Part shown: positions 1 to 64,000 of the stretch, piece after piece
Position numbering within the stretch: the first letter of the stretch is position 1
Layout of the letters: the number at the start of each line of letters is the position of its first letter
NCBI GenBank assembly: GCA_037441365.1
Contig: JBBISG010000003.1
Coordinates: 14,624 to 78,623 of the forward strand
Reading direction: 5' to 3'
Length of the DNA stretch: 64,000 nt
DNA from: Nitrospirota bacterium
Lineage (GTDB): Bacteria > Nitrospirota > Thermodesulfovibrionia > Thermodesulfovibrionales > UBA9159
Made by a program: the position numbers and the translations under genes
The notes under the pieces: model-generated
Databases searched by the model: none
What the model was told of the DNA's origin: nothing
Seen by the model: the letters and a program-made list of their open reading frames with translations, nothing else

Positions 1-82
1 TCTGATTGTATGGTTAGTTCTGCAGTTTGTTGTATTCCCCAGGCTGGGGATACCCACCTGAGGTGTTAACCCAAAGGGGTCG

Positions 83-101
83 GGGACCCCAAAAAAGAAG
101 T
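83..101. repeat. partial copy (one arm) of the GGCACCCCAAAAAGTC palindromic element
   Basis: ggggaccccaaaaaagaag matches one arm of the palindrome seen at 27271, 41000, 41354 and 42905; no second arm. Confidence 0.4.
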
Positions 102-109
102 GTTAAATC

Positions 110-1630
110 CTACTGATTTCGAATAAGTCCATATTTTGCGATCTTATAGCCTATCTGTCTTGTTGTAATACCGAGGAGTCTTGCAGCCCTTGCCTGTATC
201 CACCCGGTCTTATTGAGGGCATCGAGAATCCTCAATCTCTCTATCTCCTCGAGGGTAGACCTGAGTGGTCCGTTTTCTGGCAGGTCCTTTATATCCTGCA
301 TTATCATGGTTGCTGGAAGGTCAGATACCTTAACCTCATTTCCCTTTGACATGACAACAAGCCTCTCAATCGTGTTTTCGAGCTCACGGACATTGCCAGG
401 CCAGTGGTAGTCTAAAAGGGTCTTGAGGGCCTCTGGTGATATAGAGATATTCTTTCTGTTCTCTCTGTTAAACTGTCTGAGGAAGAACTCTATCAGGATG
501 GGTATATCCTCCTTCCTTTCTCTGAGGGGAGGGAGGAGGATAGGCACCACATTTAACCTGTAGTAAAGGTCTTCCCTGAACCTGCCCGCCCTCACAAGTT
601 CCTCAAGATTCCTGCTCGTTGCAGCGATGAGACGGATGTCCACCTTTATTGTCCTTTCGCCGCCAACACGCTCGAATTCCCTTTCCTGCAAGACGCGAAG
701 TATCTTGGGCTGGAGATTTATTGGAAGGTCGCCGATCTCATCGAGGAAGATGGTCCCTCTATCAGCGAGCTCAAATTTACCCTTTCGTGATGAGACCGCA
801 CCTGTGAAGGCGCCCTTCTCATGACCGAATAGCTCAGACTCGAGAAGACCCTCGGGTACCGATGCGCAGTTAAGCCGTATAAAAGGTTCCTTTGCCCTCT
901 GGCTCATGTAATGAATTGCCTTTGCTATGAGTTCCTTGCCTGTGCCACTCTCACCCCTCAGGAGGACTGTTGCCCTCGATGCCGAGACCCTGTGAACGGC
1001 CTCAAAGACCTCCTGCATCCTGTCAGACTGGCCTATCACGTTTTCTATCTTATAGCGACTCTTGAGCCTTCGCTTCAGCTCCTCGGCCTCCTCGATGAGA
1101 GCCTCTTTTTCGTGTTTGACCTCCAGGCTGAGCCTTATTGATTGGGCAATAAGGGATGCGATGATCTTGAGGAGTCTGAGGTCCTCCTCGAATGAGACAC
1201 GAGCCGAGCCGAATAGCCTGTCAACGCTCAATACACCGAGCACCTCGGACTTGAACTTTATAGGGACGCAGAGGAAGGCTATATTGTCTTTTTTTATCTC
1301 TTTGCGGGCACCGGTCTTATTGAGGAATAGCGGTTCATCACCAACATTAGGGATGACCATTGGAGAGCCGAGCTTTGCGACCCTTCCTATAATGCCCTCT
1401 CCAAGCTTATAGCGGCCCCTCTTGATTTCCTCCTCTGTAAGCCCATGGGCAACGGCTATCACGATCTCATCGTTTTCCTTGATCGCTACTGTTGCACGCT
1501 TCATGTCCATAAATTCAGACAGTATCTTCATGGCACTTTTGAGGTTTGCCTTGAGATTCAGGGAAGAACCCAGTATCTTGCTTATCTCATAAAGTGCCGA
1601 TATCTCGATCTTCTTGGAATCCTTGGCCAT
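110..1630 (-). CDS. sigma-54-dependent transcriptional activator, GAF - AAA+ - Fis-type HTH (NifA/NtrC-like bEBP)
   Basis: 506-aa ORF; Walker A GESGTGKE; sigma-54 contact motif GAFTGA; C-terminal HTH AARLLGITTRQIGYKIAKYGL; N-terminal GAF-like region. Confidence 0.9.
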   Translation of the reverse strand: MAKDSKKIEISALYEISKILGSSLNLKANLKSAMKILSEFMDMKRATVAIKENDEIVIAVAHGLTEEEIKRGRYKLGEGIIGRVAKLGSPMVIPNVGDEPLFLNKTGARKEIKKDNIAFLCVPIKFKSEVLGVLSVDRLFGSARVSFEEDLRLLKIIASLIAQSIRLSLEVKHEKEALIEEAEELKRRLKSRYKIENVIGQSDRMQEVFEAVHRVSASRATVLLRGESGTGKELIAKAIHYMSQRAKEPFIRLNCASVPEGLLESELFGHEKGAFTGAVSSRKGKFELADRGTIFLDEIGDLPINLQPKILRVLQEREFERVGGERTIKVDIRLIAATSRNLEELVRAGRFREDLYYRLNVVPILLPPLRERKEDIPILIEFFLRQFNRENRKNISISPEALKTLLDYHWPGNVRELENTIERLVVMSKGNEVKVSDLPATMIMQDIKDLPENGPLRSTLEEIERLRILDALNKTGWIQARAARLLGITTRQIGYKIAKYGLIRNQ

Positions 1631-1702
1631 AGTGTAATTTAATAGAACTGGGTGGGGAAAAGCAACTATCAGACAGCATCTTGCATATTATTTAACCATA
1701 TA

Positions 1703-1721
1703 GTGCCTGAAAACCAGGCAC
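1703..1721. promoter_or_regulatory. 7-bp inverted repeat GTGCCTG-aaaac-CAGGCAC in the divergent intergenic region (candidate activator site)
   Basis: perfect 7/7 inverted repeat read directly; about 50 nt upstream of the TGGCAT element at 1771. Confidence 0.3.
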
Positions 1722-1770
1722 AATTACAATTGGCTGACAGAAGAACCCTTATTTTCCAACATGCGGTTGC

Positions 1771-1786
1771 TGGCATGGTTATTGAT
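1771..1786 (+). promoter_or_regulatory. weak sigma-54-like -24/-12 element (TGGCAT-N5-TTGAT)
   Basis: GG-N10-GA instead of GG-N10-GC; lies 16 nt upstream of the GATase ATG; fits the nitrogen-assimilation context but the -12 is imperfect and the leader very short. Confidence 0.25.
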
Positions 1787-1801
1787 ATTTAATGATATAT
1801 C

Positions 1802-2491
1802 ATGTCTGTCCTGATACTCAAGAACATACCCTCTGAGGGGCCTGGAACGATAGGGGATTTCCTCTCCGAAAATCATATTCACTGGAGGGTTGTTGAGCTC
1901 GACAAGGAGGAGATACCTGACACCATGGACTTCGATACCCTTGTGATGCTGGGAGGTCCGATGAGCGTTAATGACGACATCTCATATATACGGACAGAGG
2001 AGGGGCTTGTCAGGGAATTCATCACTAAAGGCAGGAGGATACTCGGCATCTGTCTCGGTGCCCAGATAATGGCAAAAGCACTCGGCGCAAGGGTCTATGT
2101 CGGTCCTCAAAAGGAGATAGGCTGGTACGATATAGAGCTCACAGAGGATGGCATAAGGGACCCTCTGATGAAGACCCTCGCCACGCATCCCATGGTGGGT
2201 GAGTTCTGGAGAAGGTTCAAGGTGTTCCACTGGCATGGTGAGACCTTTGATATCCCTGAAGGTGGCGTGAGGATTGCCATGTCTGAGATATACCCGAATC
2301 AGGCATTCAGATATGGCAACAATGCCTATGCCTTTCAGTTTCACATAGAGGTCAGTAAGGGGATGATATACGAGTGGTTGCAGAATGAGCCTGTTGATAT
2401 GGCTGTGATAAGGAAACAGACAGAGGCATTGTACGAGGACTATCATGGCCGTGCAGTGAACTTTTATAAGGCATTCTTTTTAAAAGGCTAA
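1802..2491 (+). CDS. class-I glutamine amidotransferase (GuaA-like GATase1 domain protein)
   Basis: 229-aa ORF; GATase1 nucleophile-elbow context ILGICLGAQ and FQFHIE His/Glu region. Confidence 0.8.
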   Translation: MSVLILKNIPSEGPGTIGDFLSENHIHWRVVELDKEEIPDTMDFDTLVMLGGPMSVNDDISYIRTEEGLVREFITKGRRILGICLGAQIMAKALGARVYVGPQKEIGWYDIELTEDGIRDPLMKTLATHPMVGEFWRRFKVFHWHGETFDIPEGGVRIAMSEIYPNQAFRYGNNAYAFQFHIEVSKGMIYEWLQNEPVDMAVIRKQTEALYEDYHGRAVNFYKAFFLKG

Positions 2492-2553
2492 AGGCAAACT
2501 GGCACTTTTCGCCCTATGCCCTTTGCCTTAGCCATCTTTTAACAGGGAGGTGA

Positions 2554-2895
<342 letters not shown>

Positions 2896-2903
2896 GCATT
2901 TGA

Positions 2904-2983
2904 ATGGAGCGATGGAGTATTGGAGTAATGGGCAATATTAAAAACTGAAATCCCATCACTCCAGCACTCCAATACTCCAATAC
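2904..2983. repeat. octamer-word inverted array (ATGGAGCG ATGGAGTA TTGGAGTA ... CTCCAGCA CTCCAATA CTCCAATA) forming an imperfect long hairpin
   Basis: read directly in the glnB-glnA spacer; left and right arms are tandem 8-mers that are reverse complements of each other. Confidence 0.7.
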
Positions 2984-3014
2984 AACAAACCTAACATAAT
3001 TTTAAGGAGGGAAC

Positions 3015-4427
3015 ATGACACCTAAGGATGTAATCAAGATGGCACAGGAGAACAAGGCCCAGATGGTCGACTTCAAGTTCCTTGATTTTCCTGGCATCTG
3101 GCAGCACTTTTCAGTTCCGATCGATGAACTCAAGGAGGAGATATTCGAGGAAGGCCTTGGCTTTGACGGGTCATCCATAAGGGGATGGCAGGCAATCCAC
3201 ACATCTGATATGCTGATAATCCCTGACCCAGAAACGGCATTTATGGACCCATTCAGGGAATATCCAACCCTGAGCCTTATCTGCAACATAGTGGATCCGA
3301 TAACAAAGGAGTATTATTCGAGGGATCCTCGTTATATTGCACAGAAGGCTGAGAATTATATGAAGTCTGTAAAGATTGCTGATACCGCCTATTTTGGCCC
3401 CGAGCCAGAGTTCTTCATCCTCGATGATGTCAGGTTCGACCAGACTGCCAATAGCGGGTATTATTTTATTGATTCAAAAGAGGGCATATGGAACTCAGGC
3501 AGACAGGAGAATCCGAATCTCGGATACAAGCCGAGGCATAAGGAAGGTTATTTCCCGGTACCGCCAACGGACAGCCAGGAAGATATAAGGACAGAAACGG
3601 TTATCGAGATGCAGAAATGCGGCATATATGTTGAAAAGCAGCACCACGAGGTTGCAACAGCCGGTCAGGGAGAGATCGATATGAGATATGCCCCCCTTGT
3701 GAAGATGGCTGACCAGCTTATGATATTCAAATATATCATCAAGAATGTTGCGAGGAGGCATGGTAAGACAGCGACGTTCATGCCAAAGCCTATATTCGGG
3801 GATAACGGCTCTGGTATGCACACGCACCAGAGCCTCTGGAAGAATGGTAAGCCCCTGTTTGCAGGCAATGGCTATGCAGGCCTGAGTGAGCTTGCCCTAT
3901 ACTACATAGGTGGAATTCTCAAACACGCACCTGCCCTTGCTGCCATTACAAGTCCGACCACAAATTCCTACAAACGCCTCACCCCTGGATTTGAGGCGCC
4001 AGTGAATCTTGCTTATTCCGGCCGCAACCGCTCAGCCAGCATCAGGATTCCCATGTACTCTGCAAGCCCGAAGGCGAAGAGAATAGAGGTGAGATTTCCT
4101 GACCCGTCATGCAATCCCTATCTTGCATTTGCTGCGATGCTCATGGCAGGCCTGGACGGCATAGAGAACAAGATACACCCTGGCGAACCTCTCGATAAGG
4201 ACATCTATGAGCTTGGGCCTGAAGAGCTCGCTGCAGTGCCAAGTATGCCAGCAAGCCTTGAAGATGCACTTAATAACCTCGAGGCTGACAATGAGTTTCT
4301 CAGAAAGGGTGATGTCTTTACAGAGGATGCCATAGAGACATGGATTAACTATAAGAGGACGAAAGAGGTGGATGCCCTGAGGCTCAGGCCCCACCCATAT
4401 GAGTTCTTCCTGTATTTCGATATTTAG
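3015..4427 (+). CDS. glnA: glutamine synthetase type I
   Basis: 470 aa; GS-I motifs [40 protein letters not shown]; AAGGAGGG SD. Confidence 0.95.
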
Positions 4428-4435
4428 ATGGAAAC

Positions 4436-4475
4436 GGATATAGGTCCTATAGGACTACTTATAAGACCTATATCC
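4436..4475. repeat. REP-like element copy 1 (GGATATAGGTCCTATAGGACTaCTTATAAGACCTATATCC)
   Basis: 11-bp terminal inverted repeat GGATATAGGTC/GACCTATATCC with nested palindromes; 9 nt after the glnA stop; 4 copies in the window. Confidence 0.8.
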
Positions 4476-4611
4476 TGACAATCTATTCGTCTCAAGTGTT
4501 ATAATAGTAAAGTGCTGATTTCTGCTACTACAGGGATGGCTGTTGCCTTTTATCCTGCCCCGAGGTGTAGCAGGATGGAACCCTATGAGGCCATAAGGAA
4601 AGGAGAATGAG

Positions 4612-5286
4612 ATGATAGAGGTCAGAAATGCGACAAAGAGGTATCGGGCAGGTGGTCAGGAGATTATTGCTGTCGATAATGTCTCTTTTAGATGTGAAAA
4701 GGGAGAATATATCTCTATTATAGGCCATTCAGGAAGTGGGAAGACGACATTCCTCAGTCTCATCGGAGGTTTGACAAGACCTGATGATGGAGATATAATG
4801 ATTGATGGAACGAGCATACTCTCTCTTGATGACGACAGGCTCTCTGAATTCAGGAATAAAAAGCTAAACTTTGTCTTCCAGTTTTCGAGCCTGATACCCA
4901 CACTTACTTCACTCGAAAATGTAATGCTCCCTGTCGTCTTCAGCCCTGCAAAGATAAATGGCAGGGTAGTGAAAGAAGAGGCAATAAGACTACTTGAGGC
5001 GATGGGTCTTGGTGATAAGATCAACTCCTATCCATCACAACTCTCAGGTGGACAGCAGAGAAGGGTAGCCATTGCAAGGGCATTCATAAATAACCCTGAG
5101 ATAATACTTGCTGACGAGCCCACAGGTGACCTCGATGAAGAGACAGAGGCGGATGTTATAGGATTCTTCAAGAGATTGAACGAGGACAAGGGGATCACCT
5201 TTATTGTCGTAACTCACAGCACCACGATAGCAAGTGAGGCAAAGAGGGTGCTGCGGATGCACAATGGAAGGCTCATAGGCAACTAA
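4612..5286 (+). CDS. ABC transporter ATP-binding protein (LolD/MacB/FtsE-like), no adjacent permease
   Basis: 224 aa; Walker A GHSGSGKTT, signature LSGGQQQR-like LSGGQQRRVAIARA, Walker B ILADEPTGDLD. Confidence 0.9.
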   Translation: MIEVRNATKRYRAGGQEIIAVDNVSFRCEKGEYISIIGHSGSGKTTFLSLIGGLTRPDDGDIMIDGTSILSLDDDRLSEFRNKKLNFVFQFSSLIPTLTSLENVMLPVVFSPAKINGRVVKEEAIRLLEAMGLGDKINSYPSQLSGGQQRRVAIARAFINNPEIILADEPTGDLDEETEADVIGFFKRLNEDKGITFIVVTHSTTIASEAKRVLRMHNGRLIGN

Positions 5287-5377
5287 TCAGAAGATGGCGC
5301 CCGGTACAGACTATCTGCTTTCTGTCATCTGGCGGGCCTGTCCTATCAGGCAGTTTTAGTCACTACCAGAATTTTTC

Positions 5378-5406
5378 TTGACAAAAATTCGAAAATAAGA
5401 TATAAT
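5378..5406 (+). promoter_or_regulatory. consensus sigma-70 promoter (TTGACA-17 nt-TATAAT) for the Rrf2 gene
   Basis: exact consensus hexamers with 17-nt spacer; -10 ends 11 nt before ATG 5418, implying a very short leader. Confidence 0.6.
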
Positions 5407-5417
5407 TACTCTTAATT

Positions 5418-5837
5418 ATGCAGATAACGCGAGAGGCCGACTATGCAATAAGGTGTGTGCTTCATCTCTCAGAATCTGAGGGTGAGATTGTTATGGTGAA
5501 TGAGATCGCAAAGGCAAGAAAGATACCGCGAAGCTTTCTTGCCAAGATACTCCAGAGACTTGCAAAGGCAGGGATTATTAAATCCTTCAGGGGTGTAAAT
5601 GGCGGTTACCAGCTTGCAAAGAGTCCTGAAAAGATCAATCTCCTTGATGTTATCGAGGCCATAGATGGGCCTGTTGCTATGAACAGGTGCGCTATAGACA
5701 GGAGGATGTGCAGTCTGAGTGATGAATGTGTTGTCCATCCTGTGTGGGTTGAACTCAGAAAAGAGACAGAAAGGCGTCTGAGGAAGATAGACTTCAGGCG
5801 TCTAATGGTGTTGCAGGTAGGGGTCGTGAAGGGATAA
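5418..5837 (+). CDS. Rrf2 family transcriptional regulator (IscR/NsrR-like, Cys-containing)
   Basis: 139 aa; MQITREADYAIRCVLHL start, wHTH, C-terminal Cys cluster C-x6-C-x5-C (NRCAIDRRMCSLSDEC). Confidence 0.9.
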   Translation: MQITREADYAIRCVLHLSESEGEIVMVNEIAKARKIPRSFLAKILQRLAKAGIIKSFRGVNGGYQLAKSPEKINLLDVIEAIDGPVAMNRCAIDRRMCSLSDECVVHPVWVELRKETERRLRKIDFRRLMVLQVGVVKG

Positions 5838-5866
5838 TCCATCTGTTACATAGATGTTTCATCATA

Positions 5867-5882
5867 TGTTTCATTTGAAACA
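5867..5882. promoter_or_regulatory. TGT-N10-ACA palindrome (TGTTTCAttTGAAACA), NifA-type UAS consensus
   Basis: perfect 7-bp inverted repeat; centre about 65 nt upstream of the -24 element at 5934. Confidence 0.4.
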
Positions 5883-5933
5883 AAGTCAGACAGGGGCAGG
5901 GGTAAGATTGCTGATATATCGTGCAGATATAAC

Positions 5934-5949
5934 TGGCATGAGTATTGCA
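5934..5949 (+). promoter_or_regulatory. sigma-54 promoter (TGGCAT-gagta-TTGCA)
   Basis: GG-N10-GC spacing exact; near-consensus TGGCAC-N5-TTGCA; upstream of the cox operon. Confidence 0.55.
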
Positions 5950-6018
5950 CTTTAATAAAAATATATTTTAAAGAGAAGAGAAGAGTTTTGTGATTAAAGA
6001 GGATAATTTAAGTCCTGA

Positions 6019-6051
6019 ATATAGGTCCTATAGGACTTATAAGACCTATAT
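6019..6051. repeat. REP-like element copy 2
   Basis: ATATAGGTCCTATAGGACTTATAAGACCTATAT between the sigma-54 promoter and coxIII. Confidence 0.8.
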
Positions 6052-6129
6052 AGGAAGTGAGGGAGTTTCTTATTTAGTTCCTATTTAACTATTTGTTTGT
6101 TAATTGACAAACCAAGGGAGGAGGATGAG

Positions 6130-6912
6130 ATGCAAGAGAAGGCTGTTTATCACGGAGTCGAACACCACGAGCCTGAGCTCAGCGCATGGCCCTTTGTGGT
6201 GGGGATGTCGGGATTGGTCGTAATGATCGGTTTTATGACCGCATTTCAGTGGAAGCTGCCGATCGCTGGTATGGTGCTTGGAGGGGCAGGTGTTGTGGGC
6301 ATATTGATCGGGCTGTTTGGTTGGGTCTCGGAGGTCTATGCAGGAAAGTTAGAGGAGGGATTAAGCAAGATAGCCGTATTGATATTTATCCTCTCAGAGG
6401 CAGCCCTGTTCGGAGGTTTGTTCGGAGGTTATCTCTATAACATGTTTCCTGCGCCTGTCTGGCCGCCTTCAAATACCCCTGCTGGTGTCCCGCCTGTGAG
6501 CGTTGCCCTTATACTGAGTGTTTTTCTTCTTTCATCAAGTGCCACGATACAGATGGCAGAGACGAAACTCGAAAGGGGTGAGATGGGCGGTTTTAAGGGA
6601 TGGCTCCTTTTTACCATGATACTCGGGGCCCTCTTCCTTGCAGGGCAGGCAAGTGAATGGTCTAAACTCATTGGCGAGGGCTTCACTGTCTCAACCAATG
6701 CCTATGGGACATTCTTTTACACCATAACAGGCTTTCACGGTTCACATGTCCTGGTCGGCATTATTCTCCAGTTCTTTATCCTTCTGTTAGCCATCAGGAA
6801 TAAGATAGGCATGAAGCGGCAGACGATAGTAAGGGCATGCGGCTACTACTGGCATTTTGTTGATGGTATATGGCTGCTTGTTCTTTCGCTGATCTACATA
6901 CTTCCGTCCTGA
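6130..6912 (+). CDS. heme-copper oxidase subunit III
   Basis: polytopic; C-terminal FHGSHVLVG and YWHFVDGIWL motifs typical of subunit III; ATG 6130 has a GGGAGGAGG SD (track start 6097 is TTG). Confidence 0.8.
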   Translation: MQEKAVYHGVEHHEPELSAWPFVVGMSGLVVMIGFMTAFQWKLPIAGMVLGGAGVVGILIGLFGWVSEVYAGKLEEGLSKIAVLIFILSEAALFGGLFGGYLYNMFPAPVWPPSNTPAGVPPVSVALILSVFLLSSSATIQMAETKLERGEMGGFKGWLLFTMILGALFLAGQASEWSKLIGEGFTVSTNAYGTFFYTITGFHGSHVLVGIILQFFILLLAIRNKIGMKRQTIVRACGYYWHFVDGIWLLVLSLIYILPS

Positions 6913-6922
6913 TGGAGAGGGG

Positions 6923-7753
6923 ATGCTTAAGTTTTTTACAATGGTTGTTTCCCTGGCATTATTCATCACCCCTCAGTCTTTCGCCAGGACGCAGTTCACA
7001 AAATCCGACTTCAACCCGGCGGTTATGAAGATCAAGGAGGACGACTATCTCGGCAAGACGGCGCCAGATATAAAGATGCTCGATGATACAGGCAGGGCAT
7101 TGACCCTCGGCAGCCTTACAAGCAGGCCCTTAATACTGCTGCTCATCTATTACAACTGCCCTAACATATGCCCCCTTCTTGGCGAGGGATTGGCGAATTC
7201 CCTCAATTATATTGGCGATCTCAAATTGGGCACTGATTACAATGTCCTTGTGCTCAGTTTTGATAGGGGTGACACCCCAGAGAAGGCAGCGGAGTTTCAT
7301 AGAAAACTCCAGAGGCAGGTAGGGCTGCAGGACATAGACAGGTGGGTCTTTGCAACCGCTGCGGAAGATGATATCAAGACCCTCACCGAGGCAGTGGGGT
7401 ATCGCTTCTTCTATTCGTCTGAGGATAACATGTTTGTCCATCCCAGTGTCTATATCTTTCTCTCTCCAGGCAGAAAGATAACGAGGTATATCTTCGGGAT
7501 AAAACCAGACCCATTCAGCATCAGGCTGGCGATCCTCGAATCAGTCAGGGGCGTTATAGGAAAGGTTCCGATATCGAGCTTAGCCACACTTGCCTGTTAC
7601 AGGTATGACGCTGAAAGCAGAGGGTATGTCTTGAATCTGCCATTTCTATTTGCATCGGTAGGGGTCGTCATGGCAGTCATGACGGCTATTTTGACTATTG
7701 TTGTTTACAGGAAAAGGAAGTGCTTAAAAACGGATCAAGGAGGTAAGATATGA
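6923..7753 (+). CDS. SCO1/SenC copper chaperone, membrane anchored
   Basis: 276 aa; signal/anchor; CxxxC motif YYNCPNICP; C-terminal TM. Confidence 0.8.
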   Translation: MLKFFTMVVSLALFITPQSFARTQFTKSDFNPAVMKIKEDDYLGKTAPDIKMLDDTGRALTLGSLTSRPLILLLIYYNCPNICPLLGEGLANSLNYIGDLKLGTDYNVLVLSFDRGDTPEKAAEFHRKLQRQVGLQDIDRWVFATAAEDDIKTLTEAVGYRFFYSSEDNMFVHPSVYIFLSPGRKITRYIFGIKPDPFSIRLAILESVRGVIGKVPISSLATLACYRYDAESRGYVLNLPFLFASVGVVMAVMTAILTIVVYRKRKCLKTDQGGKI

Positions 7754-8727
7754 AAAAGGGTTTCTGGATTCTTGTTTCTGTGGTATTGCTCTTCTGCCTG
7801 TTTTCTCTTGCTATTGCTGGAGATAGAGCGGTCGATCCTGCTAAAAGCTGGGACAACCACTACAATCTATATTTCATACTTGTTGCAGGCATCTGGCTTT
7901 TAGTGACCGTTCTCCTCGTATACTTCAGCCTCAGATACAGGAGGAAAAAGGGGCAGGGAGACGGCGCCTACATCCCGGGTAATACCCTTCTTGAGATAAT
8001 CTGGACGGTAGTGCCGCTCATTATAGTTACCCTTCTTGGTGTCCAGACATGGGCGGTGTATAAAGAATACCGGCATGTTCCGAAGGATGCCTATGAGGTC
8101 AATGTTGAGGGGTTCATGTGGGGATGGAATGTGACATATCCTGAAGGGATCAAGACTATCAATGAATTGAGGGTTCCTGCTGGCAGACCCGTAAAAGTCA
8201 ATCTCACAAGTAAAGATGTTCTTCACGCCTTTTTTATACCGGAATATCGTGTGCAGGAAGAGGCTATCCCTGAAAGGACAACCTTCTTCTGGTTCAAACC
8301 TTCAAGGGCCGGGGAATATAGGGCATACTGCACAGAATTCTGCGGCAATGGCCATTCCCTCATGCTCGCGAAGGTTGTAGCAATGGAAAAAGACGGCTTT
8401 GATGCGTGGGTCGCCCAGCAAAAAGGCGCTGTGGCGAAGCTTTTACCTGTAGATAGAGGGAAGAAGCTTGTAGAGGACCTCGGTTGCCTTGGCTGTCACA
8501 CACTCACAGGCGAGAAGTCAGCAGGCCCGTCATTGAAAGGTGTGTATGGAAGGGAGACTATGCTTGCTGACGGCAGAAAGGTTGTGGCGGATGATGAATA
8601 TATAGAACATGCGCTGGAGACACCCAATAGAGATGTTGTTAAGGGGTATACCCCGACAATGCCGCCCTATAAATTGCCCATTGAAGATGAGCATGCAATA
8701 GTTGAATATCTAAAGACCTTAAAATAA
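7750..8727 (+). CDS. cytochrome c oxidase subunit II with C-terminal cytochrome c domain
   Basis: CuA motif HAFFIPE...CTEFCGNGHSLM; heme-c CLGCH; 2 N-terminal TMs. Confidence 0.9.
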   Translation: MKKGFWILVSVVLLFCLFSLAIAGDRAVDPAKSWDNHYNLYFILVAGIWLLVTVLLVYFSLRYRRKKGQGDGAYIPGNTLLEIIWTVVPLIIVTLLGVQTWAVYKEYRHVPKDAYEVNVEGFMWGWNVTYPEGIKTINELRVPAGRPVKVNLTSKDVLHAFFIPEYRVQEEAIPERTTFFWFKPSRAGEYRAYCTEFCGNGHSLMLAKVVAMEKDGFDAWVAQQKGAVAKLLPVDRGKKLVEDLGCLGCHTLTGEKSAGPSLKGVYGRETMLADGRKVVADDEYIEHALETPNRDVVKGYTPTMPPYKLPIEDEHAIVEYLKTLK

Positions 8728-8746
8728 AAAGGAGGAGGTAATATCA

Positions 8747-10360
8747 ATGAATCAGGAAACAGTTAAGGGGTCAGGGTTAAAGGGATGGATATTCACCACT
8801 GACCATAAGAGGATTGCGGTTTTATACCTCATTACGAGCCTGGTTGTCTTTACCCTCGGGCTTCTCCTCGCCCTTGTTATGAAGGCCGAGCAGTGGTCAC
8901 CTGGCAAAGACATCATAGACGCAAAGCTCTACAATGTCTTTTTCACAATCCACGGTGCAGGGATGATACTCTGGTGGATGATACCTGTCTATACAGGCTT
9001 TTTTGCAAATCTCCTTGTGCCATTGATGATAGGGGCAAGGGATGTGGCATTTCCGAGGCTTAATGCCCTGAGTTTCTGGTTCTTTGCAGGGGCAACTGTC
9101 ATGGCTGTTTTAGCCCTTGTTACCCCAGGGCGTCTCGATATTGGATGGACGGGCTATCCACCATACTCTATAAAGTCGGATGCAAACACATCCCTCTATG
9201 TCTTTGCTGTCCATCTCCTCGGTGCCTCAGCGCTCGCATCGGCGGTAAATTTTTTAACCACCATCATCACAATGAGGGCGCCAGGTATGACATGGGGGAG
9301 GCTCAACCTTGCTGTATGGGGAATCCTTGGCGCCTTTATCATCCAGCTCTTCGGGATCCCTGTCCTTGCAGGGGCGGTGACACTGCTTCTGTTTGATAAA
9401 TATCTCGGCACAAACTTTTACAACGCTGCCATGGGCGGCTCGTCCATGCTTTATCAGCATCTGTTCTGGTTCTATGCCCATCCTGCCGTCTATGTTATAG
9501 CACTTCCTGCCTTTGGTATCGTATCTGAAATAATCTCCACCTTTTCGAGGAAAAAGATATACGGGTACACAAGCATGGTAATAGCCATAATGGCAATAAC
9601 ATTCCTCGGTTTTGATGTCTGGATTCACCATCTCTTTACAAAAGGTGTTGAGGATTGGGCCAGGATTGTCCAGTCATTACTGACAATACTTATAGGCGTG
9701 CCTACAGGCATAAAGGTCTTCAACTGGCTTGCAACGATGCATAAGGGTTCGATAGAGTTCAAGGCCCCGATGCTCTATGCCGTAGGCTTTATAACGCTGT
9801 TTGTGATCGGAGGGGCGACAGGTATCGCGAATGGCCTTCTGGCGATAGACCTCCATGTGCATGACACACTCTGGGTTGTAGCCCATTTCCATAATGTCCT
9901 TTCAATGGCCATGACCCTCGTTGCATTTGCAGGTATATATTTCTGGTACCCGAAGTTTACAGGCCGCATGTACAGCGAAGGGCTTGCGAAGGTAGCCTTC
10001 TGGATAATCCTCGTGGGCTCGCTGCTTGCATTCGTTCCATTTTATAAACTCGGTCTCCTCGGAATGCCAAGGAGGTACTGGAGCTACCCTGCTGAGTTTA
10101 CGGACACCTACAGGTTAACTGTAATAGGCGGCTATATACTCGTGCTCGGCTTTTTGCTGACACTGGTAAATATAATTCGTTCTGCCTTTGCAGGCGAGAA
10201 GGCTGCTGCAAATCCATGGGGAGCAAAATCCCTCGAATGGACGCTGCCATCCCCTGTGCCTGTATATAACTTTGAGAAGATTCCTGTTATAACAGCAGGC
10301 CCATACGAATATGGAAGGCCTGAGGAGAAGGCCGTCCCTGAGGGCGCCCAGGCTGTTTAA
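8747..10360 (+). CDS. cytochrome c oxidase subunit I (A-type)
   Basis: 537 aa; FFTIHG, WFYAHPAVY, WIHHLFT, VAHFHNV heme/CuB ligand motifs. Confidence 0.95.
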   Translation: MNQETVKGSGLKGWIFTTDHKRIAVLYLITSLVVFTLGLLLALVMKAEQWSPGKDIIDAKLYNVFFTIHGAGMILWWMIPVYTGFFANLLVPLMIGARDVAFPRLNALSFWFFAGATVMAVLALVTPGRLDIGWTGYPPYSIKSDANTSLYVFAVHLLGASALASAVNFLTTIITMRAPGMTWGRLNLAVWGILGAFIIQLFGIPVLAGAVTLLLFDKYLGTNFYNAAMGGSSMLYQHLFWFYAHPAVYVIALPAFGIVSEIISTFSRKKIYGYTSMVIAIMAITFLGFDVWIHHLFTKGVEDWARIVQSLLTILIGVPTGIKVFNWLATMHKGSIEFKAPMLYAVGFITLFVIGGATGIANGLLAIDLHVHDTLWVVAHFHNVLSMAMTLVAFAGIYFWYPKFTGRMYSEGLAKVAFWIILVGSLLAFVPFYKLGLLGMPRRYWSYPAEFTDTYRLTVIGGYILVLGFLLTLVNIIRSAFAGEKAAANPWGAKSLEWTLPSPVPVYNFEKIPVITAGPYEYGRPEEKAVPEGAQAV

Positions 10361-11211
10361 TGCGATTTATAGAGTATATTAAGTTAACATCCCCTGGTAT
10401 AACCCTGTTAGTGGCACTGACAGGCTTTACAGGGATGTGGATTGCCTCCAGAGGAACGGCTGAACCCTTGCTGTTCCTCTGGTGCCTTTTAGGGATTGCC
10501 CTGTCCTCTGCAGGGTCTTCTGTTTTTAACAATTACTATGACAGAGATATTGACCGGTTAATGAAGAGGACATCTAAAAGACCTCTCCCATCAGGGAAGG
10601 TAAATCCGGCAGGTGCGTTTATATTCGGAATCTCTCTCTCTTTAGCGTCCTTCCTGGTTTTAAACTTTTTTGTAAATACTCTATCCGCTGTTTTAGCAGC
10701 ACTTGCCATATTGGTGTATGCCTTCCTTTATACGGTGATACTTAAGAGAAAAACACCCCATGCAACTGAGATAGGTGGGATATCAGGCGCACTTCCTCCT
10801 GTTATTGGATGGGTAGCGGTTAAAGGCAGTGTCGGCATAGAGGCCCTGCTGCTCTTTGCGATAATGTTCCTCTGGCAGCCCCCACACTTCTGGTCACTCG
10901 CATCGAGGTATAGAGAGGATTATAAAAATGCTGGCATTCCAACCATGCCTCTGATAGTCTCTGAAGATGAAACAAACATGCGCTCACTTATATATATTGC
11001 CTCATTGCTTGTGGTGAGTTTTTTGCCTTACCTTACTGGAATGTTTGGTAAGCTTTACCTCTCTGTATCCCTGACCCTCGGAATTATTTATCTTTTGCTT
11101 TATCTCGTGACTCTTTTCTCAAAAAGGGATTTGAACAGGTCCCTCTTTTTTTATTCCATTATATACCTTTCATTGATTTTTTTATGCATGGTCATCGACA
11201 TTCAGGGGTAA
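10360..11211 (+). CDS. ctaB: protoheme IX farnesyltransferase (heme O synthase)
   Basis: 283 aa UbiA-family; NNYYDRDIDRLMKRTSKRPLPSG motif. Confidence 0.9.
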   Translation: MRFIEYIKLTSPGITLLVALTGFTGMWIASRGTAEPLLFLWCLLGIALSSAGSSVFNNYYDRDIDRLMKRTSKRPLPSGKVNPAGAFIFGISLSLASFLVLNFFVNTLSAVLAALAILVYAFLYTVILKRKTPHATEIGGISGALPPVIGWVAVKGSVGIEALLLFAIMFLWQPPHFWSLASRYREDYKNAGIPTMPLIVSEDETNMRSLIYIASLLVVSFLPYLTGMFGKLYLSVSLTLGIIYLLLYLVTLFSKRDLNRSLFFYSIIYLSLIFLCMVIDIQG

Positions 11212-11258
11212 TTCTCTGGAATTCTTTCATATTCTTATAATGGAAAGGATGGATAGAA

Positions 11259-12035
11259 ATGGCAACAGTACTCTTTGATAATGGTGTTCATAAATGTATC
11301 GTCTTTGATGATATTTTAAGCGGAGATGTTAGAGGGACGGACATCCAGGCAAACCAGTTCCTTATAATACACAATGGTGAAGGATTACTGTATGACCCTG
11401 GGGGGAGTAAGGTTTTTGATCCCCTTTATAAAAGGGTTTCAGAATTTATTAAACCTTCGAGGATAAAGACCATCGTGCTTTCCCATCAGGACCCTGACAC
11501 AGGGGCTGCTATAAACTGGTGGATGCTGTTTTCAGCATCTAAGGTCTTTGTGCCGAGTCTCTGGATAAGGTTTATACCACATTTTACCAGATTAGACGTT
11601 GAAGCGGGTTACTATGTCCCCATACCTGAACAGGGGATGCGATATGATTTTCATGGCTCAGAGATAATTATGCTGCCAGCACATTTTCTACATTCCCCTG
11701 GTAATGTCCAGCTTTATGATACAGCCTCGAAGATACTCTTTTCGGGCGACCTGGGGACATCTATTGTTCCCGATGCAAAGTGGTTTACAGAGGTGATAGA
11801 TTTTGAAGAGCATGTGAGATATATGGAAGGCTTTCACAAGAGATATATAGCCTCTCAGAAGGCGTGCAGGCTATGGGCTAATATGGTGAGGAGATTGGAT
11901 ATTGAGGCAATAGTTCCCCAGCATGGACATAGATACTTTAAGGGTAAAGCTATGGTCAACAGATTTATTGACTGGATAAGTGATCTACAGTGTGGCGTGG
12001 ACTTACTCGATGGGGAAAACTACAAAATTCCATAG
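11259..12035 (+). CDS. MBL-fold metallo-protein (variant HQDPD motif; diiron/ODP-like possible)
   Basis: 258 aa; LSHQDPDTGAAINWW in place of HxHxDH; later His/Asp ligand contexts HFLHSPG, FSGDLG, PQHG. Confidence 0.65.
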   Translation: MATVLFDNGVHKCIVFDDILSGDVRGTDIQANQFLIIHNGEGLLYDPGGSKVFDPLYKRVSEFIKPSRIKTIVLSHQDPDTGAAINWWMLFSASKVFVPSLWIRFIPHFTRLDVEAGYYVPIPEQGMRYDFHGSEIIMLPAHFLHSPGNVQLYDTASKILFSGDLGTSIVPDAKWFTEVIDFEEHVRYMEGFHKRYIASQKACRLWANMVRRLDIEAIVPQHGHRYFKGKAMVNRFIDWISDLQCGVDLLDGENYKIP

Positions 12036-12122
12036 TATCCATAATGAATCTACCGCAGCAATGACAAACCTACAACCTGTCATTCCTTCGCTATGTTCAG
12101 GACGGCGGCTGAATCCTTCGAG

Positions 12123-12156
12123 GGATATAGGTCCTATAGGACTTATAAGACCTCTA
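12123..12156. repeat. REP-like element copy 3
   Basis: GGATATAGGTCCTATAGGACTTATAAGACCTCTA; translated spuriously as EGYRSYRTYKTSK in the track ORF 12093. Confidence 0.8.
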
Positions 12157-12161
12157 AAATT

Positions 12162-13541
12162 ATGAGTCTACTCAAAGGGAAAGAGATGGCTTCTGATATT
12201 CTTTTTCCAATCCCAGATCGGGAGTCACGCCGCCTTGCTGCCGGCTGGCTGATACTCAGCATAGCATCCCTTGTCGCTGCCGGATTATTTTCGATAGTCC
12301 TTGTGCTGTCGCGAACACCCTATGTGCAGAACATCTTCCCATGGGTGGATTTTTTTCATTCAGCCCTGGTTGTGCATGTGGACCTTTCGATCCTGATATG
12401 GTTTCTCTGCTTTGGAGGTGTGTTGTGGAGTATAAACTCTCTCCCGAGGTGGTCGGGTCTGGGCTGGCTGTCCCTTTTCCTTTCAGCTTCAGGAGGTTTA
12501 ATAATAGCTATTTCGCCATTTCTCGGAGCAGGTCGCCCTCTCATGAACAACTACGTGCCTGTCCTTCAGGACCCTATGTTTTTTGCCGGACTTGCAGTAT
12601 TTGCAGTAGGAATCCTCCTGATGCTGGCGCGAAGTTTAGCAGCTCATACCCCTCTGGGGAGTCTGATGGATATTGCGAGTGGATTAAGATTCGGGATTTA
12701 TGCCTCGTCGATGACTGCATCTATCGGAGCGGTTGCGATTGTCTGGTCGTATCTGACTATCCCCGATGCCATTCAGGGCACGGTGTATTATGAGGTTCTC
12801 TTCTGGGGAGGGGGGCATATCCTTCAGTTTGTATATCTCATACTCATGCTTGTTGCATGGCTGTGGTTGGCCTATGTTTCTGGTATACCCTTTCGCATGA
12901 GTCCACTGATAGTTATCCTTCTATTTGGGCTCCTCCTTGCGGTGGTTCTTCTTACCCCGGTGATTTATCTATCCTTTGATACAGGCTCATTTGGGCATCG
13001 GCAGTCATTCACCCTGTTGATGAAATACGGCATGGGGCTGCCGCCACTCTTGATCGGCATGGTTTTGCTGAAGGGGATTTTGCAGAGAAAGGCCACTGAA
13101 AATATGCGCCATATCCGTGCAGCCCTTACCACCTCTATGGTGCTTTTTGGATCTGGTGGGGTTATCGGTTTCTTAATCAATGGCATTAATGTCACTATAC
13201 CATCCCATTATCATGGCGCTATTGTAGGAGTGACCCTGTCATTCATGGGATTGACTTACTATCTATTGCCCCATCTCGGTTTCCGCAATCCCACACCCCG
13301 CCTCTCCATCATCCAGCCCTATATTTATGGTATTGGCCAGCTTTTGCACATCCTCGGCCTCGCCTGGGCAGGCGGCTATGGTGTCCAGCGCAAGGTGGCA
13401 GGCAGCGCTCAGGGCCTGGATAGCTTCAAGAAGATGTTGAGCATGGGGATCATGGGCATTGGTGGATTTATAGCCGTTATCGGAGGCTTCCTGTTTTTAG
13501 TGGTGGTTATTCATGCCTTGTGGCCTACCCGTGAACAGTGA
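12162..13541 (+). CDS. heme-copper-oxidase-subunit-I-like 12-TM membrane protein (divergent)
   Basis: start moved to ATG 12162 (alt 12186) past the REP copy; LFWGGGHILQF and GGVIGF...IPSHYHGAIVG parallel helix VI and X motifs of the coxI in this window. Confidence 0.5.
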   Translation: MSLLKGKEMASDILFPIPDRESRRLAAGWLILSIASLVAAGLFSIVLVLSRTPYVQNIFPWVDFFHSALVVHVDLSILIWFLCFGGVLWSINSLPRWSGLGWLSLFLSASGGLIIAISPFLGAGRPLMNNYVPVLQDPMFFAGLAVFAVGILLMLARSLAAHTPLGSLMDIASGLRFGIYASSMTASIGAVAIVWSYLTIPDAIQGTVYYEVLFWGGGHILQFVYLILMLVAWLWLAYVSGIPFRMSPLIVILLFGLLLAVVLLTPVIYLSFDTGSFGHRQSFTLLMKYGMGLPPLLIGMVLLKGILQRKATENMRHIRAALTTSMVLFGSGGVIGFLINGINVTIPSHYHGAIVGVTLSFMGLTYYLLPHLGFRNPTPRLSIIQPYIYGIGQLLHILGLAWAGGYGVQRKVAGSAQGLDSFKKMLSMGIMGIGGFIAVIGGFLFLVVVIHALWPTREQ

Positions 13542-13661
13542 GCAATATTTTCCTATTTCCTATTTCCCAGCTTCATCAATGCGGTAGTGCGATAGTCTGA
13601 CTGTCACTCAGCTGCCCCTCAGTATTCAATTTTGAATTATAAAGTTACCTAAAATTATAAC

Positions 13662-13691
13662 TTGACAATTTTAAGAATTCAGGATTAAAAT
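13662..13691 (+). promoter_or_regulatory. sigma-70-like promoter (TTGACA-18 nt-TAAAAT)
   Basis: read directly upstream of the 13870 operon. Confidence 0.4.
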
Positions 13692-13744
13692 AATCTTGAT
13701 TATGATTTACCGAAAAAACCGAGAAATGCTTTTTATGGTCAAAA

Positions 13745-13767
13745 AGGACGGTTTCCGTCCTGTTTTT
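13745..13767 (+). terminator. intrinsic-terminator-like hairpin in the 5' leader (AGGACGG-ttt-CCGTCCT + GTTTTT)
   Basis: 7-bp GC-rich stem, 3-nt loop, T-run; sits between the promoter at 13662 and the ATG at 13870. Confidence 0.4.
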
Positions 13768-13869
13768 AAATACCAAGAGGAGGGTTTAAGATGGCAGAAG
13801 AAGCAGTAGGTATGAATGGAAACCTGTAAAGGGTTTCGCTCATTAAAAACTAAAAAGGAGGAAATTGAT

Positions 13870-15207
13870 ATGTATCCTATCTGGGAAGTGCCAAATTTAA
13901 GTGCGGGGATTATACTGGCACTGATTGCAGCATTTCATATCCTGCCCTCACATCTCTCGACAAGTGCCATGTGGTTTAATGTCTTTGTAGAGACAAAGGC
14001 ATACAGGGAAAACAGGCCTGAATATCTTGAATTCATTAAAAAATACACTCTGCTTTTGCTTGTATTCGCCTATGTCCTCGGTTCCTTGAGCGGAATTGGC
14101 ATCTGGTATTCTGCCACTGTGGCAAACCCGAGGGGTATTTCAGGTCTGATCCACAACTATGTCTGGGGATGGGCAACAGAATGGGTCTTTTTCATAATCG
14201 AGGTGACAGGGATATTCATCTATTACTATACCCTCGGCAAGGTGGATAGAAAGACCCATCTGAAGATCGGCTGGATATTTGCCATTGGCTCATGGACGAC
14301 CATGGTAATTATTGTCGGCATTTTAGCCTTTATGCTTTCGCCAGGCAAATGGCCTGAGACAGGAAATTTCTTTGACGGCTTCTTCAACCAGACATACTGG
14401 TCTCAGCTTTTGATGAGGACTACATTGATGTTTGGCATTGCAGCAGCCTATGCCATTGCAGTGGCAACGAGGATAAAAAATGCGGATGTGAGGTCATTCA
14501 TTACGAAGACAGCATCAAAGTGGGGAGTAGCAGGTTTAATACTCGGCTGTGTTTTGTTCTTATGGTACCTGAAGACCCTTCCTGATGCAAACCGTATGTT
14601 GATTACAGCGCTTGTGCCGCAGGGACTTAAGACAGGGATAATTGTTTCGTTAGGGTTGTTGGTTCTCTATTTCATCTATGCAAATGTAAAACCTCTCGGC
14701 ATCAGACTTTTTCCTGCTATTCTGGCAATCGCTGTGCTTTTTGGAGGCATCTGGTCAACCGAGAGAATCAGGGAAATGATAAGGAAGCCATATATCATTC
14801 CTCAATATATGTATTCCAACCAGATAATAGGAAAGGACATTCCAGCAAAGGGTGTAAGCGCTGAGGCAAAAATTATAAACGAAAAGGGGATACTCAAGGT
14901 TGCACCCTTTGTGCCTGATGGTTTAAGGGAGATAAACGAAGGCAATCAGGTGCAGGCAGGAAAGATGATAGCCCTGATTGAATGCTCATCCTGTCATGTC
15001 CTAAATGAAAAGGGTTTAAGGGCAATGCCGCAGATGGTGAGGAGGCTTGAGTTTAAACCCCATGCAGAGGCTGCTGATGAGATCAAAGAGGTTGAGGGCT
15101 TTATTGATGCGCTTGGTGGATACCCTTATATGCCGCCTTTTGTTGGTTCAGTAGCAGAGAAAAAGGCATTAGCAACATATCTGCATTCAATTTCACGCAT
15201 CAAATAA
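13870..15207 (+). CDS. cytochrome bd subunit-I-like membrane domain fused to a C-terminal mono-heme cytochrome c
   Basis: ATG 13870 has an AAAGGAGGA SD; N-terminal helices recall CydA (AFHILPSHLS, ATEWVFFIIEVTG); C-terminal CSSCH with downstream Met. Confidence 0.5.
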   Translation: MYPIWEVPNLSAGIILALIAAFHILPSHLSTSAMWFNVFVETKAYRENRPEYLEFIKKYTLLLLVFAYVLGSLSGIGIWYSATVANPRGISGLIHNYVWGWATEWVFFIIEVTGIFIYYYTLGKVDRKTHLKIGWIFAIGSWTTMVIIVGILAFMLSPGKWPETGNFFDGFFNQTYWSQLLMRTTLMFGIAAAYAIAVATRIKNADVRSFITKTASKWGVAGLILGCVLFLWYLKTLPDANRMLITALVPQGLKTGIIVSLGLLVLYFIYANVKPLGIRLFPAILAIAVLFGGIWSTERIREMIRKPYIIPQYMYSNQIIGKDIPAKGVSAEAKIINEKGILKVAPFVPDGLREINEGNQVQAGKMIALIECSSCHVLNEKGLRAMPQMVRRLEFKPHAEAADEIKEVEGFIDALGGYPYMPPFVGSVAEKKALATYLHSISRIK

Positions 15208-15217
15208 GGAGGATAAC

Positions 15218-16429
15218 ATGGAAATAAATACAATGTTAAAGGCCTTGCAGGATCCGATGGGGGTACCATTTTATCCGGTTGTGTTTCAGGTTTTGATGGT
15301 GCTCACTTTTGCACTTCATATAATGTTCGTGAATTTTACCCTCGGGACATCATTCTTATCCGTATATGGATATCTAAAGGGAGGAGAAAACTGGGGAAGG
15401 CTTTCTAGATCACTTGCGAAGGCAACCACAGCCAATATCTCCATGGCAATGCTTTTAGGGGTAGCGCCGCTTCTCTTTGTTCAGGTTGTGTATGACCCGT
15501 TCTGGTATGCATCCAATACCCTTTCTGCCGCATGGGTTATAGGTTTTATATTCATAATGATGCTCGGCTACAGCCTGACATATGTCTTCTACCTGAAGAG
15601 GGATTCAAGGGGAGGAGGCTTTGCTATATTCGGGGTTATAGCCTTAGCCCTCTTTCTGCTTTCAGGCATCATCATGCATGCCCTCGGGTATCAACTGCTT
15701 CAACCTGAAAAGTGGCTTCAATGGTATGTGAGGGGAAATTCTGTTGATACATCCGGGACATCCCTACATGCCTTCCAGCTTCCGAGGTTTCTGCATTTCA
15801 TTATCCCGTCCTTTGCCATGACAGGCATATTCCTGATGCTTTATGCATGGTATTTCAAAAACAGGACAGATTCCGATAAAGGCTATCTTGAATGGGTTGG
15901 CAGAACCGGCGCAAAGATGGCATTCACTTTTACAGCCATACAGGCCATTGTCGGCTTCTGGTGGTTGTTCAGTCTGCCTGGTGAGTTCAATTTCTTCACA
16001 AGCCCGTTCTTTCTAATAGGCGCAGCGCTTGGAATCGCATTGCTGTTTTTTCTCTATAATGCGCAGAAGGATCCCGTTAAATACGCAGTGCCGGGCATAC
16101 TGGGGGCTTTCCTGACAATCCTTGGAATGTCCTATGCGAGGGAAGCTTTGAGGATGAAATATCTCAGCCGCTTTGATTATTCCATCTTTAACTACAAGCT
16201 GAATATTGACTGGGGCAGCACAGCCTTATTCCTAACAACATTTGTGATGGGCCTGTCCATCATAGGCTATCTTATATCCGTTGCATATAAGTCCGGCAGG
16301 GTCGCGGGTGAATTTACTGCCACGCCTTCCATGAACAAATGGGGAAGGATCAGCATTGCCTTGCTTTTGGCCTGGATAGTTGTGGTGGCAGGGTTGGGGG
16401 TTATAATATCTCTCAAAAACTACTTATGA
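15218..16429 (+). CDS. polytopic membrane protein, operon partner of the bd-like subunit (function unknown)
   Basis: 403 aa, about 9-10 hydrophobic helices; AAGGAGGA SD; 10-nt gap from the upstream gene. Confidence 0.5.
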   Translation: MEINTMLKALQDPMGVPFYPVVFQVLMVLTFALHIMFVNFTLGTSFLSVYGYLKGGENWGRLSRSLAKATTANISMAMLLGVAPLLFVQVVYDPFWYASNTLSAAWVIGFIFIMMLGYSLTYVFYLKRDSRGGGFAIFGVIALALFLLSGIIMHALGYQLLQPEKWLQWYVRGNSVDTSGTSLHAFQLPRFLHFIIPSFAMTGIFLMLYAWYFKNRTDSDKGYLEWVGRTGAKMAFTFTAIQAIVGFWWLFSLPGEFNFFTSPFFLIGAALGIALLFFLYNAQKDPVKYAVPGILGAFLTILGMSYAREALRMKYLSRFDYSIFNYKLNIDWGSTALFLTTFVMGLSIIGYLISVAYKSGRVAGEFTATPSMNKWGRISIALLLAWIVVVAGLGVIISLKNYL

Positions 16430-16435
16430 GTAAAA

Positions 16436-16467
16436 AGTCCGCAAAAGGTCTGACCCTTTGCGGACTT
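16436..16467. terminator. bidirectional terminator hairpin (AGTCCGCAAA...TTTGCGGACT)
   Basis: 10-bp perfect stem plus extra pairs between convergent gene ends 16429 (+) and 16472 (-). Confidence 0.6.
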
Positions 16468-16471
16468 CCTC

Positions 16472-16648
16472 TTAATTTGTGAGCCTTTCATTTTTGAAGA
16501 CCCTGTAGCCGCAGAAGTGGCATACCGTCTCCTCTTCATCCGACCAGAGCTCAACATCCTCCCCACATTCCGGACAGGTGATGAGATCAGGGAAAGGTGA
16601 GTATTTTTCAGCACAGGCAGGTTTTTCCTTAAACCCCGACTTTTTCAT
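16472..16648 (-). CDS. 58-aa zinc-ribbon protein (CPEC-x15-CHFC), below the track cutoff
   Basis: hand translation MKKSGFKEKPACAEKYSPFPDLITCPECGEDVELWSDEEETVCHFCGYRVFKNERLTN*; ATG overlaps the end of the upstream gene by 20 nt. Confidence 0.45.
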   Translation of the reverse strand: MKKSGFKEKPACAEKYSPFPDLITCPECGEDVELWSDEEETVCHFCGYRVFKNERLTN

Positions 16649-17078
16649 TTGCCTTCCTCCAGCCTTCCCTCGACAGTCTCTCCATCCTTGTGGTGGCCCA
16701 TTCCTTGAGCTCCTCGAGATATCTCCGGGGATTTATCTTTGCAAGCTTCATTATCTCTGTTCTTTCCACTACGCTGTCCAGATGGTCTGTGGGATAAATT
16801 CCTCGCCATGTACAGTAACCCTCATCAAAGATAAAATCAGGGGTTATATTGTGGACACCTGTCTTTATCTTCTGTGCCTGAAATCTTGCAATGTCCATAT
16901 CGTATTCAATAATCCAGCCGTTGTCGGCCACCATCGTCTCTGGATTGAATTTGATACTACTCGAACACTGCGGACAGTACAGCCTGCTTATGACCTCACC
17001 TGACATTATCTCGTCTTTGAAGTTGAAGCCTGCCAGGCCGTTTCCACAACTACAGTTTATTTCATATGCCATGCACAT
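16629..17078 (-). CDS. hypothetical Cys-motif protein (CSCGNG ... CPQCSS)
   Basis: 149 aa from ATG 17078 (AAGGAGGA SD 7 nt upstream); no family recognised. Confidence 0.6.
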   Translation of the reverse strand: MCMAYEINCSCGNGLAGFNFKDEIMSGEVISRLYCPQCSSSIKFNPETMVADNGWIIEYDMDIARFQAQKIKTGVHNITPDFIFDEGYCTWRGIYPTDHLDSVVERTEIMKLAKINPRRYLEELKEWATTRMERLSREGWRKANEKVGV

Positions 17079-17100
17079 CTCCAAATCCTCCTTAGGTTTT

Positions 17101-17160
17101 TGTCATTCTGAGGCGAAGAATCTCTATAATAAGAGATGCTTCACTTCATTCAGCATGACA
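17101..17160. repeat. imperfect 25-29-nt inverted repeat (TGTCATTCTGAGGCGAAGAATCTCT-ataata-AGAGATGCTTCACTTCATTCAGCATGACA)
   Basis: read directly in the spacer downstream of the rubrerythrin-like gene stop (17202) and upstream of the 17078 gene start. Confidence 0.5.
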
Positions 17161-17201
17161 GATTGATGGATCAAGTCCTCTGTTGACAGGCCCTTACATG
17201 G

Positions 17202-17627
17202 TTAATGGCTCATAAAGAACCTGTCGAGAATACCCCTTAGCATCCTTGCGTGTCTTGCCTCATCTCTCGATGACTCATCAAAGAAGTCATGGGCAGGATC
17301 ACAGTTGCACTCCCTTGCCTTTTTTGCAGCCTCTTTCTTGCCCTTATTTGCGCCGATCTCTCCCTGAAGCATCTTCTCAAGGTTTTCCTTTGTGCTCTTC
17401 GAGATGAGGCCATTCATTTCTGCGAACTGGGCTGCATGTTCTGCCTCTTCCCATGCAATTGTCTTTAGCGTCTCGGCCACCTCTGGATAGCCGTCCCTTT
17501 GTGCCTGCCTTGCCATTGCAAGGTAGAGACCCACCTCTGTGCATTCCCCCTTAAAGTTTCCCATTACAGCATCCTCTACCTCGGTGCCTTTTGCTACGCC
17601 AATTTCATGTTCATTGATAAGCTCCAT
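17202..17627 (-). CDS. rubrerythrin-like diiron (ferritin-like) protein lacking the rubredoxin domain
   Basis: 141 aa; ExxH motifs EEAEHAAQF and DEARHARML. Confidence 0.85.
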
Positions 17628-17772
17628 TTTAAACCTCCAGATAATCTCTTAAATGGGAGTCAAAGACTCCTTTTAATTGTTGTTAAACCGGCGATACCCT
17701 TTCTGGGGTCGCCCCACCTGATTCTCTATTCGAGCCACGGAGGCATATCCATCCCTGGTATGCCTGCTAATT

Positions 17773-18384
17773 CTATTTCAGTGCCTCATATACCTTTCCA
17801 ACCAGCTTTGCGGATGGTTTAAGTGTCCTGTCACCTTCATCCTTCCATTTTGATGGGCAGCCTTCATCCGTATGTTTTGCAAGATGGAGATTAGCCTTAA
17901 ACTTTCTCATTAATTCATCAATATTTCTGCCCATATTGTAGTAGTTTACCTCTGAATTAAGGAGTTTCCCCTCAGGGCTGATTATAAATGTCCCTCTCAA
18001 TGCAAGGCCTGTTGCATCATCATATACGCCAAACATCCTTGAGACCTTCCCTGTAGGGTCTGCAGCCATCGGATATTTCACATCGGCGAGCATTTTCTCT
18101 TCCCTCTGCCATGCAAGATGGACAAACTTTGTGTCTGTGCTGACTGTGATGACCTCAGCTCCCATTTTTTTGAATCTCTCATACTGCTCTGCCAGAGCAG
18201 CAAATTCTGTAGCTCAAACAAATGTAAAGTCCGCAGGATAGAAAACAAGTATCGTCCATTTCTTGTTCGCCTTTAGCGTTTCAAGACTGACCTCACCAAA
18301 ATCACCCTTTGACGGCTCGAAGGTCTCGAGCTTAAAATCCGGGACCATCTGTCCCACCATTAAACCACAGCAATTCTCACTCAT
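17773..18384 (-). CDS. 2-Cys peroxiredoxin with selenocysteine (UGA codon 57) at the peroxidatic position
   Basis: ATG 18384 with AAGGAGGT SD; MSENCCGLMVGQMVPDFKLETFEPSKGDFGEVSLETLKANKKWTILVFYPADFTFV-TGA(18216..18214)-ATEFAALAEQYERFKK then the 130-aa track ORF in the same frame; resolving-Cys motif EGCPSKW. Confidence 0.75.
18182..18202 (-). other. candidate bacterial SECIS hairpin (UGCUGCUCU-GGC-AGAGCAGUA)
   Basis: 9-bp stem starting 11 nt 3' of the UGA. Confidence 0.5.
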
Positions 18385-18412
18385 TTTTAATACCTCCTTA
18401 CTTTATTTTTCC

Positions 18413-18517
18413 CTACTGTTTCTGCATCATGCCCTTTTCTCCGCATTTGGGGCACTTCTGAGGTTTGCACCTCCCTTCAACCTTTGCACCGCACTTGCTG
18501 CATTTAAATACTGCCAT
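18413..18517 (-). CDS. 34-aa rubredoxin-knuckle mini-protein (CxxCG ... CPxCG), below the track cutoff
   Basis: MAVFKCSKCGAKVEGRCKPQKCPKCGEKGMMQKQ*; GGAGGAGGTG SD; ATG directly follows the Fur-family stop codon. Confidence 0.5.
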   Translation of the reverse strand: MAVFKCSKCGAKVEGRCKPQKCPKCGEKGMMQKQ

Positions 18518-18934
18518 TTATATCACCTCCTCCTTTTGCTCATGGTTCTGGCAATCAGGGCATATTCCATAAAACTCGATATGGTTGCCGATTATCTTGA
18601 ATCCGCCCTGTGATTCCTTTTTAACAGTAACTGAGAATTTATTGTGAATATCCATGATCTTCCTGCATCTGATACAGATCAGGTGGTGATGTGGTTCGGT
18701 GTTAGGGTCGAATCTCTTTTTATCAGGGTCTATTGTGAGTTCGATTATGTTTCCCCTTTTCCTCAGCGCATCAAGGGTGTTATAGACAGTTGCAAAGGAC
18801 ATGGTAGGGAATCTCTTTGATACCTTCCTGTAAATCTCTTCTGCAGAGGGATGATTCTTGTTACCATCAAGGTAATCAAGAATCGCCAGCCTCTGCGGTG
18901 TTAGTTTGAACCCTATGTTTTTATATTTTTCCAT
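18518..18934 (-). CDS. Fur family regulator (PerR-like by context)
   Basis: 138 aa; wHTH; HHHLICIRCRKIMD and CPDC zinc motifs. Confidence 0.9.
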   Translation of the reverse strand: MEKYKNIGFKLTPQRLAILDYLDGNKNHPSAEEIYRKVSKRFPTMSFATVYNTLDALRKRGNIIELTIDPDKKRFDPNTEPHHHLICIRCRKIMDIHNKFSVTVKKESQGGFKIIGNHIEFYGICPDCQNHEQKEEVI

Positions 18935-18941
18935 TTTTTCC

Positions 18942-18956
18942 TTAGAATTATTCTTA
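18942..18956. promoter_or_regulatory. Fur/PerR-box-like 7-1-7 inverted repeat TTAGAATtATTCTTA
   Basis: 1 mismatch from a perfect 7-1-7; lies between the predicted minus-strand promoter and the Fur-family ATG. Confidence 0.4.
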
Positions 18957-18964
18957 TTAAGTAT

Positions 18965-18994
18965 TTTATATCATATTAAAATCATTCTTGTCAA
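18965..18994 (-). promoter_or_regulatory. sigma-70-like promoter for the PerR operon (TTGACA-18-TATAAA on the minus strand)
   Basis: read on the reverse complement. Confidence 0.45.
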
Positions 18995-19011
18995 GAGAAA
19001 AATGAGCAGGG

Positions 19012-19040
19012 TTGACAATGCCATTTAAATGGGGTATAAA
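19012..19040 (+). promoter_or_regulatory. sigma-70 promoter (TTGACA-17 nt-TATAAA) for the GYD gene
   Basis: exact -35, 17-nt spacer; lies inside the longer track ORF, supporting the 19072 start. Confidence 0.5.
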
Positions 19041-19071
19041 GAAGGAAAAAGAGAAGACAAAGGAGGATGCG

Positions 19072-19356
19072 ATGCCGTACTATGTTGTTTTGAGTAACCT
19101 GACCGATGAGGGGCGTAAGACTATCAAGCAGAGGCCCGAAAGGATCCTCGAGGTGAATAAGGAGGTCGAGGCCATGGGTGTGAAGATTCATAAGCAGTAT
19201 GCAGTTCTTGGGCCGTATGACTTTGTTAATATCGTTGAGGCGCCAGACAATGAGACGGTTATGAGGATGTCAGTTGAGATCGGTTCGAGAGGCTCTGTGC
19301 ATCTCCTGACACTTGCCGCTATTCCTGTTGAGGAGTTTATAAAAAGGCTGAGGTAA
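19072..19356 (+). CDS. GYD domain protein
   Basis: 94 aa from MPYYVVLSNLTDEG; GPYDFV motif; AAGGAGGA SD. Confidence 0.75.
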   Translation: MPYYVVLSNLTDEGRKTIKQRPERILEVNKEVEAMGVKIHKQYAVLGPYDFVNIVEAPDNETVMRMSVEIGSRGSVHLLTLAAIPVEEFIKRLR

Positions 19357-19380
19357 GGGGTAAAAATCTTCGCTGAATTG

Positions 19381-20103
19381 ATGGTTGAACTAAGAAAGGC
19401 CCTCTATCTTTTCCCGATCTTAATACTCCTGTCTGCAGTCTCTGCCCCTTCTGAAGACATATACGGAAAAAGGCGTCAGGCCATGCTGGAGCAGGATATA
19501 AAGGCCAGGGGGATAAAGGACGGTAAGGTGATCTGGGTGATGGGGAGGGTGCCGAGACACCTCTTTGTTGATGAGCACCTGAGGGCAAAGGCATATGAGG
19601 ATTATCCCCTTCCAATAGGCGAGGGCCAGACAATATCCCAGCCCTATGTAGTCGCCCTGATGACAGAGGCGCTGAGACTGAGGCCGACTGATAGGGTCTT
19701 AGAGATAGGCGCTGGTTCAGGTTATCAGGCAGCAGTCCTTGCAGAGATTGTAAAAGAGGTCTATACAATAGAGATCAGGAAGGGGCTTGCTGAGAAGGCC
19801 GAGAGAAGACTTAAAGATCTGGGTTACAAAAATGTAAAGGTTAAGTATGGTGATGGATATTTTGGTTGGGAAGAATATGCGCCCTTCGATGCCATAATCA
19901 TAACCGCCTCAGCAAATTACATCCCACCGCCGCTCATAAGGCAGCTAAAGGAAGGCGGCAGGTTGATCATCCCCCTTGGGAGCACTGTATATTACCAGAC
20001 CCTGACACTGGCAACAAAAGAGAGAGGGGAGCTAAATTTAGAGCAGATAGCGCCTGTTGCTTTTGTGCCTATGATTGGAGAGGTCCAGATGAAGGGAAGG
20101 TAA
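19381..20103 (+). CDS. pcm: protein-L-isoaspartate O-methyltransferase
   Basis: [35 protein letters not shown] motif; N-terminal signal-like segment. Confidence 0.9.
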
Positions 20104-22432
20104 AAAATGCCAGCAGATATGTCCCGCTGCCTATCCAGAGAACCGTCTTAAAGCCTACAGCCATTGCGAGCATTATGGCAGCAATTGGCGCCAGTATCGA
20201 GAGGCAGCCATTTATTGCCCACGCCCATGGTATAAGGTCAGGGCATCTCTCTCCGAGGGCCTTCAATCCGGTGGGGAATGGGATCCCCATCAACATGCTA
20301 AGAGGGATGAGGAATGTAAATGTTAACAGAATCTTAAGCGGCAGTGAATATTGTGAGACGGTCCCTGAGAGTGGTGGTATAAGAAGGCTGTAGACAATGA
20401 TCAGGAAAGAGAGGGCGATAAGCATATAGGGGCGCCTCAATCCCGGAAACCTGTGACTCAGCAGACTCCCCATGCCAGAGCCGATGAGTATAGAGGTGAG
20501 GACAGCTGCGGCAGCATAAAATGGAATTTCGAGGGTGAGGATCATTTTCTGGATCAGGGAGACCTCTACAAACATGAATCCGAGGCCGATGGATGCAAAG
20601 TAGAGGAACAGATTCAGATCAAGGTTAAGACCCCTTCCCTTAATTCTGGTCTTAATTGCCATAGCGGGCATAATTGTAAGTGCAATGCTCAGCAAAAGCA
20701 CCTGTATAAATACAGCAGGGAGGAGATAGCCTTCTTCTATGAAGAACTGCCACTTCCGGCCCATCAGGTCGTAGATTTTTTTAAGGTTTTTGAGCCTCAG
20801 GAAATAATGGAAGAAGGGGTTTTCATCGCGCACAGGTCGGATATCGAAGATGTAGCTGCGCTGAAATCTCTGGCGCGTCTCGGGACTGAGTATCTCCTTA
20901 AATGCCATAGGGTATTCGTCTGAAGGCATCTTCACATAAACATTCGTCTCTTCCCTCTTTATCCCCGGCAGATAAACGAGATCGAATCTCCTTTCCTTCG
21001 AGAATCTCCTGATGGCATTGATCTCTTGAGGTTCAAACACGGACCTCTTGGCGAGGATGCATAGCGTCCCCCAGCTCCTGATGGCAGCAATCCTTTTCTC
21101 TACATCCTCTATGCCCATCTCTTCCATCGATTGGGCGATTGTGCTCAGGAGCCTCAATTCTATCCTCGGGGGCGGAAGAATAAAGAGGTTTATGCTAAGG
21201 ATACCGTTATTATTTAGATGTCTCAGATATTCTTTGAATGCCTCCACAGTAAACCTGTAGTCCTCGGCTATCCCGAATGAGCTTGATGGCGAGGCCCCGA
21301 TCAATGGCATATCTATAATGTCGAATCTCCTGTCATTCCTTTTCAGCCATGACCTGCCCATGCCCGACCATGTTTTTTCTTTATAAATGCCCCCCGAGAA
21401 GTCATCGAGCGCATCCCTGATGACCTTTATTACATAGGGATTGGAGTCCACCTTATGGATGTTTTCTGAACCGCTCATTATGGCCAGCAGGACCTCCAGC
21501 CCTCCCCTCGGCTCGACGATCAAGACATTATCCCTTCTGCCTATTTCGTAAGGAAGCGATGATGGCAGATATTTGAGAAATCCGAGGGATTCCTTCTTTT
21601 CTGCATTTGTGATGCTGTTTATATCACCTCCATCGATGGAAATCCCTATCTGCTCAGGAAGCCCTTCAAGGTATTTGAGGCTTAACCCGGGCGCAAATCT
21701 CGCAGCAGGGCTTTTAAATATATCTATGCGCGAAAATGGGGTGTTATAGGTCTTTATACGTTCTGCATCAGGATATCTCAGGGCGAGCTGGAGTCCTTTG
21801 TATGGCGACATCCTCGGCTCAAGGACGGGCATGGAGATGATAAACAGGTTTAATAAGATGAGGGATGCAGATGCAATCCCTGTCTTCAATCCGCCGGTAA
21901 TTAACGAGCCTGTTAATGCTATGGATGAAATGATTATGACTGCCTTTTCAGGACCGACGACGCTCAGGAAAAACAGAAGAAAGATAGAACCTGCACCAGC
22001 GCCGAGAAGGTCAGACCCATAGAGGATTCCAGCCCTCTCGCTTGTTGTTGAAAAGGCGGTTGAGATGCATAATCCGAAGAAGAAGAAGGGTACGGCGAGG
22101 ACCATATAGTAGAGGCTGATATAGATTAGCTGTATCCTGTCCCAGGAAAGCCTGACAGGATCGAATGGTATCTGGTTCGATATGATATAGCTCAGGGAGA
22201 TGCCTGCACCTAAAAACACTCCGTAGAGACCGATCCTCGAAGGCGCTTTAAGCCCCGGGTACAGGGAGAGTGCTGTGCCGCTTGCAGCGATGCCGAGCAT
22301 GGCTATGCTTATCACCATGAAGGCAAAGTGATACCAGAGGGAGATCGAAAAGAGCCTTGTTAGAATTATCTCATATGAAAGGGCAGAGAATGAGAAGAAG
22401 AATATCCCCGTATATAATCGTGCCTTGGCCAC
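20069..22432 (-). CDS. polytopic membrane protein with central spermidine-synthase-like domain
   Basis: 787 aa; N- and C-terminal multi-TM blocks flanking [15 protein letters not shown]...KVDSNPYV Rossmann-type segment; 35-nt convergent overlap with pcm. Confidence 0.7.
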
Positions 22433-22449
22433 ATCTTCTATCCTCAGGC

Positions 22450-23058
22450 CTATCTCTTTTCAGGAGGCGAGGGTTTCCTGACAGGAGGCTCATACCAGCG
22501 TGGATGCGGCGGATGGTATCTCCACCACGGCTCATCCCACCAGTATGGATAAGGATAATACCAGTAAAGGTAATACCATGATGGATAAGGCGGGGGTGAG
22601 ACGAGATAGAATCTCCTCTCTTCCCAGAGGTAGAGGTCCTTAATCTCGAAGACCGGATAGGTATACTCCATCTCGTCGATCCTGCCTGTCTCTATACCGA
22701 CAAACTCTCCAGCGAGGGTTATCTCCCTGCCCTGGCGATAAATTAGCGGGTCAAGAAACCCCTTATCACGGGGCAGTATTGCCAGGAACCTCCCGTCTGA
22801 GGGTTCGGTTCCTTTCAGATAACCTCTCGAATCTACCAGGACATAGACCGCCTCGATCTCAGAGCCTCTCTCGGTGAGTCTTGTATTGACAATTAAACCA
22901 CCGAGGATAAAGAGTTTTCCCTTATAAAGATCAGGATTCCTTCTCATATCAGAAAGGGAGAAGTCTGTCGAGGCTGCATTCATCAATTCCTCTCTCAGGA
23001 CAGGCGCACAGGAAATGAGCATTGCCATCATAAGGATTATCAGAAAAATTCTCTTCAT
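22450..23058 (-). CDS. Slp-like outer-membrane lipoprotein with a W/Y/P-rich C-terminal tail
   Basis: lipobox LISC; YKGKLFILGGLIVN core; tail PPPYPSWYYLYWYYPYPYWWDEPWWRYHPPHPRWYEPP. Confidence 0.6.
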   Translation of the reverse strand: MKRIFLIILMMAMLISCAPVLREELMNAASTDFSLSDMRRNPDLYKGKLFILGGLIVNTRLTERGSEIEAVYVLVDSRGYLKGTEPSDGRFLAILPRDKGFLDPLIYRQGREITLAGEFVGIETGRIDEMEYTYPVFEIKDLYLWEERRFYLVSPPPYPSWYYLYWYYPYPYWWDEPWWRYHPPHPRWYEPPVRKPSPPEKR

Positions 23059-23136
23059 AATTATCTTTTACACCTTAATCCATCTATTGTCAAGTCTTGC
23101 ACTTTCGCCCTCACCTCTGATAGGATTCAGGACGGT

Positions 23137-24153
23137 ATGGGACCTCTGGAGTTTTTATACTATTCAGGCTATTGCATCAAGAAATCTAATGACCACAGGA
23201 AGCAGAAAAGGCTCCCCCGGAGAGTTATAAGCGTTGGCAACCTGACATATGGTGGGACAGGGAAGACGCCTGCTGTCATTGCCGTAGCTGAAGAGGCGAA
23301 GAGAACGGGCTATCAACCATGTATCCTCACAAGGGGATATAAGGGCAGGGCAAGTGGCCCCTGCTTTATAAGCAGGGGGGCTGGGGCATTGCTCGGGGTG
23401 GAGGAGGCAGGGGATGAGGCGGTGTTAATGGCCGAGAGGCTCAGTGGTGTCCCTATTGTAAAGTGTGCGGATAGATATAAGGGTGGGATGTTTGCAATCA
23501 GTGAATTATCCTTTCAGCAGTCAGTCTTCAGCCTCCCATTGTTATTCATCCTTGATGACGGCTTTCAACACTGGCGGCTTTACAGGGATGTAGACATCCT
23601 TCTGATTGATGGAACAAACCCCTTTGGAAACAGGAGGCTCATTCCCTCAGGTACACTCAGGGAGCCCATGAGAGAGATGAAGAGGGCTGATGTGATTGTA
23701 ATAACAAAGGCGTCTGCCTTGGGGGAGGCCATTCAGGCCCTGATCGGTGAGATCAGGGGATACAATCCTGACAAACCAATATTCCTGGCTGAACATAGGC
23801 CTGCAGGTCTTCGAACTATGTCAGGTGAAACATTACCACCTGATTTTATCTCCAACAGGGCGGTGTTAGGATTCTGTGCAATAGGCAATCCTGTTTCATT
23901 CAGGGATACGCTATTGAGAATCGGGGCAGAGCTAAAGGGGTTCATGTCCTTCAGAGACCATTTCGGATATGGCCAGCAGGATATTTTTATGATTGATGAG
24001 GCAGCACGGAGGTGCAAGGCAGACTGGATTGTCACAACAGAAAAGGATATAATAAAGCTCAAGGGCATTGAGCTGCCTGATAATCTGCTTTCATTGTGTA
24101 TTGAGTTTGATGTTGACAGGAGATTTTATGAGGAGATATTACAGGAGGGATAG
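23137..24153 (+). CDS. lpxK: tetraacyldisaccharide 4'-kinase
   Basis: P-loop GNLTYGGTGKTP; 338 aa. Confidence 0.9.
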   Translation: MGPLEFLYYSGYCIKKSNDHRKQKRLPRRVISVGNLTYGGTGKTPAVIAVAEEAKRTGYQPCILTRGYKGRASGPCFISRGAGALLGVEEAGDEAVLMAERLSGVPIVKCADRYKGGMFAISELSFQQSVFSLPLLFILDDGFQHWRLYRDVDILLIDGTNPFGNRRLIPSGTLREPMREMKRADVIVITKASALGEAIQALIGEIRGYNPDKPIFLAEHRPAGLRTMSGETLPPDFISNRAVLGFCAIGNPVSFRDTLLRIGAELKGFMSFRDHFGYGQQDIFMIDEAARRCKADWIVTTEKDIIKLKGIELPDNLLSLCIEFDVDRRFYEEILQEG

Positions 24154-24552
24154 ATGGTCAGATATATAAATGTAAGGAGTCGGATGCGAACCGAGTTTAT
24201 TGACATAACCGAAAAGGTCCAGGAGATTATAAAAGAGGAAGGTGTAAACAACGGGATATGCTACATCTATACGCCTCATACAACGGCTGGCATAACCATC
24301 AATGAGGGCGCTGACCCCTCTGTGCAGCGTGACATACAGAACACGCTATCGAGACTGGTACCATTTGAGGCTGACTATCAGCACAGAGAGGGTAATGCCG
24401 ATGCCCATATAAAGTCGACTCTGGTAGGTGTGTCCAAATCCCTCTTTATTGATGAGGGAAAACTTCTTCTGGGGACGTGGCAGGCGATATACTTCTGTGA
24501 ATTCGACGGTCCAAGGCACAGAAGGGTGTTAGTCAAGATCATAAAGTCGTAG
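24154..24552 (+). CDS. YjbQ/UPF0047 family (secondary thiamine-phosphate synthase) protein
   Basis: 132 aa; HTTAGITINE, GNADAHIKS motifs. Confidence 0.85.
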   Translation: MVRYINVRSRMRTEFIDITEKVQEIIKEEGVNNGICYIYTPHTTAGITINEGADPSVQRDIQNTLSRLVPFEADYQHREGNADAHIKSTLVGVSKSLFIDEGKLLLGTWQAIYFCEFDGPRHRRVLVKIIKS

Positions 24553-24564
24553 GATTCCTGACTT

Positions 24565-24598
24565 TATAGGTTTTATAAGTCCTATAGGACCTATATCC
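24565..24598. repeat. REP-like element copy 4 (inverted orientation)
   Basis: TATAGGTTTTATAAGTCCTATAGGACCTATATCC, 12 nt after the yjbQ-like stop. Confidence 0.8.
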
Positions 24599-24795
24599 TT
24601 TGTGCCTCTTCATTATTTCATCTTCTTGGTAAGGTTATGCACGCTTTTTGTTAGCCCGTCTTTGCCTTCAGGGCAAAGGCTTCTTGCCGCGATCCGTGAA
24701 TTTTGCCTCAATCCAGCCTCTCCCTTTCTCTGCGGGTTATGGTCTTGACATCGCTCAAAAATTGGACTACCCTTAGTCTAAGGGGGTGATTTATA

Positions 24796-25362
24796 ATGAA
24801 GGAGATATTTATAGACATCGAGAGGTGCACTGCCTGTAAATCCTGCGAGATTGCCTGTTCTGTGCAACATTCAAAATCAAAGGACCTTTTTACTGCTATC
24901 TCTGAATTCCCACCACCGATAAGAAGGATACATGTGGAAAAGGCCCTCTCTTATTCTTATCCCTCAAAGTGTATGCATTGCGCAGAGGCACCGTGCATGA
25001 TGGCCTGTCCTGTTGGGGCAATATACAGGGATACCGATCTGGGCAGCGTCCATGTCAATAAAGACAGATGCATGGGATGCTGGATGTGCGCCATGGTCTG
25101 CCCCTTCGGGGCGATCACTGCAGACCCTTATATGAAGGTTGCGAGGAAGTGTGATTTCTGCAGGAAAAGGGTAAAGGAGGGCAAGAAGCCTGCGTGTGTG
25201 GAGGCGTGCCCGACCCATGCCCTCAGTTACGGCGAGGTAGATGACCTTTCCAAGGCACAGAGGTTGTCCGCTGCAGAGCGTGTTGCAAGGGCAGTGAGTG
25301 CGGCAGGGGAAGAAAGGAAGATAACACCGTTAAAGATGTTGAGAGATATGGGAGGTGTGTGA
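24796..25362 (+). CDS. cooF: CooF-like 4Fe-4S ferredoxin-type iron-sulfur protein
   Basis: 188 aa with 4 CxxCxxCxxxCP-type clusters; overlaps cooS start. Confidence 0.85.
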   Translation: MKEIFIDIERCTACKSCEIACSVQHSKSKDLFTAISEFPPPIRRIHVEKALSYSYPSKCMHCAEAPCMMACPVGAIYRDTDLGSVHVNKDRCMGCWMCAMVCPFGAITADPYMKVARKCDFCRKRVKEGKKPACVEACPTHALSYGEVDDLSKAQRLSAAERVARAVSAAGEERKITPLKMLRDMGGV

Positions 25363-27263
25363 TGGCGATAAAGACCTTTGACAGGGCCACTCAGGTCTTG
25401 ATAGACAGGGCAGAGGCGTTGGGGATAGAGACAGGGATTCACAGGCTTGAATCCCAACAACCCCAGTGCGGATTCGGTCAGCTTGGAACATGCTGCCGCA
25501 TGTGTTATATGGGGCCATGCAGAATAGATCCCTTTGGAGAAGGGGCTACAATGGGGGTCTGCGGTGCATCGGCTGATACAATTGTCTGCAGAAACCTCTT
25601 GAGGGAAGAGGTGGGAGGCGCATCATCCCATGTGGGGCATGCAAGGCATGTTGTGCTTGCCTTCAAGAAGATGCTCAATGGGGAGGCCCCAGGATATAGA
25701 ATCTCTGACAGGGATAAATTGATGGAGGTGGCCAGGGGGCTTGGAATAGAGATCGATGGGAAATCCGATATGGAGATTGCGGGTGATGTTGCGGACAAGG
25801 CGCTGGAGGATTTATCGAGACAGAACGGAGAGCCCATGAACTGGCTCAGATTGAGAGCGCCTAAGAGGGAATTCGAGATGTGGAGGGCACTCGGTCTCCT
25901 CGTCTCCAACGCGCACAATGAGATCGAGGAGGCGATGCACAGGACATCAATGGGCAATGATGCCGATCCTGTAAATCTCCTTTTTGCCTGTCTGAAGATC
26001 GGCCTTGTGGATGGCTATGCGGGGCTGCATTTGGCTACAGATTTTCAGGATATCATGTTCGGCACACCACGTGTGAGGACTGTTGATGCGAATATGGCTG
26101 TTCTTGAGAAGGATAAGGTTAATATTGCCATACACGGCCATAATCCTGTCCTTTCAGAAAAGGTCCTTGAATTTGCCTCTAAGCTTGAAGATGAGGCACG
26201 GCAGGCTGGTGCGCAGGGCATAAATGTGGTTGGTGTTTGCTGCACAGGCAACGAGCTGACCATGAGACACGGGGTCCCTATGGCAGCTCATAATCTCCAG
26301 TCCGAAATAATACTGCTTACAGGTGCGGTCGATGCAATGGTTGTAGATATGCAGTGCATATGGCCATCCACAACAAAGATATCAGAGTGTTTCCATACCA
26401 AGGTCATTACAACAGAACCCTTTGTAAAGATACCAGGCGCGAGCCATGTTAGTTTTGAGCCCGAACATGCCGATGAAGAGGCAGAGAAGATCGTGAGGAT
26501 GGCTATAGATGCCTATAGGGCGAGGAAGGGTGAAGATGTTGTTATCCCAAAAGAGAAGTCTGTGGGATTTGCAGGCTTCTCTATAGAGGCGATTCTGGAT
26601 GTGCTTGGCAAGATAGACCCCTCAGATCCGCTGAAACCCGTTGTTGATAATATCGTAAATGGAAACATCTATGGCGCTGTGGGATTTGCGGGCTGTCCGA
26701 GTATAAAGCTCAGGGATACATCCATGACAGAGAGGATGGCGAGAGAACTTTTGAAAAATAATGTGCTAATAGTCACCACAGGGTGCACAGCCCATATCTG
26801 TGCCCAGGCAGGGCTGATGGATTCCTCTGCCACTGATAAATACTGCGGTGAGGGACTAAAGGCTGTGCTTCATGTCATAGGAAAGGCTGCGGGCCTTGAT
26901 GTGCCACTGCCTCCTGTATGGCATATGGGTGCCTGTGTGGACAATTCGAGAATTGCTTCACTTCTCGGTGCGCTGGCGGAAAGGCTTGGTGTGAAGATCA
27001 GCCAGCTTCCTGTGGCTGGCTCGGCCCCTGAGCTTGTCCAGGAAAAGGCGATATCGATAGGGACATGGCTCCTTGCCCTTGGACTTCTCGTCCATGTTGC
27101 GCCGAGTCCAAGGATTCTGGGCAGCCCTGTTGCTACAAAGGTGTTGACGCAGGAACTTGAAGGTATTACCGGCGGTAAGGCATATGTAGAGCTCGACCCC
27201 GAGAAGGCAGTAGAAGGGATAATGGCTCATATTGGACAGAAGAGGAAGGCACTGGGGATTTAG
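25359..27263 (+). CDS. cooS: anaerobic Ni-Fe carbon monoxide dehydrogenase catalytic subunit
   Basis: 634 aa; N-terminal CGFGQLGTCCRMCYMGPCRI cluster B/D motif; GVCCTGNE; GCTAH. Confidence 0.9.
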   Translation: MMAIKTFDRATQVLIDRAEALGIETGIHRLESQQPQCGFGQLGTCCRMCYMGPCRIDPFGEGATMGVCGASADTIVCRNLLREEVGGASSHVGHARHVVLAFKKMLNGEAPGYRISDRDKLMEVARGLGIEIDGKSDMEIAGDVADKALEDLSRQNGEPMNWLRLRAPKREFEMWRALGLLVSNAHNEIEEAMHRTSMGNDADPVNLLFACLKIGLVDGYAGLHLATDFQDIMFGTPRVRTVDANMAVLEKDKVNIAIHGHNPVLSEKVLEFASKLEDEARQAGAQGINVVGVCCTGNELTMRHGVPMAAHNLQSEIILLTGAVDAMVVDMQCIWPSTTKISECFHTKVITTEPFVKIPGASHVSFEPEHADEEAEKIVRMAIDAYRARKGEDVVIPKEKSVGFAGFSIEAILDVLGKIDPSDPLKPVVDNIVNGNIYGAVGFAGCPSIKLRDTSMTERMARELLKNNVLIVTTGCTAHICAQAGLMDSSATDKYCGEGLKAVLHVIGKAAGLDVPLPPVWHMGACVDNSRIASLLGALAERLGVKISQLPVAGSAPELVQEKAISIGTWLLALGLLVHVAPSPRILGSPVATKVLTQELEGITGGKAYVELDPEKAVEGIMAHIGQKRKALGI

Positions 27264-27270
27264 CATTACC

Positions 27271-27307
27271 GGGCACCCCAAAAAGTCTGCGACTTTTTGG
27301 GGTGCCC
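27271..27307. repeat. palindromic element, full copy (17-bp perfect stem, loop TGC)
   Basis: GGGCACCCCAAAAAGTC-TGC-GACTTTTTGGGGTGCCC, 8 nt after the cooS stop. Confidence 0.9.
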
Positions 27308-27345
27308 CTTTCATGGTCTTCGTCTGAAGGGTTGATGGTATTTCG

Positions 27346-28560
27346 ATGAGAATTATAATCATAGGCAATGGCGCTGCTGCCATAAGCGCAGTAGAGGCGA
27401 TACGGAGATGGAATAGAGATTGTGTGGTCACAATAGTGTCAAAGGAAAGAGAACCTGTGTATACCCCCTGTTTTCTCAGTAACTATCTGAGTGGAGAGAT
27501 CGATAAGGGTAGACTCTATATAAGAGACAGCCGTTTTTACGATGAAAATAAGATAGAAACGATATTTGGAAATGCTGCCCTTGAGGTCAGGGATAAATGG
27601 ATAAGGCTCTCGGATGGAAGAGAGCTGCCCTATGACAGGCTCTTGATAGCTGCTGGGTCAAGCCCTGTTGTCCCACAATTGCCTGATATGGAGGGGGAAG
27701 GTGTCTTTTCTTTCAAGACCATTGCAGATGCTGATGGTATTAGATCCGCCATTGCAGATGCAGGTGAAGCAGTGGTGATGGGAGCAGGCTTTATCGGTCT
27801 GGAGGTGGCAGAGGCCCTCAAGAAAAGGGGGGTTAAGGTTACTGTAATAGAGAGGGAAGACAGGATTCTCCCCAGAATGTTAGACAACGAGATGTCAGGG
27901 ATTGTGAGGGAACATTTAGAAAACAACGGGATAAGGATAATTACTGGGAAGGAAATAAGACTTATTCGGAGGGTCAGAGGGCGGCTTTCAGGTCTTGATA
28001 TCGGGGGAGAGACTGTCCCATGTAGATTGTTAATTTTAGCAGCAGGTGTTAGGCCGAATCTTGAGATGATCAGGGATGGATTTGTGAAGGTTCGAGATGG
28101 GATCCTGGTGGATGGCCGTATGAAAACAAATATCGACAATATCTATGCTGCAGGCGATATAGCTGAGATGGAGACCATAGGGATCAGGAAGATTAATCCC
28201 ATATGGTTCAATGCTGTAAAGGGTGGCGAAGTGGCAGGATTGAATATGATCGGCATCGAAAAGAGATACGACATCCCTCTGGTCGATATGAATGTGGTTA
28301 CTCTTTTTGGACTGTCTATCCTTTCCGCTGGTATTCAAGAAGGTGCCAAGACAATAAAGGTTCATGACTCTAAAGGCATCAGAAAGATTTATCTGGACGA
28401 GGACGGGCTTGTAGCAGGAGTGCAGTTGATAGGTAATGTTACAAAGGGCGGTCTTTATCTGTCACTCATTAATAAACGTCTTCCTGTAAAGGATGAGATG
28501 GGGATTCTATCCTATAGATTTAATTATGGCGTTATGTTAAAGCAGCAGGCCCACAGATGA
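27346..28560 (+). CDS. FAD-dependent pyridine-nucleotide-disulfide oxidoreductase (CODH-associated)
   Basis: 404 aa; two GxGxxA/G dinucleotide folds (IIIIGNGAAA, VVMGAGFIGLE), YAAGD motif. Confidence 0.85.
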   Translation: MRIIIIGNGAAAISAVEAIRRWNRDCVVTIVSKEREPVYTPCFLSNYLSGEIDKGRLYIRDSRFYDENKIETIFGNAALEVRDKWIRLSDGRELPYDRLLIAAGSSPVVPQLPDMEGEGVFSFKTIADADGIRSAIADAGEAVVMGAGFIGLEVAEALKKRGVKVTVIEREDRILPRMLDNEMSGIVREHLENNGIRIITGKEIRLIRRVRGRLSGLDIGGETVPCRLLILAAGVRPNLEMIRDGFVKVRDGILVDGRMKTNIDNIYAAGDIAEMETIGIRKINPIWFNAVKGGEVAGLNMIGIEKRYDIPLVDMNVVTLFGLSILSAGIQEGAKTIKVHDSKGIRKIYLDEDGLVAGVQLIGNVTKGGLYLSLINKRLPVKDEMGILSYRFNYGVMLKQQAHR

Positions 28561-28632
28561 CAATATGGTAATCGGTATGTCCGTATCTGGTCCTTAAAAT
28601 AAAACTTGACCTTTGGTTTAAAAATCAATAAA

Positions 28633-28642
28633 ATATGCATAT
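28633..28642. promoter_or_regulatory. ATATGCATAT palindrome overlapping the first ArsR start (candidate operator)
   Basis: same 10-mer recurs at 29010..29019; preceded by TTGACC-17-TAAAAT. Confidence 0.4.
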
Positions 28643-28973
28643 GCGAAAGGATAAGACACTCTTTGAGTTGCAATCCGATGTCTGTAAAACCCTTGCAAGC
28701 CCGAAGAGGATCGAGATACTCGATGCCCTGAAGAGCGGAGAGAAGACTGTTAGCGAGCTCGTGGAGATACTTGGTGTGCCAAAGGCAAATGTATCGCAAC
28801 ATCTTGCAGTGATGCGGTATAAGGGTATACTTAAATCGAGAAGGGAAGGGATAAACATATATTACAGCGTTTCGAATCCAAAGGTAATAGAGGCATGCAT
28901 TCTGATGAAAGAGGTCCTTATGGAGCAAATGAGAGAGAAGGGCAAGTTGGCAGAGATGGCATCAAGGGCATAA
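28635..28973 (+). CDS. ArsR/SmtB family transcriptional regulator
   Basis: 112 aa; LASPKRIEILDAL...VSELVEILGVPKANVSQHLAVMR wHTH; start may be ATG 28641 (leaderless). Confidence 0.85.
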   Translation: MHMRKDKTLFELQSDVCKTLASPKRIEILDALKSGEKTVSELVEILGVPKANVSQHLAVMRYKGILKSRREGINIYYSVSNPKVIEACILMKEVLMEQMREKGKLAEMASRA

Positions 28974-29009
28974 TTTTTTTCTTGGCAAAATATATTCAAA
29001 TATTATTAT

Positions 29010-29019
29010 ATATGCATAT
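29010..29019. promoter_or_regulatory. ATATGCATAT palindrome in the second ArsR promoter (candidate operator)
   Basis: embedded in TATATGCATATA, 6 nt upstream of ATG 29025. Confidence 0.4.
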
Positions 29020-29024
29020 AAGAT

Positions 29025-29369
29025 ATGCGTTCTATAGGTAGGAGAATAGAGGTCCTTCGGGTTATCGCCCATCCAACGAGGATCAGGATACTCGAGGAAC
29101 TTACAAAGGGTGTAAAGTGTGTGAGCGACCTTGAGGAGTTTCTCGAGATAAGTCAGCCGAATGTCTCACAGCATCTCGGCCTTTTAAGGCAGTATGGTTT
29201 GATTGACTATTACATGGATGGCAGGCTCAGGTGCTATTTTCTCAGGGACCCGATAATCCCTGATATCATAGAGATTCTGAAGAAGGATTACATCAGGGAG
29301 CTTCCAGCCCCTGCATGCTGTCCTGTAACAAAGAAGGGTAAATACCCGGGTAGGAGGGCATCAAAGTGA
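29025..29369 (+). CDS. ArsR/SmtB family transcriptional regulator (C-terminal CC motif)
   Basis: 114 aa; AHPTRIRILEEL...VSDLEEFLEISQPNVSQHLGLLR; PAPACCPV tail. Confidence 0.85.
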   Translation: MRSIGRRIEVLRVIAHPTRIRILEELTKGVKCVSDLEEFLEISQPNVSQHLGLLRQYGLIDYYMDGRLRCYFLRDPIIPDIIEILKKDYIRELPAPACCPVTKKGKYPGRRASK

Positions 29370-29396
29370 AAACAAGGGTGTCAGTAAGGAGGTAAG

Positions 29397-29753
29397 ATGG
29401 CAAAGAGATTTACATTGTTCCTGTCCACATCGCCTTATTCTTACGAGAACACGCTGACCACCATAAGGATCGCTGAGTCTGCTTTGAACAAAGGACATGT
29501 GGTGAATCTAATTGCATCAGGCGATGGGGTGTATTGTTTTTTGAAAGGTCAAAAGGCAAAGGGGGTACCTAATGCCGAAGAGAGATTCTCTGAACTTATC
29601 CAAAAGGGTTTAAGGGTCTATCTCTGAGGAGGCTGCATGAACTTTCGCCGTGCAGCGAAGGAAGACTATATTGACGGTGCAGAGGTGGGTTCTCTCAAGG
29701 GCCTCTTCAGGACCATGGGTGAGACGGATGTGTGGCTGAATATCGGTGTGTAA
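29397..29753 (+). CDS. DsrE/TusD-like sulfur-relay subunit with selenocysteine (UGA codon 77) at the active-site Cys position
   Basis: AAGGAGGT SD; 76-aa track ORF ...KGLRVYL-TGA(29625..29627)-GGCMNFRRAAKEDYIDGAEVGSLKGLFRTMGETDVWLNIGV-TAA; total 118 aa, normal DsrE length. Confidence 0.7.
29632..29656 (+). other. candidate bacterial SECIS hairpin (GCUGCAU-11 nt-GUGCAGC)
   Basis: 7-bp stem (one G-U) starting 5 nt 3' of the UGA. Confidence 0.4.
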
Positions 29754-29765
29754 CAGGAGGGCAAG

Positions 29766-30119
29766 ATGGGCAGGATTGCGATGATTCTCAGAAGGTCGCC
29801 ATATGGTGACATCAGTGCAGCAGAGGCTGTCAGGCATGCGATGGGAGGTGCTGCCGATGACCTCAGCATTAGCCTGATATTGGTTGACAGCGGGGTTTTC
29901 CTTGCGAAGAAAGGACAGGACGATGCAGGCACAGGGTATACAAATCTTGGAACTGCGTTAAAGGACTGTATCGATATGGGTGTGGAGGTTTATGCGGATA
30001 AGGCCTCTGTAAGGGAGAGGGATCTTGAAGCCGTAGATATTATAGATGGTGTGAGAATAGTTAATGGCTCTGAAATAGCGGAGATGCTGAAAGAAGCAGA
30101 GACAACAATGATCTTTTAG
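29766..30119 (+). CDS. DsrF/TusC-like protein
   Basis: 117 aa; ILRRSPYGDISAAEAVRHAMGGAA...LILVDSGVFLAKKGQD pattern. Confidence 0.75.
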   Translation: MGRIAMILRRSPYGDISAAEAVRHAMGGAADDLSISLILVDSGVFLAKKGQDDAGTGYTNLGTALKDCIDMGVEVYADKASVRERDLEAVDIIDGVRIVNGSEIAEMLKEAETTMIF

Positions 30120-30129
30120 GGAGGGCAAT

Positions 30130-30411
30130 ATGCTTGTAATAGTGAAGAACTCGCCTGACACCTTAGATGGTAGAAGGGGTATAAAACTTGCGCGTGATAT
30201 GGCTGCGGATCTGGTTCTTATACAGAATGGTGTTTATTTTGCTCAAAAGGAAAGGCTTGAAGGTTTTTGCGGGACTGCCTATGTTCTTGGCGAGGACATC
30301 GGACTCAGGGGACTGAAGGATGAAGATATCGAGAAGGGAGTAAGGAAATTGGATTATAACGGCCTTGTTGATCTGATGGCTGAGGAAGATAAGGTAGTGG
30401 GGATGTTTTAA
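30130..30411 (+). CDS. DsrH/TusB-like protein
   Basis: 93 aa; MLVIVKNSP...DLVLIQNGVYFA pattern. Confidence 0.7.
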   Translation: MLVIVKNSPDTLDGRRGIKLARDMAADLVLIQNGVYFAQKERLEGFCGTAYVLGEDIGLRGLKDEDIEKGVRKLDYNGLVDLMAEEDKVVGMF

Positions 30412-30438
30412 CACACACTCTGTATGAGGGGGGTAGCG

Positions 30439-31626
30439 ATGGCAAGGATACTAATTTTAGGTGGGTCATTTGGCGGGCTTACTGTAGCCTTTGAACTGAG
30501 AAGACTGCTGGGTAAGGATACAGATATAACCCTTCTGTGCGACATGGACAGGTTTGTGTTTATCCCATCCCTTCCATGGCTTGCAATGGGATGGAGGAGG
30601 GCGGAGGAAATAAGCCTTCCGCTGAAAGGGATTCTTGCCTCAAAAGGGATTCATTTTATCCATTCTGCGGCTATGTCTGTTGACCCTGAAAGGTCGATTG
30701 TAAAGACAGGGGATAGGGAATTCCCTTACGACTACCTTGTAGTTTCGACAGGCCCCTATCTCGCATTTGAAGAGGTTCCAGGTCTTGGACCTGAAAATGG
30801 CTATACAGAATGTATCTTCACACTTGAGCAGGCAGAAAGGGCAAACAGGGCATGGAATAGACTTCTTGAAAATCCAGGACCTGTTGTTATTGGCTCTGTA
30901 CAGGGTGTGAGTTGTTTTGGCCCTCCTTACGAATACGCCTTTGAGGTCGATACAGAGCTTAGAAGAATGAAGATGAGACACCGAGTGCCTATCTTCTTTG
31001 TCACCTCAGAACCATATATTGGCCATTTTGGAATTGGTGGATTAGGCAAATCAAGGAGAATCATGGAGGATGAGTTTGCCGAGAGGGATATCAGGGTTAT
31101 GGTAAATCAGGCGGTTGAGGAGATTACCCCTGAAGATGTGAGGCTAAAAGATGGGACAAGATTGCCCTTCAGGCTTGCCATGTTTGCACCCGCATTCAAG
31201 GGTGTTCCTGCTGTTGCACCCATCGGAAATCCGAGGGGTTTTATACCTGTGGATAAAAACTACAGACACACAAAGTATAAGAATATTTTCGCTGTTGGCG
31301 TTGCTATGGCGATTGCCCCTCCCGAGCCGACTCCTGTGCCCACCGGTGTGCCAAAGACAGGATATATGACAGTTAAGATGGCAAGGGCTGCAGCCTCTGC
31401 GATTGCTTCTGAAATCAGGGCTGAGACACCTCCCTCACCTGACGAACTGTCAGTTATCTGTCTCATGGATATGGGTAATACCGCTGCATATATGAAGGCG
31501 AAACCTGTTCTTCCGCCGAGACAGGAGTCTTTGCTTAAAAAGAGTATCTGGTTTAAGTCCCTAAAGGTCGGGTTCGAAAGGTATTTTCTCTGGAAGATGA
31601 AGCACGGATTGAGTAATTTACCATAA
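30439..31626 (+). CDS. sulfide:quinone oxidoreductase-like flavoprotein
   Basis: ILILGGSFGG FAD fold; conserved SQR cysteine contexts GVSCFGPPYEYAFE and VICLMDMGN; track start 30424 also possible. Confidence 0.8.
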   Translation: MARILILGGSFGGLTVAFELRRLLGKDTDITLLCDMDRFVFIPSLPWLAMGWRRAEEISLPLKGILASKGIHFIHSAAMSVDPERSIVKTGDREFPYDYLVVSTGPYLAFEEVPGLGPENGYTECIFTLEQAERANRAWNRLLENPGPVVIGSVQGVSCFGPPYEYAFEVDTELRRMKMRHRVPIFFVTSEPYIGHFGIGGLGKSRRIMEDEFAERDIRVMVNQAVEEITPEDVRLKDGTRLPFRLAMFAPAFKGVPAVAPIGNPRGFIPVDKNYRHTKYKNIFAVGVAMAIAPPEPTPVPTGVPKTGYMTVKMARAAASAIASEIRAETPPSPDELSVICLMDMGNTAAYMKAKPVLPPRQESLLKKSIWFKSLKVGFERYFLWKMKHGLSNLP

Positions 31627-31647
31627 TCTGAGATCTCAGGAGGGGAG

Positions 31648-34023
31648 ATGAAGAAACAATGGCTTGTTGAGTTTTCTGTTGACCATCCAAAAACCGTTGT
31701 CCTGCTCACAATAATTATCACTATTATCTTTATGACCCAGTTTCCAAAGATAAAGACAGACACAAATCCCAAAAACATGCTTCCTGCCACATCAGATGTA
31801 AGGGTATGGAATGATGAAGTTGACAGGATATTCGGACTTTATGAGGACACAATAGTAATCGGCATAAGAAATGAAAATGGAGTCCTGAATAAGGAGACCC
31901 TTGGAAAGATAAAGAGGATAACAGATGAGATACTGAAGATCAAGGGAGTTGCATCCAGTGATGTAAATAGCTTTCCTACAATTACAAATGTAACTGCTGA
32001 AAAGGGGACTTTAAGGGTAGCGCCTCTCATGACCGAAGTCCCAGAAACAGAAAGAAATATAAAGGCGCTTCAAAAGAACCTTTTTGAAAATCCCATACTC
32101 CTTGATCGCATTATCTCAAAGGATGGAAAGACGACAGCCATATATGTTCCCCTTGAAAAGGGAGCAAACGGTAAAGAGATTGCAGACAGGATCAGGGAGA
32201 TACTGAAGAATGAAAAAGGGGAGAAGGGCACCCAAAAAAGTCAAAGACTTTTTGGGGACCGCGGCGATGAGTTTTACATCGCAGGAGACCCTGTTGCAAG
32301 GGATACCTTTGGTGTTGAGATGTTCAAATTAATGGCGATCTTTGCTCCCCTTGCAGGTCTGATAATGCTTGTTGTGAGGTATCTCATGTTCAGGGATCTA
32401 TTCCTTTCAGTCACATTGATGATGGATGCAATGGTGAGCATTATCTGGAGCATGGGTCTTTTGATAGGGACAGGAATCCCTGTTCACATCATGAGTTCAA
32501 TGGCCCCTGTATTCCTTATGGCTATTGCAACAGACAGCATCCATATATTCAATGAATTCTACTTCCGTTTCAGAGAGAGCAAGGATAAGAGACTTGCAAT
32601 AGTAGAGACGATGAGGGCTGTTGGAAGGCCTGTCCGTTACACAGCAGCAGCAACTGCAGCAGGCTTTGCAGTCCTCCTCTTTATGCATATCATCCCTGTA
32701 AAGGTCTTTGGAGGTGTTGTCGCCTTTGGAACGATTGCCCTGAGGCTTCTGAGTTTCAGTTTCATCCCTGCTATGTTCATGTTTGTGAGCGAAAAGAAAC
32801 TTGAGGAGGCATCAAAGAGGGAGGATATAGAGGCAGGTGCATCGAGGCTTCTCAAAGGGCTTGCAAGGATAGGTGCAGAAAACCCTGTGAAGACAGCTAT
32901 TACAGGTCTTATCCTCTTTTTTGTAGCAATAGTCGGGATAACAAAGATAAATGTTAATAACAACATGGTGGACTGGTTCAAGAAGAAAAGCGAGATCCAC
33001 ATTGCTGACTCTGTTTTAAATAATGCCCTTGGCGGCACATCCCTCGGTTACATCGTGGCTATATCCTCAAAGGATGAGCATATCAAGACCCCTGAGGCAT
33101 TGAGATATATAGAAGGGCTCCAGAGGCACCTCGAAAAACTCCCTGTGGTTGGAAAGACCAGCTCAATAGCAGACCTCATAAAGAGGATAAACAGGGTGAT
33201 ACATGATAATGACCCTACTTACGACAGGGTTCCAGATTCAAAGGAGGTGATAGCCCAGTATCTATTCTTATTCAGCATGTCTGCAAGGCCCTCTGATATT
33301 GACAGCTTTATAGATTATCCAGCAAGAAGGGCAAACATGTGGGTCCAGTTAAAGACATGGGATGCAGAGGCAATGAGGGATGTGATAAAGGCTGTTGATG
33401 AGTATAAGAAGAAATCTCCTGCAGGAGACATAGAATTCAGACCTGCTGGCATTGCCTATTTCAATCTCGTCTGGAACGATGAGGTCCTCTGGGACATGGT
33501 AAAGGGCTTTGTCCTCGCAATCATAGCAGTCTTTGTGATATTGAGCCTTGACTTCCGCTCAATGAAATGGGCTTTCATTGCCTATATGCCGCTCCTGTTC
33601 ACGATTGTCCTCATCTACGGTGTAATCGGATATGTCGGCAAGGACTTTGATATGCCCATCTCCGTGCTTTCATGTCTCTCACTCGGTATGGCAGTGGACT
33701 TTGCCATTCATTTCATAAGCAGATTTAAACAGAGATTAAGAGAGAGTCAGGAGTCAGAAGTCAGGACTCAAAAGTTAAATCCTGAACTCCTTCGTGAAGC
33801 CTTGATCTGGACTGCTGCAAGGCCTGGAAAGGGAATCCTTCGTAATGCAGTTTTATTTGCATCGGCATTTTCAGTAATGCTCTTTGCACCACTTACACCC
33901 TATATAACCGTTGGTGCATTCATCGTAAGCATGATGATACTGAGTGCGATAATGACGATTATCTATCTGCCAGCCCTGATTACTTTAATGCAGGGGTGGT
34001 TATTCAAGGGAGGCACTAAATGA
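31648..34023 (+). CDS. RND-superfamily (MMPL/HpnN-like) exporter
   Basis: 791 aa; two 6-TM bundles with large loops; carries an in-frame palindromic element (32227..32260) and a heptamer-word segment (33744..33790). Confidence 0.85.
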   Translation: MKKQWLVEFSVDHPKTVVLLTIIITIIFMTQFPKIKTDTNPKNMLPATSDVRVWNDEVDRIFGLYEDTIVIGIRNENGVLNKETLGKIKRITDEILKIKGVASSDVNSFPTITNVTAEKGTLRVAPLMTEVPETERNIKALQKNLFENPILLDRIISKDGKTTAIYVPLEKGANGKEIADRIREILKNEKGEKGTQKSQRLFGDRGDEFYIAGDPVARDTFGVEMFKLMAIFAPLAGLIMLVVRYLMFRDLFLSVTLMMDAMVSIIWSMGLLIGTGIPVHIMSSMAPVFLMAIATDSIHIFNEFYFRFRESKDKRLAIVETMRAVGRPVRYTAAATAAGFAVLLFMHIIPVKVFGGVVAFGTIALRLLSFSFIPAMFMFVSEKKLEEASKREDIEAGASRLLKGLARIGAENPVKTAITGLILFFVAIVGITKINVNNNMVDWFKKKSEIHIADSVLNNALGGTSLGYIVAISSKDEHIKTPEALRYIEGLQRHLEKLPVVGKTSSIADLIKRINRVIHDNDPTYDRVPDSKEVIAQYLFLFSMSARPSDIDSFIDYPARRANMWVQLKTWDAEAMRDVIKAVDEYKKKSPAGDIEFRPAGIAYFNLVWNDEVLWDMVKGFVLAIIAVFVILSLDFRSMKWAFIAYMPLLFTIVLIYGVIGYVGKDFDMPISVLSCLSLGMAVDFAIHFISRFKQRLRESQESEVRTQKLNPELLREALIWTAARPGKGILRNAVLFASAFSVMLFAPLTPYITVGAFIVSMMILSAIMTIIYLPALITLMQGWLFKGGTK
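32227..32260. repeat. palindromic element, slightly degenerate copy inside the RND CDS
   Basis: GGCACCCAAAAAAGTC-AAA-GACTTTTTGGGGACC, translated in frame as GTQKSQRLFGD. Confidence 0.85.
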
Positions 34024-34826
34024 GAAAATCCAAGATTCTATCTATCTGTCTTCTGTTGTCTGTCCTCTGTCTTCTAACCTCTAAGGCCATTGCCATTACA
34101 CCAGAGGATGTAATGAAGAAATCACAGGCTGCGTTTCTGTATCAGGGAAAGGACTTCAAGGCACGGGTAATAATGAAACTCATAAGCAGGGGTGGTCAGG
34201 AAAGGATAAGGGAGCTCACCATGCTGAGGAAGAACTATGGTGAGCCTGGCGGCAATCAGAAATATTTTATCTATTTCTTCCAGCCTGCTGATGTAAAGGA
34301 TATGACATTTATGGTCTACAAATATCCTGCAAGAGACGATGACAGATGGCTCTTTGTGCCTGCCATAAATATGGTCAGGAGGATTGCTGCTCAGGATAAG
34401 CGCTCAAGCTTTGTTGGTTCTGATTTTACATATGAGGATGTCTCTGGAAGGGATATTGATGATGACACCCATACAATTCTGAAGGAAGAAAAACTTGGAG
34501 AAAGGGCCTGCTATGTGATAAAGAGCACACCAAAGGCAGGAGATATGGATTATAGCTACAAACTATCATGGATTGATAAGGCAAACTTTCTGCCTTTAAA
34601 AGAAGAATACTACGACAGAAAAGGTGAACTCTATAAGGTCTTCACTGCTGATGAAATAAGGGAGATAAAGGGATTTCCTACGGTGACGAAGAGGACGATG
34701 AAAAATCTCCAGAGCGGGCACAGGACAGAGGTTACATTCATAAAGGCTGATTACAACATCGGCATTGAGGATAGCCTATTTTCAGAACGTTTTTTAAAAC
34801 AACCACCAAAAAGGTGGATTGATTAA
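34020..34826 (+). CDS. LolA-like outer-membrane lipoprotein-sorting family protein
   Basis: 268 aa with signal peptide; ATGA overlap with the RND gene; typical RND-MMPL neighbour. Confidence 0.65.
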   Translation: MRKSKILSICLLLSVLCLLTSKAIAITPEDVMKKSQAAFLYQGKDFKARVIMKLISRGGQERIRELTMLRKNYGEPGGNQKYFIYFFQPADVKDMTFMVYKYPARDDDRWLFVPAINMVRRIAAQDKRSSFVGSDFTYEDVSGRDIDDDTHTILKEEKLGERACYVIKSTPKAGDMDYSYKLSWIDKANFLPLKEEYYDRKGELYKVFTADEIREIKGFPTVTKRTMKNLQSGHRTEVTFIKADYNIGIEDSLFSERFLKQPPKRWID

Positions 34827-35125
34827 AAGAAGAATCCTTTTATCAGAAATGCCACAATGCCTATGAGGTTTAAGATTACAATTATATATAATCTGTCAAA
34901 GCGTTTGTTAATGTTATCAAAGCGTTCGTTGACATCAAGCATGAAGGTGTCAAAGCGTTTGTTGGTTTCGTCAATTCGCTTATTGATATTAGCAAATTCT
35001 TCTTTTATTTCTGATTTAAAATCCCTTATCTCAGCCCGTATTAAGTCCAATTCCCTGAAGATAAAAGTTAGGGGGTCTGCCTTATACAGAATATCTTCTT
35101 TCTTTTCTTCTGTTTGCGGTGCCAT
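34823..35125 (-). CDS. coiled-coil protein with C-terminal TM anchor (XhlA-like architecture), nested antisense in an operon gap
   Basis: MAPQTEEKKED...INKRIDETNKRFDTFMLDVNERFDNINKRFDRLYIIVILNLIGIVAFLIKGFFF; NKRFD repeats mirrored by TCAAAGCGTTTGTT nucleotide repeats. Confidence 0.35.
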   Translation of the reverse strand: MAPQTEEKKEDILYKADPLTFIFRELDLIRAEIRDFKSEIKEEFANINKRIDETNKRFDTFMLDVNERFDNINKRFDRLYIIVILNLIGIVAFLIKGFFF

Positions 35126-36350
35126 GTCTTTTATTATATTGATTCTAACAGCAATGTCAAGCATTACTTATGCTCAGGACATCTCTATTCACGGTTTCTT
35201 TCAGGGGAACTATTCCTTCAGCACGAGGGCAAATCCTGATGGAGGCGATTTCAAATGGGGAGATGTGAGAGCACAATTAAGGCTCGAGGCATCAAAAGAG
35301 CCCTTCAGGTTATTTCTAAAAACTGATGGATTCCTTGACCACATCAATCAAAAGGGAGACTTAGATCTGAGGGAAGGCTATATAGACTATACAGCAAAGA
35401 ATTGGGATTTGAGAGTCGGTAGACAGATCATCACGTGGGGGCTTGGTGATTTGATTTTTATAAATGATGTATTCCCAAAAGACTATGAGTCATTCTTCTC
35501 TGGAAGGCCAATGGAATACCTTAAAAAAGGTGTTGATGGTGCAAAGCTTGGTATCTATCCAGGTTTTGCATCTTTTGAACTTGTTGCTGTTCCTTTTTTC
35601 GAACCAAATAATTTCCCTGATCCAAAAAGGTTCCATATGTTTGACCCTATGCCAAATATCACAAACAGGGAGGAAAGAGAACCGACCACAAGTTTTAAAA
35701 ATACCGAGTTTGCCATGCGAATATATCGTGATGTTGCAGGCCTTGATGCATCGCTGTATTTTTATCGTGGTTTCTTCAGGCAGCCATGGATGATGCCTGA
35801 TAACCCAATGATGCCAACAAGGCTCACGCTCTTTTATCCTAAGTTGTCTGTTTATGGTGCAAGCCTCCAGGGAAGGGCACTGGATGGAGTTTTAAGCCTT
35901 GAGGCAGGATATTATGATTCAAGGCAGGACAGCGGTGGCACAGACCCTATGATTCCAAACTCCCAGACGAGGTTTTTGATTGGTTATCAGAGGCAGTTGT
36001 GGGAGGACTTTACAATCGGGCTTCAATATTATGTTGAATACATGCACGATTATTCAGAATACAGAAAGAGCCTTCCTCAAGGATTTCCAGAGGAAAAGAG
36101 ACTCTATCAGCTCATGACTGTAAGGCTCACACAACTACTTGTGCAGCAGACATTGAGATTATCTTTCTTTGCCTTTTACAGTCCTTCGGACAGGGACTAT
36201 ATGTTAAATCCAGAGGGCAGATACAGCGTGACCGACCGCATATGGGTGGCGGTTGGAGCCCATATCTTCGGTGGTGGCAAAAACTGGACACAGTTCGGGC
36301 AGTTAGACAGGAATGACAATGTTTATTTACAATTGAGATACGAATTTTAG
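35124..36350 (+). CDS. outer-membrane beta-barrel protein
   Basis: signal peptide MSFIILILTAMSSITYA-QD; alternating beta pattern; C-terminal LQLRYEF; the 89 codons upstream in the track are low-complexity and rejected. Confidence 0.6.
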   Translation: MSFIILILTAMSSITYAQDISIHGFFQGNYSFSTRANPDGGDFKWGDVRAQLRLEASKEPFRLFLKTDGFLDHINQKGDLDLREGYIDYTAKNWDLRVGRQIITWGLGDLIFINDVFPKDYESFFSGRPMEYLKKGVDGAKLGIYPGFASFELVAVPFFEPNNFPDPKRFHMFDPMPNITNREEREPTTSFKNTEFAMRIYRDVAGLDASLYFYRGFFRQPWMMPDNPMMPTRLTLFYPKLSVYGASLQGRALDGVLSLEAGYYDSRQDSGGTDPMIPNSQTRFLIGYQRQLWEDFTIGLQYYVEYMHDYSEYRKSLPQGFPEEKRLYQLMTVRLTQLLVQQTLRLSFFAFYSPSDRDYMLNPEGRYSVTDRIWVAVGAHIFGGGKNWTQFGQLDRNDNVYLQLRYEF

Positions 36351-36352
36351 CC

Positions 36353-38473
36353 CTACATGCTTACCCTCACCTTCCATGTGGTTCCGTCCTTTTTATCCTC
36401 AAGGATTATCCCCTGTTCCTCCAGCTCCTTTCTTACGGCGTCTGCCGTTGCCCAGTCCTTCCTCTGTCTCGCCTCCTGCCTCTGCTTTATCCTGTCGAGA
36501 ATATCTTCCCTTGTGAGGGGGATATTCTTTGTCTTCATGAGGGAGTCATACCACTCATCAGGACTTTTATTGAAGATATTAAGCACGTTGCCAGCCTGAT
36601 GCAGCAGTTCCTTTGTTTTTGATACGAGGTCCCCTGCCTTCCGACCTGATGGCCTGGTGTCGAGAAACCTGTTAACCTCCCTTATCAGCTCAAAGATATA
36701 CCCCAGTGCCTGGGCAGTATTGAAGTCGTCATCCATAGCCTCTTTAAACTTATCCAGAAATGTAGAGACCGCATCTTCAAGGGTCTTCCCCTGCAGAGAC
36801 GGCCATGACGAACCTCCCTCTCCCTTAAATTCTTCCATCCTTATCAGGGTAGTGTAATATCTATCAAGGGATGCCTCTGCTTCTCTGAGCAATGCGTCAG
36901 AAAATTCTATAGGGCTTCTGTAGTGGGTCGAAAGGAGGAAGAATCTCACAACCTCAGAGTCGAACTTATCGAGTATCTCCCTGATGGTAAAGAAGTTACC
37001 GAGGGACTTTGACATCTTCTCCTTATCGATGGTGATAAAGCCGTTGTGCAGCCAGTATTTAACAAAGGGCTTGCCGGTATATGCCTCTGACTGGGCCAAT
37101 TCATTTTCATGGTGAGGGAATATCAGGTCTGCGCCGCCACCGTGGATATCAAAGCTCTCGCCAAGGTGTTTTATGGACATGGCAGTGCATTCGATATGCC
37201 AGCCTGGCCTCCCAGGACCCCACGGGCTCTCCCATGATGGCTCACCTTCTTTCGATGACTTCCAGAGGGCAAAATCCATTGGATTCCTCTTTCTCTCGTC
37301 TACCTCAACTCTGGCACCTGCAAGCATCTCCTCAATATCCCTCTTTGAGAGCTTTCCGTAATCAGGGAATCTGTTCACCTCAAAATACACATCTCCATCT
37401 ACAACATATGCATATCCCTTATCTATCAACACCCTGACTATCTCTATTATCTCCTGTATATGTTCTGTCGCCTTCGGCTCAACATCAGCCCTTCCGACAC
37501 CGAGCCTGTCCATGTCTTTGTAGTACTCCTCTGTGTATTTCCTTGCAACCTCATCCCACTGGATTCCTTCCTGCCTTGCCCTGTTAATTATCTTGTCGTC
37601 GATGTCGGTGAAGTTCCTTATGTATCTCACATCAAAACCTCTGAATCTCAGGTATCTCCTTATGACATCAAAGACGACGGCGCTCCTTGCATGGCCGATG
37701 TGGCATAGGTCATAGACTGTGACTCCACATGCGTACATGCCAATCTTATTAGGGGTCAGAGGGATCAGATCCTCTTTTTTACCTGTTAGGGTATTGAAGA
37801 CCCTTACCACTCCTCCTTTCCCCTCAAGCCTCTCTATCCTTTTTTCGAGTTCTGATATATGCTTTTCCATCTCGCTGAATTTCTCCTCCACCGGGTCGGG
37901 CATCTGGACGCGTGCAAGGCTCTCCACAGGTCCTTCTTCCATCATCCTGAGGACCCTCTTCTTGATGACCTTTCCAGGGACACCAACGACAATGGAGTAT
38001 TCAGGCACAGAACTGAGCACCACCGCATTGGCACCTATCCTTGCATAATCGCCTATGGTGATTGCGCCCAGTACCTTGGCCCCGGCCCCCACCACTACAT
38101 GATTCCCCAGTGTTGGATGGCGCTTCCCCTTTTCCTTTCCTGTCCCGCCGAGGGTTACACCCTGATAGAGAAGGCAGTCCTCTCCGATCTCTGTGGTCTC
38201 TCCTATCACAACACCCATGCCGTGGTCTATGAAAAAGCCCGGCCCTATCCTTGCTGCAGGGTGTATCTCGATACCTGTTAAGAACCTTGCGATATGCGAG
38301 ATAAGGCGGGGGATTACAGGTATCCCGAGCCTCCAGAGGAAATGATTTATCCTGTGAATGAATATGGCATGAAATCCTGGATAGGCGAGGATTACCTCAA
38401 GGCCATTTCTCGCAGCAGGGTCTTTCTCAAAGACTGCCCTGTAGTCCCTCTTTATGTCGCTCCAGAAACCCAC
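36353..38473 (-). CDS. cysS: fused serine O-acetyltransferase / cysteinyl-tRNA synthetase
   Basis: single 706-aa ORF, GTG start; aa 1-220 CysE (hexapeptide repeats, [16 protein letters not shown]-type tail); aa 222-706 CysRS ([13 protein letters not shown]). Confidence 0.85.
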
Positions 38474-40015
38474 CTACCTCTTTTCGCTCTTTGAAGGCTC
38501 TCCTGCCTCCTTTTTTATACCCCCGATCTCCATCTTTATCATGAACCTATCGGCATTCATCCTCGCATCCCTGAATGTTGGAGATGCAAACTCGGCCTTT
38601 CTGAAGTATTTCGATGCCTCTAATTTCGGTATAAGCTCTGTAGCGGAGCTTGCATAGCCTTCTATCTCCACAGTCGTCTCGGTGACCCTCACCCTCGTGA
38701 GCCATGCAGTCTTTGGAAGTACAGATGTGAGTTCCTTGAGGATATTAAGGGCCATTGGTTTATTCTCTTTAAAGTTTCTTATCGTAGATATCTCACTGCT
38801 TATTGCCTCTATCTCTTTCTTTATATTCTCGACCTTCCTGACCGCATCCTTCCTCATTATTATCTGTTTATCGATCTCGCTGAGCCTTTTCTGTTCTATC
38901 TTCAGAGGTGTAACCATATAGAGGATGCCCATTGCGGCAATTGATAGCAGGAGGATCACTGTCAGGGCTATTGGCGTCTTTGGTCTCTCGTGGCGGCCTT
39001 TTTTCAGCAGGTCCAGCCTCTTTGCCCCAGGCCGCAATGATTCTAAAACACCTCCAATAGCAGCATAGGGCGTCCCCTCTCTCTGCGGCCCTGAGGCGAC
39101 TTTTATGTCTGTCTCATTCAGGAGGCCGAAAGGCCGGTTTATCCTCAGCTTCAGCATCTCCTTCAGTGCAGGGTTTTTGTCTTTAAATAACACCACGACC
39201 CTGGGTGACCCTCCATCTTTTTTGATGTCCTCAATTATAGGCCCTACATCCCTCATGATCGCATCGACCCTTGATTTATCATCCAGAGCCGATAGGCTGC
39301 CTGCGAAGGCTCCTGTTATTAAATCGCCTGAGAACACCGCCCCTTCATATCCCTGTTCATTTATTTCTACAAAGACCGAATCTGCTTGACCGTATACATA
39401 GCGGCATAGGGCGCCCATACCTGAGAGATTGATCGTTAGTCTGCTGACATTGAACCCCTTCTCTCTGAGGGCATTTATATAAGGCATTATAAGATCAGCC
39501 TTTGCAGCTACAATAAGGAGCGTAAGCCTTCCCTCCTTTTCCGCAAGGGTCCTGAAGTCATAGAGTGCTTCATCGGCGCTGAACGGAGTCAGCCTGTCCA
39601 TCTCGTATGAAACAACATCAGAGATATTTTCCTTTACCGTGACCGGGAACTCTGCAGTCCTGATGACGGCCCAAGCCTTCGGGATGCTCAGGGTTATGTC
39701 CGCCTTAACTGCCCTCAGATGGCTGATAGACAGGACAGCCGAAGATACAATGCCCTCTGGTTGCGGGTATCGGTCTTCATCGAGGGGATATGTTTTGAAC
39801 CCCTTTATCCTATACCGTGATAAGAACCGTGTACCGAAGGCCATTGTTATGCCTCCTTTTTCGATAGATACGCAGAGGTTCTTACCGGGATAGATCGCAT
39901 CATCAGCGAGGCTGAATGTAAGGAATCTCCATAGAGATTTCCATATGCCCTCAAGCCTTGTTGCTACTGAGGATGCAGATGTTATCAGCCGCCTTATACC
40001 CGCTGTAGCTGTCAC
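38474..40015 (-). CDS. PilM/PilN-like (GspL/M-like) assembly platform fusion protein
   Basis: 513 aa; actin-like N-domain, one TM (PIALTVILLLSIAAMGILYMV), coiled coil, PilN/GspM-like C-domain. Confidence 0.6.
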   Translation of the reverse strand: MTATAGIRRLITSASSVATRLEGIWKSLWRFLTFSLADDAIYPGKNLCVSIEKGGITMAFGTRFLSRYRIKGFKTYPLDEDRYPQPEGIVSSAVLSISHLRAVKADITLSIPKAWAVIRTAEFPVTVKENISDVVSYEMDRLTPFSADEALYDFRTLAEKEGRLTLLIVAAKADLIMPYINALREKGFNVSRLTINLSGMGALCRYVYGQADSVFVEINEQGYEGAVFSGDLITGAFAGSLSALDDKSRVDAIMRDVGPIIEDIKKDGGSPRVVVLFKDKNPALKEMLKLRINRPFGLLNETDIKVASGPQREGTPYAAIGGVLESLRPGAKRLDLLKKGRHERPKTPIALTVILLLSIAAMGILYMVTPLKIEQKRLSEIDKQIIMRKDAVRKVENIKKEIEAISSEISTIRNFKENKPMALNILKELTSVLPKTAWLTRVRVTETTVEIEGYASSATELIPKLEASKYFRKAEFASPTFRDARMNADRFMIKMEIGGIKKEAGEPSKSEKR

Positions 40016-40992
40016 TGTGTTATCGTTGACGGGCTCTTGTAGTAGACATACTGGTAGTTGCTGCCGATTAGAGCAACAACTGCCCTGATTGCATAACCCC
40101 TCTTACTGTTGCCCTTATAGCCCACGGCATCAATGGTGAATTTGTTGCTCTCTGCAATGTTTATAAATTTCATGCTCTCTGCAGGGATCCCAACCTCCTG
40201 CTGCGGATTTGTTATCCTCCTGTCAGTCCTGTAACTTATTACCCTGTCAACTATTTCGGGGGTCATGCCTGGAACTGCCATCAGGACCTCCTTCGGTGCA
40301 GCATTTACATTGATTATATTCCATCCAGAGGTGACTGTTATAAAATCATTGATGCCCTTTTTTTCAGCACTTCCATATAGTATCTCAGGCGTCATTCCTT
40401 TAACAAGCAAGAGCTCCTCCAGCGTATCGAAGTTGGCATTCTTTGCCCTGTACGGGTTTGGCAGAGACATATAATAATCGCTTTCCGCGCCGTGCAGCCT
40501 GCGGAGGTCATCTGCGTCCTTCCAGTCAAGGATAGAATCCACGATCGTATCTGCCACATCCTCCTTAACACCAGAGCTCATAAGGAGATTCTTGAGTATT
40601 ATACCAGAAGCATCTGTTAATGTGTTTATATCGAGCTTTCCGGCCTCATCCATGATCCTTACGGTGTAATATCCGTCACCGAGATGCCCTGTATAGGGCG
40701 TGCCATCTGCCCTCCAGACCTCTCTGCCCTCGGTTGTTATCATTTGATTTTTAAACATATTCCAGTAGAATGCCTCCATTATCCCCCTTTCTATCCCTGC
40801 CTCAGCAATGAATTTCTCCTCGACCCTTTCCTTAAAGGACAATGTGGAATGGGTCTCTGTCCTCGCAACAAATGAAAAGGACAGGGCAATGATCATGAGG
40901 ATTGTCAATACCCATAATACCATGAGCAGGGCGATGCCCTCCCTTTGGGAATTCAGGATTGAAGATTTGAGATTTAAATCTTTTGAGTTCAT
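40012..40992 (-). CDS. GspK-like minor pseudopilin
   Basis: start moved to MNSKDLNLKSSILNSQREG-IALLMVLWVL; INVNAAPKEVLMAVPGMTPEIVDRVISYR helix-hairpin-helix motif. Confidence 0.75.
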   Translation of the reverse strand: MNSKDLNLKSSILNSQREGIALLMVLWVLTILMIIALSFSFVARTETHSTLSFKERVEEKFIAEAGIERGIMEAFYWNMFKNQMITTEGREVWRADGTPYTGHLGDGYYTVRIMDEAGKLDINTLTDASGIILKNLLMSSGVKEDVADTIVDSILDWKDADDLRRLHGAESDYYMSLPNPYRAKNANFDTLEELLLVKGMTPEILYGSAEKKGINDFITVTSGWNIINVNAAPKEVLMAVPGMTPEIVDRVISYRTDRRITNPQQEVGIPAESMKFINIAESNKFTIDAVGYKGNSKRGYAIRAVVALIGSNYQYVYYKSPSTITQ

Positions 40993-40999
40993 CAGTACC

Positions 41000-41036
41000 G
41001 GGGTCCCCAAAAAGTCGAAGACTTTTTGGGGTGCCC
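41000..41036. repeat. palindromic element, full copy (loop GAAG)
   Basis: GGGGTCCCCAAAAAGTC-GAAG-ACTTTTTGGGGTGCCC between the gspJ-like stop and the gspK-like start. Confidence 0.9.
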
Positions 41037-41065
41037 TTTTCGTTCTGGACCCTGCATTACTATTA

Positions 41066-41794
41066 CTATCGCATTCCAACTGGCCTGTTGCCGGTTAAGG
41101 CTGTTTGCGCCATCAACCCCCTTGCCCTCATCGGGATGATCATAGAGAAATCCATTCTCCCCTTAACAAGATGGAGTCTTATCTTTTCTGGGATGCTTGT
41201 GGCATCTGTCCATTGCTCGATCCACCTTCCCTGTTGCTCTGTCGGGTCCCTGTAGAAATACTCAAAATAAATCCGGTCAAAGGTGTCCAGGAGTTTTGTC
41301 TCTCTATTGTCATTTGTGCCGATGTTGCTTTCGGATGCATATAAAACCTGACCGGGGCCCCCAAAAAGTCGAAGACTTTTTGGGGTGCCCTGCTTCCCAT
41401 AGTTAGCTGATTCTACCCTGTAAGTGACAATGACATAACCCCTCTGTCCGCTCCAGATAGAGTAGTTTGTTGAAAATTGCATTGAGTCCATGCCACCTTT
41501 AAAGTAATACTTCTTAACACCATCTTCATCATATGTAAGCGGGACCTCTGACTGAATCTGGGAATCTATGATATTTAGCGATGCCCTGATTCTCTCAAGG
41601 TATTCTATCTTTCTCTCTCCTGACTCTACAGAGCGGGCTCCGAGCCTCAAGGCGCCTCCTATGATCAGGATAATAACCCCGAGTATGGCAATAGAGATCA
41701 GCAGATCAAGAAGGGTAAAGCCCCCCTCATGGGAATTCAAGATTAAAAATTTAAAATTTAAGATTTTTGAGTTCTTTAATGTTTTATTTTTCAT
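41066..41794 (-). CDS. GspJ-like minor pseudopilin with a long leader and an in-frame palindromic element
   Basis: prepilin motif HEGG-FTLLDLLISIAILG; internal GTPKSLRLFGGPG encoded by the repeat at 41354..41390. Confidence 0.65.
   Translation of the reverse strand: MKNKTLKNSKILNFKFLILNSHEGGFTLLDLLISIAILGVIILIIGGALRLGARSVESGERKIEYLERIRASLNIIDSQIQSEVPLTYDEDGVKKYYFKGGMDSMQFSTNYSIWSGQRGYVIVTYRVESANYGKQGTPKSLRLFGGPGQVLYASESNIGTNDNRETKLLDTFDRIYFEYFYRDPTEQQGRWIEQWTDATSIPEKIRLHLVKGRMDFSMIIPMRARGLMAQTALTGNRPVGMR
41354..41390. repeat. palindromic element, full copy inside the gspJ-like CDS
   Basis: GGGGCCCCCAAAAAGTC-GAAG-ACTTTTTGGGGTGCCC. Confidence 0.9.
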
Positions 41795-41810
41795 TTTGAA
41801 TCCTGAATTA

Positions 41811-42194
41811 TCATATCTGTTTATTTGCCACCTTCAGCGTCCTCAGGGTCAGCGACCTCTCCTTTGTCCCCTTTGTCCAGCGGAGCGTCATGTCTATCTT
41901 CAGGAGTCTTACCTGAAGATTTTCTGTCCTCTCTTTCGATGTGTCGGAAACTGATACATCTATCCTGTAGCCGTCATCCGTTGCCTCACTCCACGACCTC
42001 TCTGTGAGTTTTTCATCATCGAGTATCTCCCTCATCCTTGCCTCTGCCTTCATGACAGCAGAGACATAATCGTCTGAGCTTGATACGGCCCTCAGATTGG
42101 CTGAAAAAAGCTGCAGGACCACTGTTATTGCGATGCCCAGTATCGCAATAGCCACAAGGACCTCGAGGAGGGTGAAACCCTCCATGTCCGTCAT
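41811..42194 (-). CDS. GspI-like minor pseudopilin
   Basis: 127 aa from MTDMEG-FTLLEVLVAIAILG; the 63 upstream codons in the track are translated word repeats. Confidence 0.7.
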   Translation of the reverse strand: MTDMEGFTLLEVLVAIAILGIAITVVLQLFSANLRAVSSSDDYVSAVMKAEARMREILDDEKLTERSWSEATDDGYRIDVSVSDTSKERTENLQVRLLKIDMTLRWTKGTKERSLTLRTLKVANKQI

Positions 42195-42382
42195 ACGTGT
42201 CCGTCTATCAGGGTGAGGAAGCCTGTTAGTTCGTAAGTTCGAAAGCACGGAAGGACGGAAGCAGTGAACTCCGTTGTCCGTAGTCCGTGTCCGTGTTCTA
42301 TAAACGGATAACGGAGAACGGACACGAATCACGAACTTTGCTTCTGCACTTCTGCTCTTCTGCTCTATGTTGTGCTTCTGCA
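42195..42382. repeat. heptamer-word spacer (TGTCCGT AGTCCGT GTCCGTG ... AACGGAT AACGGAG AACGGAC ... TGCTTCT GCACTTC TGCTCTT)
   Basis: 7-nt periodic degenerate arrays with inverted arms, read directly. Confidence 0.7.
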
Positions 42383-42904
42383 CTATTTTATTACAACCGA
42401 TCCAACTACAGGGTCTAACTGTATGCTCACTGACCTTCTGTTGTCAGACAGGACAATGGTTCCGCCCTCAATACCGCCTGTTGCATGAAACACAATGGAG
42501 TATTTACCACTATGAACCTCCCCTGAAAAGGGATCGATTATCCTGATATTTATACCTGATGGGATGTTTTTATCGCCCTGTCCCGCTATGCCGTAGGACA
42601 TTGAGTCAAGGTTTATCAAGACAACCTGTGTCTCACTATTAGTCCGGGCTATTGATTTAGCATGCCTGATGGTTGCTGACATCTCCCTAACGACTCCATT
42701 GAGCCTGCTTGACAGCAGGGTGTTGGCAAAAAATACGGTCGATAGACCGAGTATGAGTGTAATGAGAAAGATAACCATTATAAGCTCCAAAAGGGTGAAA
42801 CCCCTCCCATTAGAGCGATAGTGTGATAGAGCGATAGAGCGATAGTCAAATTTCCGTGAACAGTGATCCGTGAAACGTGAAACGGAACACGGAAAACGGA
42901 ACAC
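42383..42904 (-). CDS. GspH-like minor pseudopilin, start codon uncertain
   Basis: prepilin motif NGRG-FTLLELIMVIFLITLILG; no in-frame ATG near the motif; nearest in-frame start is GTG 42904 inside the repeat field (35-aa leader). Confidence 0.5.
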   Translation of the reverse strand: MFRFPCSVSRFTDHCSRKFDYRSIALSHYRSNGRGFTLLELIMVIFLITLILGLSTVFFANTLLSSRLNGVVREMSATIRHAKSIARTNSETQVVLINLDSMSYGIAGQGDKNIPSGINIRIIDPFSGEVHSGKYSIVFHATGGIEGGTIVLSDNRRSVSIQLDPVVGSVVIK

Positions 42905-42940
42905 GGCACCCCAAAAAGTCTTCGACTTTTTGGGGACCCC
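42905..42940. repeat. palindromic element, full copy in inverted orientation (loop TTCG)
   Basis: GGCACCCCAAAAAGTC-TTCG-ACTTTTTGGGGACCCC. Confidence 0.9.
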
Positions 42941-43120
42941 GGTCACGGAAAACGGATCAATAATTGGAATATCTCCCCTAACCCCGCTTTTCCAAAGAGG
43001 GAAAATCCCTCCCTTTAGCAAATGGAGGTCAGGTGGGATTTTATAAAAACATGTCGTTTCCTTATAAAAACTGTCGCTCTGTCGCTCTGCCGCACCATTA
43101 ATCCGCTGACCCATAACCCC

Positions 43121-44314
43121 TCAGAACGGCAGCTCTGTTATGCTGAATATGGCCATGAGCATCGAGACGACGATAAACCCGATTACAAGGCCCATCCCGA
43201 GAATCATTGCAGGTTCGAGGAGGCTGACAAACCTCTTTATGGATGTATTCAGGCTCTTTTCGTATGTAGAGGCTATCTTCATAAGCATGTCGTCAAGCTG
43301 ACCTGTCTCCTCACCGACCTTGATCATAGACAGCGCAAGTGGCGGAAAGACATTTGCATCGGACAGCGGAGCTGCTATGCCCTTGCCCTCTTTGACCCCC
43401 TTTGAAACTGTATCGATACAAGAGGCTATGGCCTGATTGTTTATGACATCCCTTGCATTGTTTAATGCCTGCAGCAGCGGCACTCCGCTTTTGAGGAGAG
43501 TGCCCAGCGTTCGGCAGAAACGTGCTGTCTCGAGTTTCCTTATAATATCGCCGAAGACCTTCAATTTAATAGAGTCCCATCTGTATCTGTTAGGAGCGGA
43601 TTTTATGTAATTCTTAAAGATGACCCAGCCACCGATTATTGCTGACAACACAACCCACCAGTAAGATTTCAGTGTATTGCTGAAGGTGAGAACAATCTGT
43701 GTTGGAAGGGGCAGTGAGGTCCCAAGCTCTGCAAATATTACGGAGAATTTTGGAAGGACATAGGTCAAAAGGACAATGATGGACAGACCACCTGTTACAA
43801 CAAGTATGGTTGGATATATCATTGCTGAGACCACATGGTCTTTTAATTCCTTTGAGGATTCGAGGAATTCGTTAAGTTTTTCCAGTACCACATCCAGAAC
43901 GCCACCCGCCTCACCTGCCCTTATCATGTTCACATAGATCCTCGGGAATATCCTCGAATGCCGCTGGAGTGCATCCGAAAAAGAGCTGCCCTCTCTGATG
44001 GATTTCATTACGGACTGGATTATCTCCTTCATCTCTCTGCCTTCAGTTATTTCAGAGAGGATGTTGAGGCTTCTGTCAAGGGGCATGCCTGCGCCTAAAA
44101 GAGCTGAGAGCTCTGATGTGAAGGTGAGGAGGTCTCCCCTTGCTGACCTCGACAGAAGCCTTCTTTTTATGCCCTCCTTCGGGGCGGCTATCATCAATGG
44201 AATGACGCCTGAATTCTTCAGCCTTTCGACAGCAGCCCTCTGGTCTGCTGCCTCGATAACCCCTTCCACAATCGCACCCTCCATAGTGGTTGCCCTGTAA
44301 GAGAAGTGAGCCAA
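43121..44314 (-). CDS. gspF: type II secretion / type IV pilus platform protein GspF/PilC
   Basis: 397 aa; duplicated T2SF domains, 3 TMs. Confidence 0.9.
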   Translation of the reverse strand: MAHFSYRATTMEGAIVEGVIEAADQRAAVERLKNSGVIPLMIAAPKEGIKRRLLSRSARGDLLTFTSELSALLGAGMPLDRSLNILSEITEGREMKEIIQSVMKSIREGSSFSDALQRHSRIFPRIYVNMIRAGEAGGVLDVVLEKLNEFLESSKELKDHVVSAMIYPTILVVTGGLSIIVLLTYVLPKFSVIFAELGTSLPLPTQIVLTFSNTLKSYWWVVLSAIIGGWVIFKNYIKSAPNRYRWDSIKLKVFGDIIRKLETARFCRTLGTLLKSGVPLLQALNNARDVINNQAIASCIDTVSKGVKEGKGIAAPLSDANVFPPLALSMIKVGEETGQLDDMLMKIASTYEKSLNTSIKRFVSLLEPAMILGMGLVIGFIVVSMLMAIFSITELPF

Positions 44315-45850
44315 CTACGCCTCCTGTGTCACCCTGAGAACCTCGCTGAGGGTCGTCATGCCCGCCCTTATCTTCTCAGCCCCATCCTCAAGCAGGGTTC
44401 TCATGCCCTGCTGCCTTGCCACTTCCCTTATCTGGTTGGAATCAGCATTTTTTAGTATAAGCCTTCTTATATCATCATCGACCACGAGGAGCTCGAATAT
44501 CCCTGTCCTGCCATAGTAACCTGTGAAGGCGCATTTCTCGCATCCCTTTCCCTTATAAAGGGCGATATCATGGTTAAGTCCGAGGATGCTGAGCTCTTCC
44601 CTGTCGGCGATTGATCGATCAACCTCTCTACAGTCAGGGCATATAACCCTTACGAGCCTCTGTGCAAGAATTCCCCTTATGGTGGATGACAGCAGGAAGT
44701 TTTCAACGCCCATGTCAAGGAGTCTTGTTATCGAGCTTGGCGCGTCATTGGTATGGAGGGTTGAAAAGACGAGGTGTCCTGTGAGGGCAGACTGAATAGC
44801 TATTTCTGCAGTCTCGAGGTCTCTGATCTCACCTATCATGATGATGTCGGGGTCCTGCCTGACAATGTGCCTCAGTGCACTGGCAAAGTTCAGGCCTATC
44901 TTTGGTTTGACCTGTATCTGGTTTACCCCTTTTAGCTGATACTCGACAGGGTCCTCAACAGTGATAATCTTTTTGTCAGGGGAGTTTATCTTATCGAGCG
45001 CTCCGTAAAGAGTTGTTGTCTTTCCGCTTCCTGTGGGTCCTGTAACGAGTATAATGCCATTAGGCTTCTTAATGAGGCTGTTAAAGGCAGAGAGGGTTTG
45101 GGGTGGAAATCCGAGCAGGTCAAGGTCTATCACTATGCCTTCCTTGCGGAGTATCCTCATCACAACGCTTTCGCCATAAAGAACGGGGATTGTTGATACC
45201 CTCAGGTCTATCTCCCTTTCATTAATTCTCAGTCTTATGCGGCCATCCTGCGGCAGCCTCCTCTCTGCGATATTCAGTTTTGCCATTATCTTTATCCTCG
45301 AGACGATTGCTGCCTGCAGTCTCTTTGGGGTGGACTCTATGTCGTGCAGCACACCATCTATCCTGAATCTCACCTTCAATTCATCCTCAAACGGTTCTAT
45401 ATGGATGTCTGAAGCCCTGCTCTCAACAGCCCTCGTTATAAGCAGGTTAACGAGCTTTATTATCGGGGCCTCTGAGGCAAGATCCTTCAGGTGCCCTATG
45501 TCTTCTTCCTCTTCCCTGAGAAACTCTATGCCGCTGTCGCCTATATCCTCGATTATCCTGTTTATATTCTGGGACTCCTGGCCGAAGAATCTGGATATGT
45601 AGTCATCTATCGCCTTGATGTCGCTTGTATAAATTGAGACATCGGCTCCGGTTGCCACCCTGAGTGCATCTATAGTCGCCCTGTCTTCAGGATCGGCCAT
45701 CACTACGACGAGTGCATTGTCTTTGAGATCCAGAGGGATTACCCTGTTTTCACGGATAAAGCGTGATGATATCCCATCGAGGACAAATGGAACCTTCGGA
45801 AGCCCGTCGGGGTTTAGATAGGGAATGTCTTTAATCCTCTGGTGGTTCAC
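44315..45850 (-). CDS. gspE: type II secretion / type IV pilus ATPase GspE
   Basis: 511 aa; Walker A GPTGSGKTTT, Asp/His boxes, tetracysteine CPDC...CEKC. Confidence 0.9.
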   Translation of the reverse strand: MNHQRIKDIPYLNPDGLPKVPFVLDGISSRFIRENRVIPLDLKDNALVVVMADPEDRATIDALRVATGADVSIYTSDIKAIDDYISRFFGQESQNINRIIEDIGDSGIEFLREEEEDIGHLKDLASEAPIIKLVNLLITRAVESRASDIHIEPFEDELKVRFRIDGVLHDIESTPKRLQAAIVSRIKIMAKLNIAERRLPQDGRIRLRINEREIDLRVSTIPVLYGESVVMRILRKEGIVIDLDLLGFPPQTLSAFNSLIKKPNGIILVTGPTGSGKTTTLYGALDKINSPDKKIITVEDPVEYQLKGVNQIQVKPKIGLNFASALRHIVRQDPDIIMIGEIRDLETAEIAIQSALTGHLVFSTLHTNDAPSSITRLLDMGVENFLLSSTIRGILAQRLVRVICPDCREVDRSIADREELSILGLNHDIALYKGKGCEKCAFTGYYGRTGIFELLVVDDDIRRLILKNADSNQIREVARQQGMRTLLEDGAEKIRAGMTTLSEVLRVTQEA

Positions 45851-45897
45851 TCTCCGATCTCCTTCGAATTAATGGATAATTATAGCACAAATATTGT

Positions 45898-47342
45898 TTA
45901 ATACGCCCCCTCCATCCTGACAACTACCTTGAGCGTCTTAAACAGTATCACTATGTCAAGCCACAGAGACCAGTTCATGACATACCATGTATCTAACTTC
46001 ATCCTGTACTCATAGCCTGTATTGCTCCTTCCACTCACCTGCCACAGACCTGTTATGCCCGGCTTTGCGCTGCAGATAACCCCGAGGTCGCTCTCGATCT
46101 CCGCCCTCTCCCTCGGCAGATAAGGCCTCGGACCTACGAGGCTCATCTCACCCTTTAGGACATTGAATACCTGCGGCAGTTCATCCAGTGATGTCCTTCT
46201 CAGAAATCTGCCGATCCTTGTGACCCTCGGGTCGTCCTTCAGCTTCCACTTTTTGTCCCATTCCTCACGGGCAGTCTCATTGCTTTCGAGGATCTCCCTG
46301 AGTCTCTCCTCCGCATCCTTATGCATCGTCCTGAACTTGTAGCACCTGAAGGTTTTCCCGTTCTTGCCGATCCTGTCGTGGGTGTAGATTGCAGGCCCTG
46401 GTGTCTCTAATCTTATCACCAACCCGATTGCTCCGATGATGGGCAGAAGCAGCGGCATCGAGATTATGCCTGCCGCAATATCGAAGAGTCTCTTTATAAG
46501 CCTGTTCAGTGCGGATTTCAGGTTATTTCTTATGTTCATCAGGAATATCTCCTCGTAGAAGAGGTGGAGGAGTTCTGTGTTTAGAAGGGCAATGCCCTTA
46601 AGGTCTGGTATTACTATGGTGTTTATGGCGTGGTTCTGGACATTTGCAGTGATAGCGGAAAGCCTTTCAGGATGGAGCGATGGCATGGCGATTATGATCG
46701 TCCTGATGCCCAGTTCCTTCACAAACCTCGGGAAGTGCCTTACACTGCCAAAAACCTTTTTGCCGCCAATGACCTCACCTTTTTTGAGTTCGTCGTCATC
46801 AAGGAATCCGATAACTTCATATCCCATATGCCTTTCCCTTTGCAGGCCGTCCATCACCAGTCTTCCTGCCCGACCCGCACCGAGGATCAGCACCCTCTCT
46901 TTCCATATCCCTGTGGTATAGAGGATCTTTTTGCCCCAGAGCCTGAAGAGGGGAAATGTAAATATCGATGCGCCCCAGAATCCCATCAGGACGATGCGGG
47001 ATACCTCGCCGTGCAGCTTCCCCAGTGTGACGATGGCCATGGCGGTTAATGCTGCGAGGGAGGTGGCCTTTATGTTGACCATGGCCTCATCCCAGAATGG
47101 CATATTGCTACTGTAGAGACCCTCATAGGATATAAAGAATATAACGATGGCAGGTATCCACCACAATGACAGAAAATATGCGTATGAGAAATCAAAGACC
47201 GGCAGGTCTGACAGCAATAACGGTATGACCTCTGCCCTTATTGCCCATGCAATGAACATGCATGTATAAAATGCGAGAAGGTCGATGGTAACAAGGCAAA
47301 AGACCTGGAGGAGCCGTCTGAGCAGGTTATTGATGGTCTCTC

Positions 47343-47346
<4 letters not shown>
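45898..47346 (-). CDS. polyprenyl-phosphate glycosyl-1-phosphate transferase (WbaP/EpsB-like)
   Basis: start at MRETINNLL (ATGA overlap with the upstream GT2 stop); C-terminal DELPQVFNVLKGEMSLVGPRP. Confidence 0.85.
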
Positions 47347-49220
<1,874 letters not shown>

Positions 49221-49243
49221 AAGCGAGTTGGTGAGGAGGTTTT

Positions 49244-50902
49244 GTGAAGAATAAGGTCTCGGGTTTGATCTTTCTTATCGTGACATTGTTTGCTTGTGCC
49301 GCTTTAGCGCAGGACCCGCTCGGTCATCTCAGGGATGAAACGCTATCCTACTTCAAACCGTTGAAGGGCAAGGTCTTATCTGTGGATGGTGGTGCAATTA
49401 CTGCTGACCTGGGGGTGAAGTCGGCTATAAAGAAGGGTATGAGATTCTCTATCCTCAAAAAGGGTGTTCCATTTTTACACCCTGTGACAAAGGAGCCTAT
49501 AGGGAGAATAGAGACACCTGTTGGAAAGGCCGTGGTGAAGGAAATAGGCGCTGAGGGCTCAGTCATGGAAATATTGAGCGGCAGTGCCAGTGCTGGCGAT
49601 ATATTAAGGACTTCGGGGATGAAGATCAGGATGCTCTTTTATCAGGATAGAACTGTTGATTGGAATCTGGGGGAGTCTTACTATCGCCTGCTGAAGGAGA
49701 GCGGCAGGTTCGAACTGCTTGACACACCCATCGATTCAGGGGATGATTCGGTGGTAATGGCTGAGGCCAAGAGGCTCAATGCAGAGGTAGCCCTTATACT
49801 AAGGGCCGGGGCCTCTGAAAAGGATACCCTCTTGAGTCAGAGGCTTCTGTGGGTTGAGGATTCCTCCATGCTTGCTGATAGCAAGGTGAGGGTGGATGCC
49901 GCCTATGTGAAGGAGCTGAGATCTGGAGAGGGTCTGGCCGCCATTCAGTCTTCGGAAGATGCTCTGCTCTTCTTTGACCTGCCTTTTACTGCGCGGCTGA
50001 TCACCACAGGGGATGTTAATGGTGATGGAAAGCAGGAATTGATAATCAGCACGGGCAGCGATATAAGGGTCTGTGTGATAGGTGTCAACCTCCAGACCCT
50101 CTATGAGATGAAGGGGGTCGGTGGTGATTTTCTCTGGATGGATACGCTGGACATAAATTCTGATGGAAGGGATGAGATTATAGTCACCTCCATGAAGGAC
50201 GATGAGGTGGTCTCCTATATATACGAACTCAGGGGTTCTGAATTCTCCCTGCTCTATAAGGACAGGCTATTTTTGAGGAGATTGGGCGATGGCCTGATTG
50301 CCCAGGGGTATGACAGGGCAGAGGGTTTTGACGGCCCTGTCTTTCATCTCACTTACCAGTCGGGCGTATTCAGAAGGGGGAGCGCCCTCAAACTTCCACC
50401 GGGTGTGAATATATACGATTTTGCACTGATTGAGGCCCCTAACAGTGAGGGTTATATCCTCGCCTATGATGATGCAGGATACCTCAATCTATACAATACC
50501 GCGGGTCTAAGGGTCTGGAGAAGCAGCGAAGGATATGGAGGGTTCCTCACCACCTTTAAGAGGGCGGCCCCGACAATAATGGTTGACAGAGGGGAATGGG
50601 CGGTAAAGGACAGGATATTTCTGAGGAACAGGGAGTCTATTGTTGCGAAAAGGATACCCTTTGCAAATATGGCAAAGGGGATCGGCTATAAGAGATCTCA
50701 GATAAGGGTCCTGTGGTGGACAGGGCTTTCCATGGAGGAGAGGACCATTATAGATAATATATCAGGCGGCATACAGGATTATACCCTTGCTGGCGACAGG
50801 CTAGTCGTCATCAGCAGGCCCCTGTTTGGCATAAAGCCAAAGAACATCCTTAAGGGTGAAAGTCCATTTGGGTCTATGTTATACGTCTACTCCCTTAAGT
50901 GA
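49244..50902 (+). CDS. secreted FG-GAP/VCBS-repeat protein
   Basis: GTG start, signal peptide; GDVNGDGKQELII and DINSDGRDEIIV repeats. Confidence 0.6.
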   Translation: MKNKVSGLIFLIVTLFACAALAQDPLGHLRDETLSYFKPLKGKVLSVDGGAITADLGVKSAIKKGMRFSILKKGVPFLHPVTKEPIGRIETPVGKAVVKEIGAEGSVMEILSGSASAGDILRTSGMKIRMLFYQDRTVDWNLGESYYRLLKESGRFELLDTPIDSGDDSVVMAEAKRLNAEVALILRAGASEKDTLLSQRLLWVEDSSMLADSKVRVDAAYVKELRSGEGLAAIQSSEDALLFFDLPFTARLITTGDVNGDGKQELIISTGSDIRVCVIGVNLQTLYEMKGVGGDFLWMDTLDINSDGRDEIIVTSMKDDEVVSYIYELRGSEFSLLYKDRLFLRRLGDGLIAQGYDRAEGFDGPVFHLTYQSGVFRRGSALKLPPGVNIYDFALIEAPNSEGYILAYDDAGYLNLYNTAGLRVWRSSEGYGGFLTTFKRAAPTIMVDRGEWAVKDRIFLRNRESIVAKRIPFANMAKGIGYKRSQIRVLWWTGLSMEERTIIDNISGGIQDYTLAGDRLVVISRPLFGIKPKNILKGESPFGSMLYVYSLK

Positions 50903-50963
50903 AAAGGTAGAGCAGTTCGGAAGCACAGTAGTCTGGAAGTGCTGAAGCTGGAAAGGAGGAGAG

Positions 50964-51692
50964 TTGTTATTATCCGGCAGGATACCCGAGCATGTGGCAA
51001 TAATAATGGACGGCAATGGAAGATGGGCAGAGATGCGCGGCTTGCCGAGGATAGAGGGGCATAAGAGGGGCGCTGAGAGGGCAAGGGAGATCATAGCAGC
51101 AGCCATGGAGATCGGCGTTAATACCCTTACCCTGTATGCCTTCTCCAAAGAGAACTGGCAGAGGCCGGGTGATGAGGTATCGACATTAATGAAACTCCTC
51201 GAGCTTTACCTGAGAAGGGAATTTGATGAATTGATAAGGAAGGGGATTGTCTTCAGGACTATAGGGGAGATATGGAGATTACCCGAGGACATACAGGTGC
51301 TTCTGAGGAAGGTGGAGGAGGGCTCAAGCGGCAACATTGGTATGAGCCTTGTCCTTGCCCTGAGTTATGGGGGAAGGGATGAGATCATGCGTGCAATAAA
51401 AAAGGCGATCATCTCTGGCGTAAGACCAGAGGAGGTTACAGAGGAGTATTTTGAATCGCTCCTTGATACAGCAGGCATTCCTGACCCTGACCTTATCATC
51501 AGAACCAGCGGAGAGAAACGGATAAGTAATTTTCTGCTGTGGCAGGCAGCCTATTCTGAGCTTTACTTTACAGAGACCCTCTGGCCCGACTTCACGAAGG
51601 ATGAGCTCTTTCTTGCCCTGCACGACTACCAGATGAGGGAGAGGAGGTTCGGTGCGGTTCCTAAAGGGGGTGTAACCCCCTTTACATCTTGA
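50964..51692 (+). CDS. uppS: undecaprenyl diphosphate synthase
   Basis: HVAIIMDGNGRWA, RTSGEKRISNFLLWQ. Confidence 0.9.
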   Translation: MLLSGRIPEHVAIIMDGNGRWAEMRGLPRIEGHKRGAERAREIIAAAMEIGVNTLTLYAFSKENWQRPGDEVSTLMKLLELYLRREFDELIRKGIVFRTIGEIWRLPEDIQVLLRKVEEGSSGNIGMSLVLALSYGGRDEIMRAIKKAIISGVRPEEVTEEYFESLLDTAGIPDPDLIIRTSGEKRISNFLLWQAAYSELYFTETLWPDFTKDELFLALHDYQMRERRFGAVPKGGVTPFTS

Positions 51693-51721
51693 TTAATTAT
51701 GGTATTTATTCCTTATCGGGG

Positions 51722-51745
51722 TTTGGGGTGCTTCTGCACCCCAAA
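51722..51745. repeat. short hairpin related to the palindromic element core (TTTGGGGTGC-ttct-GCACCCCAAA)
   Basis: 10-bp perfect stem 30 nt after the uppS stop; shares the GCACCCCAAA core. Confidence 0.6.
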
Positions 51746-51759
51746 GTCAGAACAGTGAG

Positions 51760-52548
51760 ATGCATATCAAGAGACTTGCAGCTGCTGTAATACTGCTGCC
51801 AATTTTTTACTTCTATGTGATGAAGCTCCCGCAGGTGTATTTCTTTATGCTCCTGCTCGCTGCATCTATCATTGCGCAATGGGAGTTTTATTCCATGTAC
51901 CGCATTTCAGGCATTATGAGGGTCTCGGGTATATTTCTCGGCACAGCCCTGCTGACGGCGGTGCATCTTTCAGGGGATATGACGAATATGCTGATGCTTT
52001 CAATTATGGCTATCTCTTCCCTCAGGCTGTTGAGCAAAAGGGACCCTTCATCATCCCTGCGCGACATATCGCCTGTTATACTATCATTGCTGTATATTCC
52101 CTGTTTGCTCGGGGTTCAGCTATCCATCAGGGGTGCAGGGCCCGTGTGGATAATATTCCTTTACGGCTGTGTATGGGCATCTGACAGCCTTGCCTATTAT
52201 GCAGGAAAGGGCCTCGGCAGGAGGAGGTTATACAGAGAGGTGAGTCCGAATAAGACCATTGCCGGGGCCTTCGGCTCATTGGTCGGCGGCGCCCTATCTG
52301 GATTGCTGTTGGACCTCATATTAATACATACCATGAACTTATGGAAGTCCGTCATTATCGGTCTGATCATAGGTGCAACTACGATATTGGGTGATCTTGT
52401 TGAGTCTATGTTCAAGCGGGACGCGGGTGTTAAGGATTCGGGTGTGGTGATCCCGGGCCATGGAGGCATACTCGACAAGATAGATGGCGTCCTCTTTGCA
52501 GGCCCTGCACTTTACTGGATGGCCGGTGCGCTGGATATAATCAAATGA
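51760..52548 (+). CDS. cdsA: phosphatidate cytidylyltransferase
   Basis: 262 aa polytopic; SxxKRxxxxKD-type motif SMFKRDAGVKDSG...GHGGILDKID. Confidence 0.85.
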   Translation: MHIKRLAAAVILLPIFYFYVMKLPQVYFFMLLLAASIIAQWEFYSMYRISGIMRVSGIFLGTALLTAVHLSGDMTNMLMLSIMAISSLRLLSKRDPSSSLRDISPVILSLLYIPCLLGVQLSIRGAGPVWIIFLYGCVWASDSLAYYAGKGLGRRRLYREVSPNKTIAGAFGSLVGGALSGLLLDLILIHTMNLWKSVIIGLIIGATTILGDLVESMFKRDAGVKDSGVVIPGHGGILDKIDGVLFAGPALYWMAGALDIIK

Positions 52549-53723
52549 GAGAGACGAAGCGGATAGTCATCCTGGGTTCGACAGGCTCTATAGGCCGTAG
52601 CGCCCTCGATGTTATATCAAGATTTCCTGACAGATTCAGGGTCGTTGGATTAACAGCAGGCAGGAACATCTCGCTCCTCGTAGAACAGATAAGACAATTC
52701 CAGCCAGGGGTTGTTGCAGTATTTGATGAGGATACATACAGAGGCCTCAAAGACGCACTGCTCTATACCAGGCATCCTGATTTTCCCTCTCCTGAGGTAT
52801 TTTACGGAGCAGAGGGTATCTGCACTGTGGCTGAAATGCCAGGCGCTGATACAGTCATATCAGCCATAGTCGGTTCTGCAGGACTTCTGCCGACCCTGAT
52901 GGCGATCAGGGCAGGAAAGACAGTGGCCCTTGCTAATAAAGAGGCGCTTGTGATGGCAGGCAATATCCTGATGTCTGAGGTCAGGCGGTGTGGTGCAGTG
53001 CTCCTGCCTGTTGACAGCGAGCACAGTGCAATATTGCAGTGCATGAGGGGACATGACAGGGGCTCGGTAAAGAGGATAATACTCACTGCATCGGGCGGTC
53101 CATTTGTTGGCAAGACCCTCGATGAATTGATGAATGTCTCTCCGGAAGATGCCCTGAAACACCCCAACTGGAGTATGGGTACAAAGATAACCATAGATTC
53201 AGCAACCCTCATGAATAAAGGTCTCGAGGTGATAGAGGCCCACCATTTGTTTGGCATCCCTCCTGAGAGGATAGATGTCCTCATCCACCCGCAGAGCATA
53301 ATTCACTCTATCGTAGAATTCAATGATGAAAGTTACATGGCCCAGCTCTCGATGCCTGACATGAAGGGCCCTATCGCATATGTCCTTTCTTACCCTGAGA
53401 GACTCAACAACATAATGGAGCCGATAGACTGGGAGAGGCTTTCCATGCTCACATTCATGAGGCCTGACAACAGGACATTCCCCTGTCTCTCCCTCGCATA
53501 TTCTGCGGTAAAGGAAGGCGGGACAATGCCTGCTGTCCTTAATGCAGCGAACGAGGTCAGCGTAAATGCCTTTCTCGGAAAAAGGATAACTTTTAATGAC
53601 ATACCTGTTATAATAAAGAGAACTATGGATTCCCACAGGACGATGGATGCATCAGGCCTTGATGCAGTTATCGAGGCTGACAGGTGGGCGCGAAAAAAGG
53701 CAGAAGAATATGTGGCAGGTTGA
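52545..53723 (+). CDS. dxr: 1-deoxy-D-xylulose-5-phosphate reductoisomerase
   Basis: ILGSTGSIGRS, LANKEAL, PVDSEHSA, HPNWSMG motifs. Confidence 0.95.
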   Translation: MRETKRIVILGSTGSIGRSALDVISRFPDRFRVVGLTAGRNISLLVEQIRQFQPGVVAVFDEDTYRGLKDALLYTRHPDFPSPEVFYGAEGICTVAEMPGADTVISAIVGSAGLLPTLMAIRAGKTVALANKEALVMAGNILMSEVRRCGAVLLPVDSEHSAILQCMRGHDRGSVKRIILTASGGPFVGKTLDELMNVSPEDALKHPNWSMGTKITIDSATLMNKGLEVIEAHHLFGIPPERIDVLIHPQSIIHSIVEFNDESYMAQLSMPDMKGPIAYVLSYPERLNNIMEPIDWERLSMLTFMRPDNRTFPCLSLAYSAVKEGGTMPAVLNAANEVSVNAFLGKRITFNDIPVIIKRTMDSHRTMDASGLDAVIEADRWARKKAEEYVAG

Positions 53724-53738
53724 CGAATTAAAGGAGAG

Positions 53739-54815
53739 GTGATGACAGTTTTATCCGCAATCATACTTCTGGGCATACTCATCTTTGTGCATGAGCTCGG
53801 TCATTTCATCTTTGCGAAGCTCACGAATGTGAAGGTCCTCAAGTTTTCCCTCGGATTCGGCCCGAAGATCATAGGTAAAAGATATGGAGAAACCGAATAT
53901 CTCGTATCCTCCGTCCCTCTCGGCGGATATGTGAAGATGCTTGGTGAGGAGCCAGGCATTGAGATCAGGGATGAAGACAGGGCAAGGGCATACAGCTTTC
54001 AGCCTGTGTGGAAGAGGCTTCTCATCGTCCTTTCAGGCCCGCTGTTTAATATCTTCTTTGCTGCTGTGATATTTATTCTTGTATTCCTGTCGGGGGTGCC
54101 GGTACTTCTGCCCGAGGTTGGAGAGGTCCTTGCAGATTCGCCAGCGGCTGCAGCAGGTCTCAGGAAGGGTGACACCATTCAGGAGATTAATAATATCCCT
54201 ATAAGGCGGTGGGATGAGATGACAGGGTTTATACATAAGAGCCCTGGAAGACAGCTCGACTTCAAGATAAAAAGGGGTGGCGAGTTGATAGAGATCACCA
54301 TAACGCCTGAGAGGAAGACAGTGCCAGATATATTCGGTGAGAAGAAGGAGGTCGGCCTTATAGGCATAAAACCCTCAGGGGCCACATTCACAGAAAAGGG
54401 GACATTGTCTGGCGCAGTAACCCAGGGTTTATCGAGGACATGGGATATATCGGTCCTCACCGTGCTGTCAATAATAAAGCTCATCCAGCGCATTGTCCCT
54501 GCAGAGACGATAGGGGGGCCAATACTCATATTCCAGATGGCAGGGGAACAGGCAGCCCACGGACCATTGAGCTTTTTTACATTCATGGCAGTTATCAGCA
54601 TCAACCTCGGTATACTCAACCTCCTTCCGATACCGATACTCGATGGTGGGCACATCCTCTTCCTCGGTATCGAGGCCGTAAGAAGGAAACCAGTGAATGA
54701 AAAGGTGGTAATAATAGCTCAGAGGATCGGTCTGGCTATAATCGTAACCCTCATGGTATTTGCCTTCTATAACGATATAATGAGATTAATCACAGGGAAA
54801 ATGATACCGCAATGA
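53739..54815 (+). CDS. rseP: RIP site-2 zinc metalloprotease
   Basis: HELGHF, PDZ segment, NLLPIPILDGG. Confidence 0.9.
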   Translation: MMTVLSAIILLGILIFVHELGHFIFAKLTNVKVLKFSLGFGPKIIGKRYGETEYLVSSVPLGGYVKMLGEEPGIEIRDEDRARAYSFQPVWKRLLIVLSGPLFNIFFAAVIFILVFLSGVPVLLPEVGEVLADSPAAAAGLRKGDTIQEINNIPIRRWDEMTGFIHKSPGRQLDFKIKRGGELIEITITPERKTVPDIFGEKKEVGLIGIKPSGATFTEKGTLSGAVTQGLSRTWDISVLTVLSIIKLIQRIVPAETIGGPILIFQMAGEQAAHGPLSFFTFMAVISINLGILNLLPIPILDGGHILFLGIEAVRRKPVNEKVVIIAQRIGLAIIVTLMVFAFYNDIMRLITGKMIPQ

Positions 54816-55291
54816 AACCTGCTGCTATCAAGACGCAGGTTTCTGCAGGGGGTGTCATATTCAGGAAGGCCGATAAAAACAATGTGGAGATAGCCCTTGT
54901 CTCTGTAAAGGGGGGCGAGGTCTGGACACTGCCGAAGGGTCTTGTTGAGAAATGGGAGAGACCCGAGGAGGCGGCAGTCAGGGAGGTTGAGGAGGAGACA
55001 GGGCTTTCAGGCAGGGTACTGACGAAGATCGGCGACAGCTCCTACTGGTATTATATTAAGGATGACAATATAAAATGCAGGAAGACCGTCCACTTCTACC
55101 TATTGGAGTATGTAAGTGGTAGCACATCTGACCACAACTGGGAGGTAGACAGTGCCGAATGGTTTGCCCTTGATGAGGCTTTAAAGAGGCTGAGTTACAG
55201 AGGGGACAGGGACATAGTCCAGAAGGCAAAGGAGATCCTCGCTAAAAGAAGGCAGATAAGTGACGATGGGCAGGATACTGAACTGGGATGA
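54812..55291 (+). CDS. NUDIX hydrolase
   Basis: Nudix box GLVEKWERPEEAAVREVEEETGL. Confidence 0.8.
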   Translation: MKPAAIKTQVSAGGVIFRKADKNNVEIALVSVKGGEVWTLPKGLVEKWERPEEAAVREVEEETGLSGRVLTKIGDSSYWYYIKDDNIKCRKTVHFYLLEYVSGSTSDHNWEVDSAEWFALDEALKRLSYRGDRDIVQKAKEILAKRRQISDDGQDTELG

Positions 55292-55766
55292 TTTGAAGAT
55301 GGAAGTGGATCGTGCAAAGGCAGAGGGGAAAAGGGTCGTCTTTACCAATGGCTGCTTCGATATCCTTCATGTAGGCCATGTGAGGTATCTGAGGGAGGCA
55401 AGGGGCTTTGGCGATCTCCTTGTTGTTGCCATTAATACAGACCGTTCTGTTTCGAAGATAAAGAAAGGAAGGCCAATAATCCCCGAGGCGCAGAGGGCAG
55501 AGGTGATCGCCAGTCTTGAGATGGTCGATCTTGTTACCCTCTTTGATGAGGATACACCTTACGAATTGATAAGTTTCCTCAGGCCTGATGTGCTTGTGAA
55601 GGGCGGTGACTGGAGGGTGGAGGAGATCGTTGGCTCTGACATCGTTGCAGAAACCCACAGCCTTCCGTATATCAGGGGAGTATCGACAACAGAGATAATA
55701 GAGAAGATTAAGAGGGCTTCAGAAGTTAAAAGTCGAAGGTTGAAAGTCAAAAGTCCTCGACTTTAA
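55260..55766 (+). CDS. D-beta-D-heptose-1-phosphate adenylyltransferase (RfaE domain II type cytidylyltransferase)
   Basis: FTNGCFDILHVGHVRYL; C-terminal 14 aa EVKSRRLKVKSPRL encoded by the left arm of a word hairpin. Confidence 0.8.
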   Translation: MTMGRILNWDDLKMEVDRAKAEGKRVVFTNGCFDILHVGHVRYLREARGFGDLLVVAINTDRSVSKIKKGRPIIPEAQRAEVIASLEMVDLVTLFDEDTPYELISFLRPDVLVKGGDWRVEEIVGSDIVAETHSLPYIRGVSTTEIIEKIKRASEVKSRRLKVKSPRL

Positions 55767-55792
55767 AACTTTTAACTTTAAACTTTCGACTT
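55723..55792. repeat. heptamer-word inverted array (AGTTAAA AGTCGAA GGTTGAA AGTCAAA AGTCCTC | GACTTTA AAACTTT TAACTTT AAACTTT CGACTTA)
   Basis: read directly; the rfaE-II stop codon (55764..55766) lies at the hairpin centre. Confidence 0.7.
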
Positions 55793-55801
55793 ACACTCAC
55801 A

Positions 55802-58800
55802 ATGGTATCTGAAAAGACCGCTATTTTTGAAAGGCTGCAGGATTTCTGGGCCTGTTTTTCATCCTTTAAAGGCGTGCCCCCAGACCAAACACGCATTTAC
55901 AACCTCTCCGGCTCGTCAGTGGCCTTATTTTTGAGCCTCCAGAATGAACCATTTATAGCTGTGCAGCAGACATCTGATGCAGCCATCAGGCTCTATGAAG
56001 ATATACAGTTTTTCAGGTCAGTAATGCGGGTTGACCTGTCATCCATCTTCTTCCTTCCAGAGGCAGACGACCCTGAGTCATCGGGCAGGAGGGCTGAGGT
56101 CATCTATAACCTTAGAGATGGTGATTCTATTGTTACATCCATCAACGGTATGAATGCACCACTGTGGTCGAGTGATGACTTGAAAAGCCACTCTATTATG
56201 CTTTTGACAGGTCAGGAGATAGACAGGGAATCTGTCGAACACCGTCTGGCAGACCTTGGATATAAGAGGGTCTCTCTCGTGATGGAAAGGGGGCAGTACA
56301 GCTCAAAGGGCTGGCTGCTTGACATCTTTCCATCAACCAGAGAGAACCCTGTCAGGGTCGAGTTCTTTGGTGATGAGATCGAACAGATAAGGTTATTCGA
56401 TGTAGAATCTCAGAGGTCTATTAATAGGGTTCATGGCCTCCTCCTCCTGCCTGCGTCAGGGCCAATAACAGGTCAGAAGGTAACATCGTTGGTCAGGGCA
56501 AGGTTGTTTTCTGTAGATTTCCCTCTGGAGGATGCTATTTTACTGTCCCGCTTTGATTTTAAGGGCGAGGGGTTTGATGCAGGCCTGCTTTCTATGAGGG
56601 GACACGGCATATATCCTGATGAAAGAGGGTCTCTTGATGATGTGGGCAGGGCAATAAAGGGGCTCAGCAGGGACAACACCATAATAATTGTATCGTCTTC
56701 AATGGGACAGGCCGAAAGGGTGAGGGACATACTTTTTGATGGCGGCGTGATTGCACCGATAATCGAGACGGATGCGGTATTGGATTATCAGGGTGATGTT
56801 GCAATCACTAAGGGGAGGCTTTCGAAGGGCCTTTTTATCCCCGGGCTTTTGATCCTGACTGAAAGGGAGATCTTTGGTGAAAGGCCTGTTAGCAGACCAT
56901 TAAGGAAATCGAGGGTATCAGGGTTGCTCAGCTCGATGGATGAGATCGCGCCTAACGATTTTGTGGTTCATACAGAGCACGGGATAGGCAGGTTTGTCAA
57001 TATCCAGAGGGAGAGGGTTGGAGATTCTGAGACAGACCTTATCGTCCTCGAATACTCATGCGGCGACAGGCTCTATATCCCGCTTTATAATATCGGCATG
57101 ATAAAGAGGTACAACGCCGAGGAGGGTGCATCGCCGCAGCTCGACAGACTTGGCGGTAAGACATGGCAGAGGAGGAAGGAGAGGGTGAGGCAGGCCGTGA
57201 AGGAGATGGCAGAAAAGCTCCTCAGGCTCTATGCAGAGAGGGAGGTGGTAAAGGGCTTTGCGTACAGCGAGGATACAGAGCTCCACAGGGAATTCTATGG
57301 GTTCTTTCCGTATGAGGAGACGCCTGACCAGATCAAGGCCATTGAGGAGATAATCGGGGATATGGAGTCGGACAGGCCGATGGACAGGCTGCTGTGCGGT
57401 GATGTTGGTTATGGAAAGACAGAGGTTGCCATGAGGGCTGCATTCAAGGCCGTCTATGACAGCAGGCAGGTTGCCGTCCTTGTGCCAACAACCATCCTCT
57501 GCGAGCAGCATTACCAGACCTTTAAGAGCAGGTTTTCAGCGTTCCCTGTCAGGGTCGACTACCTGAGCAGATTTAAGTCAAGGAGACAGCAGGCTGCCAC
57601 ATTGAAGGCCCTTGCCGAGGGTGAGATAGACATAATCATAGGCACCCACAGCCTCCTGAGAAAGGATGTATCGTTCTGCAATCTTGGCCTTCTCATAATC
57701 GATGAAGAGCACAGGTTCGGTGTCGGTCAGAAGGAGAGGATAAAGGAGCTTAAAAAGGGGGTCGATGTCCTGAGCATGACGGCAACACCTATACCGAGGA
57801 CGCTCCAGATGGCGGTCTCTGGCATCAGGGGGATGAGCCTCATAGAGACCCCGCCTGAGGAGAGGCTTGCTGTAAGGAGCACGGTGTCTGTATTTGATCC
57901 CAAATTGATAAAGGAGGCGATAGAAAGAGAGCTTGAGAGGGGTGGTCAGGTCCTCTTTGTTCACAATTCGGTATCCGACATCGACAGAATGGCCCTACTA
58001 ATAAACAGGCTTACACCTGGTGCAAAGATAGCTATTGCGCATGGTCAGATGCCTGACAGGGTGCTCGAGGATGTGATGCTGAGGTTTATAAGCGGAGAGG
58101 TAAACATCCTCGTCTGCACAACTATAATAGGCTCCGGGATGGATATCCCTACTGCAAACACAATAATCATTAACAGAGCTGATAAGATAGGCCTTGCTGA
58201 CCTTTATCAGCTCAAGGGCAGGGTCGGCAGGAGCAGCGTAAGGGCATATGCGTATTTTCTGATACCCCCTGAGGAGGTGATCGGCGAGGAGGCGAAAAAG
58301 AGGCTTCAGGCCATAAGGGAGATGAGTTTCCTGGGGGCTGGATTCAGGCTTGCGATGAAGGACCTCGAGATAAGGGGTGCCGGCAATCTCCTCGGCCCTG
58401 AACAGTCAGGTCATATCCATGCGGTCGGATTCGATATGTATGTTGAGATGCTGGGCAGGGCCGTGGCTGAACTGAGGGGGGTTGAGATTAAAGAAGAGGT
58501 AGAGCCGTCCATTAATCTGAGGATTCGGGCATTTATACCCGACACTTACATCGAGGACCTTACCCTCAGGTTGAGCCTTTACAGGAGGATTGCAAATGCA
58601 AAGAGTATCGGGCATCTGGAGGACCTGAGATCAGAGATGAAAGACCGCTTCGGTAACCTGCCAGGAGAGGTCGATAAGCTCTTCGATATCATGAGATTGA
58701 AGATAATGGCAAAGGGGTTGTTAATCACCAGCATCTCAGAGGACGACGGCAGGGTGAGGTTCACCTTTTCTGATAAGACACCTGTTAAGACCGAAAGGAT

Positions 58801-58933
58801 ATTCGGTCTCCATGAGACATTCCATGGTATACGTTTCAAAAAGGACGGCTTTGAACTTAATCTCAGAGGGCTTTCAGGGGATGAGACATGCCGGATGGTA
58901 AACAGGGCACTGCAGAGCATACTGGAGGTTTAA
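55802..58933 (+). CDS. mfd: transcription-repair coupling factor
   Basis: 1043 aa; SF2 helicase motifs GDVGYGKTEVA, DEEHRFG; TRG motif region. Confidence 0.95.
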   Translation: MVSEKTAIFERLQDFWACFSSFKGVPPDQTRIYNLSGSSVALFLSLQNEPFIAVQQTSDAAIRLYEDIQFFRSVMRVDLSSIFFLPEADDPESSGRRAEVIYNLRDGDSIVTSINGMNAPLWSSDDLKSHSIMLLTGQEIDRESVEHRLADLGYKRVSLVMERGQYSSKGWLLDIFPSTRENPVRVEFFGDEIEQIRLFDVESQRSINRVHGLLLLPASGPITGQKVTSLVRARLFSVDFPLEDAILLSRFDFKGEGFDAGLLSMRGHGIYPDERGSLDDVGRAIKGLSRDNTIIIVSSSMGQAERVRDILFDGGVIAPIIETDAVLDYQGDVAITKGRLSKGLFIPGLLILTEREIFGERPVSRPLRKSRVSGLLSSMDEIAPNDFVVHTEHGIGRFVNIQRERVGDSETDLIVLEYSCGDRLYIPLYNIGMIKRYNAEEGASPQLDRLGGKTWQRRKERVRQAVKEMAEKLLRLYAEREVVKGFAYSEDTELHREFYGFFPYEETPDQIKAIEEIIGDMESDRPMDRLLCGDVGYGKTEVAMRAAFKAVYDSRQVAVLVPTTILCEQHYQTFKSRFSAFPVRVDYLSRFKSRRQQAATLKALAEGEIDIIIGTHSLLRKDVSFCNLGLLIIDEEHRFGVGQKERIKELKKGVDVLSMTATPIPRTLQMAVSGIRGMSLIETPPEERLAVRSTVSVFDPKLIKEAIERELERGGQVLFVHNSVSDIDRMALLINRLTPGAKIAIAHGQMPDRVLEDVMLRFISGEVNILVCTTIIGSGMDIPTANTIIINRADKIGLADLYQLKGRVGRSSVRAYAYFLIPPEEVIGEEAKKRLQAIREMSFLGAGFRLAMKDLEIRGAGNLLGPEQSGHIHAVGFDMYVEMLGRAVAELRGVEIKEEVEPSINLRIRAFIPDTYIEDLTLRLSLYRRIANAKSIGHLEDLRSEMKDRFGNLPGEVDKLFDIMRLKIMAKGLLITSISEDDGRVRFTFSDKTPVKTERIFGLHETFHGIRFKKDGFELNLRGLSGDETCRMVNRALQSILEV

Positions 58934-58988
58934 AGTTTCCCTTTACTTGCTTGAAGGTTTTTGATACCTTAATAGTGCAGAGGATGCA

Positions 58989-59699
58989 GTGAGTGCAAGG
59001 GTTTTATTATATCTAATCGCAGCGCTTGTTGTTTCATGCGCAAGCACAGGCACAGATGAGAGGCTCCAGAAGGCGGCTGCCCATTACCAGTTGGGCGTCT
59101 CTTATTTGAATGACAATAACATCCAGCCTGCATTTGTGGAGTTTCAGAAGGCACTTGAACTCAACCCTAATGATAAAGAGGTGCTTAATGCCATAGGGGT
59201 GATATATCTTCTGAAGCTTGAGGACTATCCGAAGGCTGTAGATTATTTTCAGAGGGCATTAGGGATAGACAAAAACTTCTCAGAGGCATTTAATAACCTC
59301 GGTGTTGCCTATGAGAAGATGGGGAGGTTCAGCGACGCCATCGAGCAGTATAGAACAGCACTATCGAATCCGCTTTACAGGAATGCAGAGAAGGCATTCA
59401 ATAATCTCGGCAGGGCATATTACAGGTCTAAGAGATACAGCGATGCGGTGGATGCCTACAAAGAGGCGATAAAGAGGTATCCTGACTTTTACCTCCCGTA
59501 CTACGGCCTCGCCCTCTGTTACAATGCGATGGGGAGGTATGGCGATGCTGCCGCTGCCCTGAAAAGGGCAATTGGGCTTGACCCTGTATACAGGGGCGAC
59601 AGGGAAAAGGCCATTAACGGTATAAGAGAGAGAAGGTTGCTTGCAAGGGGAGACGATGAAAAAGACCTCGAAGACCTATTAGAGATAATGAATTATTGA
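58989..59699 (+). CDS. TPR-repeat lipoprotein (PilF/PilW-like)
   Basis: GTG start, lipobox VVSC; at least 5 TPR units. Confidence 0.7.
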   Translation: MSARVLLYLIAALVVSCASTGTDERLQKAAAHYQLGVSYLNDNNIQPAFVEFQKALELNPNDKEVLNAIGVIYLLKLEDYPKAVDYFQRALGIDKNFSEAFNNLGVAYEKMGRFSDAIEQYRTALSNPLYRNAEKAFNNLGRAYYRSKRYSDAVDAYKEAIKRYPDFYLPYYGLALCYNAMGRYGDAAAALKRAIGLDPVYRGDREKAINGIRERRLLARGDDEKDLEDLLEIMNY

Positions 59700-60088
59700 A
59701 CATGCTTCTGCAGGATATTGACAGGCTGATAAAAGAGGCAGAGGATGCAAAGGGGAATGCTATTGCACCCTATTCGGGATTTACGGTCGGCGCTGCCCTG
59801 ATGACCACCAATGGAAAGATATACAGGGGCTGTAACATCGAGAATCCCTCCCTGATGCTGAGTTTTTGTGCTGAGAGGGCTGCCCTGATAAAGGCATTGA
59901 CCGAGGGTGAGACTACCTTTAAGGCAATGGCCATAGTATCGGGCGGCCGGGGGTACTGCTTTCCATGCGGTGCCTGCAGACAGATGCTGTCTGAATTTGC
60001 ACCTGATATTGAGGTATATCTCGCATCTGATAAGGGCATCAAAAAGTTTACACCCTCAGAGTTATTACCATACCCATTCAGAAAATAG
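59696..60088 (+). CDS. cdd: cytidine deaminase
   Basis: CAERAAL and PCGACRQ zinc motifs; 130 aa. Confidence 0.9.
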   Translation: MNMLLQDIDRLIKEAEDAKGNAIAPYSGFTVGAALMTTNGKIYRGCNIENPSLMLSFCAERAALIKALTEGETTFKAMAIVSGGRGYCFPCGACRQMLSEFAPDIEVYLASDKGIKKFTPSELLPYPFRK

Positions 60089-60233
60089 TGGCACGGTCTT
60101 TAATAAAAACTCTAAGAAAATCGTAAAATTACTTGACAACAAAGAATTAATATGATTCAATTTAAGCTGAAACCGGGGTAGATGTCCGGGATAGAGGTTA
60201 GGTAAAAAAACCCTTTTTGAAAGGAGAGCATAT

Positions 60234-62030
60234 ATGAAACTGTGTGATGGGCTTGTTAGAGCAAGGATTATTTATCTTATTGTAGCACTGTTTTTGGTCT
60301 CCTGCGGGAGCGAGAGGGTTGCGGACATTTCCTCGACTGCCCCGAAGGAGACAAGCACCCAGAGGGTTGTTACAGTCCAATCCATCCTTGCCGAGATGGA
60401 AAAGGGCAGATACGTGGATGGCGAGGTCCTCGTCAAGTTCAGGTCTGGGGTTGTGGCATCTCAGTCCTTAAAGGTGCACCAGGGTATTGGTGCATCGGTG
60501 CTTAAGAGGCTTACCATAGTCCCGAACCTCGAGCGTGTCAAACTTCCTGATGGAGTATCTGTAAGGGATGCGGTGATAAAATATATGTCAGACCCTAATG
60601 TTGAGTATGCAGAGCCTAATTATATAAGACGCATTGCAAAAACCCCTAATGACACATACTTTGCCCAGCAGTGGGCACTCCATAATACAGGCAGCTTCGC
60701 AAATGGCACGCCTGATGCAGACATAGATGCGCCCGAGGCGTGGGACATAAAGACAGGAAGCAGCAGTATTGTTGTGGCCGTTATCGACACAGGGATAGAT
60801 TATAACCACGAGGACCTGATCGATAACATATGGAGGAATCAAGCAGAAAACTGCCTTGATGGGGTCGACAACGATGGAAACGGCTATGTTGATGACTGCC
60901 TCGGATGGGACTTTACGTCGCCTGACAACAATCCCATGGATGACAACGGGCATGGGACCCATGTGGCCGGTATTATTGGCGCCCGCGGCGATAATGGCAG
61001 GGGGGTGTCGGGTGTCATGTGGAATGTAAAATTGATGCCATTGAAGTTCCTGAATGCTGACGGCGAAGGGACCGGTGCGGATGAGATCGAGGCCATTCAG
61101 TATGCCATATCGAATGGTGCAAGGATAATAAATGCCAGTTTTAGCTTTCCATCCTATTCCCAGGCCGAATACGATGCAATAGCGTCGGCAAACAATGCAG
61201 GCGTCATTGTTGTTGCAGCAGCGGGTAATGAGGCGCTCAACAACGACAGCACGCCCTCTTATCCCGCAAGCTATAACCTGCCTAACATCATATCCGTTGC
61301 TGCCACTGACCAGAATGACAGGAGGGCGTCTTTCAGCAACTTTGGAACCAATACCGTCCATGTCGGCGCACCCGGCGTGTATATCCTGAGCACGGTGCCG
61401 AATAACGGGTATGAGCAGATGGAATTCTATATGGGCACATCGATGGCAGCACCCCATGTCTCTGGCCTTGTCGGGCTTCTTTATACATATTACACAAACT
61501 TTAACCATAACCAGATACGCAGCACGATCTTGAGGTATGTTGATATCAAAGACCCATCTTATGGACTGAATGGCTGGACAAAGACTGGTGGAAGGATTAA
61601 TGCATACAGGGCCATATCATCATTGCTGATTCCGTCCAACCTTACTGCGGCTGCAGCATCTTCAACCTCGATAACCCTGTCATGGACGGACAATGCCACA
61701 GGAGAGGACGGCTACAGGATAGAAAGGAAGGTATCAGGCGGCAGTTATGCAACGATAAAGACACTCGGACCGAATGCGACCTCTTATACCGATTCAGGTC
61801 TGAGTCCTTCTACCACTTACTTTTACAGGGTTATAGCTTATAACGACATTGGTGAGTCCCCTTCATACTCAAATGAGGCATCTGCTACAACACCCGCTGT
61901 AACTGAAAGCACTGGTGGAGGAGGCGGAGGCTGCTCAATAGCTGCAGGGAAGGATACAGTGTCGGATGTAATCTTGATCTTCGTCCCGATTCTAACAATC
62001 GTTATACTCATGCTGAGAAGGAAGATGTAG
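60234..62030 (+). CDS. S8 subtilisin-like protease lipoprotein with FN3 domain and a Gly6-Cys C-terminal anchor signal
   Basis: lipobox LVSC; triad contexts VAVIDTGID, HGTHVAG, GTSMAAPHVSG; DNDGNGYVDD insert; FN3 (LSWTDNATGEDGYRIER); tail GGGGGGCSIA + TM + RRKM. Confidence 0.9.
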   Translation: MKLCDGLVRARIIYLIVALFLVSCGSERVADISSTAPKETSTQRVVTVQSILAEMEKGRYVDGEVLVKFRSGVVASQSLKVHQGIGASVLKRLTIVPNLERVKLPDGVSVRDAVIKYMSDPNVEYAEPNYIRRIAKTPNDTYFAQQWALHNTGSFANGTPDADIDAPEAWDIKTGSSSIVVAVIDTGIDYNHEDLIDNIWRNQAENCLDGVDNDGNGYVDDCLGWDFTSPDNNPMDDNGHGTHVAGIIGARGDNGRGVSGVMWNVKLMPLKFLNADGEGTGADEIEAIQYAISNGARIINASFSFPSYSQAEYDAIASANNAGVIVVAAAGNEALNNDSTPSYPASYNLPNIISVAATDQNDRRASFSNFGTNTVHVGAPGVYILSTVPNNGYEQMEFYMGTSMAAPHVSGLVGLLYTYYTNFNHNQIRSTILRYVDIKDPSYGLNGWTKTGGRINAYRAISSLLIPSNLTAAAASSTSITLSWTDNATGEDGYRIERKVSGGSYATIKTLGPNATSYTDSGLSPSTTYFYRVIAYNDIGESPSYSNEASATTPAVTESTGGGGGGCSIAAGKDTVSDVILIFVPILTIVILMLRRKM

Positions 62031-62082
62031 GATGTCGATTTGTTCAAGGGCTGCAGGGGATCGGGGTTATCCCCCTGGTGCG

Positions 62083-64000
62083 ATGTGGTTTGTGGCCTGT
62101 CTTTTACTTCTGGTTATGTCTGTTGCTTCATGCGGCCCTGACAAAGGCGGCGGTGCTGGGGGCGCCCATCTCTCTGGAGATGCAGAAAAGGGCATTGCCG
62201 ATGTGGGGCCGCCCATCCAGAAGGTCTCACTCATGTCTATCCTTTCAGCTATGGAGAGGGGGAGATATGCTGAAGGTGAACTCCTGGTTAAATTCAGGCC
62301 TGGCGTCATGAAAACCACCGCCCTGAAGGCCCATCAGGTCCTGGGCGCCTCGGTCATCAAGGGGTTCTTTCTTGTCCATGGTCTTGACCACATTAAACTT
62401 CCTCCTGGCATTACTGTGAAAGAGGCTATTGTAAGATATATGTCTGATCAAGATGTCGAATATGCCCAGCCGAATTACATCAAAAAGGCTGTCCTGACTC
62501 CGAATGATGCCTATTTCACCCAGCAATGGGGGTTGCAGAAGATAAATGCCCCTCAGGCATGGGACATTACTACAGGCAATAGCAGTGTCACCGTTGCGGT
62601 CATTGATACAGGAATCGACTATAATCACCCTGACCTTGGGTCAAATATCTGGGCGAATGCTAAAGAGACGAATTGTTCTGATGGAGCCGACAACGATGGC
62701 AATGGCTATGTTGATGACTGCAGGGGATGGGACTTCACAAGGTGTGCAAGGTTCAATGCATCTGGCTACTGCACCTCTCCGAAGTCGCCTGACAACAATC
62801 CCATGGATGACAACGGACATGGAACCCATGTTGCAGGCATAATCGGAGCTGTGGGCAATAACGGGATCGGTGTTGCAGGGGTTGGGTGGGGTATAAGATT
62901 GATGCCATTGAAGTTCCTGAATGCTGACGGCGAAGGGACCGATGCGGACGAGATCGAGGCCATTCAGTATGCCATATCGAATGGTGCAAGGATAATAAAT
63001 GCCAGTTTTAGCGGTCCATCCTATTCCCAGGCCGAATACGATGCAATAGCGTCGGCAAACAATGCAGGCGTCATTGTTGTTGCAGCAGCAGGCAACGGAG
63101 GGGACGATGCAGTAGGGGATAACAATGATGTGACCCCGGAGTATCCTGCAAGCTATAATCTCCCGAACATCATATCCGTTGCTGCCACTGACCAGAATGA
63201 TGCGAGACCTGCATGGAGCAACTATGGCCAGAATTCAGTCCATGTAGCAGCACCTGGTTCAGCGATTCTCAGCACTTATCTATCAGGGTATGCAGCGCTG
63301 TCCGGCACATCCATGTCTACCCCATTCGTTTCGGGGCTTGCGGGGCTGCTCTACAGCTATTACCCAGATTTCACATATTCCCAGATTCGTTCCACAATCC
63401 TGCGGTATGTCGATACACTGCCTATGCTGAGCGGCTGGATAAAGACAGGTGGAAGGGTCAATGCATTCAAGGCAGTATCATCTTTATCGGCACCAACAAA
63501 TCTCACCGCTACGGCAATAACATCCTCTGCAATATCCCTCTCATGGACTGACAATGCCACAGGTGAGGACGGATATAAGCTTGAGCGGAAGATTGGCACA
63601 GGCCCTTATACCGAGATAACAACATTAAGTGCGAATGCCACGTCTTACACAAACAGCGGCCTCACTGACGGCACACTTTACACTTACAGGGTGAGGGCAT
63701 ACAATACCATACCTGCTGACTCGTCTTACTCCAACAGTGCGGTTACCGTAACACCCCTTAATTCACCGAGTGGGCTTACTGCGACGGCACTGTCAGGCTC
63801 TCAGGTGAAGCTCACATGGGCAGATAACTCGCAGTCAGAGGATGGTTATAAGATAGAGAGAAGGGGTTCGGATGGTAATTATAGCCAGATAGCTGTGATA
63901 GGGCCGAATACCGCAACCTATACTGATTCGGGGCTCAATCAAGCAACCACATACTGGTACAGGGTCAGGGCCTATAACGGTGCAGCCGGCGATTCTCTTT
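62083..64000 (+). CDS. S8 subtilisin-like protease paralog with at least 2 FN3 domains (3' partial, runs off the window)
   Basis: not in the track (no stop); frame read by hand: MWFVACLLLLVMSVASC lipobox (alt ATG 62032), VAVIDTGIDYNHPD, HGTHVAG, GTSMSTPFVSG, two FN3 units. Confidence 0.85.
   Translation, partial: MWFVACLLLLVMSVASCGPDKGGGAGGAHLSGDAEKGIADVGPPIQKVSLMSILSAMERGRYAEGELLVKFRPGVMKTTALKAHQVLGASVIKGFFLVHGLDHIKLPPGITVKEAIVRYMSDQDVEYAQPNYIKKAVLTPNDAYFTQQWGLQKINAPQAWDITTGNSSVTVAVIDTGIDYNHPDLGSNIWANAKETNCSDGADNDGNGYVDDCRGWDFTRCARFNASGYCTSPKSPDNNPMDDNGHGTHVAGIIGAVGNNGIGVAGVGWGIRLMPLKFLNADGEGTDADEIEAIQYAISNGARIINASFSGPSYSQAEYDAIASANNAGVIVVAAAGNGGDDAVGDNNDVTPEYPASYNLPNIISVAATDQNDARPAWSNYGQNSVHVAAPGSAILSTYLSGYAALSGTSMSTPFVSGLAGLLYSYYPDFTYSQIRSTILRYVDTLPMLSGWIKTGGRVNAFKAVSSLSAPTNLTATAITSSAISLSWTDNATGEDGYKLERKIGTGPYTEITTLSANATSYTNSGLTDGTLYTYRVRAYNTIPADSSYSNSAVTVTPLNSPSGLTATALSGSQVKLTWADNSQSEDGYKIERRGSDGNYSQIAVIGPNTATYTDSGLNQATTYWYRVRAYNGAAGDSL

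Follow-up and report, generated by a model that had tools for sequence, protein, structure and literature searches.

A DsrE-Superfamily Protein with a Predicted Selenocysteine Heads a TusBCD/DsrEFH-like Gene Trio Next to Sulfide:Quinone Oxidoreductase in a Nitrospirota Bacterium

Results

The gene under study lies in the window (the whole 64-kb stretch of Nitrospirota DNA that was analysed) and starts with an ATG at 29397, which has a GGAGG Shine-Dalgarno sequence on its 5' side. The frame reaches ...KGLRVYL and then meets an in-frame TGA as codon 77; past this TGA the same frame gives GGCMNFRRAAKEDYIDGAEVGSLKGLFRTMGETDVWLNIGV up to a TAA at 29751-29753, with 118 codons in total, just as an earlier note on this DNA had read it. 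With TGA taken as the stop, the spacer to the next gene (ATG 29766) measures 138 nt, while with readthrough it measures 12 nt, which fits the spacing of 10-12 nt among the genes that follow. The earlier note had also claimed that readthrough closes this gap, and so it does, although the size given there (139 nt) differs trivially. When the product is written with Cys in place of U, the Pfam DsrE domain (PF02635) spans the TGA, as it covers residues 3-111 (E 6.6e-18) and positions 1-111 of the 116 in the domain, with a score of 65.4 bits, where the gathering score is 22.7. Coordinates of all features are collected in Table 1.

Table 1. Features at the locus and elsewhere in the window, with the evidence for each.
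Feature	Position	Strand	Evidence
Peroxiredoxin gene with in-frame TGA at the peroxidatic Cys (FTFV-U-ATE; T-x-x-U)	18384-17773	-	Pfam AhpC-TSA
ArsR/SmtB-family regulator, second	28635..28973	+	profile match
ArsR/SmtB-family regulator, directly upstream of the E gene	29025..29369	+	Pfam HTH_5
DsrE-superfamily gene, predicted selenoprotein (YchN-like, UxxC; E-like subunit), 118 residues	29397..29753	+	translation, Pfam, orthologs
In-frame UGA, predicted selenocysteine codon U77	29625..29627	+	TGA in orthologs, Cys column in homologs
Alternative stem (from the earlier note), 8 bp in the window	29632..29656	+	RNAfold; overlaps the SECIS-like hairpin
Codon of Cys80, second residue of U-G-G-C (UxxC)	29634..29636	+	TGC/TGT in 23/23 orthologs
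SECIS-like hairpin, CUUUCGC-CGUGCA-GCGAAGG	29642..29661	+	RNAalifold consensus, synonymous-site minimum
DsrF/TusC-like subunit, 117 aa	29766..30119	+	Pfam DsrE, E 2.8e-16
DsrH/TusB-like subunit, 93 aa	30130..30411	+	Pfam DsrH, E 6.1e-12
Type-I sulfide:quinone oxidoreductase (SQR)	30424..31626	+	full-length match to 3hyv_A
MMPL/HAE3-type RND transporter	31648..34023	+	Pfam MMPL; TIGR00921 HAE3, 195.8 bits
LolA-like / TP_0789-like periplasmic protein, RND partner	34020..34826	+	Pfam LolA_like, E 5.2e-66; synteny

The public databases hold this protein in a shortened form: 118 of the 120 best database matches end at about residue 76, hundreds of public entries are cut at residues 72-76 and carry the labels "TusD component" or "DsrE family", and the gene itself is annotated as a 76-aa fragment. 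The truncation is explained by the fact that NCBIfam has no model that recognises the 118-aa protein or would rescue its selenocysteine (Sec) codon.

The genes of the operon are arranged in the order ArsR, E (with the Sec codon), F-like, H-like, type-I SQR, RND exporter and LolA-like. The regulator directly upstream of E reaches 78 bits with NCBIfam HTH_metalloreg and only 43.6 bits with BigR (cut-off 155); it carries Cys32 and Cys98-Cys99 and is possibly a persulfide or metalloid sensor. About 19 of 24 loci have an ArsR gene before E, as do L033, L040, L043 and L044. The F-like gene adjoins E in all 24 Nitrospirota loci and the H-like gene is present in 22 of them, and relatives from other phyla, with Cys or with Sec, keep the trio as well. 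The F-like subunit has no Cys at the active-site column and scores 48.2 bits with TIGR03010, under the cut-off of 94.15; the H-like subunit scores 48.5 bits with TIGR03011 (cut-off 49.2). SQR can be aligned over its full length with the SQR of Aquifex aeolicus (3hyv_A, E 7e-102) and with that of A. ferrooxidans, and there the Cys residues of the query in GVSCFGP and in ...ICL/I.D.G stand opposite Cys in the SQR. At least 17 of the 24 loci have it directly 3' of the trio, with no SQR beside the trio in some (L019, L020, L026, L028), and the RND transporter is syntenic in Nitrospirota and in the Rokubacteria locus L044.

In other lineages the partner gene is cysteine desulfurase-like, a class-I disulfide reductase, YedE plus TusA, or SelD, and the paralogous module of Nitrospirota has a cysteine desulfurase-like gene as its neighbour. 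In Chloroflexota (L029), a Sec-containing selD (TIGR00476, 395 bits) lies directly upstream of a Cys-form E gene, and in an archaeal locus (L032) the trio is preceded by a YedE-like membrane protein, whose best NCBIfam match is selen_YedE_FdhT with 135.7 bits (cut-off 350), and by a TusA-like protein.

Codon 77 is TGA in 23 of 23 species-level orthologs (Nitrospirota/Thermodesulfovibrionales), a conservation that is far beyond chance, and the true terminator varies among them (TAA in 4, TAG in 14 and TGA in 5). The 41 codons 3' of the TGA have a pN/pS of 0.18 (with a downstream pS of 0.67), compared with 0.14 upstream, and purifying selection acts on both parts alike; the orthologs do not end at residue 76, a possibility that the earlier note had raised against its own reading, and this stretch is kept as protein. 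In the ortholog L031, an 8-nt deletion directly follows the TGA. The same TGA is present in 4 paralog loci of Nitrospirota (2 distinct sequences, motif U-T-G-C) and in relatives from Deltaproteobacteria, Desulfobacterales and Rokubacteria (motif U-G-T-C). Homologs from Chloroflexota, Methanobacteriota, Eubacteriales and Nitrososphaerales, and the homolog P0007, have Cys at this column in the form C-G-x-C, which is seen in P0007, P0066, L029, L030, L032, L033 and L034. Among 149 aligned representatives (the best-scoring ones, at the 50%-identity level) the column is Cys in 122 and CxxC is found in 100, while 9 end exactly before it, so the full-length homologs do carry the Cys for which the earlier note had proposed to look. 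TGA is the ordinary terminator of 20 of the 55 main ORFs of the window, and stop-codon reassignment is ruled out for that reason.

The window contains a second gene with an in-frame TGA, a predicted selenoprotein gene, which encodes a peroxiredoxin. Its AhpC-TSA match rises from 60.6 to 131.8 bits when U is replaced by C, covering positions 1-121 of 124, and downstream of the TGA lies a 9-bp hairpin, its apex at a distance of 21-23 nt; the presence of this gene speaks indirectly for the decoding of UGA as Sec in this organism. A Pfam scan gave no selA, selB or selD among about 50 ORFs of the window or in the fetched related loci, and ARAGORN gave no tRNA-Sec, either in the 64 kb of the window or among 33 related loci. 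According to a review, selC is embedded in selB in Nitrospirae (PMC13188914).

Downstream of the UGA of the E gene there is a SECIS-like hairpin that spans 15-34 nt after this codon (stem 29642-29648/29655-29661, loop 29649-29654). In the orthologs, 99.3% of its cells are paired, compared with 34-61% in slid controls. Covariation in this stem was not found within the orthologous family, because the stem nucleotides are nearly invariant, and support was therefore drawn from synonymous-site statistics and from hairpins of other lineages instead. The hairpin overlaps codons 82-87 (AAC TTY CGC CGT GCN GCG), the sole stretch of the gene with frozen synonymous sites, where the synonymous entropy is the lowest in the gene (0.37 vs. 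a mean of 1.33 bits, permutation P 0.00025) and pS equals 0.20 vs. about 0.8 elsewhere in the gene; its nucleotide conservation is partly due to the conserved peptide N-F-R-R-A-A. At equal distance from the UGA, hairpins whose loops contain G are present in the paralog (CCGC-GGUCUU-GCGG), in L042/L043 (loop GGUCU) and in L044 (GCGAUUC-AGGG-GAAUCGC), where the codons are entirely different. Mean hairpin strength is -7.8 kcal/mol in Sec forms vs. -4.1 kcal/mol in Cys forms, which is suggestive only (Cys n = 5, and GC content differs), and an Rfam scan of the window at gathering thresholds gave no match, a result that is neutral on SECIS.

A stem of 7 bp at 29632..29656 had been pointed out in the earlier note. 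It is present, with 8 bp (29632-29639/29649-29656), but is only partly conserved across the orthologs, as pairing holds in 82% of its cells and fails at two positions in over half of these sequences, and it was not preferred for this reason. The conserved hairpin lies 10 nt further downstream and overlaps its 3' arm.

In a MAFFT alignment with the genuine TusD of E. coli K-12, U77 is opposite Cys78, and HMMER aligns it to the first Cys of the LCKTC motif of YchN. TIGR03012, the NCBIfam equivalog for TusD/DsrE, gives 15.9 bits over the N-terminal 43 residues only (cut-off 89.25), which rules out canonical DsrE/TusD membership; the PDB DsrE chain 2hy5_A matches residues 5-50 only (E 0.006), and NCBIfam YedF does not match the protein at E <= 0.01. 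The position of the active Cys of DsrE/TusD, which the earlier note had assigned to U77, is thus retained and the canonical DsrE/TusD identity is not; likewise, the match described there as "position for position" holds for the active residue, while RR is offset by one position with respect to TusD. Sequence and model comparisons place the protein closest to YchN, in the CxxC subtype of the DsrE superfamily, which means that its motif would be a UxxC redox or relay motif and not a lone persulfide cysteine.

The AF2 model of the Cys homolog P0007 (60% identical to the window protein, pLDDT 83.9) has this Cys where a strand passes into a helix. Of the PDB structures that match this model, the 13 best (E <= 0.001) have the DsrE/DsrF fold, with the exception of a designed protein cage (8uja_A), and include YchN, DsrEFH chains and one TusBCD chain, with TM values of 0.68-0.81. 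In alignment and model, Sec77 is placed at the end of a beta-strand and the N-terminus of a helix, where it is predicted to form U-G-G-C with Cys80. Alignments, homologs and gene order all agree with the earlier proposal of Sec at the active-Cys position of a DsrE-type protein that heads an E-F-H trio.

Discussion

The TGA at 29625 almost certainly stands for selenocysteine, placed in the active site of a small DsrE-like protein, a putative sulfur carrier. Taking all observations together, we consider it highly probable that the gene encodes a 118-residue selenoprotein of the DsrE/DsrF fold; a hairpin would guide the insertion of Sec77, and the protein would act in a TusBCD-like relay fed by SQR. 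SelB with Sec-tRNA(Sec) would be recruited by the coding-sequence hairpin at 29642-29661, as in other bacteria, and the ribosome would insert Sec at the UGA and go on to the TAA at 29751. The E gene opens a tusDCB/dsrEFH-like trio, where the E-like subunit alone would have the reactive residue, and the E, F and H proteins may assemble into a TusBCD-like hetero-oligomer. The selenolate of E could then take up sulfane sulfur as an Se-S-S(H) or selenenyl-sulfide intermediate, with Cys80 resolving the Se-S intermediate, and the most likely sulfur donor here would be the type-I SQR encoded immediately downstream. The operon would be under the control of the upstream ArsR-type repressor. Both the E-F-H complex and the sulfur transfer from SQR are inferred.

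The codon could also be a real stop, with a 38-codon ORF translated separately from ATG 29637, which would give a split DsrE of 76 + 38 aa. A good Shine-Dalgarno/ATG pair does follow the TGA in the window (GGAGG at 29628-29632), and some gene callers list a 38-aa ORF there, but the start that this would need is not kept among the orthologs, and re-initiation at this ATG is rejected on that ground: codon 81 could serve as a start (ATG or TTG) in no more than 11 of the 23, and the remaining 12 have CTG, CTC, CTT, TTA, GTC or CAG. Furthermore, codons 78-80 (G-G-C) would be untranslated, yet their variation is purely synonymous and Cys80 is invariant, and the full-length homologs are single chains with C-G-x-C, so we give a split gene hardly any weight. 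That the gene is a pseudogene, or its TGA an error of sequencing or assembly, might be argued from the deletion in L031 and from database entries called "truncated". The comparative data refute this, as 23 species-level assemblies, each independent of the others, share this TGA with three further phyla (or with two, when the MAGs labelled "Deltaproteobacteria" and Desulfobacterales are taken as a single phylum), the downstream pN/pS is low and the operon is intact; the chance of it is practically nil. Readthrough of the UGA by near-cognate Trp or Cys, or another hairpin-stimulated programmed readthrough in which Sec takes no part, would agree with the lack of covariation in the hairpin within the orthologous family and with the absence of sel genes and tRNA-Sec from the 64-kb window. 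It is nevertheless very unlikely, since the position is that of the family's conserved catalytic Cys (the classic Sec/Cys signature), UxxC is the motif of a DsrE-like selenoprotein family that had been predicted before (PMC1088965), the same window encodes a canonical selenoprotein (the T-x-x-U peroxiredoxin), and TGA is a normal terminator elsewhere in it.

A further alternative concerns function only, namely that the module handles selenium, e.g., by binding selenide or delivering it to SelD, or in selenium detoxification, in the manner of YedE/YedF. The Sec-containing selD directly upstream of the Cys-form E gene in L029 points in this direction, as do the YedE-like and TusA-like genes before the archaeal trio and the build of YedF, in which a TusA-like and a DsrE-like part with CGXC are combined and which is linked to SelD (PMC5322559). 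However, selD is adjacent in one locus only, the YedE-like match stays under its cut-off and that family also transports thiosulfate, whereas the window and most orthologs have kept a bona fide SQR, a sulfur enzyme, as neighbour, and the paralog adjoins a cysteine-desulfurase-like sulfur enzyme, although the latter family includes selenocysteine lyases. A selenium-handling role is therefore improbable, and we prefer a sulfur relay fed by SQR.

The Nitrospirota of the class Thermodesulfovibrionia are mostly sulfate-reducing or sulfur-disproportionating. A survey stated that most of them "possess dsrFH, but no dsrE" (PMC11033732), and a simple explanation for this pattern would be that dsrE is present, as a selenoprotein gene. 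We put forward only tentatively, and as the less likely outcome, that the missing dsrE of Thermodesulfovibrionia is this selenoprotein and that a selenium-dependent TusBCD-like relay, which relatives in Desulfobacterota and Rokubacteria would share, has a selenolate as the dedicated acceptor of the sulfane sulfur of SQR; equally speculative are the parts of this reading by which a cysteine desulfurase feeds the acceptor in the paralogous module and sulfur possibly passes on to RND/LolA-like export. A TusBCD-like complex with Sec as its relay residue, encoded beside SQR, would be a candidate physiological acceptor of SQR-derived sulfane sulfur. If this is true, SQR gains a defined protein acceptor, sulfide detoxification or sulfur trafficking in these organisms depends on selenium, and the system is among the few cases in which selenium serves sulfur transfer and not redox catalysis. 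Since dsrEFH serves to mark sulfur oxidation in metagenomes, and the trio described here is not the canonical rDsr-associated DsrEFH, caution is advised.

Comparison with Known Systems

A UxxC selenoprotein family named "DsrE-like protein" was predicted computationally by Zhang and Gladyshev from the Sargasso Sea in 2005 (PMC1088965), a DsrE-like selenoprotein was listed in Desulfovibrio vulgaris in a bacterial survey of 2006 (PMC1794560), and the family has been reviewed since (PMC9312934, PMC13188914; representative WP_014524487.1), so the earlier note was right that such proteins had been predicted before (PMC1088965, PMC1794560, PMC13188914). The window protein shares with this family, as defined in PMC1088965 and PMC13188914, PF02635, Sec in UxxC, the existence of Cys homologs and a status of computational prediction only. 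Orthology with WP_014524487.1 and the D. vulgaris protein is plausible in view of the Sec-form relatives in the Deltaproteobacteria MAGs L042 and L043. The published family tables give no operon context, whereas the gene of the window protein stands first in an E-F-H trio linked to SQR, and its type forms two paralogous modules in Nitrospirota. Among the papers searched, none combines DsrE, DsrF, DsrH and selenocysteine. The selenoprotein type itself has thus been predicted since 2005, which makes the find solid but not unprecedented; new are the E-F-H/SQR context, the paralogous Sec module and the explanation offered for "dsrFH but no dsrE" in Thermodesulfovibrionia.

E. coli YchN (PDB 1JX7; DsrE/DsrF fold, function unknown) is the best match in sequence, over the full length (E 6.4e-7), and in fold (TM 0.81), and its CxxC (LCKTC...RG) aligns with U-G-G-C...RR. 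It differs in that identity is 19% in the structural alignment with the P0007 model, and in that genes for F-like and H-like partners accompany that of the window protein. YchN is a homo-oligomer that is encoded alone and has Cys rather than Sec.

YedF of selenium metabolism (PMC5322559) also has a DsrE-like domain with C-G-x-C, and some Cys-form relatives of the window protein adjoin YedE-like/TusA-like genes or selD; in contrast to YedF, which is a fusion, the window protein is a small subunit of its own, beside F and H partners. With TusBCD of E. coli (2D1P) and DsrEFH of Allochromatium vinosum (2HY5), the window protein and its partners share three consecutive E/D-, F/C- and H/B-like genes, a reactive residue in the first subunit only and the fold (TM 0.68-0.80 for the P0007 model). 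Unlike in those systems, E, F and H all fall short of their NCBIfam equivalog cut-offs (15.9/89, 48.2/94 and 48.5/49.2 bits), the predicted reactive residue is Sec in UxxC and not a lone Cys, and the trio adjoins SQR and an RND exporter instead of tRNA-thiolation or rDsr genes.

Results

Read from its ATG, which a Shine-Dalgarno GGAGG precedes by 7 nt, the E gene begins MAKRF and runs to KGLRVYL before an in-frame TGA at codon 77, after which the same frame continues as GGCMNFRRAAKEDYIDGAEVGSLKGLFRTMGETDVWLNIGV. When Sec is entered as Cys, Pfam DsrE (PF02635) aligns with residues 3-111 of the 118-residue product (E 6.6e-18, 65.4 bits), and as this match spans the TGA position, the full DsrE-sized protein proposed in an earlier note on this DNA was recovered. 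Read-through also shortens the gap before the DsrF-like gene from 138 nt to 12 nt, as that note had expected, and the later gaps are 10-12 nt.

Features of the window and of homologous loci from other genomes (L numbers)
Sequence	Position	Strand	Form	Feature or gene order
Window	6097-16429	+		heme-copper oxidase cluster: COX3, COX2 with cytochrome c domain, COX1, UbiA (heme O synthase-like), ODP-family metallo-beta-lactamase-fold protein, second divergent COX1-like protein, cytochrome bd-like protein
Window	17202-17627			rubrerythrin
Window	18384-17773	-		peroxiredoxin, in-frame TGA 18216-18214
Window	18518-18934			Fur/PerR-like regulator
Window	24796-28560	+		cooF-like ferredoxin, CooS-type CO dehydrogenase (634 aa), FAD/NAD(P) oxidoreductase
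Window	29025-29369	+		ArsR-family regulator
Window	29397-29753	+	Sec	E; TGA 29625-29627, terminator TAA 29751-29753
Window	29632-29639/29649-29656			helix of the earlier note
Window	29642-29661			consensus hairpin
Window	29766-30119			F (second PF02635 protein)
Window	30130-30411			H (DsrH family)
Window	36353-38473	-		706-aa fusion protein
L001	7257-7868			SQR remnant
L027	~7116			SQR remnant
L029, Chloroflexota	4917-5990 (selD)		Cys	selD, directly 5' of E
L031	4446-4460			8-nt deletion directly 3' of TGA
L032, Methanobacteriota archaeon	4423-7078		Cys	YedE/YeeE-like membrane protein, TusA-like protein, E-F-H
L033, Eubacteriales			Cys	ArsR, E-F-H
L038/L039, Nitrospirota paralog	5001-6000		Sec	E-F-H; in L038 then Aminotran_5 (cysteine-desulfurase-family, Pfam only)
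L040/L041, Nitrospirota paralog	5001-6070		Sec	E-F-H; ArsR first in L040
L043, Desulfobacterales			Sec	ArsR ... E-F-H, class-I disulfide reductase
L044, Rokubacteria			Sec	ArsR, E-F-H, MMPL, LolA-like

A protein search returned 472 relatives; among the best 120 of them, 118 cover query residues ~1-76 alone; most of these are exactly 76 aa long, and their annotations read 'DsrE family protein' or 'TusD component'. The two full-length entries, P0007 and P0066, have Cys in the column of the window's TGA (VYL-C-GGC and VEL-C-GTC), and the locus scan (one genome per species, 28 loci) added five homologs of the form L-C-G-x-C-L-x-F-R-G from Chloroflexota, a Methanobacteriota archaeon, Eubacteriales and Nitrososphaerales, so the Cys that the earlier note had suggested looking for at codon 77 is indeed seen. 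Codon 77 is TGA in 23/23 independent orthologs (Nitrospirota/Thermodesulfovibrionales/Sulfobium/Dissulfurispiraceae), and their real terminator at codon 119 varies (TAA 4, TAG 14, TGA 5). The 41 codons downstream of the TGA, on whose conservation the same note had staked its reading, encode a conserved peptide with plentiful synonymous change (pN/pS from pairwise counts 0.18 at codons 78-118 and 0.14 at codons 5-76). A profile search over 1.84 billion representatives gave 413 relatives at E <= 0.001, and in the best-scoring 149, which were aligned, CxxC is found in 100 and the first Cys alone in 21, while nine chains, some of them from Rokubacteria, end exactly before the active column. DNA look-ups revealed TGA then G-T-C in contigs of Deltaproteobacteria, Desulfobacterales and Rokubacteria. 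The paralogous Sec-type module of Nitrospirota/Dissulfurispiraceae, whose E-type protein is annotated as 72 aa, reads RVDI-TGA-TGC..., giving the motif U-T-G-C. Judged from sequence, this distribution is the classic Sec/Cys pattern.

Reassignment of the TGA codon is ruled out, since TGA terminates 20 of the 55 main ORFs of the window, and the comparative data exclude a pseudogene or sequencing error. A split gene with re-initiation just 3' of the TGA could be suggested by the window itself, where GGAGG and then ATG follow directly, but only 11 of the 23 orthologs have ATG or TTG as codon 81, the others having CTG, CTC, CTT, TTA, GTC or CAG, and codons 78-80 (G-G-C) are kept with synonymous variation only. 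One ortholog, L031, has lost the G-G-C codons and the frame through its deletion; this copy has either decayed or been misassembled. The finding on the E gene is real, and the interpretation of the earlier note, a Sec codon at the active Cys of a DsrE-type protein, is essentially right according to the comparative data.

Codons 82-87 (AAC TTY CGC CGT GCN GCG) are nearly frozen at synonymous sites among the 23 orthologs, with both Arg codons invariant despite six possible codons each. Mean codon entropy here, 0.37 bits vs 1.33 gene-wide, is lower than in any other 6-codon stretch (permutation P 0.00025), with a pS of 0.20 vs about 0.8 elsewhere. From this region RNAalifold builds a consensus hairpin, CUU(U/C)CGC / CGUGCR / GCG(A/C)A(A/G)G, with 99.3% of cells paired vs 34-61% in slid controls; no compensatory change was seen in it among the 23 orthologs because the stem hardly varies. 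With G at the third position of codon 86, as in 15/23 orthologs, one more C-G pair can form, leaving a GUGC tetraloop. The stem that the earlier note had placed after the UGA (29632-29656) is present and is the stronger of the two helices within the window, but it is imperfectly kept, being 82% paired over orthologs with two positions mostly unpaired. At the same distance from the UGA, hairpins occur in the paralog (CCGC-GGUCUU-GCGG, where stem pair four is C-G and the window equivalent U-A), in L042/L043 (loop GGUCU) and, made of different codons, in Rokubacteria (GCGAUUC-AGGG-GAAUCGC); across lineages the apex lies 19-27 nt 3' of the UGA and bears G/GU. In E. coli fdhF the upper stem begins some 11 nt 3' of the UGA and the loop is GGUC, a rule that the apex described here resembles, although the comparison is no test.

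No tRNA, Rfam match or sel gene was found within the 64-kb window; according to a review, selC is located within selB in Nitrospirae (PMC13188914). The window's peroxiredoxin gene also has an in-frame TGA, at the peroxidatic Cys (FYPADFTFV-U-ATE). Its annotated 130-aa ORF matches AhpC-TSA profile positions 59-121 only (60.6 bits), and the read-through product extends this to positions 1-121 (131.8 bits) and also hits NCBIfam AhpC and PrxU, with a 9-bp hairpin 12-32 nt 3' of the TGA. Rubrerythrin and the Fur/PerR-like regulator adjoin this gene.

Directly downstream of the trio, a 400-aa gene encodes a full-length type-I sulfide:quinone oxidoreductase (SQR; Aquifex SQR 3HYV, E 7e-102), in which the Cys of GVSCFGP and ...ICL.D.G face Cys of SQR; an HAE3/MMPL RND transporter and a LolA-like protein follow, and two ArsR-family regulators lie upstream, themselves preceded by the CO dehydrogenase genes. 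Of 24 Nitrospirota loci examined, all have F and 22 have H; SQR is the gene immediately 3' of the trio in at least 17, and ArsR precedes the trio in about 19. SQR remnants follow the trio in L001 (50% of length, then an extra ArsR gene) and L027 (6%). In the ArsR regulator directly 5' of E, the spacing of Cys32 (GVKCVSDL) and a Cys98-Cys99 pair at the C terminus is reminiscent of BigR and SqrR, persulfide sensors with two cysteines, although the NCBIfam BigR score of the regulator is far under the cut-off.

Elsewhere in the window, an unusual fusion joins an N-terminal hexapeptide-repeat (acetyltransferase-like) region to a complete cysteinyl-tRNA synthetase, and the oxidase cluster deserves attention given that the lineage is usually treated as anaerobic.

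Discussion

DsrE-like selenoproteins had been predicted before, as the earlier note stated. Computational lists of prokaryotic selenoproteins have included the 'DsrE-like protein' (PF02635, UxxC) since 2005; it was noted in Desulfovibrio vulgaris and is uncharacterised still (PMC1088965, PMC1794560, PMC9312934, PMC13188914). The kind is therefore already known, and the novelty of the window gene is moderate. In the literature searched, no paper was found that brings DsrE, DsrF, DsrH and selenocysteine together, and what is new here is the undescribed operon context, with practical consequences for annotation. According to a Nitrospirota survey, most Thermodesulfovibrionia 'possess dsrFH, but no dsrE' (PMC11033732), for which truncation at the Sec codon would be the obvious explanation.

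By gene order, the loci have in common a three-subunit relay module beside an enzyme or carrier for the generation or delivery of sulfane sulfur, or possibly selenium. The archaeal gene order of L032 resembles a YedE/YedF arrangement in split form. E-F-H may form a TusBCD-like complex in which the Sec77 selenolate would take up sulfane sulfur, in the window organism from SQR, and Cys80 would resolve the Sec77 adduct. That the module serves selenium trafficking instead is less likely; the selD directly 5' of the Chloroflexota E gene is itself predicted to contain Sec, with an in-frame stop codon at the GAG-U-ACK position. By eye, no Cys was found at the active-site place of the F-like and H-like subunits in the window.

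TusD/DsrE membership of the E product is not supported by NCBIfam (15.9 bits, cut-off 89), and its partners are also under their cut-offs (TusC 48.2/94, TusB 48.5/49.2 bits). MAFFT sets U77 opposite Cys78, the catalytic residue of TusD, whose sequence was translated from the record of E. coli K-12, but the RR/RG that follows is shifted by one residue, so that the match to TusD/DsrE, 'position for position' in the earlier note, is near and not strict. The match to A. vinosum DsrE is confined to the N-terminal 46 residues. In the AlphaFold2 model of P0007 (Cys homolog, 60% identical; pLDDT 83.9) the Cys lies at a strand end/helix start. All but one of the 13 top PDB matches to this model (E <= 0.001) have the DsrE/DsrF fold, the exception being a designed protein cage; YchN ranks first (TM 0.81), with chains of DsrEFH and TusBCD among the others. 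E. coli YchN (1JX7) is also the best solved relative by sequence (profile E 6.4e-7), its LCKTC...RG aligning with L-U-GGC...RR of the E product.

Follow-up and report, generated by a model that had tools for sequence, protein, structure and literature searches.

A conserved CysE-CysRS fusion in Nitrospirota, probably a bifunctional serine O-acetyltransferase and cysteinyl-tRNA synthetase

It is rare for an aminoacyl-tRNA synthetase (aaRS) to be fused with an enzyme for the synthesis of its own amino acid, and the characterised case that we found is the methionyl-tRNA synthetase of Mycoplasma penetrans (MpMetRS), an NTD-aminotransferase-MetRS fusion (PMC13215547). Its domains are functionally independent, expression required mutation of an internal start codon between them, and the protein was reported from a single organism (PMC13215547). 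Here we describe a 64-kb stretch of Nitrospirota DNA (the window) in which a serine O-acetyltransferase (SAT, CysE) continues in frame into a cysteinyl-tRNA synthetase (CysRS). As in MpMetRS, a metabolic enzyme and an aaRS share one polypeptide and both predicted catalytic sites are intact. Both proteins join an aaRS to an N-terminal enzyme of an oligomeric type that is able to make the cognate amino acid, and where the domains meet, MpMetRS has a start codon inside the frame and the fusion a candidate one. By analogy, the CysE-CysRS fusion may also share the arrangement of MpMetRS, where the metabolic domain organises the oligomer and the aaRS domains are flexibly attached to it. The enzymes and folds are different, a PLP aminotransferase dimer in MpMetRS and a beta-helix acyltransferase in CysE-CysRS, and against the one organism of MpMetRS stands a large clade (233 clusters). 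Moreover, the SAT product O-acetylserine lies two steps before Cys-tRNA, so that CysK, which is not part of the fusion protein, is still needed, unlike in MpMetRS.

The second system for comparison is the cysE-cysS pair of Bacillus and other Firmicutes, which likewise encodes SAT followed by CysRS. Its CysE is of the same short type with an 'LPDPV + heptad helix' tail, and the Shine-Dalgarno (SD) sequence of cysS lies inside the end of cysE. Whereas the Firmicutes pair makes two polypeptides, the Nitrospirota fusion is one. The T-box and the upstream gltX that belong to the Firmicutes gltX-cysE-cysS operon are both missing here: gltX was not found at the fusion locus, and a search for a T-box or riboswitch found nothing, with no Rfam match in 35500..41500 even at E<=1 and no match anywhere in the window that reached the gathering score. 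We found no published description of a CysE-CysRS fusion in the literature searched, which lay mostly outside subscription journals; the fusion is apparently undescribed so far.

Two complete enzymes in one open reading frame

The fused ORF and its parts are as follows, with the basis of each assignment in brackets.

36353..38473, minus strand: whole fused cysE::cysS ORF, 706 aa plus stop, GTG start (ORF list)
38471..38476, minus strand: start region, with the upstream TAG stop (38476..38474) followed directly by the GTG start (38473..38471)
37958..38473, minus strand: SAT core, residues 1-172 (TIGR01172, Pfam Hexapep, PDB alignments, Foldseek)
37901..37957, minus strand: variable, low-confidence CysE-tail segment, residues 173-191 (AF2 pLDDT, mean identity 0.47)
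37823..37900, minus strand: ancestral CysE C-terminal tail serving as linker, residues 192-217 (AF2 helix, homolog pattern)
37805..37822, minus strand: Gly-rich hinge G-K-G-G-V-V, residues 218-223 (sequence, homolog pattern)
36353..37804, minus strand: complete class-I CysRS, residues 224-706 plus stop (TIGR00435, E. coli alignment, Foldseek)
37691..37702, minus strand: HIGH signature, H258-I-G-H261 in CHIGHARS (sequence, E. coli alignment)
37004..37018, minus strand: KMSKS signature, K486-S490 (sequence, E. coli alignment)

The ORF list gives no internal stop codon in 36353..38473. The preliminary description had read the ORF as cysE and cysS fused into one 706-aa frame, and this reading holds, as both curated equivalog models were passed within a single stop-free frame and the protein sequence across the junction, re-read by us, is the one that it gave. 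Two complete, separately recognisable enzymes lie in one frame and the same architecture recurs in 233 homologs; thus chance is not an issue. The CysE-CysRS fusion is real and conserved, but its components are unremarkable, each half being an ordinary member of its own family when set against stand-alone SAT and E. coli-type CysRS. From the sequence, we consider it probable that the ORF encodes a bifunctional SAT-CysRS which is found throughout a Nitrospirota clade, arose from adjacent cysE and cysS genes via a small indel and inherited its linker from them.

The N-terminal half had been called a complete short-type SAT, and it proved to be one, with a core of residues 1-172 followed by a tail. 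It scored 241.7 bits with the TIGR01172 equivalog (cut-off 210.65), residues 7-168 covering model positions 1-162 in full, and a Pfam Hexapep domain is present. SATs from the PDB align to residues 4-186, the best matches to ∼10-172, with ∼45% identity in the core. This core consists of four helices and a left-handed beta-helix, the helices (residues 3-66) preceding the beta-helix in the AF2 model, and Foldseek superposed the model on 1s80, 1ssq and 6wye with an rmsd of 1.8-2.8 Å across 168-177 columns (1.8 Å over 168 columns for 1s80/1ssq). Compared to long-type SATs (PDB 1SSQ/1S80/1T3D), the first ∼75 residues of the N-terminal helical domain are missing. D18 (DPAA), E69 (EIHP), D83-H84 (DHG) and R118-H119 (RHP) are invariant in a 16-sequence alignment; by PDB alignment they match E. 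coli catalytic and substrate-binding residues that we take to be D92, D143, D157-H158 and R192-H193, so that E69 is a conservative Asp to Glu change at such a position. We predict that this half converts acetyl-CoA and L-serine to O-acetylserine, the committed step of cysteine synthesis.

Alternatively, the SAT-like domain might no longer be an enzyme and might instead act in oligomerisation or cysteine sensing for the CysRS to which it is appended, in keeping with the feedback inhibition of SAT by bound cysteine (PDB 1ssq, 'complex with cysteine') and with the non-catalytic appended domains that are common in aaRSs (PMC13215547). We regard this as very improbable, given that the domain scores above the equivalog cut-off, that the motifs with the catalytic His/Asp and the substrate Arg-His (DPAA, EIHP, DHG and RHP) are retained in 228-233 of the 233 homologs, and that the two catalytic cores are equally conserved at ∼80% (mean pairwise identity 0.80 for SAT and 0.79 for CysRS, against 0.47-0.54 for the linker). 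The lack of another cysE in the 64-kb window argues weakly in the same direction.

In E. coli, H. influenzae and plants, the free C-terminal tail of SAT ends in Ile and inserts into the active site of CysK. Unlike stand-alone SAT, the SAT half of the fusion has no free C-terminus, as it continues covalently into CysRS, and the Ile-ended tail is therefore absent. We also considered whether the fusion abolished the cysteine synthase complex through loss of this Ile and dropped the idea, since just 16 of 132 stand-alone short-type relatives end in Ile; the ancestor may never have had such a tail.

The C-terminal half bore out its description as a full class-I CysRS with CHIGHARS and KMSKS, both of which were located. 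Residues 224-701 cover positions 2-464 of the 466 in the TIGR00435 equivalog (591.6 bits, cut-off 340), and the half aligns to residues 2-459 of the 461 of E. coli CysRS (E=1e-153, 48% identity), with the tRNA complex 1u0b as its top Foldseek match (TM 0.87). Pfam assigns tRNA-synt_1e (238-533), DALR_2 (575-634) and CysS_C (663-700), so both the stem-contact/DALR and the C-terminal anticodon-binding domains are present. HIGH and KMSKS are invariant in the 16-sequence alignment, and the Zn/cysteine site is kept: C249, C429, H454 and E458 align with E. coli residues that we take to be C28, C209, H234 and E238, and among the homologs CGxTxYD occurs in 231/233, WHIEC in 233/233 and HHENE in 224/233. 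Except that it has no free N-terminus, unlike stand-alone E. coli-type CysRS (PDB 1LI5/1U0B), this half is predicted to be a canonical enzyme making Cys-tRNA-Cys from cysteine, ATP and tRNA-Cys.

The complete cysteine-specific Zn site in a standard equivalog bears on a further idea, namely that the SAT half acetylates Ser-tRNA(Cys) or another tRNA-bound amino acid, by analogy to SepRS/SepCysS. Indirect pathways to Cys-tRNA do exist, with SepRS variants in some Nitrospirae, and the fusion places the two halves side by side, this juxtaposition being the only feature of the protein itself in its favour. The model score marks the SAT half as a standard enzyme for free serine, and the same two genes are separate in all other phyla sampled; a tRNA-dependent route is thus hardly conceivable.

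Between the two enzymes, the linker consists of a PDP motif and a three-heptad amphipathic helix (V195, F199, M202, I206, L209, I213 and L216; helix at residues 194-216 in the AF2 model), and hydrophobic residues recur at DP+2, 6, 9, 13, 16, 20 and 23 in ∼229 homologs. The AF2 monomer model has pLDDT values of 32-69 over residues 165-220 (<50 for 165-197) and therefore says little about the linker or the oligomer. The same PDP-heptad tail is found in stand-alone CysE of other phyla, and the likeness to the Bacillus CysE tail that had been suggested for this region was borne out, as 'LPDPV + heptad helix' occurs in stand-alone cysE of Bacillaceae and many other taxa. The hinge that follows covers the relic ribosome-binding site of cysS and its ancestral start position. 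GG or GE occupies positions -4/-3 in 182/229 homologs, and the last hinge position is Met in 188/229 (82%) and V, I or L in the others. In Dissulfurispira thermophila, the junction reads GKGG-S-V-K.

Distribution of the fusion and its origin from adjacent genes

We collected at least 233 distinct full-length homologs (66-100% identity, 659-800 aa) from NCBI, JGI, ENA and Logan, which span 100% of the 706-aa ORF. They include the protein of Dissulfurispira thermophila, on a 2.45-Mb contig, and others on contigs of 1.2-2.4 Mb. The proposal to look for CysE-CysRS fusions and their spread led to a single phylum, as every informative source name was Nitrospirota. An apparent second host phylum, 'Alphaproteobacteria', was rejected because the identical protein is recorded under the name Candidatus Nitrobium versatile, which belongs to Nitrospirota. 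A search through all 1.84 billion 50%-cluster representatives listed one representative of the fusion (P0121) and, among its best 150 matches, no second SAT-CysRS architecture. Six long CysRS proteins considered as independent fusions (P0189, P0199, P0214, P0263, P0262 and P0139) had no Hexapep domain, their N-terminal regions being other or unassigned.

The preliminary description had also raised the question of a missed stop or frameshift, by which an assembly or sequencing error would have joined separate cysE and cysS genes. A stop does separate the two genes in related genomes of other phyla, and some of these genomes differ from the fused geometry by just 1 nt. Against this, no stop is present between the domains in the window or at homolog loci L001 and L135-L146, and the open frame is kept in 233 independent homologs from four data sources and many assemblers, on Mb-scale contigs and in D. 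thermophila. Furthermore, the homolog alignments show protein-level conservation of the junction residues. We therefore consider this question closed, with a negligible chance that the fusion is an artefact.

The suggestion that the fusion goes back to the classical cysE-cysS adjacency was borne out by its unfused relatives, in which the genes are adjacent and often overlap. Among the matches listed, one of 80 genome loci was fused, the Nitrospirota one, and 79 were unfused; cysE and cysS were separate but adjacent at ∼70 of these genome loci, and at 35 of 71 cysE contained the SD and had its stop 1-35 nt past the start of cysS. This sample was gathered with SAT-only peptide patterns and is an arbitrary set with one Nitrospirota locus, and thus leaves the taxonomic boundary of the fusion undefined. 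In addition, 54 metagenome loci had the same tail-to-start geometry in unfused, overlapping cysE/cysS genes, 1 nt longer and out of frame; they were collected with an 80-N pattern that places CysRS at +1, while the fused spacing is 79 N, or 88 N in a subfamily whose linker is longer.

As the overlap is out of frame in about half of the adjacent pairs, one small indel is enough to explain the fusion. We propose that in the ancestor cysE lay immediately 5' of cysS, that their ends overlapped out of frame with the cysS SD inside cysE, and that a small indel shifted cysE into the frame of cysS before its own stop was reached. In that case the linker is not new sequence and consists of the old CysE tail (PDP and the ∼23-residue heptad helix), of AAGGAGG, the old SD, read as the codons for G-K-G-G, and of the old start Met. 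If this is correct, the family offers a clean natural record of overlapping, translationally coupled genes turning into one, with the old ribosome-binding site and start codon legible as Gly-Lys-Gly-Gly-x-Met and kept or lost by lineage.

Start sites and products of the fused gene

The relic start of cysS lies in the hinge:

37811..37819, minus strand: SD-like AAAGGAGGA (sequence)
37805..37810, minus strand: GTG (V222) and GTA (V223) (homolog gene comparison, E. coli CysRS alignment)

An SD-like sequence at 37819..37811 and an in-frame GTG at 37810..37808 had been pointed out as a possible start for a stand-alone CysRS, with poor spacing. Both elements were located exactly there, and the caution was justified: AAGGAGG ends 1 nt before the GTG, and the ancestral Met codon, which is ATG in most homologs, has become GTA (V223), V222 being the residue that aligns with E. 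coli Met1. It is thus unlikely that a stand-alone CysRS is made efficiently in the window. With the ATG lost (GTG-GTA), the CysRS product of this gene probably comes mainly or solely from the 80-kDa fusion.

Most homologs retain an ATG 4 nt past GGAGG (GGAGG-N4-ATG), and this aligned spacing falls in the range of the window's own SD spacings. In these homologs, some internal initiation of free CysRS is probably allowed. In the fusion genes whose DNA was sampled (12 exact-protein look-ups, n=14 genes), the G220 codon was GGA in 9/12 homolog genes versus 3.2 expected (P=0.0005); among 50 conserved Gly columns this one ranks first for GGA, and synonymous sites are saturated elsewhere, while two other Gly columns reach 64% GGA and the test is based on 12-14 genes. 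The bias suggests that the internal site is still under selection in most lineages. Non-ATG codons at the ancestral Met position were TTG (twice), GTG, CTG, ATA and GTA. These genes are rich in purines, and SD-like strings recur at many of their conserved positions.

The 5' ends of the homolog genes differ from that of the window copy. An exact TATAAT was found ≤20 nt from the ATG in 10 of 13 homolog loci (∼0.01 expected per locus); it ends 1-14 nt (mostly 5-10) 5' of the first ATG, where no SD is present, as in the arrangement TGTATAAT-N7-10-ATG. By the position of the -10 box and the missing SD, the homolog mRNAs are candidates for leaderless-type messages. In the window, the GTG start abuts the stop (38476..38474) of a PilM/PilN-like ORF and is preceded by SD-like GAGGT, the AAGAGGT that contains it ending 3 nt 5' of the GTG, which does not fit the leaderless type. 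A scan for sigma-70 promoters and terminators around the window gene gave counts at the shuffle level and nothing usable. Upstream lie genes for PilM/PilN-like proteins, GspK, pseudopilins, GspF and GspE, so that the window copy adjoins a pilus/T2SS-like cluster, whereas most homologs stand alone behind the leaderless-type promoter. At one homolog locus (L143), PIN/TRAM-ispD-ispF still precede the fused gene and a SpoU methylase follows it, a neighbourhood that presumably resembles the one in B. subtilis.

These observations bear on a second reading of the gene, in which the important CysRS is a free form of ∼55 kDa from the internal start and the full-length protein mainly supplies SAT. In the homologs, full-length protein would be made from the leaderless 5' AUG and the short form by SD-dependent internal initiation. 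The prevalent GGAGG-N4-ATG with its 82% Met, the top-ranking GGA bias and the homologs that have TATAAT and no SD before the first ATG are consistent with this, as is the fact that three of the six non-ATG codons, TTG and GTG, are canonical alternative starts. MpMetRS likewise has a start codon at its domain boundary (PMC13215547). However, the window lineage (P0001-P0003) has GTA, with the neighbouring GTG 1 nt from the SD, and other homologs have ATA or CTG or, at loci L137, L138 and L146, no SD-like sequence at the junction, which indicates that the site is dispensable. Besides, the Met occupies a position of the hydrophobic core of CysRS anyway. We consider the two-product reading possible, on balance rather unlikely, and prefer the bifunctional fusion as the product that matters.

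In stand-alone CysRS proteins with longer N-termini, the ancestral Met position holds I or L. Changes of Met to V, I or L are equally expected of a buried hydrophobic position. A candidate -1 frameshift site at GGG-AAA-GGA was rejected, as the heptamer is outside the slippery X-XXY-YYZ register and is not conserved.

Proposed working and significance of the fusion

The active sites of SAT lie between the subunits of a beta-helix trimer, and an active SAT domain thus implies that the fusion protein is at least a trimer. The heptad helices could form a bundle as they leave this trimer, and the Gly hinge would give three CysRS domains, otherwise monomeric, the freedom to move and to bind tRNA. 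This picture draws on family knowledge and the heptad pattern. If the SAT half is active, a monomeric class-I synthetase becomes an oligomer. The fusion would guarantee 1:1 co-expression of the two activities, and a physical link would replace the T-box coupling of Firmicutes at the cost of the free SAT C-terminus. The fusion might also couple the control of cysteine synthesis to tRNA-Cys charging, as had been suggested, although the domains of MpMetRS, the closest characterised precedent, work independently (PMC13215547) and neither a T-box nor gltX was found at this locus.

A more far-reaching model, which we regard as improbable, is a cysteine-homeostasis particle of an SAT trimer, a three-helix bundle that prolongs it and three CysRS domains borne on it, in which each activity would affect the other; in most lineages, two isoforms would be made from one leaderless mRNA. 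Cysteine at the SAT feedback site, or tRNA-Cys bound to CysRS, would then alter the activity of the partner. 70S-type initiation at the 5' AUG would give the full-length protein and the relic SD-ATG free CysRS, and the balance between the two isoforms would change with how well conditions suit leaderless translation. The window lineage, in which neither the leaderless promoter nor the internal ATG survives, would represent a natural 'fusion-only' variant.

The fusion is fixed across a large group of environmental importance, with nitrite oxidisers and sulfate reducers among its members, which suggests that the linkage of SAT to CysRS is stably advantageous, or at least harmless. In the databases, the fusion proteins are named only 'cysteine--tRNA ligase' or 'hypothetical protein'; as these names omit SAT, reconstructions of Nitrospirota pathways may list cysE as absent by mistake.

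The fused gene, its two halves and its distribution

The minus strand of the window carries a single open frame at 36353..38473 that starts with GTG and encodes 706 aa (ORF list), and no stop codon was found when the window DNA was read across the junction. The N-terminus is a complete serine O-acetyltransferase (SAT; NCBIfam TIGR01172, 241.7 bits against a curated cut-off of 210.65, residues 7-168 on the whole model), and the C-terminus is a complete cysteine--tRNA ligase (CysRS; TIGR00435, 591.6 bits against 340, residues 224-701) in which Pfam found all three of tRNA-synt_1e, DALR_2 and CysS_C. This stop-free frame, with both models above cut-off, bears out the single cysE-cysS ORF of the preliminary description.

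That description had also raised a missed stop or frameshift and the taxonomic spread of such fusions. A search of 5.8 billion clustered proteins gave 120 full-length matches (70-100% identity, 100% coverage), and a second search from the most distant member (P0121, 66% identity) gave another, largely non-overlapping set. Together 233 proteins of 659-800 aa have the SAT motif GGTGK, HIGH and KMSKS in this order. The assemblies behind them are those of NCBI, JGI, ENA and Logan, and several of the contigs measure 1.2-2.4 Mb; Dissulfurispira thermophila encodes the fusion (BCB95681.1) on a contig of 2,445,501 bp. The same architecture in 233 homologs from four assembly sources and on Mb-scale contigs rules out an assembly artefact. 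The fusion is real, conserved and clade-wide, its product probably a bifunctional SAT-CysRS, and the translational fusion proposed in the preliminary description is supported.

Every informative organism name was Nitrospirota (Thermodesulfovibrionales, Thermodesulfovibrio sp., Dissulfurispira, Nitrospiraceae, Nitrospira sp., Ca. Nitrobium versatile). A MAG label, 'Alphaproteobacteria bacterium', was rejected as a host, the same protein also being filed under Ca. Nitrobium versatile. The source labels read 'cysteine--tRNA ligase', 'cysteinyl-tRNA synthetase' or 'hypothetical protein', and the SAT half is named in none. In an index-free HMMER search over 1.84 billion 50%-identity representatives, the best 150 matches held a single fusion representative (P0121, 1122 bits), followed by stand-alone CysRS of about 450-520 aa, none above 580 bits, of which the nearest with a name are from Flexistipes and a deltaproteobacterial MAG. 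None of the few longer CysRS among these 150 had a Pfam Hexapep domain, and their N-termini were unrelated to SAT. Since a separate SAT-CysRS fusion at 35-50% identity should score within the best 150, the family looks like one clade with one origin among these matches. The longer proteins included P0189 (698 aa) and P0263 (779 aa), with N-terminal regions of 225 and ~280 aa without a Pfam match, and P0214 (1253 aa), an mTERF-CysRS protein that is presumably eukaryotic or organellar.

Each half is an ordinary member of its own family. The SAT motifs DPAA, [ED]IHP, DHG and RHP, which we take to contain D92, D143, D157-H158 and R192-H193 of E. coli SAT, were kept in 228-233 of the 233 homologs, and the CysRS motifs CGxTxYD, WHIEC and HHENE in 231, 233 and 224. 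The CysRS half matched residues 2-459 of the 461 of E. coli CysRS (E=1e-153), an alignment that takes in HIGH, KMSKS, the anticodon-binding domain and all four Zn/cysteine-site residues. Solved SATs matched the SAT half only from their residue ~80 on (alignment to PDB sequences), and the SAT half is therefore of the short type. An AF2 model (pLDDT 75) matched 1u0b (TM 0.87) and 1s80/1ssq (rmsd 1.8 Å, 168 columns); a structure search with it found no PDB entry covering both halves.

Mean pairwise identity along the fusion protein (16 diverse members)
Residues 1-172, SAT core: 0.80
Residues 173-191, pre-helix tail: 0.47
Residues 192-217, PDP and helix: 0.52
Residues 218-223, hinge: 0.54
Residues 224-533, CysRS catalytic domain: 0.79
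Residues 534-706, CysRS C-terminal domains: 0.58

Origin of the fusion and its junction

One genome per species was scanned, and each of the 80 loci listed, an arbitrary sample, was tested for a stop-free frame across both domains. Among them only a Nitrospirota locus (L001) was fused; in about 70 cysE and cysS were adjacent yet separate (Bacillota, Chloroflexota, Omnitrophota, Planctomycetia, Actinomycetota, Coriobacteriia), and in five Burkholderiaceae loci they were not adjacent. Of the 71 loci without fusion that were analysed, 35 have their cysE stop 1-35 nt beyond the point where the cysS start codon begins and in a different frame; in these the SD of cysS falls within cysE. In 54 metagenome loci (L081-L134), retrieved by a DNA pattern with a spacer of 80 N that itself sets the spacing (79 N in the fusion), the distance from the PDP tail to CysRS exceeds that of the fusion by exactly 1 nt, and the two genes overlap in different frames. 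Here the cysE frame runs past the cysS start, often by 10-25 codons; many of these tails finish ...RRAGNA or ...RRISNA/S. From an overlapping, translationally coupled pair of this kind, a small indel would be enough for fusion. The adjacency from which the preliminary description had derived the fusion is thus found, often with overlap.

Stand-alone CysE has the same tail as the fusion, (L)PDP[VI]x[ED] and then heptads, and the 'linker' is evidently this ancestral CysE tail. In its helix (residues 194-216, AF2 model), about 229 homologs have hydrophobic residues at DP+2, 6, 9, 13, 16, 20 and 23, which makes a clean heptad repeat with 4-3-4-3 spacing. SAT is a beta-helix trimer with active sites formed between subunits; if the SAT half is active, the fusion protein must therefore be an oligomer with at least three CysRS domains. 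The heptad helices could reasonably be bundled along the three-fold axis; regulatory or catalytic coupling of the two activities is hypothetical.

Where the ancestral CysRS had its Met, 229 homologs have M (188), V (23), I (12) or L (6), and residues -4/-3 are GG in 166 and GE in 16. In P0325, the protein of D. thermophila (a named, presumably cultured species; NCBI annotation 'hypothetical protein'), the junction reads ...RLEGKGG-S-V-KIFNT..., with Val where most have Met. In 14 genes read at the DNA level (the window copy, L001 and L135-L146), the ancestral-Met codon is ATG in eight, TTG in two, and GTG, CTG or ATA in one each; the window has GTA after GTG. In most of them (A)AGGAGG or GGAGG ends 4 nt ahead of this codon, a spacing within the range at likely starts in the window.

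The A of GGAGG comes from the codon of G220. GGA is used there by 9 of 12 genes, where the Gly usage of the individual genes predicts 3.2 (Poisson-binomial P=0.0005; a small sample of 12-14 genes). Elsewhere in the fusion genes GGA makes up 21-31% of Gly codons (Gly-Gly or K/R-Gly contexts), and third positions are otherwise near saturation (0.34 identity). Among 50 conserved Gly columns G220 ranks first and is the sole one with one codon at 75%; two further columns have GGA at 64%. These genes are rich in purines and contain SD-like strings in many places, M/I/L/V would also be expected of a hydrophobic core position, and the SD is missing in several homologs (L137, L138, L146). Taken together, the features of this site are suggestive of a free CysRS still being initiated internally in many lineages. 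As far as can be read from sequence, the fusion arose in-frame from overlapping genes, and the old translation start is still legible as a relic. In the window, AAAGGAGGA (37819..37811) and the in-frame GTG (37810..37808) lie exactly where the preliminary description placed them, with the poor spacing that it noted. Because this GTG comes only 1 nt after the SD, internal initiation has probably been lost in the window lineage (P0001-P0003, 'VV').

Expression context

The window copy of the fusion gene starts with a GTG placed directly after the TAG of a PilM/PilN-like ORF.

Features next to the window copy
38474-48191, minus strand: same-strand run of ten ORFs, the last being the fusion gene (which lies outside these coordinates); seven of the ten form a type IV pilus/T2SS-like set
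44315-45850, minus strand: PilB/GspE ATPase
43121-44314, minus strand: GspF
40012-41079, minus strand: GspK
38474-40015, minus strand: PilM/PilN-like ORF, 513 aa
34857-36350, plus strand: convergent ORF, 497 aa, weak Wzi-like match, true start probably later

The set also holds three N-methyl pseudopilins, and two sugar/glycosyl transferases lie upstream. The fusion gene and the convergent ORF end 2 nt apart, which leaves no room for intergenic terminators. Neither a T-box nor any other Rfam family was found in the window, including the fusion locus.

The pilus/T2SS-like cluster was found ahead of the fusion gene in none of 12 homolog loci examined; there the gene usually stands alone, with varied neighbours. 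None of the homolog loci has an SD at the true start. In 10 of 13 loci an exact TATAAT (often TGTATAAT) ends 1-14 nt upstream of the ATG (mostly 5-10 nt), where chance would give about 0.01 per locus. The strict form TATAAT-N4-12-ATG picks out the fusion gene at 8 of 12 loci; among all other ORFs of these 12 loci it picks out just five. These starts have leaderless-mRNA geometry, which the window copy lacks.

TATAAT-to-ATG elements at homolog loci (also in L137 and L143)
L135: 122-137
L138: 3987-4000
L139: 3986-4000
L140: 3986-4000
L141: 3984-4000
L142: 3987-4000
L144: 3986-4000
L145: 3989-4000

A divergent gene for a HEAT_2-repeat protein of 128-142 aa lies immediately upstream in 4 of 12 homolog loci (L137:809-1195, L140:3558-3956, L143:3544-3942, L144:3480-3908) and is absent beside the window copy; that of L137 also has a TATAAT-N-ATG start. 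One Nitrospirota locus, L143, has PIN/TRAM, IspD and IspF upstream, and its fusion gene overlaps at the 3' end with a gene for a SpoU-type methylase (neighbour genes at 10-2237 and 6096-6866; L135 entry alongside, 2212-2988). This neighbourhood resembles B. subtilis yacL-ispD-ispF-gltX-cysE-cysS-...-rlmB, with gltX absent, and may be what is left of an ancient gene order.

Related systems and the rest of the window

The fusion shares gene order and the CysE tail with the Firmicutes-type cysE-cysS pair but lacks its T-box, gltX and two-ORF organisation. The closest functional precedent found is M. penetrans MetRS, in which an aminotransferase able to make Met is fused to MetRS; the metabolic domain organises the oligomer, the two activities are independent and the domain boundary has an internal start codon (PMC13215547). 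No description of a CysE-CysRS fusion was found in the open-access papers and bioRxiv preprints searched. The fusion brings no new chemistry or mechanism and is not a new kind of system; it gives the study of aaRS fusions and of gene-fusion evolution a tidy, testable example, and recognising the SAT half corrects an annotation gap in Nitrospirota.

Elsewhere in the 64-kb window no tRNA or Rfam family was found. Pfam gave nothing at E<=1e-5 for ORFs of 403 aa (15218-16429, plus strand) and 787 aa (20069-22432, minus strand). Two stretches of 2-3 kb (16430-19377, 28561-30423) were without an ORF of at least 150 aa.

Redox genes of the window
6097-15207 and 24796-28560 (joint range of all redox genes), plus strand: heme-copper oxidase cluster with COX3, SCO1, COX2 with a cytochrome c domain, COX1 and a UbiA-type heme O synthase

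These two ranges also hold a second, divergent COX1-like ORF and a weak cytochrome bd-like/cytochrome c ORF and, farther along, a 4Fe-4S protein, a prismane/CO-dehydrogenase-family protein and a pyridine nucleotide-disulfide oxidoreductase. This relative of Thermodesulfovibrionales-like MAGs thus combines genes for oxygen respiration with redox genes of anaerobic type.

Follow-up and report, generated by a model that had tools for sequence, protein, structure and literature searches.

The Rickettsia palindromic elements (RPEs) are selfish palindromes that occur in intergenic DNA and also in frame within unrelated housekeeping genes, where they add a peptide at fold-compatible positions of the protein (PMC10969869). 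The element described here, from a 64,000-nucleotide stretch of a Nitrospirota genome (the window), likewise lies both between genes and in frame within them, adding a peptide to the product; the likeness is one of behaviour and not of family membership. The RPEs of Rickettsia measure about 100–150 bp and the peptides they encode are longer, whereas the present element is a near-perfect hairpin of 41–42 nt that contributes 14 residues, its hosts are free-living anaerobic Nitrospirota and empty sites in a sister strain attest to recent activity. REPs, by definition, are extragenic (PMC12306157). With REPs and the REPIN–RAYT systems our element shares a size of about 35–40 nt, an imperfectly palindromic sequence, an asymmetric flank that is conserved, multiple dispersed copies and the lack of an obvious target duplication; in some metagenomes, moreover, the hairpin clusters with other repeat modules, as in BIMEs. 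However, REPs usually form inverted doublets, whereas the present copies are singletons, and intact genes harbour two of the five copies in the window and at least 11 of those elsewhere. Neither clustering of the proteins encoded within 3 kb nor tblastn with approximate queries revealed a RAYT near the copies.

Small non-autonomous repeats forming in-frame fusions with host ORFs have also been described, namely ERIC, QMITE1 of Coxiella and the MITEs of Anabaena (PMC10969869). Our element is similarly small, non-autonomous and fused in frame to host ORFs, but those repeats are longer and have a TIR/TSD structure, whereas the present element has no constant TSD and is open in six frames. The insertion sequences IS608 and ISDra2 have hairpin ends, insert beside a short target motif and do not duplicate their target. 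Elements of the IS200/IS605 and PATE type may resemble ours in the hairpin ends, in the short motif beside the insertion and in the absence of target duplication. They differ in having two distinct subterminal hairpins and in being much longer, the present element consisting of a single 12-bp hairpin; furthermore, two of the present junctions bear 4–5-nt repeats, and a TnpA gene was not found near the copies. The element is RPE-like in behaviour and REP-like in size and shape, but it departs from RPEs in length and host, from REPs/REPINs in its intragenic copies and the absence of doublets and from MITEs in having no target duplication of fixed length. Rickettsia is generally regarded as peculiar in the in-frame colonisation of its genes by palindromes; in the present case a much smaller, REP-sized hairpin accomplishes it in free-living anaerobes.

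The copies found in the window are listed in Table 1 and are named after the position of their core. This core, CCCCAAAAAGTC-NNN-GACTTTTTGGGG, occurs without mismatches at 27276, 41005, 41359 and 42909 and with one mismatch at 32231. The five matches compare with 0.00 expected (100 shuffles) and the 10 occurrences of the 12-nt arm with 0.35 expected, confirming that the multi-copy hairpin family of the original prediction, with its inverted copy at 42909, is real. A profile search of the whole window retrieved those five copies as the only members of the family. The half copy also proposed at position 83 is a marginal match (nhmmer E=0.44) and should be treated as doubtful, while the similarity of a short hairpin at 51722, regarded as a relative, is not significant (E≥2.9). 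The latter hairpin sits between uppS and cdsA.

The full unit can be written as ACCGGGGT-CCCCAAAAAGTC-NNN-GACTTTTTGGGG-TGCCCT(G). Its length, measured from empty sites, is 41–42 nt rather than the 37 nt originally assigned to it, and its parts are an invariant 12-bp stem (CCCCAAAAAGTC/GACTTTTTGGGG), a free 3-nt loop and asymmetric ends (ACC...T(G)). The loop has 3 nt in every copy, with no example of the 4-nt variant that had been mentioned; it reads GAA except in the inverted 42909 copy, where it is TTC and the flanks are swapped. The description as a perfect 37-nt palindrome applies to 27271–27307, but not to the other copies, in which a 2x2 mismatch separates the perfect 12-bp stem from a 3-bp GGG/CCC extension. 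The copies are arranged as singletons, those at 41005 and 41359 lying in the same orientation 354 nt apart. The four intact copies are stop-free in all six frames, bearing out the predicted absence of stop codons. Both genic copies are 42 nt long, whereas the intergenic ones measure 41, 41 and 42 nt, a pattern expected from selection for an intact reading frame.

Table 1. Host genes, copies of the element and their junctions in the window. Junctions are written in the opposite orientation of the element.
Feature	Coordinates	Strand	Upstream	Element	Downstream	Remarks
GspJ-like minor pseudopilin, type II secretion operon	41066..41794	-				553 homologs, Pfam N_methyl/T2SSJ
MMPL-family RND exporter	31648..34023	+				homologs carry PF03176 MMPL
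41359 copy, in the GspJ gene, 42 nt	41351..41392	+	GGAAG	CAGGGCA..CCGGT	CAGG	ACCGGGGC-CCCCAAAAAGTC-GAA-GACTTTTTGGGG-TGCCCTG; exact core; minus-strand reading QGTPKSLRLFGGPG
41005 copy, gspJ-gspK intergenic, 41 nt	40997..41037	+	CGAAA	AGGGCA..CCGGT	ACTG	exact core; gspJ stop 41066-41068, gspK ATG 40992-40990
42909 copy, gspF-gspH intergenic, inferred 42 nt	42902..42943	-	CGGAA	CACGGCA..CCGGT	CACGG	exact core; inside tandem array, 14-nt period
27276 copy, intergenic, 41 nt	27268..27308	+	TGAAA	GGGGCA..CCGGT	AATG	exact core; perfect palindrome 17+3+17
32231 copy, in the RND gene, older/decayed, 42 nt	32224..32265	-	GGGAG	AAGGGCA..GCGGC	GATG	core with 1 mismatch, outer end decayed; plus-strand reading KGTQKSQRLFGDRG
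Possible truncated left half, GGGGACCCCAAAAAAG	79..96	+				nhmmer E=0.44 only; doubtful; 3' of sigma-54 activator gene stop

The original prediction placed the remaining copies directly after stop codons. This is correct for the 27276 copy, which begins 4 nt past the stop codon of a Prismane/CODH-like gene, but not for the 41005 copy (28 nt past the gspJ stop and 4 nt ahead of the gspK ATG) or the 42909 copy (about 180 nt past the gspF stop, upstream of gspH and within a mechanical ORF only). The lengths of GspH orthologs (144–157 aa) and of their leaders (11–18 aa) indicate that the latter copy is located upstream of gspH and not inside it.

When folded as RNA, the intact copies gave energies of –24 to –32 kcal/mol (z between –3.7 and –5.9), with –32.3 kcal/mol (z = –5.9) for the 27276 copy; in the decayed 32231 copy the hairpin was weakened to –15.5 kcal/mol (z = –1.5). 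Such a stable fold would be in keeping with a host motif of the REP kind, maintained by selection because it stabilises mRNA 3' ends, terminates transcription or binds a protein, with the genic copies being accidental. The same can be said of the copies positioned just past genes or tRNAs, such as the one at 27268, those found after every gene of locus L023 (Dehalococcoidia) and the one immediately following tRNA-Met in L018. A terminator role, which had been suggested for the window copies, is not supported: the copies have no T-run tail, the A/T runs being inside the stem, and none of them was among the 23 terminator-like sites flagged. A search of the window against Rfam yielded no match at the gathering threshold and, when relaxed, only a chance hit to mir-373 (E=0.52).

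Two copies, at 41359 and 32231, are located inside uninterrupted ORFs (Table 1) and, as predicted, are read there in the same frame and orientation, to give GTPKSLRLFGGP and GTQKSQRLFGD, respectively. Source names among the homologs of the first host include 'general secretion pathway protein J'. The block QGTPKSLRLFGGPG is absent from all 14 aligned GspJ orthologs, which are 59–98% identical to the host protein outside a gap of 13–14 residues, and the two ends of the alignment coincide with those of the proteins. Similarly, KGTQKSQRLFGDRG is absent from 39 of the 39 closest RND orthologs, which show a 14-residue gap and otherwise align end to end with the exporter. The alignment to orthologs, proposed as a check in the original prediction, therefore revealed a clean 14-codon gap in both families. 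Since both host proteins are full length compared with their orthologs, they are not pseudogenes.

These alignments also bear on the idea that the proteins had the GTPKSLRLFGGP-like segment ancestrally or need it for their function, or else that assembly or adapter sequence produced the repeat artificially, which we consider vanishingly improbable. The open reading frames are the only observation in its favour. It is refuted by the orthologs, which do not have the segment, and by the decayed copy common to two strains; moreover, the same DNA also occurs between genes, and the repeat is found in independent assemblies (NCBI MAGs, JGI metagenomes and Logan) with a phylogenetically restricted distribution.

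Mapping the inserts on structure models was successful in one case. In the AlphaFold model of the RND exporter (mean pLDDT 70), residues 201–214 are in a coil, 190–207, of low confidence (pLDDT 31–49). This coil is predicted to connect helix 175–189 to strand 208–212 in the first extracytoplasmic domain, just before TM2. The GspJ model put the insert between two strands, but with a pLDDT of 44.7 it is too poor to be relied upon for placing it. Profile searches of the PDB with GspJ matched the pilin N-terminal helix only, and the RND protein had no relative there at E≤1e-10.

The history of the insertions could be read from two contigs of a sister strain (L046 and L108, from one Logan sample, SRR24079482), found via the GspJ homolog P0002 and the RND cluster member P0241 and 96–99% identical to the window. 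Three of the four copies covered by these contigs are missing in the sister strain, all three are copies with perfect cores, and the empty sites are exact. At 41359, the empty site in L046 reads AAG/CAGGTTT, and the filled allele has 42 additional nt (CAGGGCACCCC...GCCCCGGT) with a 4-nt ambiguity, CAGG. At 41005, the empty site (GAAA/ACTG, also in L046) differs from the filled one by 41 nt (AGGGCACCCC...ACCCCGGT), with at most 1 nt duplicated, while at 27276 (GCATT/TTTCATGG in L108) 41 nt were inserted and zero bases duplicated. The decayed RND copy is common to both strains, with one synonymous difference in the L108 version. In the array around the 42909 copy, the flanking repeat units are 56 = 14 + 42 nt apart, implying an insert of 42 nt, and CACGG is found at both junctions.

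The element inserted very recently in the strain of the window, landing in intergenic DNA and genes alike. The RND copy would represent an older insertion than the strain-specific ones, and its state suggests that the hairpin decays with age while the reading frame is maintained. Precise excision in the sister strain, as opposed to gain in the window strain, is very unlikely. Palindromes are indeed prone to loss through replication slippage, and at the two intergenic sites the comparison of two strains does not by itself provide the ancestral state. At 41359, however, the 14 more distant GspJ orthologs are all without the insert, which makes emptiness the ancestral condition and the change a gain; slippage needs flanking direct repeats, and there are none at the 27276 site; and to assume three exact losses within 17 kb is less parsimonious than to assume that three perfect-core copies inserted. 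The element is mobile under either scheme, gain or excision.

Filled and empty alleles in near-identical strains provide exact junctions, the kind of data that has been missing for an account of the movement of such hairpins. The way in which REPs spread is still unsettled. The target duplication is not constant, amounting to 0, ≤1, 4 and 5 nt, and two junctions have direct repeats of 4–5 nt (CAGG and CACGG). These repeats, at two of the five junction pairs, would suit a MITE derived from an IS with a DDE transposase, moving by cut-and-paste with target duplication and using the arms as terminal inverted repeats; a wholly palindromic element, for its part, has inverted ends by construction. 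We nevertheless judge this origin quite improbable, because the 27276 copy has zero duplicated bases and the 41005 copy one at most, and duplications of 0, 1, 4 and 5 nt are not the product of a DDE enzyme. In addition, the 41-nt unit is below the typical length of MITEs, and no IS with matching (ACCGGGGTCCCCAAAAAGTC-like) ends was seen in the 753 kb of related sequence.

At all of the junctions the insert follows a purine tetramer (GAAA, GAAA, GAAG, GGAA and GGAG; n=5), and the fourth base after the insert is G at 5/5 junctions. A preference for purine tetramers as targets is, on these five sites, suggestive only; the rule was not upheld in copies from other lineages, whose boundaries were guessed.

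The element is, with good probability, a short non-autonomous mobile DNA hairpin of 41–42 nt, representing a family of the Thermodesulfovibrionales/Nitrospirota, and we regard it as highly probable that it is a mobile selfish hairpin that is translated through. The RPE-like interpretation of the original prediction, i.e., a selfish palindrome that proteins accommodate in frame by means of an additional peptide loop, was in fact supported by the very tests proposed with it.

As for the mechanism, insertion might occur by a single-strand 'peel and paste' reaction, with an enzyme of the HUH/Y1 type (IS200/IS605 or RAYT kind) acting in trans. This mode of transposition is the best fit because of the hairpin itself, the invariant stem with its free loop, the asymmetric flank, the purine tetramer and the lack of a constant duplication, and we offer it as a tentative proposal. 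The hairpin, the stem and loop, the flank and the duplication-free junction also speak against a DDE-type MITE; the CAGG and CACGG repeats at two junctions are not predicted by a strictly duplication-free mechanism. When the ORFs within 3 kb of copies at 45 loci were clustered all against all, no recurrent protein family emerged, only orthologous loci. Searches by tblastn with IS608 TnpA and the E. coli RAYT returned nothing significant, a weak negative given that the queries were approximate. Between paired copies in L102 and L023 there are genes for LysRS, an ABC transporter, RtcA and a serpin, and two copies flank tRNA-SeC in L006; the genes enclosed by these pairs are ordinary housekeeping or tRNA genes, and no transposase is among them.

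A more far-reaching reading, which seems to us rather doubtful, is that the hairpin represents an undescribed and currently active family of ultra-short (41–42 nt), single-hairpin transposons, mobilized in trans by a single-strand enzyme (HUH-type or new) without constant target duplication. Its 35-nt core would be conserved across Nitrospirota and extend to other phyla (Caldatribacterium and Clostridia MAGs), and the family would be a recurrent source of 14-residue loops in essential proteins, among them Gmk, MutL, NuoN, HisC and components of secretion and efflux systems. A literature search by sequence and for palindromic repeats, MITE or RAYT of Nitrospirota or Thermodesulfovibrio retrieved no description of the family.

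When genomes, one for each species, were scanned for the exact pattern, 45 loci were identified, of which 31 were from Nitrospirota/Thermodesulfovibrionales, including Thermodesulfovibrio sp. N1. The others came from Caldatribacterium, a MAG labelled 'Aquificales', Dehalococcoidia, Clostridia and further groups; some of these distant loci could be convergent hairpins, but several of them also have the extra 5' GGGGT. Another 61 contigs with the core were obtained by scanning metagenomes, whereas viral contigs and plasmids contained no copies. The 91 unique copies present in the 753 kb of related sequence share a conserved 35-nt core, CGGGGT-stem-loop-stem-TG, around which the outer layers of the element vary by lineage. 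Mosaic intergenic repeats in hot-spring metagenomes include the hairpin as one of their modules.

This conservation is again relevant to a REP-kind host motif under selection. The arms do not vary even between species whose proteins share only about 70% identity, and a copy at an orthologous locus (L012/L041) is 27/27 identical in two species whose flanks are 89% identical. On the other hand, exact-pattern retrieval biases the sample towards conserved arms. Also, near-identical strains differ in the presence of three copies, both orientations are used and at least 13 coding sequences hold copies, so that a selected host motif appears an unlikely explanation. Mobility does not preclude co-option by the host, for which the hairpin may stabilise transcripts or bind a protein, but this would leave the spread of the element unexplained.

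Turning back to the mobile hairpin, its genic copies were confined to inserts whose length is divisible by three. The preserved frame suggests that the insert is read through, and, no frame having a stop, the genic copies would be translated as a 14-residue hydrophilic loop, most commonly in the frame xPKSxRLFGx. In related genomes, at least 11 further conserved genes contain in-frame copies. The copy falls within a Pfam match in the case of guanylate kinase, NuoN, HisC and a DUF815 ATPase, and in guanylate kinase the copy corresponds to a 13-residue gap with respect to E. coli Gmk. In FliK, CbiX-CbiC (linker), a response regulator, GalT, WaaA and MutL, the copy is in a linker or outside the Pfam-matched domains; an AcrB-like ORF with an in-frame copy was identified by eye only. 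The genic loops would occupy tolerant surface or linker positions. Presumably, the genic copies are survivors of purifying selection, neither targeted nor beneficial events. They amount to a natural experiment on the tolerance of a fixed 14-residue cassette across many protein folds. From a practical standpoint, these hairpins cause assemblies to break, displace gene starts and give rise to indels between strains in MAGs of Nitrospirota.

All three frames occur among the genic copies (8 PKSxRLFG, 3 PQKVxDFLG and 2 PKKSxTFWG), and the preference for the first is a trend only (p ~0.09 by a chi-square calculated by hand). With respect to the host gene, about six copies are reverse and about five forward, i.e., there is no orientation bias. 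The absence of such a bias and the use of every frame fit an event at the DNA level followed by selection. Two C-terminal replacements by the element were also seen among the genic copies.

In gspH, a gene of the type II secretion operon, the 33 codons upstream of the prepilin motif GFTLLE hold no ATG, GTG or TTG except for a single GTG, which adjoins or overlaps the end of the inverted element copy lying between gspF and gspH (the 42909 element). There is also an ATG, out of frame with gspH and followed by a run of G (ATGGGAGGGG); were this run one G longer, the predicted start would read MGGGFTLLE. The gspH orthologs have leaders of 11–18 aa and ATG starts. The departure seen here could stem from phase variation, from a homopolymer error or from the element itself providing the start codon.

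Intergenic regions of the same operon consist of short ACGGA/TCCGT "word" repeats, arranged as extended imperfect palindromes and as tandem arrays whose period is 14 nt. One of these arrays contains the inserted 42909 element; L046, a contig from a sister strain, terminates within another.

Variable segments were also observed elsewhere in the window. The RND gene, which carries a decayed copy of the element, has a second in-frame variable block in the loop following HFISRFKQRL, at a position that is hypervariable among orthologs. In the window this block contains AGTCAGG-type words; the sister strain (contig L108) has a different palindrome, 17 codons longer, composed of CGGAAGCT words around AAGGAATTCCTT. 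At one intergenic segment the sequence is replaced outright from one strain to the other, and the form found in the window holds small TATAGG/CCTATA palindromes. The window also holds a 70-nt imperfect palindrome composed of AAAGTC words. Its centre, AAAAGTC-CTC-GACTTT, is similar to the element's inner stem (nhmmer E = 0.07), and the palindrome may be a relative or precursor-like.

Coordinates of the features described in the window, in sister-strain contig L108 and at other loci carrying the element
Feature	Window	Other locus
Region upstream of gspH	42801–42903 (–)	
Sole upstream GTG	42903–42901	
Out-of-frame ATG	42810–42808	
ACGGA/TCCGT word regions	42185–42336; 42852–42959	
Second RND block	33735–33803	L108 10700–10800
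Replaced intergenic segment	24562–24599	L108 1560–1628
Imperfect palindrome	55723–55792	
Caldatribacterium copies		L013 1718; L043 6614
Copy 3' of tRNA-Met		L018 5508–5616
tRNA-SeC with flanking copies		L006 3879–4399

Two Caldatribacterium species carry the element at an orthologous position, in DNA that is 87% identical around the copies. The arms are identical, but the loops are wholly unlike (ACT versus TGC) and the 3' flanks differ, which suggests re-insertion or copy replacement at one site.

Some copies lie beside tRNA genes. One is directly 3' of tRNA-Met, its stem lengthened through pairing with the tRNA 3' end (CCACCATATAGA...TCTATATGGTGG), and a tRNA-SeC gene has a copy on each side.

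In hot-spring metagenome contigs (L048–L104), the hairpin occurs inside mosaic intergenic repeats, GTCATTCTGAGGGGCTTAA-TGCGGGGT-hairpin-TGCCCT-GCCCCGAAGCGCTGTCCTGAGC, adjoining GTCATTGCGAGCGAAGCGAA-type modules of a kind often translated in MAGs as spurious "hypothetical proteins". A subfamily in L077, L080 and L087 has TTCAGCC words on either side of the element; in MutL and WaaA, words and hairpin are in frame as one block (for example, FSVQPSALG-SPKSPRLFGV-PFSLQP).

Follow-up and report, generated by a model that had tools for sequence, protein, structure and literature searches.

Small repeats that settle within or beside bacterial genes have been described in several forms. The Rickettsia palindromic elements (RPEs) are selfish repeats that enter protein-coding genes without breaking the reading frame (Ogata et al. 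2000, summarised in PMC10969869). Heptamer repeats beside start codons include the STRRs of cyanobacteria and the TAACTGA repeats of Beggiatoaceae (PMC4679880), and Geobacter metallireducens has heptanucleotide multicopy elements both inside genes and in the intergenic DNA (PMC2700814). The class III leaders characterised so far have 6-26 aa, and the leaders of type IVb and Flp prepilins are given as 15-30 aa, with 26 aa in Flp1 (PMC4471445).

In the locus analysed here, known kinds of elements are combined at a new site, a class III leader peptide, and the length is unusual. The locus is situated in the window, i.e. the whole 64-kb stretch of DNA under study, in a cluster of minor pseudopilin genes. 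The gspH gene of this cluster keeps its original start codon and probably makes a leader of ~105 residues.

Gene cluster and identity of gspH

The features of the locus are listed in Table 1; a slash marks the prepilin peptidase cleavage site in all peptide sequences. Three prepilin-type genes were found, with G/F motifs at 42802, 42179 and 41722 on the minus strand, and the minor pseudopilins H, I, J and K and an assembly protein are present in this order (three N_methyl domains, T2SSK and a PilN/PilM-like protein). The same H-I-J-K-assembly order can be observed in four related loci (L002-L004 and L006). An earlier analysis, which we refer to as the sequence-only reading, had taken NGRG/FTLLEL as the next pseudopilin motif after the gspF stop, and this is correct, the Gly codon being at 42802. 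Neither a secretin domain (gspD or gspC) nor a gene of prepilin peptidase (Peptidase_A24) was found among the scanned ORFs of the 64-kb window.

Table 1. Genes, expression signals and repeats of the gspH locus. Positions are those of the window; (-) is the minus strand.
Feature	Position	Strand	Basis
gspE-type ATPase (MshEN + T2SSE domains)	44315..45850	(-)	Pfam PF00437, E = 1.5e-147
gspF platform protein; stop TGA = 43123-43121	43121..44314	(-)	Pfam PF00482, E = 5e-64
Shine-Dalgarno-like GAGGGG, overlapping the gspF stop	43117..43122	(-)	alignment with L002 and L087
ATG, proposed gspH start	43112..43114	(-)	positional homologue of the L002 (MVMNY..) and L087 (MVMGQ..) starts
gspH full ORF, 243 aa (putative 105-aa leader + 138-aa mature GspH/FimU-type minor pseudopilin)	42383..43114	(-)	ORF list, N_methyl motif, fold, dN/dS
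Inserted composite with flanking 6-nt direct repeats TAATGG (43100-43095, 42812-42807)	42807..43100	(-)	sequence; blastn against L002
Octamer array A, (AGAGCGAC)n, left TIR-like arm	43071..43095	(-)	TRF (43071-43093, CTGTCGCT); inverted pair; pattern search, 0 expected
AT-rich segment, GTTTTTATAA x2, small hairpin in the predicted fold	43040..43070	(-)	sequence and fold
~70-nt nested-hairpin dispersed element, read as KIPPDLHLLKGGIFPLWKSGVRGDI	42971..43042	(-)	repeat and hairpin searches
Heptamer words CCGTTTT/CCGTGAC, 5' side of the palindrome	42944..42959	(-)	direct-repeat family D4
45-nt palindromic element, core CCCCAAAAAGTC-GAA-GACTTTTTGGGG	42899..42945	(-)	12-nt perfect arms; z = -4.4
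Heptamer arrays, GTTCCGT / TTCACGG units	42853..42906	(-)	TRF
Octamer array B, (CTATCGCT)n, right TIR-like arm	42811..42850	(-)	TRF score 56 (42811-42845, TAGAGCGA); inverted pair; pattern search, 0 expected
Out-of-frame ATG, context ATGGGAGGGGTTTCACC	42808..42810	(-)	sequence
Predicted prepilin peptidase cleavage site Gly(-1)/Phe(+1), context SNGRG/FTLLEL	42797..42802	(-)	motif search, Pfam
Second repeat field, gspH-gspI: octamer GCAGAAG array and inverted heptamer arrays	42180..42382	(-)	repeat searches
gspI-like pseudopilin, MTDMEG/FTLLEV	41811..42194	(-)	Pfam and sequence
gspJ-like pseudopilin, 25-aa repeat-derived leader; 39-nt palindrome in frame within 41351-41391	41066..41794	(-)	Pfam
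Palindrome copy immediately 5' of the gspK ATG	40997-41041		repeat search
gspK, T2SSK domain	40012..40992	(-)	Pfam
PilM/PilN-like (GspL-like) assembly protein, last cluster gene in the window	38474..40015	(-)	Pfam

GspH matches PF07963 at residues 101-124 with 22.3 bits, the cut-off being 21.2, and its cleavage context NGRG/FTLLELIMVIFLITLILGL contains Gly(-1), Phe(+1), Glu(+5) and a hydrophobic helix of ~20 residues. In the alignment of the GspH family, G1, F2, L4, L5 and E6 are invariant. The GspH-like homologues number hundreds, come from sources named Nitrospirota or Thermodesulfovibrionia, are typically 144-157 aa long and have leaders such as MMKNNG/F or MQNAKIKIKNSG/F; a weak PF12019 match is carried by close relatives. 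A profile search of the PDB with the GspH alignment matched just the N-terminal helix of assorted pilins and was unable to tell GspG from GspH, and a fold search was therefore used instead. With the AF2 model of the mature protein (pLDDT 84), the best PDB matches were XcpH, EpsH, FimU and E. coli GspH (probability 0.75-1.0, TM 0.4-0.69, with E-values of only 7e-3 to 0.4). According to this model, the mature protein is predicted to have a GspH/FimU-type fold and not that of GspG, and the idea that "gspH" is the missing major pseudopilin was rejected on the fold.

The sequence-only reading had also noted that gspG is absent from the cluster and had expected it between gspF and gspH. The absence was found again: tblastn detected no GspG-type gene in the 64-kb window, but only N-terminal-helix matches to gspI and gspH. 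The query was a V. cholerae EpsG sequence, which recovered gspG from 36 other loci of the fetched set as a positive control. The expected position proved to be mistaken. In a set of 105 non-identical gspF-gspH junctions from related Nitrospirota/Thermodesulfovibrionia (relatives with at least 45% identity), gspH comes directly after gspF; 104 of the junctions are 20-274 nt long, which is too short for a gene, and one has 540 nt. A gspG gene directly 5' of gspH is found only in distant loci (L050-L086), most of them from proteobacteria and some belonging to a second system of Nitrospirota, and in L030 and L033 gspG precedes gspE, ~3 kb upstream. The gene order conserved in the lineage, gspE-gspF-gspH-gspI-gspJ-gspK-pilMN-like, leaves no space for gspG between F and H. 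As far as these loci indicate, gspG was never at the gspF-gspH position in this lineage, and it is absent from the cluster and not missing from this spot. The alarm about gspG can thus be lifted, its absence at that position being the normal architecture of the lineage.

Components of the repeat field

The interval between gspF and the cleavage site of GspH is a composite made up of small repeats, of which this genome contains many. The components named by the sequence-only reading were all recovered (Table 1), namely the octamer and heptamer arrays, the hairpin-rich segment, which is the ~70-nt nested-hairpin element, and the palindrome, which it had placed at 42905. The field has six TRF rows. 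The near-reverse-complement octamer words, which it had described as a TIR-like arrangement around ~220 nt, were also found: arrays A and B are inverted, with 29-nt arms that are 79% complementary and 223 nt apart. Arrays with a period of 7-9 were detected 26 times in the whole window and 0-6 times in each of 20 dinucleotide shuffles, and the palindrome has five copies in the window, none being expected by chance. Related copies of the ~70-nt hairpin element can be observed in other Nitrospirota loci (L017, 84% over 74 nt; L002, partial; L128, in a leader). Logan contigs assembled from SRR11582170 match the window without differences; they break at the repeats, L001 ending inside the palindrome and L088 starting in the gspH-gspI field, and the sequence from the palindrome to gspH, including the G run at 42802-42805, is that of the window assembly only.

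In the predicted RNA fold of the field (-130.6 kcal/mol, z = -5.3), the octamer arms form the closing stem of a multi-hairpin domain, and the GAGGGG motif is paired. A fold of such stability could hinder initiation or elongation. Another possible effect of stable hairpins between translationally coupled genes is that they set the minor pseudopilin stoichiometry. The repeat field contains nothing above chance that resembles a promoter or a terminator, and the idea that it has its own promoter or terminator was rejected for this reason. An Rfam scan of 40800-43300 (E <= 1) returned nothing relevant, the lone sub-threshold match being that of a miRNA on a palindrome copy.

Insertion of the composite

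The closest locus, L002, has flanking genes that are 93-94% identical to those of the window. Its order is E-F-H-I-J-K-PilMN-like, followed by a CysE-CysS fusion, and it has no gspG. In L002, the gspF stop is followed after only 6 nt by the ATG of gspH, whose leader reads MVMNYESLKEKG/F. At the place where L002 has 28 nt, the window has 307 nt, which is 279 nt (93 codons) more (blastn). The field is an insertion relative to syntenic relatives, a point that the sequence-only reading had left to be checked. Four more repeat insertions or expansions distinguish the operon of the window from that of L002 by blastn, and all of them are at the 5' ends of pseudopilin genes or inside gspJ.

The two TAATGG copies that flank the composite are 288 nt, or 96 codons, apart; the probability that the two flanks share a 6-mer by chance is ~0.016. 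Removal of one TAATGG copy and the 282 nt between the copies gives ATG GGT CAG CGG ATT AAT GGG AGG GGT TTC, which is translated as MGQRINGRG/FT (the reconstructed empty-site allele is ATGGGTCAGCGGATTAATGGGAGGGGTTTCACC). MGQRINGRG/F would represent the ancestral, canonical, basic leader of nine residues. The TAATGG duplication and the restored leader would support the MITE-like composite proposed by the sequence-only reading as far as the outer unit is concerned, and the inverted arms, which are made of tandem octamers, may agree with it. The composite as a whole was detected only once in the window and in none of the 168 fetched loci. In the 64 kb searched, only the palindrome module recurs, and the octamer arms do not. 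The arrays of the gspH-gspI field seem to have grown in situ from seed motifs, which L002 still has as single units. Owing to the recurrence of the palindrome alone and to this apparent growth of arrays in situ, we see the field as a nested mosaic and not as a single mobile element. At other sites of the window, two inverted arrays of tandem 7-9-mers pair to give a tight hairpin immediately 5' of a start codon; in the gspH field, the loop of such an inverted-array hairpin is filled by other elements.

A simple target-site duplication was considered for the other operon insertions as well and was rejected, since the alignments with L002 suggest growth of arrays in situ from seed motifs instead. 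The gspH-gspI field has no stops in the gspI frame and is 34 + 108 nt longer than in L002. The palindrome of gspJ is an in-frame insertion of exactly 13 codons, which is absent in L002, and another copy of the palindrome is located in frame inside an MMPL ORF.

Open pilin frame and start codons

The sequence-only reading had concluded that the interval contains no in-frame ATG and that gspH has no canonical start. Both statements have to be corrected. ATG 43114, which is located inside the reported interval and 6 nt past the gspF stop, shares the pilin frame and is preceded by GAGGGG. In alignments, this ATG and its GAGG motif, which reads GAGAGG in the relatives, coincide with the start of gspH in L002 and in L087 (MVMGQGEK...), and gspH thus retains the ancestral start coupled to gspF. 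All 105 codons of the pilin frame in the field are free of stops; the remaining frames contain 2 and 8 stops on the same strand and 5-7 on the opposite one, and with their mean rate the Poisson probability of no stops is ~0.004. The description of the interval as a repeat-only field is right with regard to the repeats, but the field is not simply non-coding, since the related loci indicate that intervals of this kind tend to be kept open in the pilin frame. The stop-free insert of 288 nt suggests that gspH still starts at the original ATG 43114. An ATC located 12 codons before the cleavage site was also considered as a non-canonical start and was rejected; it has no Shine-Dalgarno motif and is not needed.

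No in-frame start codon is found close to the G/FTLLEL cleavage site, and between 43114 and that site the only other canonical in-frame starts are TTG 43021, GTG 42946 and GTG 42904. The last of these is the nearest, 34 codons 5' of the site, and the 35-aa leader that the sequence-only reading had derived from it was confirmed, the conserved ATG giving 105 aa. Initiation at one of these three codons would result in a leader of 35 to 74 residues. We consider this unlikely: GTG 42904 has a GGGG 4 nt upstream, but none of the three is preceded by a clear Shine-Dalgarno motif, GTG 42904 and GTG 42946 are at the base of the palindrome hairpin, and the 70 stop-free codons 5' of GTG 42904, in frame with the conserved ATG, would be left unexplained.

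It is also conceivable that the insertion uncoupled gspH from its start, so that the gene is silent or a recent, undecayed pseudogene whose open frame is due to luck. Such an explanation would agree with the lack of a start near the cleavage site, with a leader length beyond the known range and with the recent date of the insertion, which is absent from the ~93% identical relative. It appears distinctly unlikely in view of the improbable lack of stops (none in 105 codons against 2-8 elsewhere), an insert length divisible by 3 and the same open-frame bias across dozens of independent relatives. Moreover, the mature part of gspH has no lesion, and its dN/dS against L002 is 0.19, near the values of the neighbouring genes.

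The out-of-frame ATG 42810 (ATGGGAGGGG) is only 8 nt before the Gly codon. A sequence error, or a programmed -1 frameshift, at the G run would make it the true start, with the product MGGG/FTLLEL. An ATG at the same offset in gspJ and in L036, and the in-frame MGGGAG/F or VGGGAG/F of relatives such as L095 and L012, are consistent with such a start. We nevertheless regard it as very improbable, because a leader of four uncharged residues is atypical, ATG 42810 is not preceded by a Shine-Dalgarno motif, and the open frame upstream would have no explanation. Homopolymer errors are not evident either: the long ORFs elsewhere are intact, with almost no single-base gaps against L002.

We give least credence to a start at TTG 42790 (or ATG 42778), 3' of GGGAGGGG, which would yield an unprocessed, truncated GspH beginning with M-ELIMV... 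The strong Shine-Dalgarno-like GGGAGGGG, 12 nt before this in-frame TTG, speaks for it, but this purine-rich sequence is just that of the G-R-G codons. The resulting protein would lose Phe1-Leu4 and shift the conserved Glu from +5 to +2, and G1, F2, L4, L5 and E6 of the alignment are invariant in the family. None of these four alternatives explains why a stop-free field with a length divisible by 3 is joined to a conserved ATG.

Open frames in related loci

The open frame was also analyzed in the related operons, using gaps of 74-400 nt in de-duplicated clusters and the other two forward frames as internal controls. Among 40 clusters of gspF-gspH gaps, the pilin frame is stop-free in 22 and the other frames in 7 and 4 (Fisher p = 6e-6). 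In the gspH-gspI gaps, the corresponding figures are 24 of 30 clusters for the pilin frame and 2 and 0 for the others. Additionally, 21/40 clusters have a pilin-frame ATG at -2 to +20 nt from the gspF stop, the counts for the other frames being 3 and 14. These results indicate that the repeat intervals tend to be kept open in the pilin frame across the relatives. The pattern of the gaps is bimodal, i.e. they are either fully open, with a start adjoining the preceding stop, or they contain several stops and a new ATG 4-9 codons before G/F. The latter type, with in-frame stops and a proximal ATG, accounts for ~40% of the long-gap relatives, and read-through would therefore be common but not universal. 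In L019 and L030, the distal ATG is the only canonical in-frame start (ATG, GTG or TTG), and in L128 a TTG, located 26 codons 5', is the nearest.

The open, repeat-built leaders of the relatives have 39-59 codons for gspH and ~75 for gspI, and they consist of heptamer arrays, module-B-like elements and widely dispersed motifs translated as MDSRLRGND, NPPIPPFTKGG or SEARNLVLRLL. In one MAG (L169), a pseudopilin leader may even have received a DUF559 gene. The dN/dS of the leaders is 0.57-1.03, compared to 0.14-0.19 for the mature parts, and this near-neutral value suggests that the amino-acid sequence of the leader is nearly free; dS is lower in the leader than in the mature part. Only the open frame seems to be under selection in the leaders, and the leader DNA or RNA itself seems to be constrained.

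Proposed expression of gspH

As the best explanation, which we hold with moderate confidence, gspH is proposed to be translated from the gspF-coupled ATG 43114 through the repeats, the long leader being removed by prepilin peptidase. The composite would have been inserted between codons 6 and 7 of the ancestral nine-residue leader. gspH would be transcribed together with gspE and gspF, and ribosomes terminating at the gspF stop would reinitiate at ATG 43114 by translational coupling and read through the repeats. The product would be a prepseudopilin with a basic cytoplasmic leader. By count from the ORF translation, the 105 residues include 17 Lys/Arg and 8 Asp/Glu without a long hydrophobic stretch, which suggests that the leader should stay in the cytoplasm; its predicted peptides include IPPDLHLLK and SGVRGDIPIIDPFSVTGVPK. 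The downstream helix would then be inserted as a signal anchor, and cleavage after Gly105 would release a normal GspH. The insertion, the frame, the conserved start, the synteny and the excess of open frames in the family were observed in the sequences, and from these we infer that translation begins at 43114 and that a leader of this length is cleaved.

A leader of 105 residues is about four times the known range of 6-26 aa, and GspH does not have the short hydrophilic leader of the characterised systems. It would also be the longest repeat-built case seen among the loci compared.

With regard to the operon family as a whole, the class III leaders of its minor pseudopilins may be in-frame landing pads for selfish repeats, with leaders of 40-160 residues in which only the open frame is selected; we consider this generalisation evenly balanced between being right and wrong.

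Several consequences would follow. Comparative evidence says that the long ORF of 243 aa is likely to be the gspH gene itself, and annotation pipelines would call gspH a pseudogene, choose an arbitrary internal GTG or give an odd 243-aa protein. If the proposed processing is confirmed, prepilin peptidases and the SRP/Sec insertion route would have to handle leaders at least four times as long as the longest characterised one. The locus would also provide a clean non-Rickettsia example of selfish repeats that survive in genes, in a part of the protein that is discarded, with a measurable constraint limited to the frame and stop codons.

Comparison with known systems

The MITEs and the REP/BIME mosaics resemble the composite in small size, strong secondary structure and nested modules, and its inverted arms and TAATGG repeats may correspond to terminal inverted repeats and a target-site duplication. 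They differ from it in that the whole composite is not repeated in the window and the 168 loci, its arms are tandem arrays, and for the neighbouring arrays growth in situ from a seed motif present in L002 seems likely. No transposase or RAYT gene was seen.

The heptamer-repeat systems are similar in having 2-6 copies of 7-nt units, which are concentrated just 5' of start codons and occasionally enter ORFs, with a stop content that depends on the orientation. Unlike in these systems, many unit sequences of 7-9 nt are found here instead of one dominant heptamer, and the arrays are often inverted pairs that form long hairpins and could be read in frame as leader peptide.

With the type IVb and Flp prepilins, GspH would share a hydrophilic, positively charged leader that ends with Gly and is followed by a hydrophobic helix with Glu5. 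The differences concern the leader, which is repeat-built, unconserved in sequence and ~105 aa long here (39-59 aa in the relatives), and the protein itself, which is predicted to be a minor pseudopilin of the T2SS GspH/FimU type and not a type IVb pilin.

The RPEs are likewise short, hairpin-forming dispersed repeats inside ORFs, which keep the frame and contain no stops, so that the host protein tolerates them, as with the palindrome in gspJ, the MMPL ORF and the gspH leader. In-frame, stop-free copies that are absent from the orthologue were found in gspJ (13 codons) and in the gspH leader (96 codons). The elements studied here have no sequence relationship to the RPEs, are much shorter (39-72 nt) and belong to several families, including tandem 7-8-mers. 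In addition, the main site is here a putative cleavable class III leader and not the mature protein, and the host is a free-living member of the Nitrospirota and not Rickettsia.

Leaders and junctions of the pseudopilin genes

The features analyzed are listed in the table below. In the interval between gspH and gspI, the gspI frame contains no stop codons and the other frames contain 2-4, and the predicted hairpin of this second repeat field has a z of -4.8. The field is 142 nt longer than its counterpart in L002, the closest relative, where the motifs of the field occur as single seed units. The gspJ and gspK leaders share a common origin from one repeat material, because their 66-nt leader-coding segments are 76% identical (NSK.LN.K..ILNS..EG), including the AATTTAA heptamers within them.

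In L169, an ORF for DUF559 (a Vsr-like endonuclease) lies between gspF and gspH and is joined in frame to the latter; since the motif GFTLLEL, cleaved between G and F, is located at residue ~160 of the 298-aa fused ORF, with no nearer start, the "leader" is taken up by a whole gene. In L036, the pilin frame is open across the 76-nt gap between gspF and gspH, in which in-frame ATG, GTG and TTG are all absent, and an out-of-frame ATG is found at an offset identical to that in the window (cATGGGTTTACC).

The location of a canonical gspG in L030 and L033, two more distant members of the operon family, ahead of gspE, suggests an ancestral order G-E-F-H, from which gspG has since been lost or moved in the lineage of the window.

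Coordinates of the features (those without a locus name refer to the window)
Feature	Position	Strand	Remarks
Palindrome copy, 39 nt	41351-41391	minus	in gspJ (41066-41794)
gspH-gspI interval, second repeat field	42180-42382		GCAGAAG octamer array, inverted heptamer arrays
gspK and gspJ leader-coding regions	40925-40990, 41709-41774		66-nt common segment
DUF559-gspH in-frame fusion	L169 3001-3897		protein P0015; Thermodesulfovibrionales MAG
gspF-gspH gap, 76 nt	L036 3925-4001		Syntrophorhabdus MAG
Canonical gspG	L030 660-1052		~3 kb upstream of gspH
Canonical gspG	L033 526-921		~3 kb upstream of gspH
MMPL transporter ORF	31648-34023	plus	repeats at 32231-32257, 33744-33775
TTCTGTC heptamer array	34036-34075		5' part of LolA-like ORF (34020-34826)
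Inverted pairs of tandem 7-9-mer arrays	2903-2983, 55719-55792, 6020-6087, 12126-12153, 24563-24588
CysE-CysS fusion, 706 aa	36353-38473	minus

Repeats elsewhere in the window

The inverted array pairs form stable hairpins directly 5' of starts, among them those of glutamine synthetase (ATG 3015), mfd (ATG 55802) and COX3 (TTG 6097), and a nonamer family, TATAGGACC, is found at three loci. The hydrophobic core of the LolA-like signal peptide is encoded by the TTCTGTC array (SICLLLSVLCLL), and this peptide is a further cleavable signal made of tandem repeat. Separately, cysteinyl-tRNA synthetase is joined in one chain to a hexapeptide domain of the serine-acetyltransferase-like kind; this CysE-CysS fusion is kept in both L002 and L003, another relative.

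Palindrome copies inside coding regions

The MMPL ORF bears two repeats, both lying in its reading frame: a further palindrome copy, which reads EKGTQKSQRLFGDRG, and a heptamer array of GAGTCAG units, which reads ESQESEVRTQK. In gspJ, the palindrome copy adds exactly 13 codons (KQGTPKSLRLFGGP), and it is missing in L002 (~93% identical). Like the Rickettsia palindromic element (RPE), the gspJ copy is an in-frame intragenic insertion.
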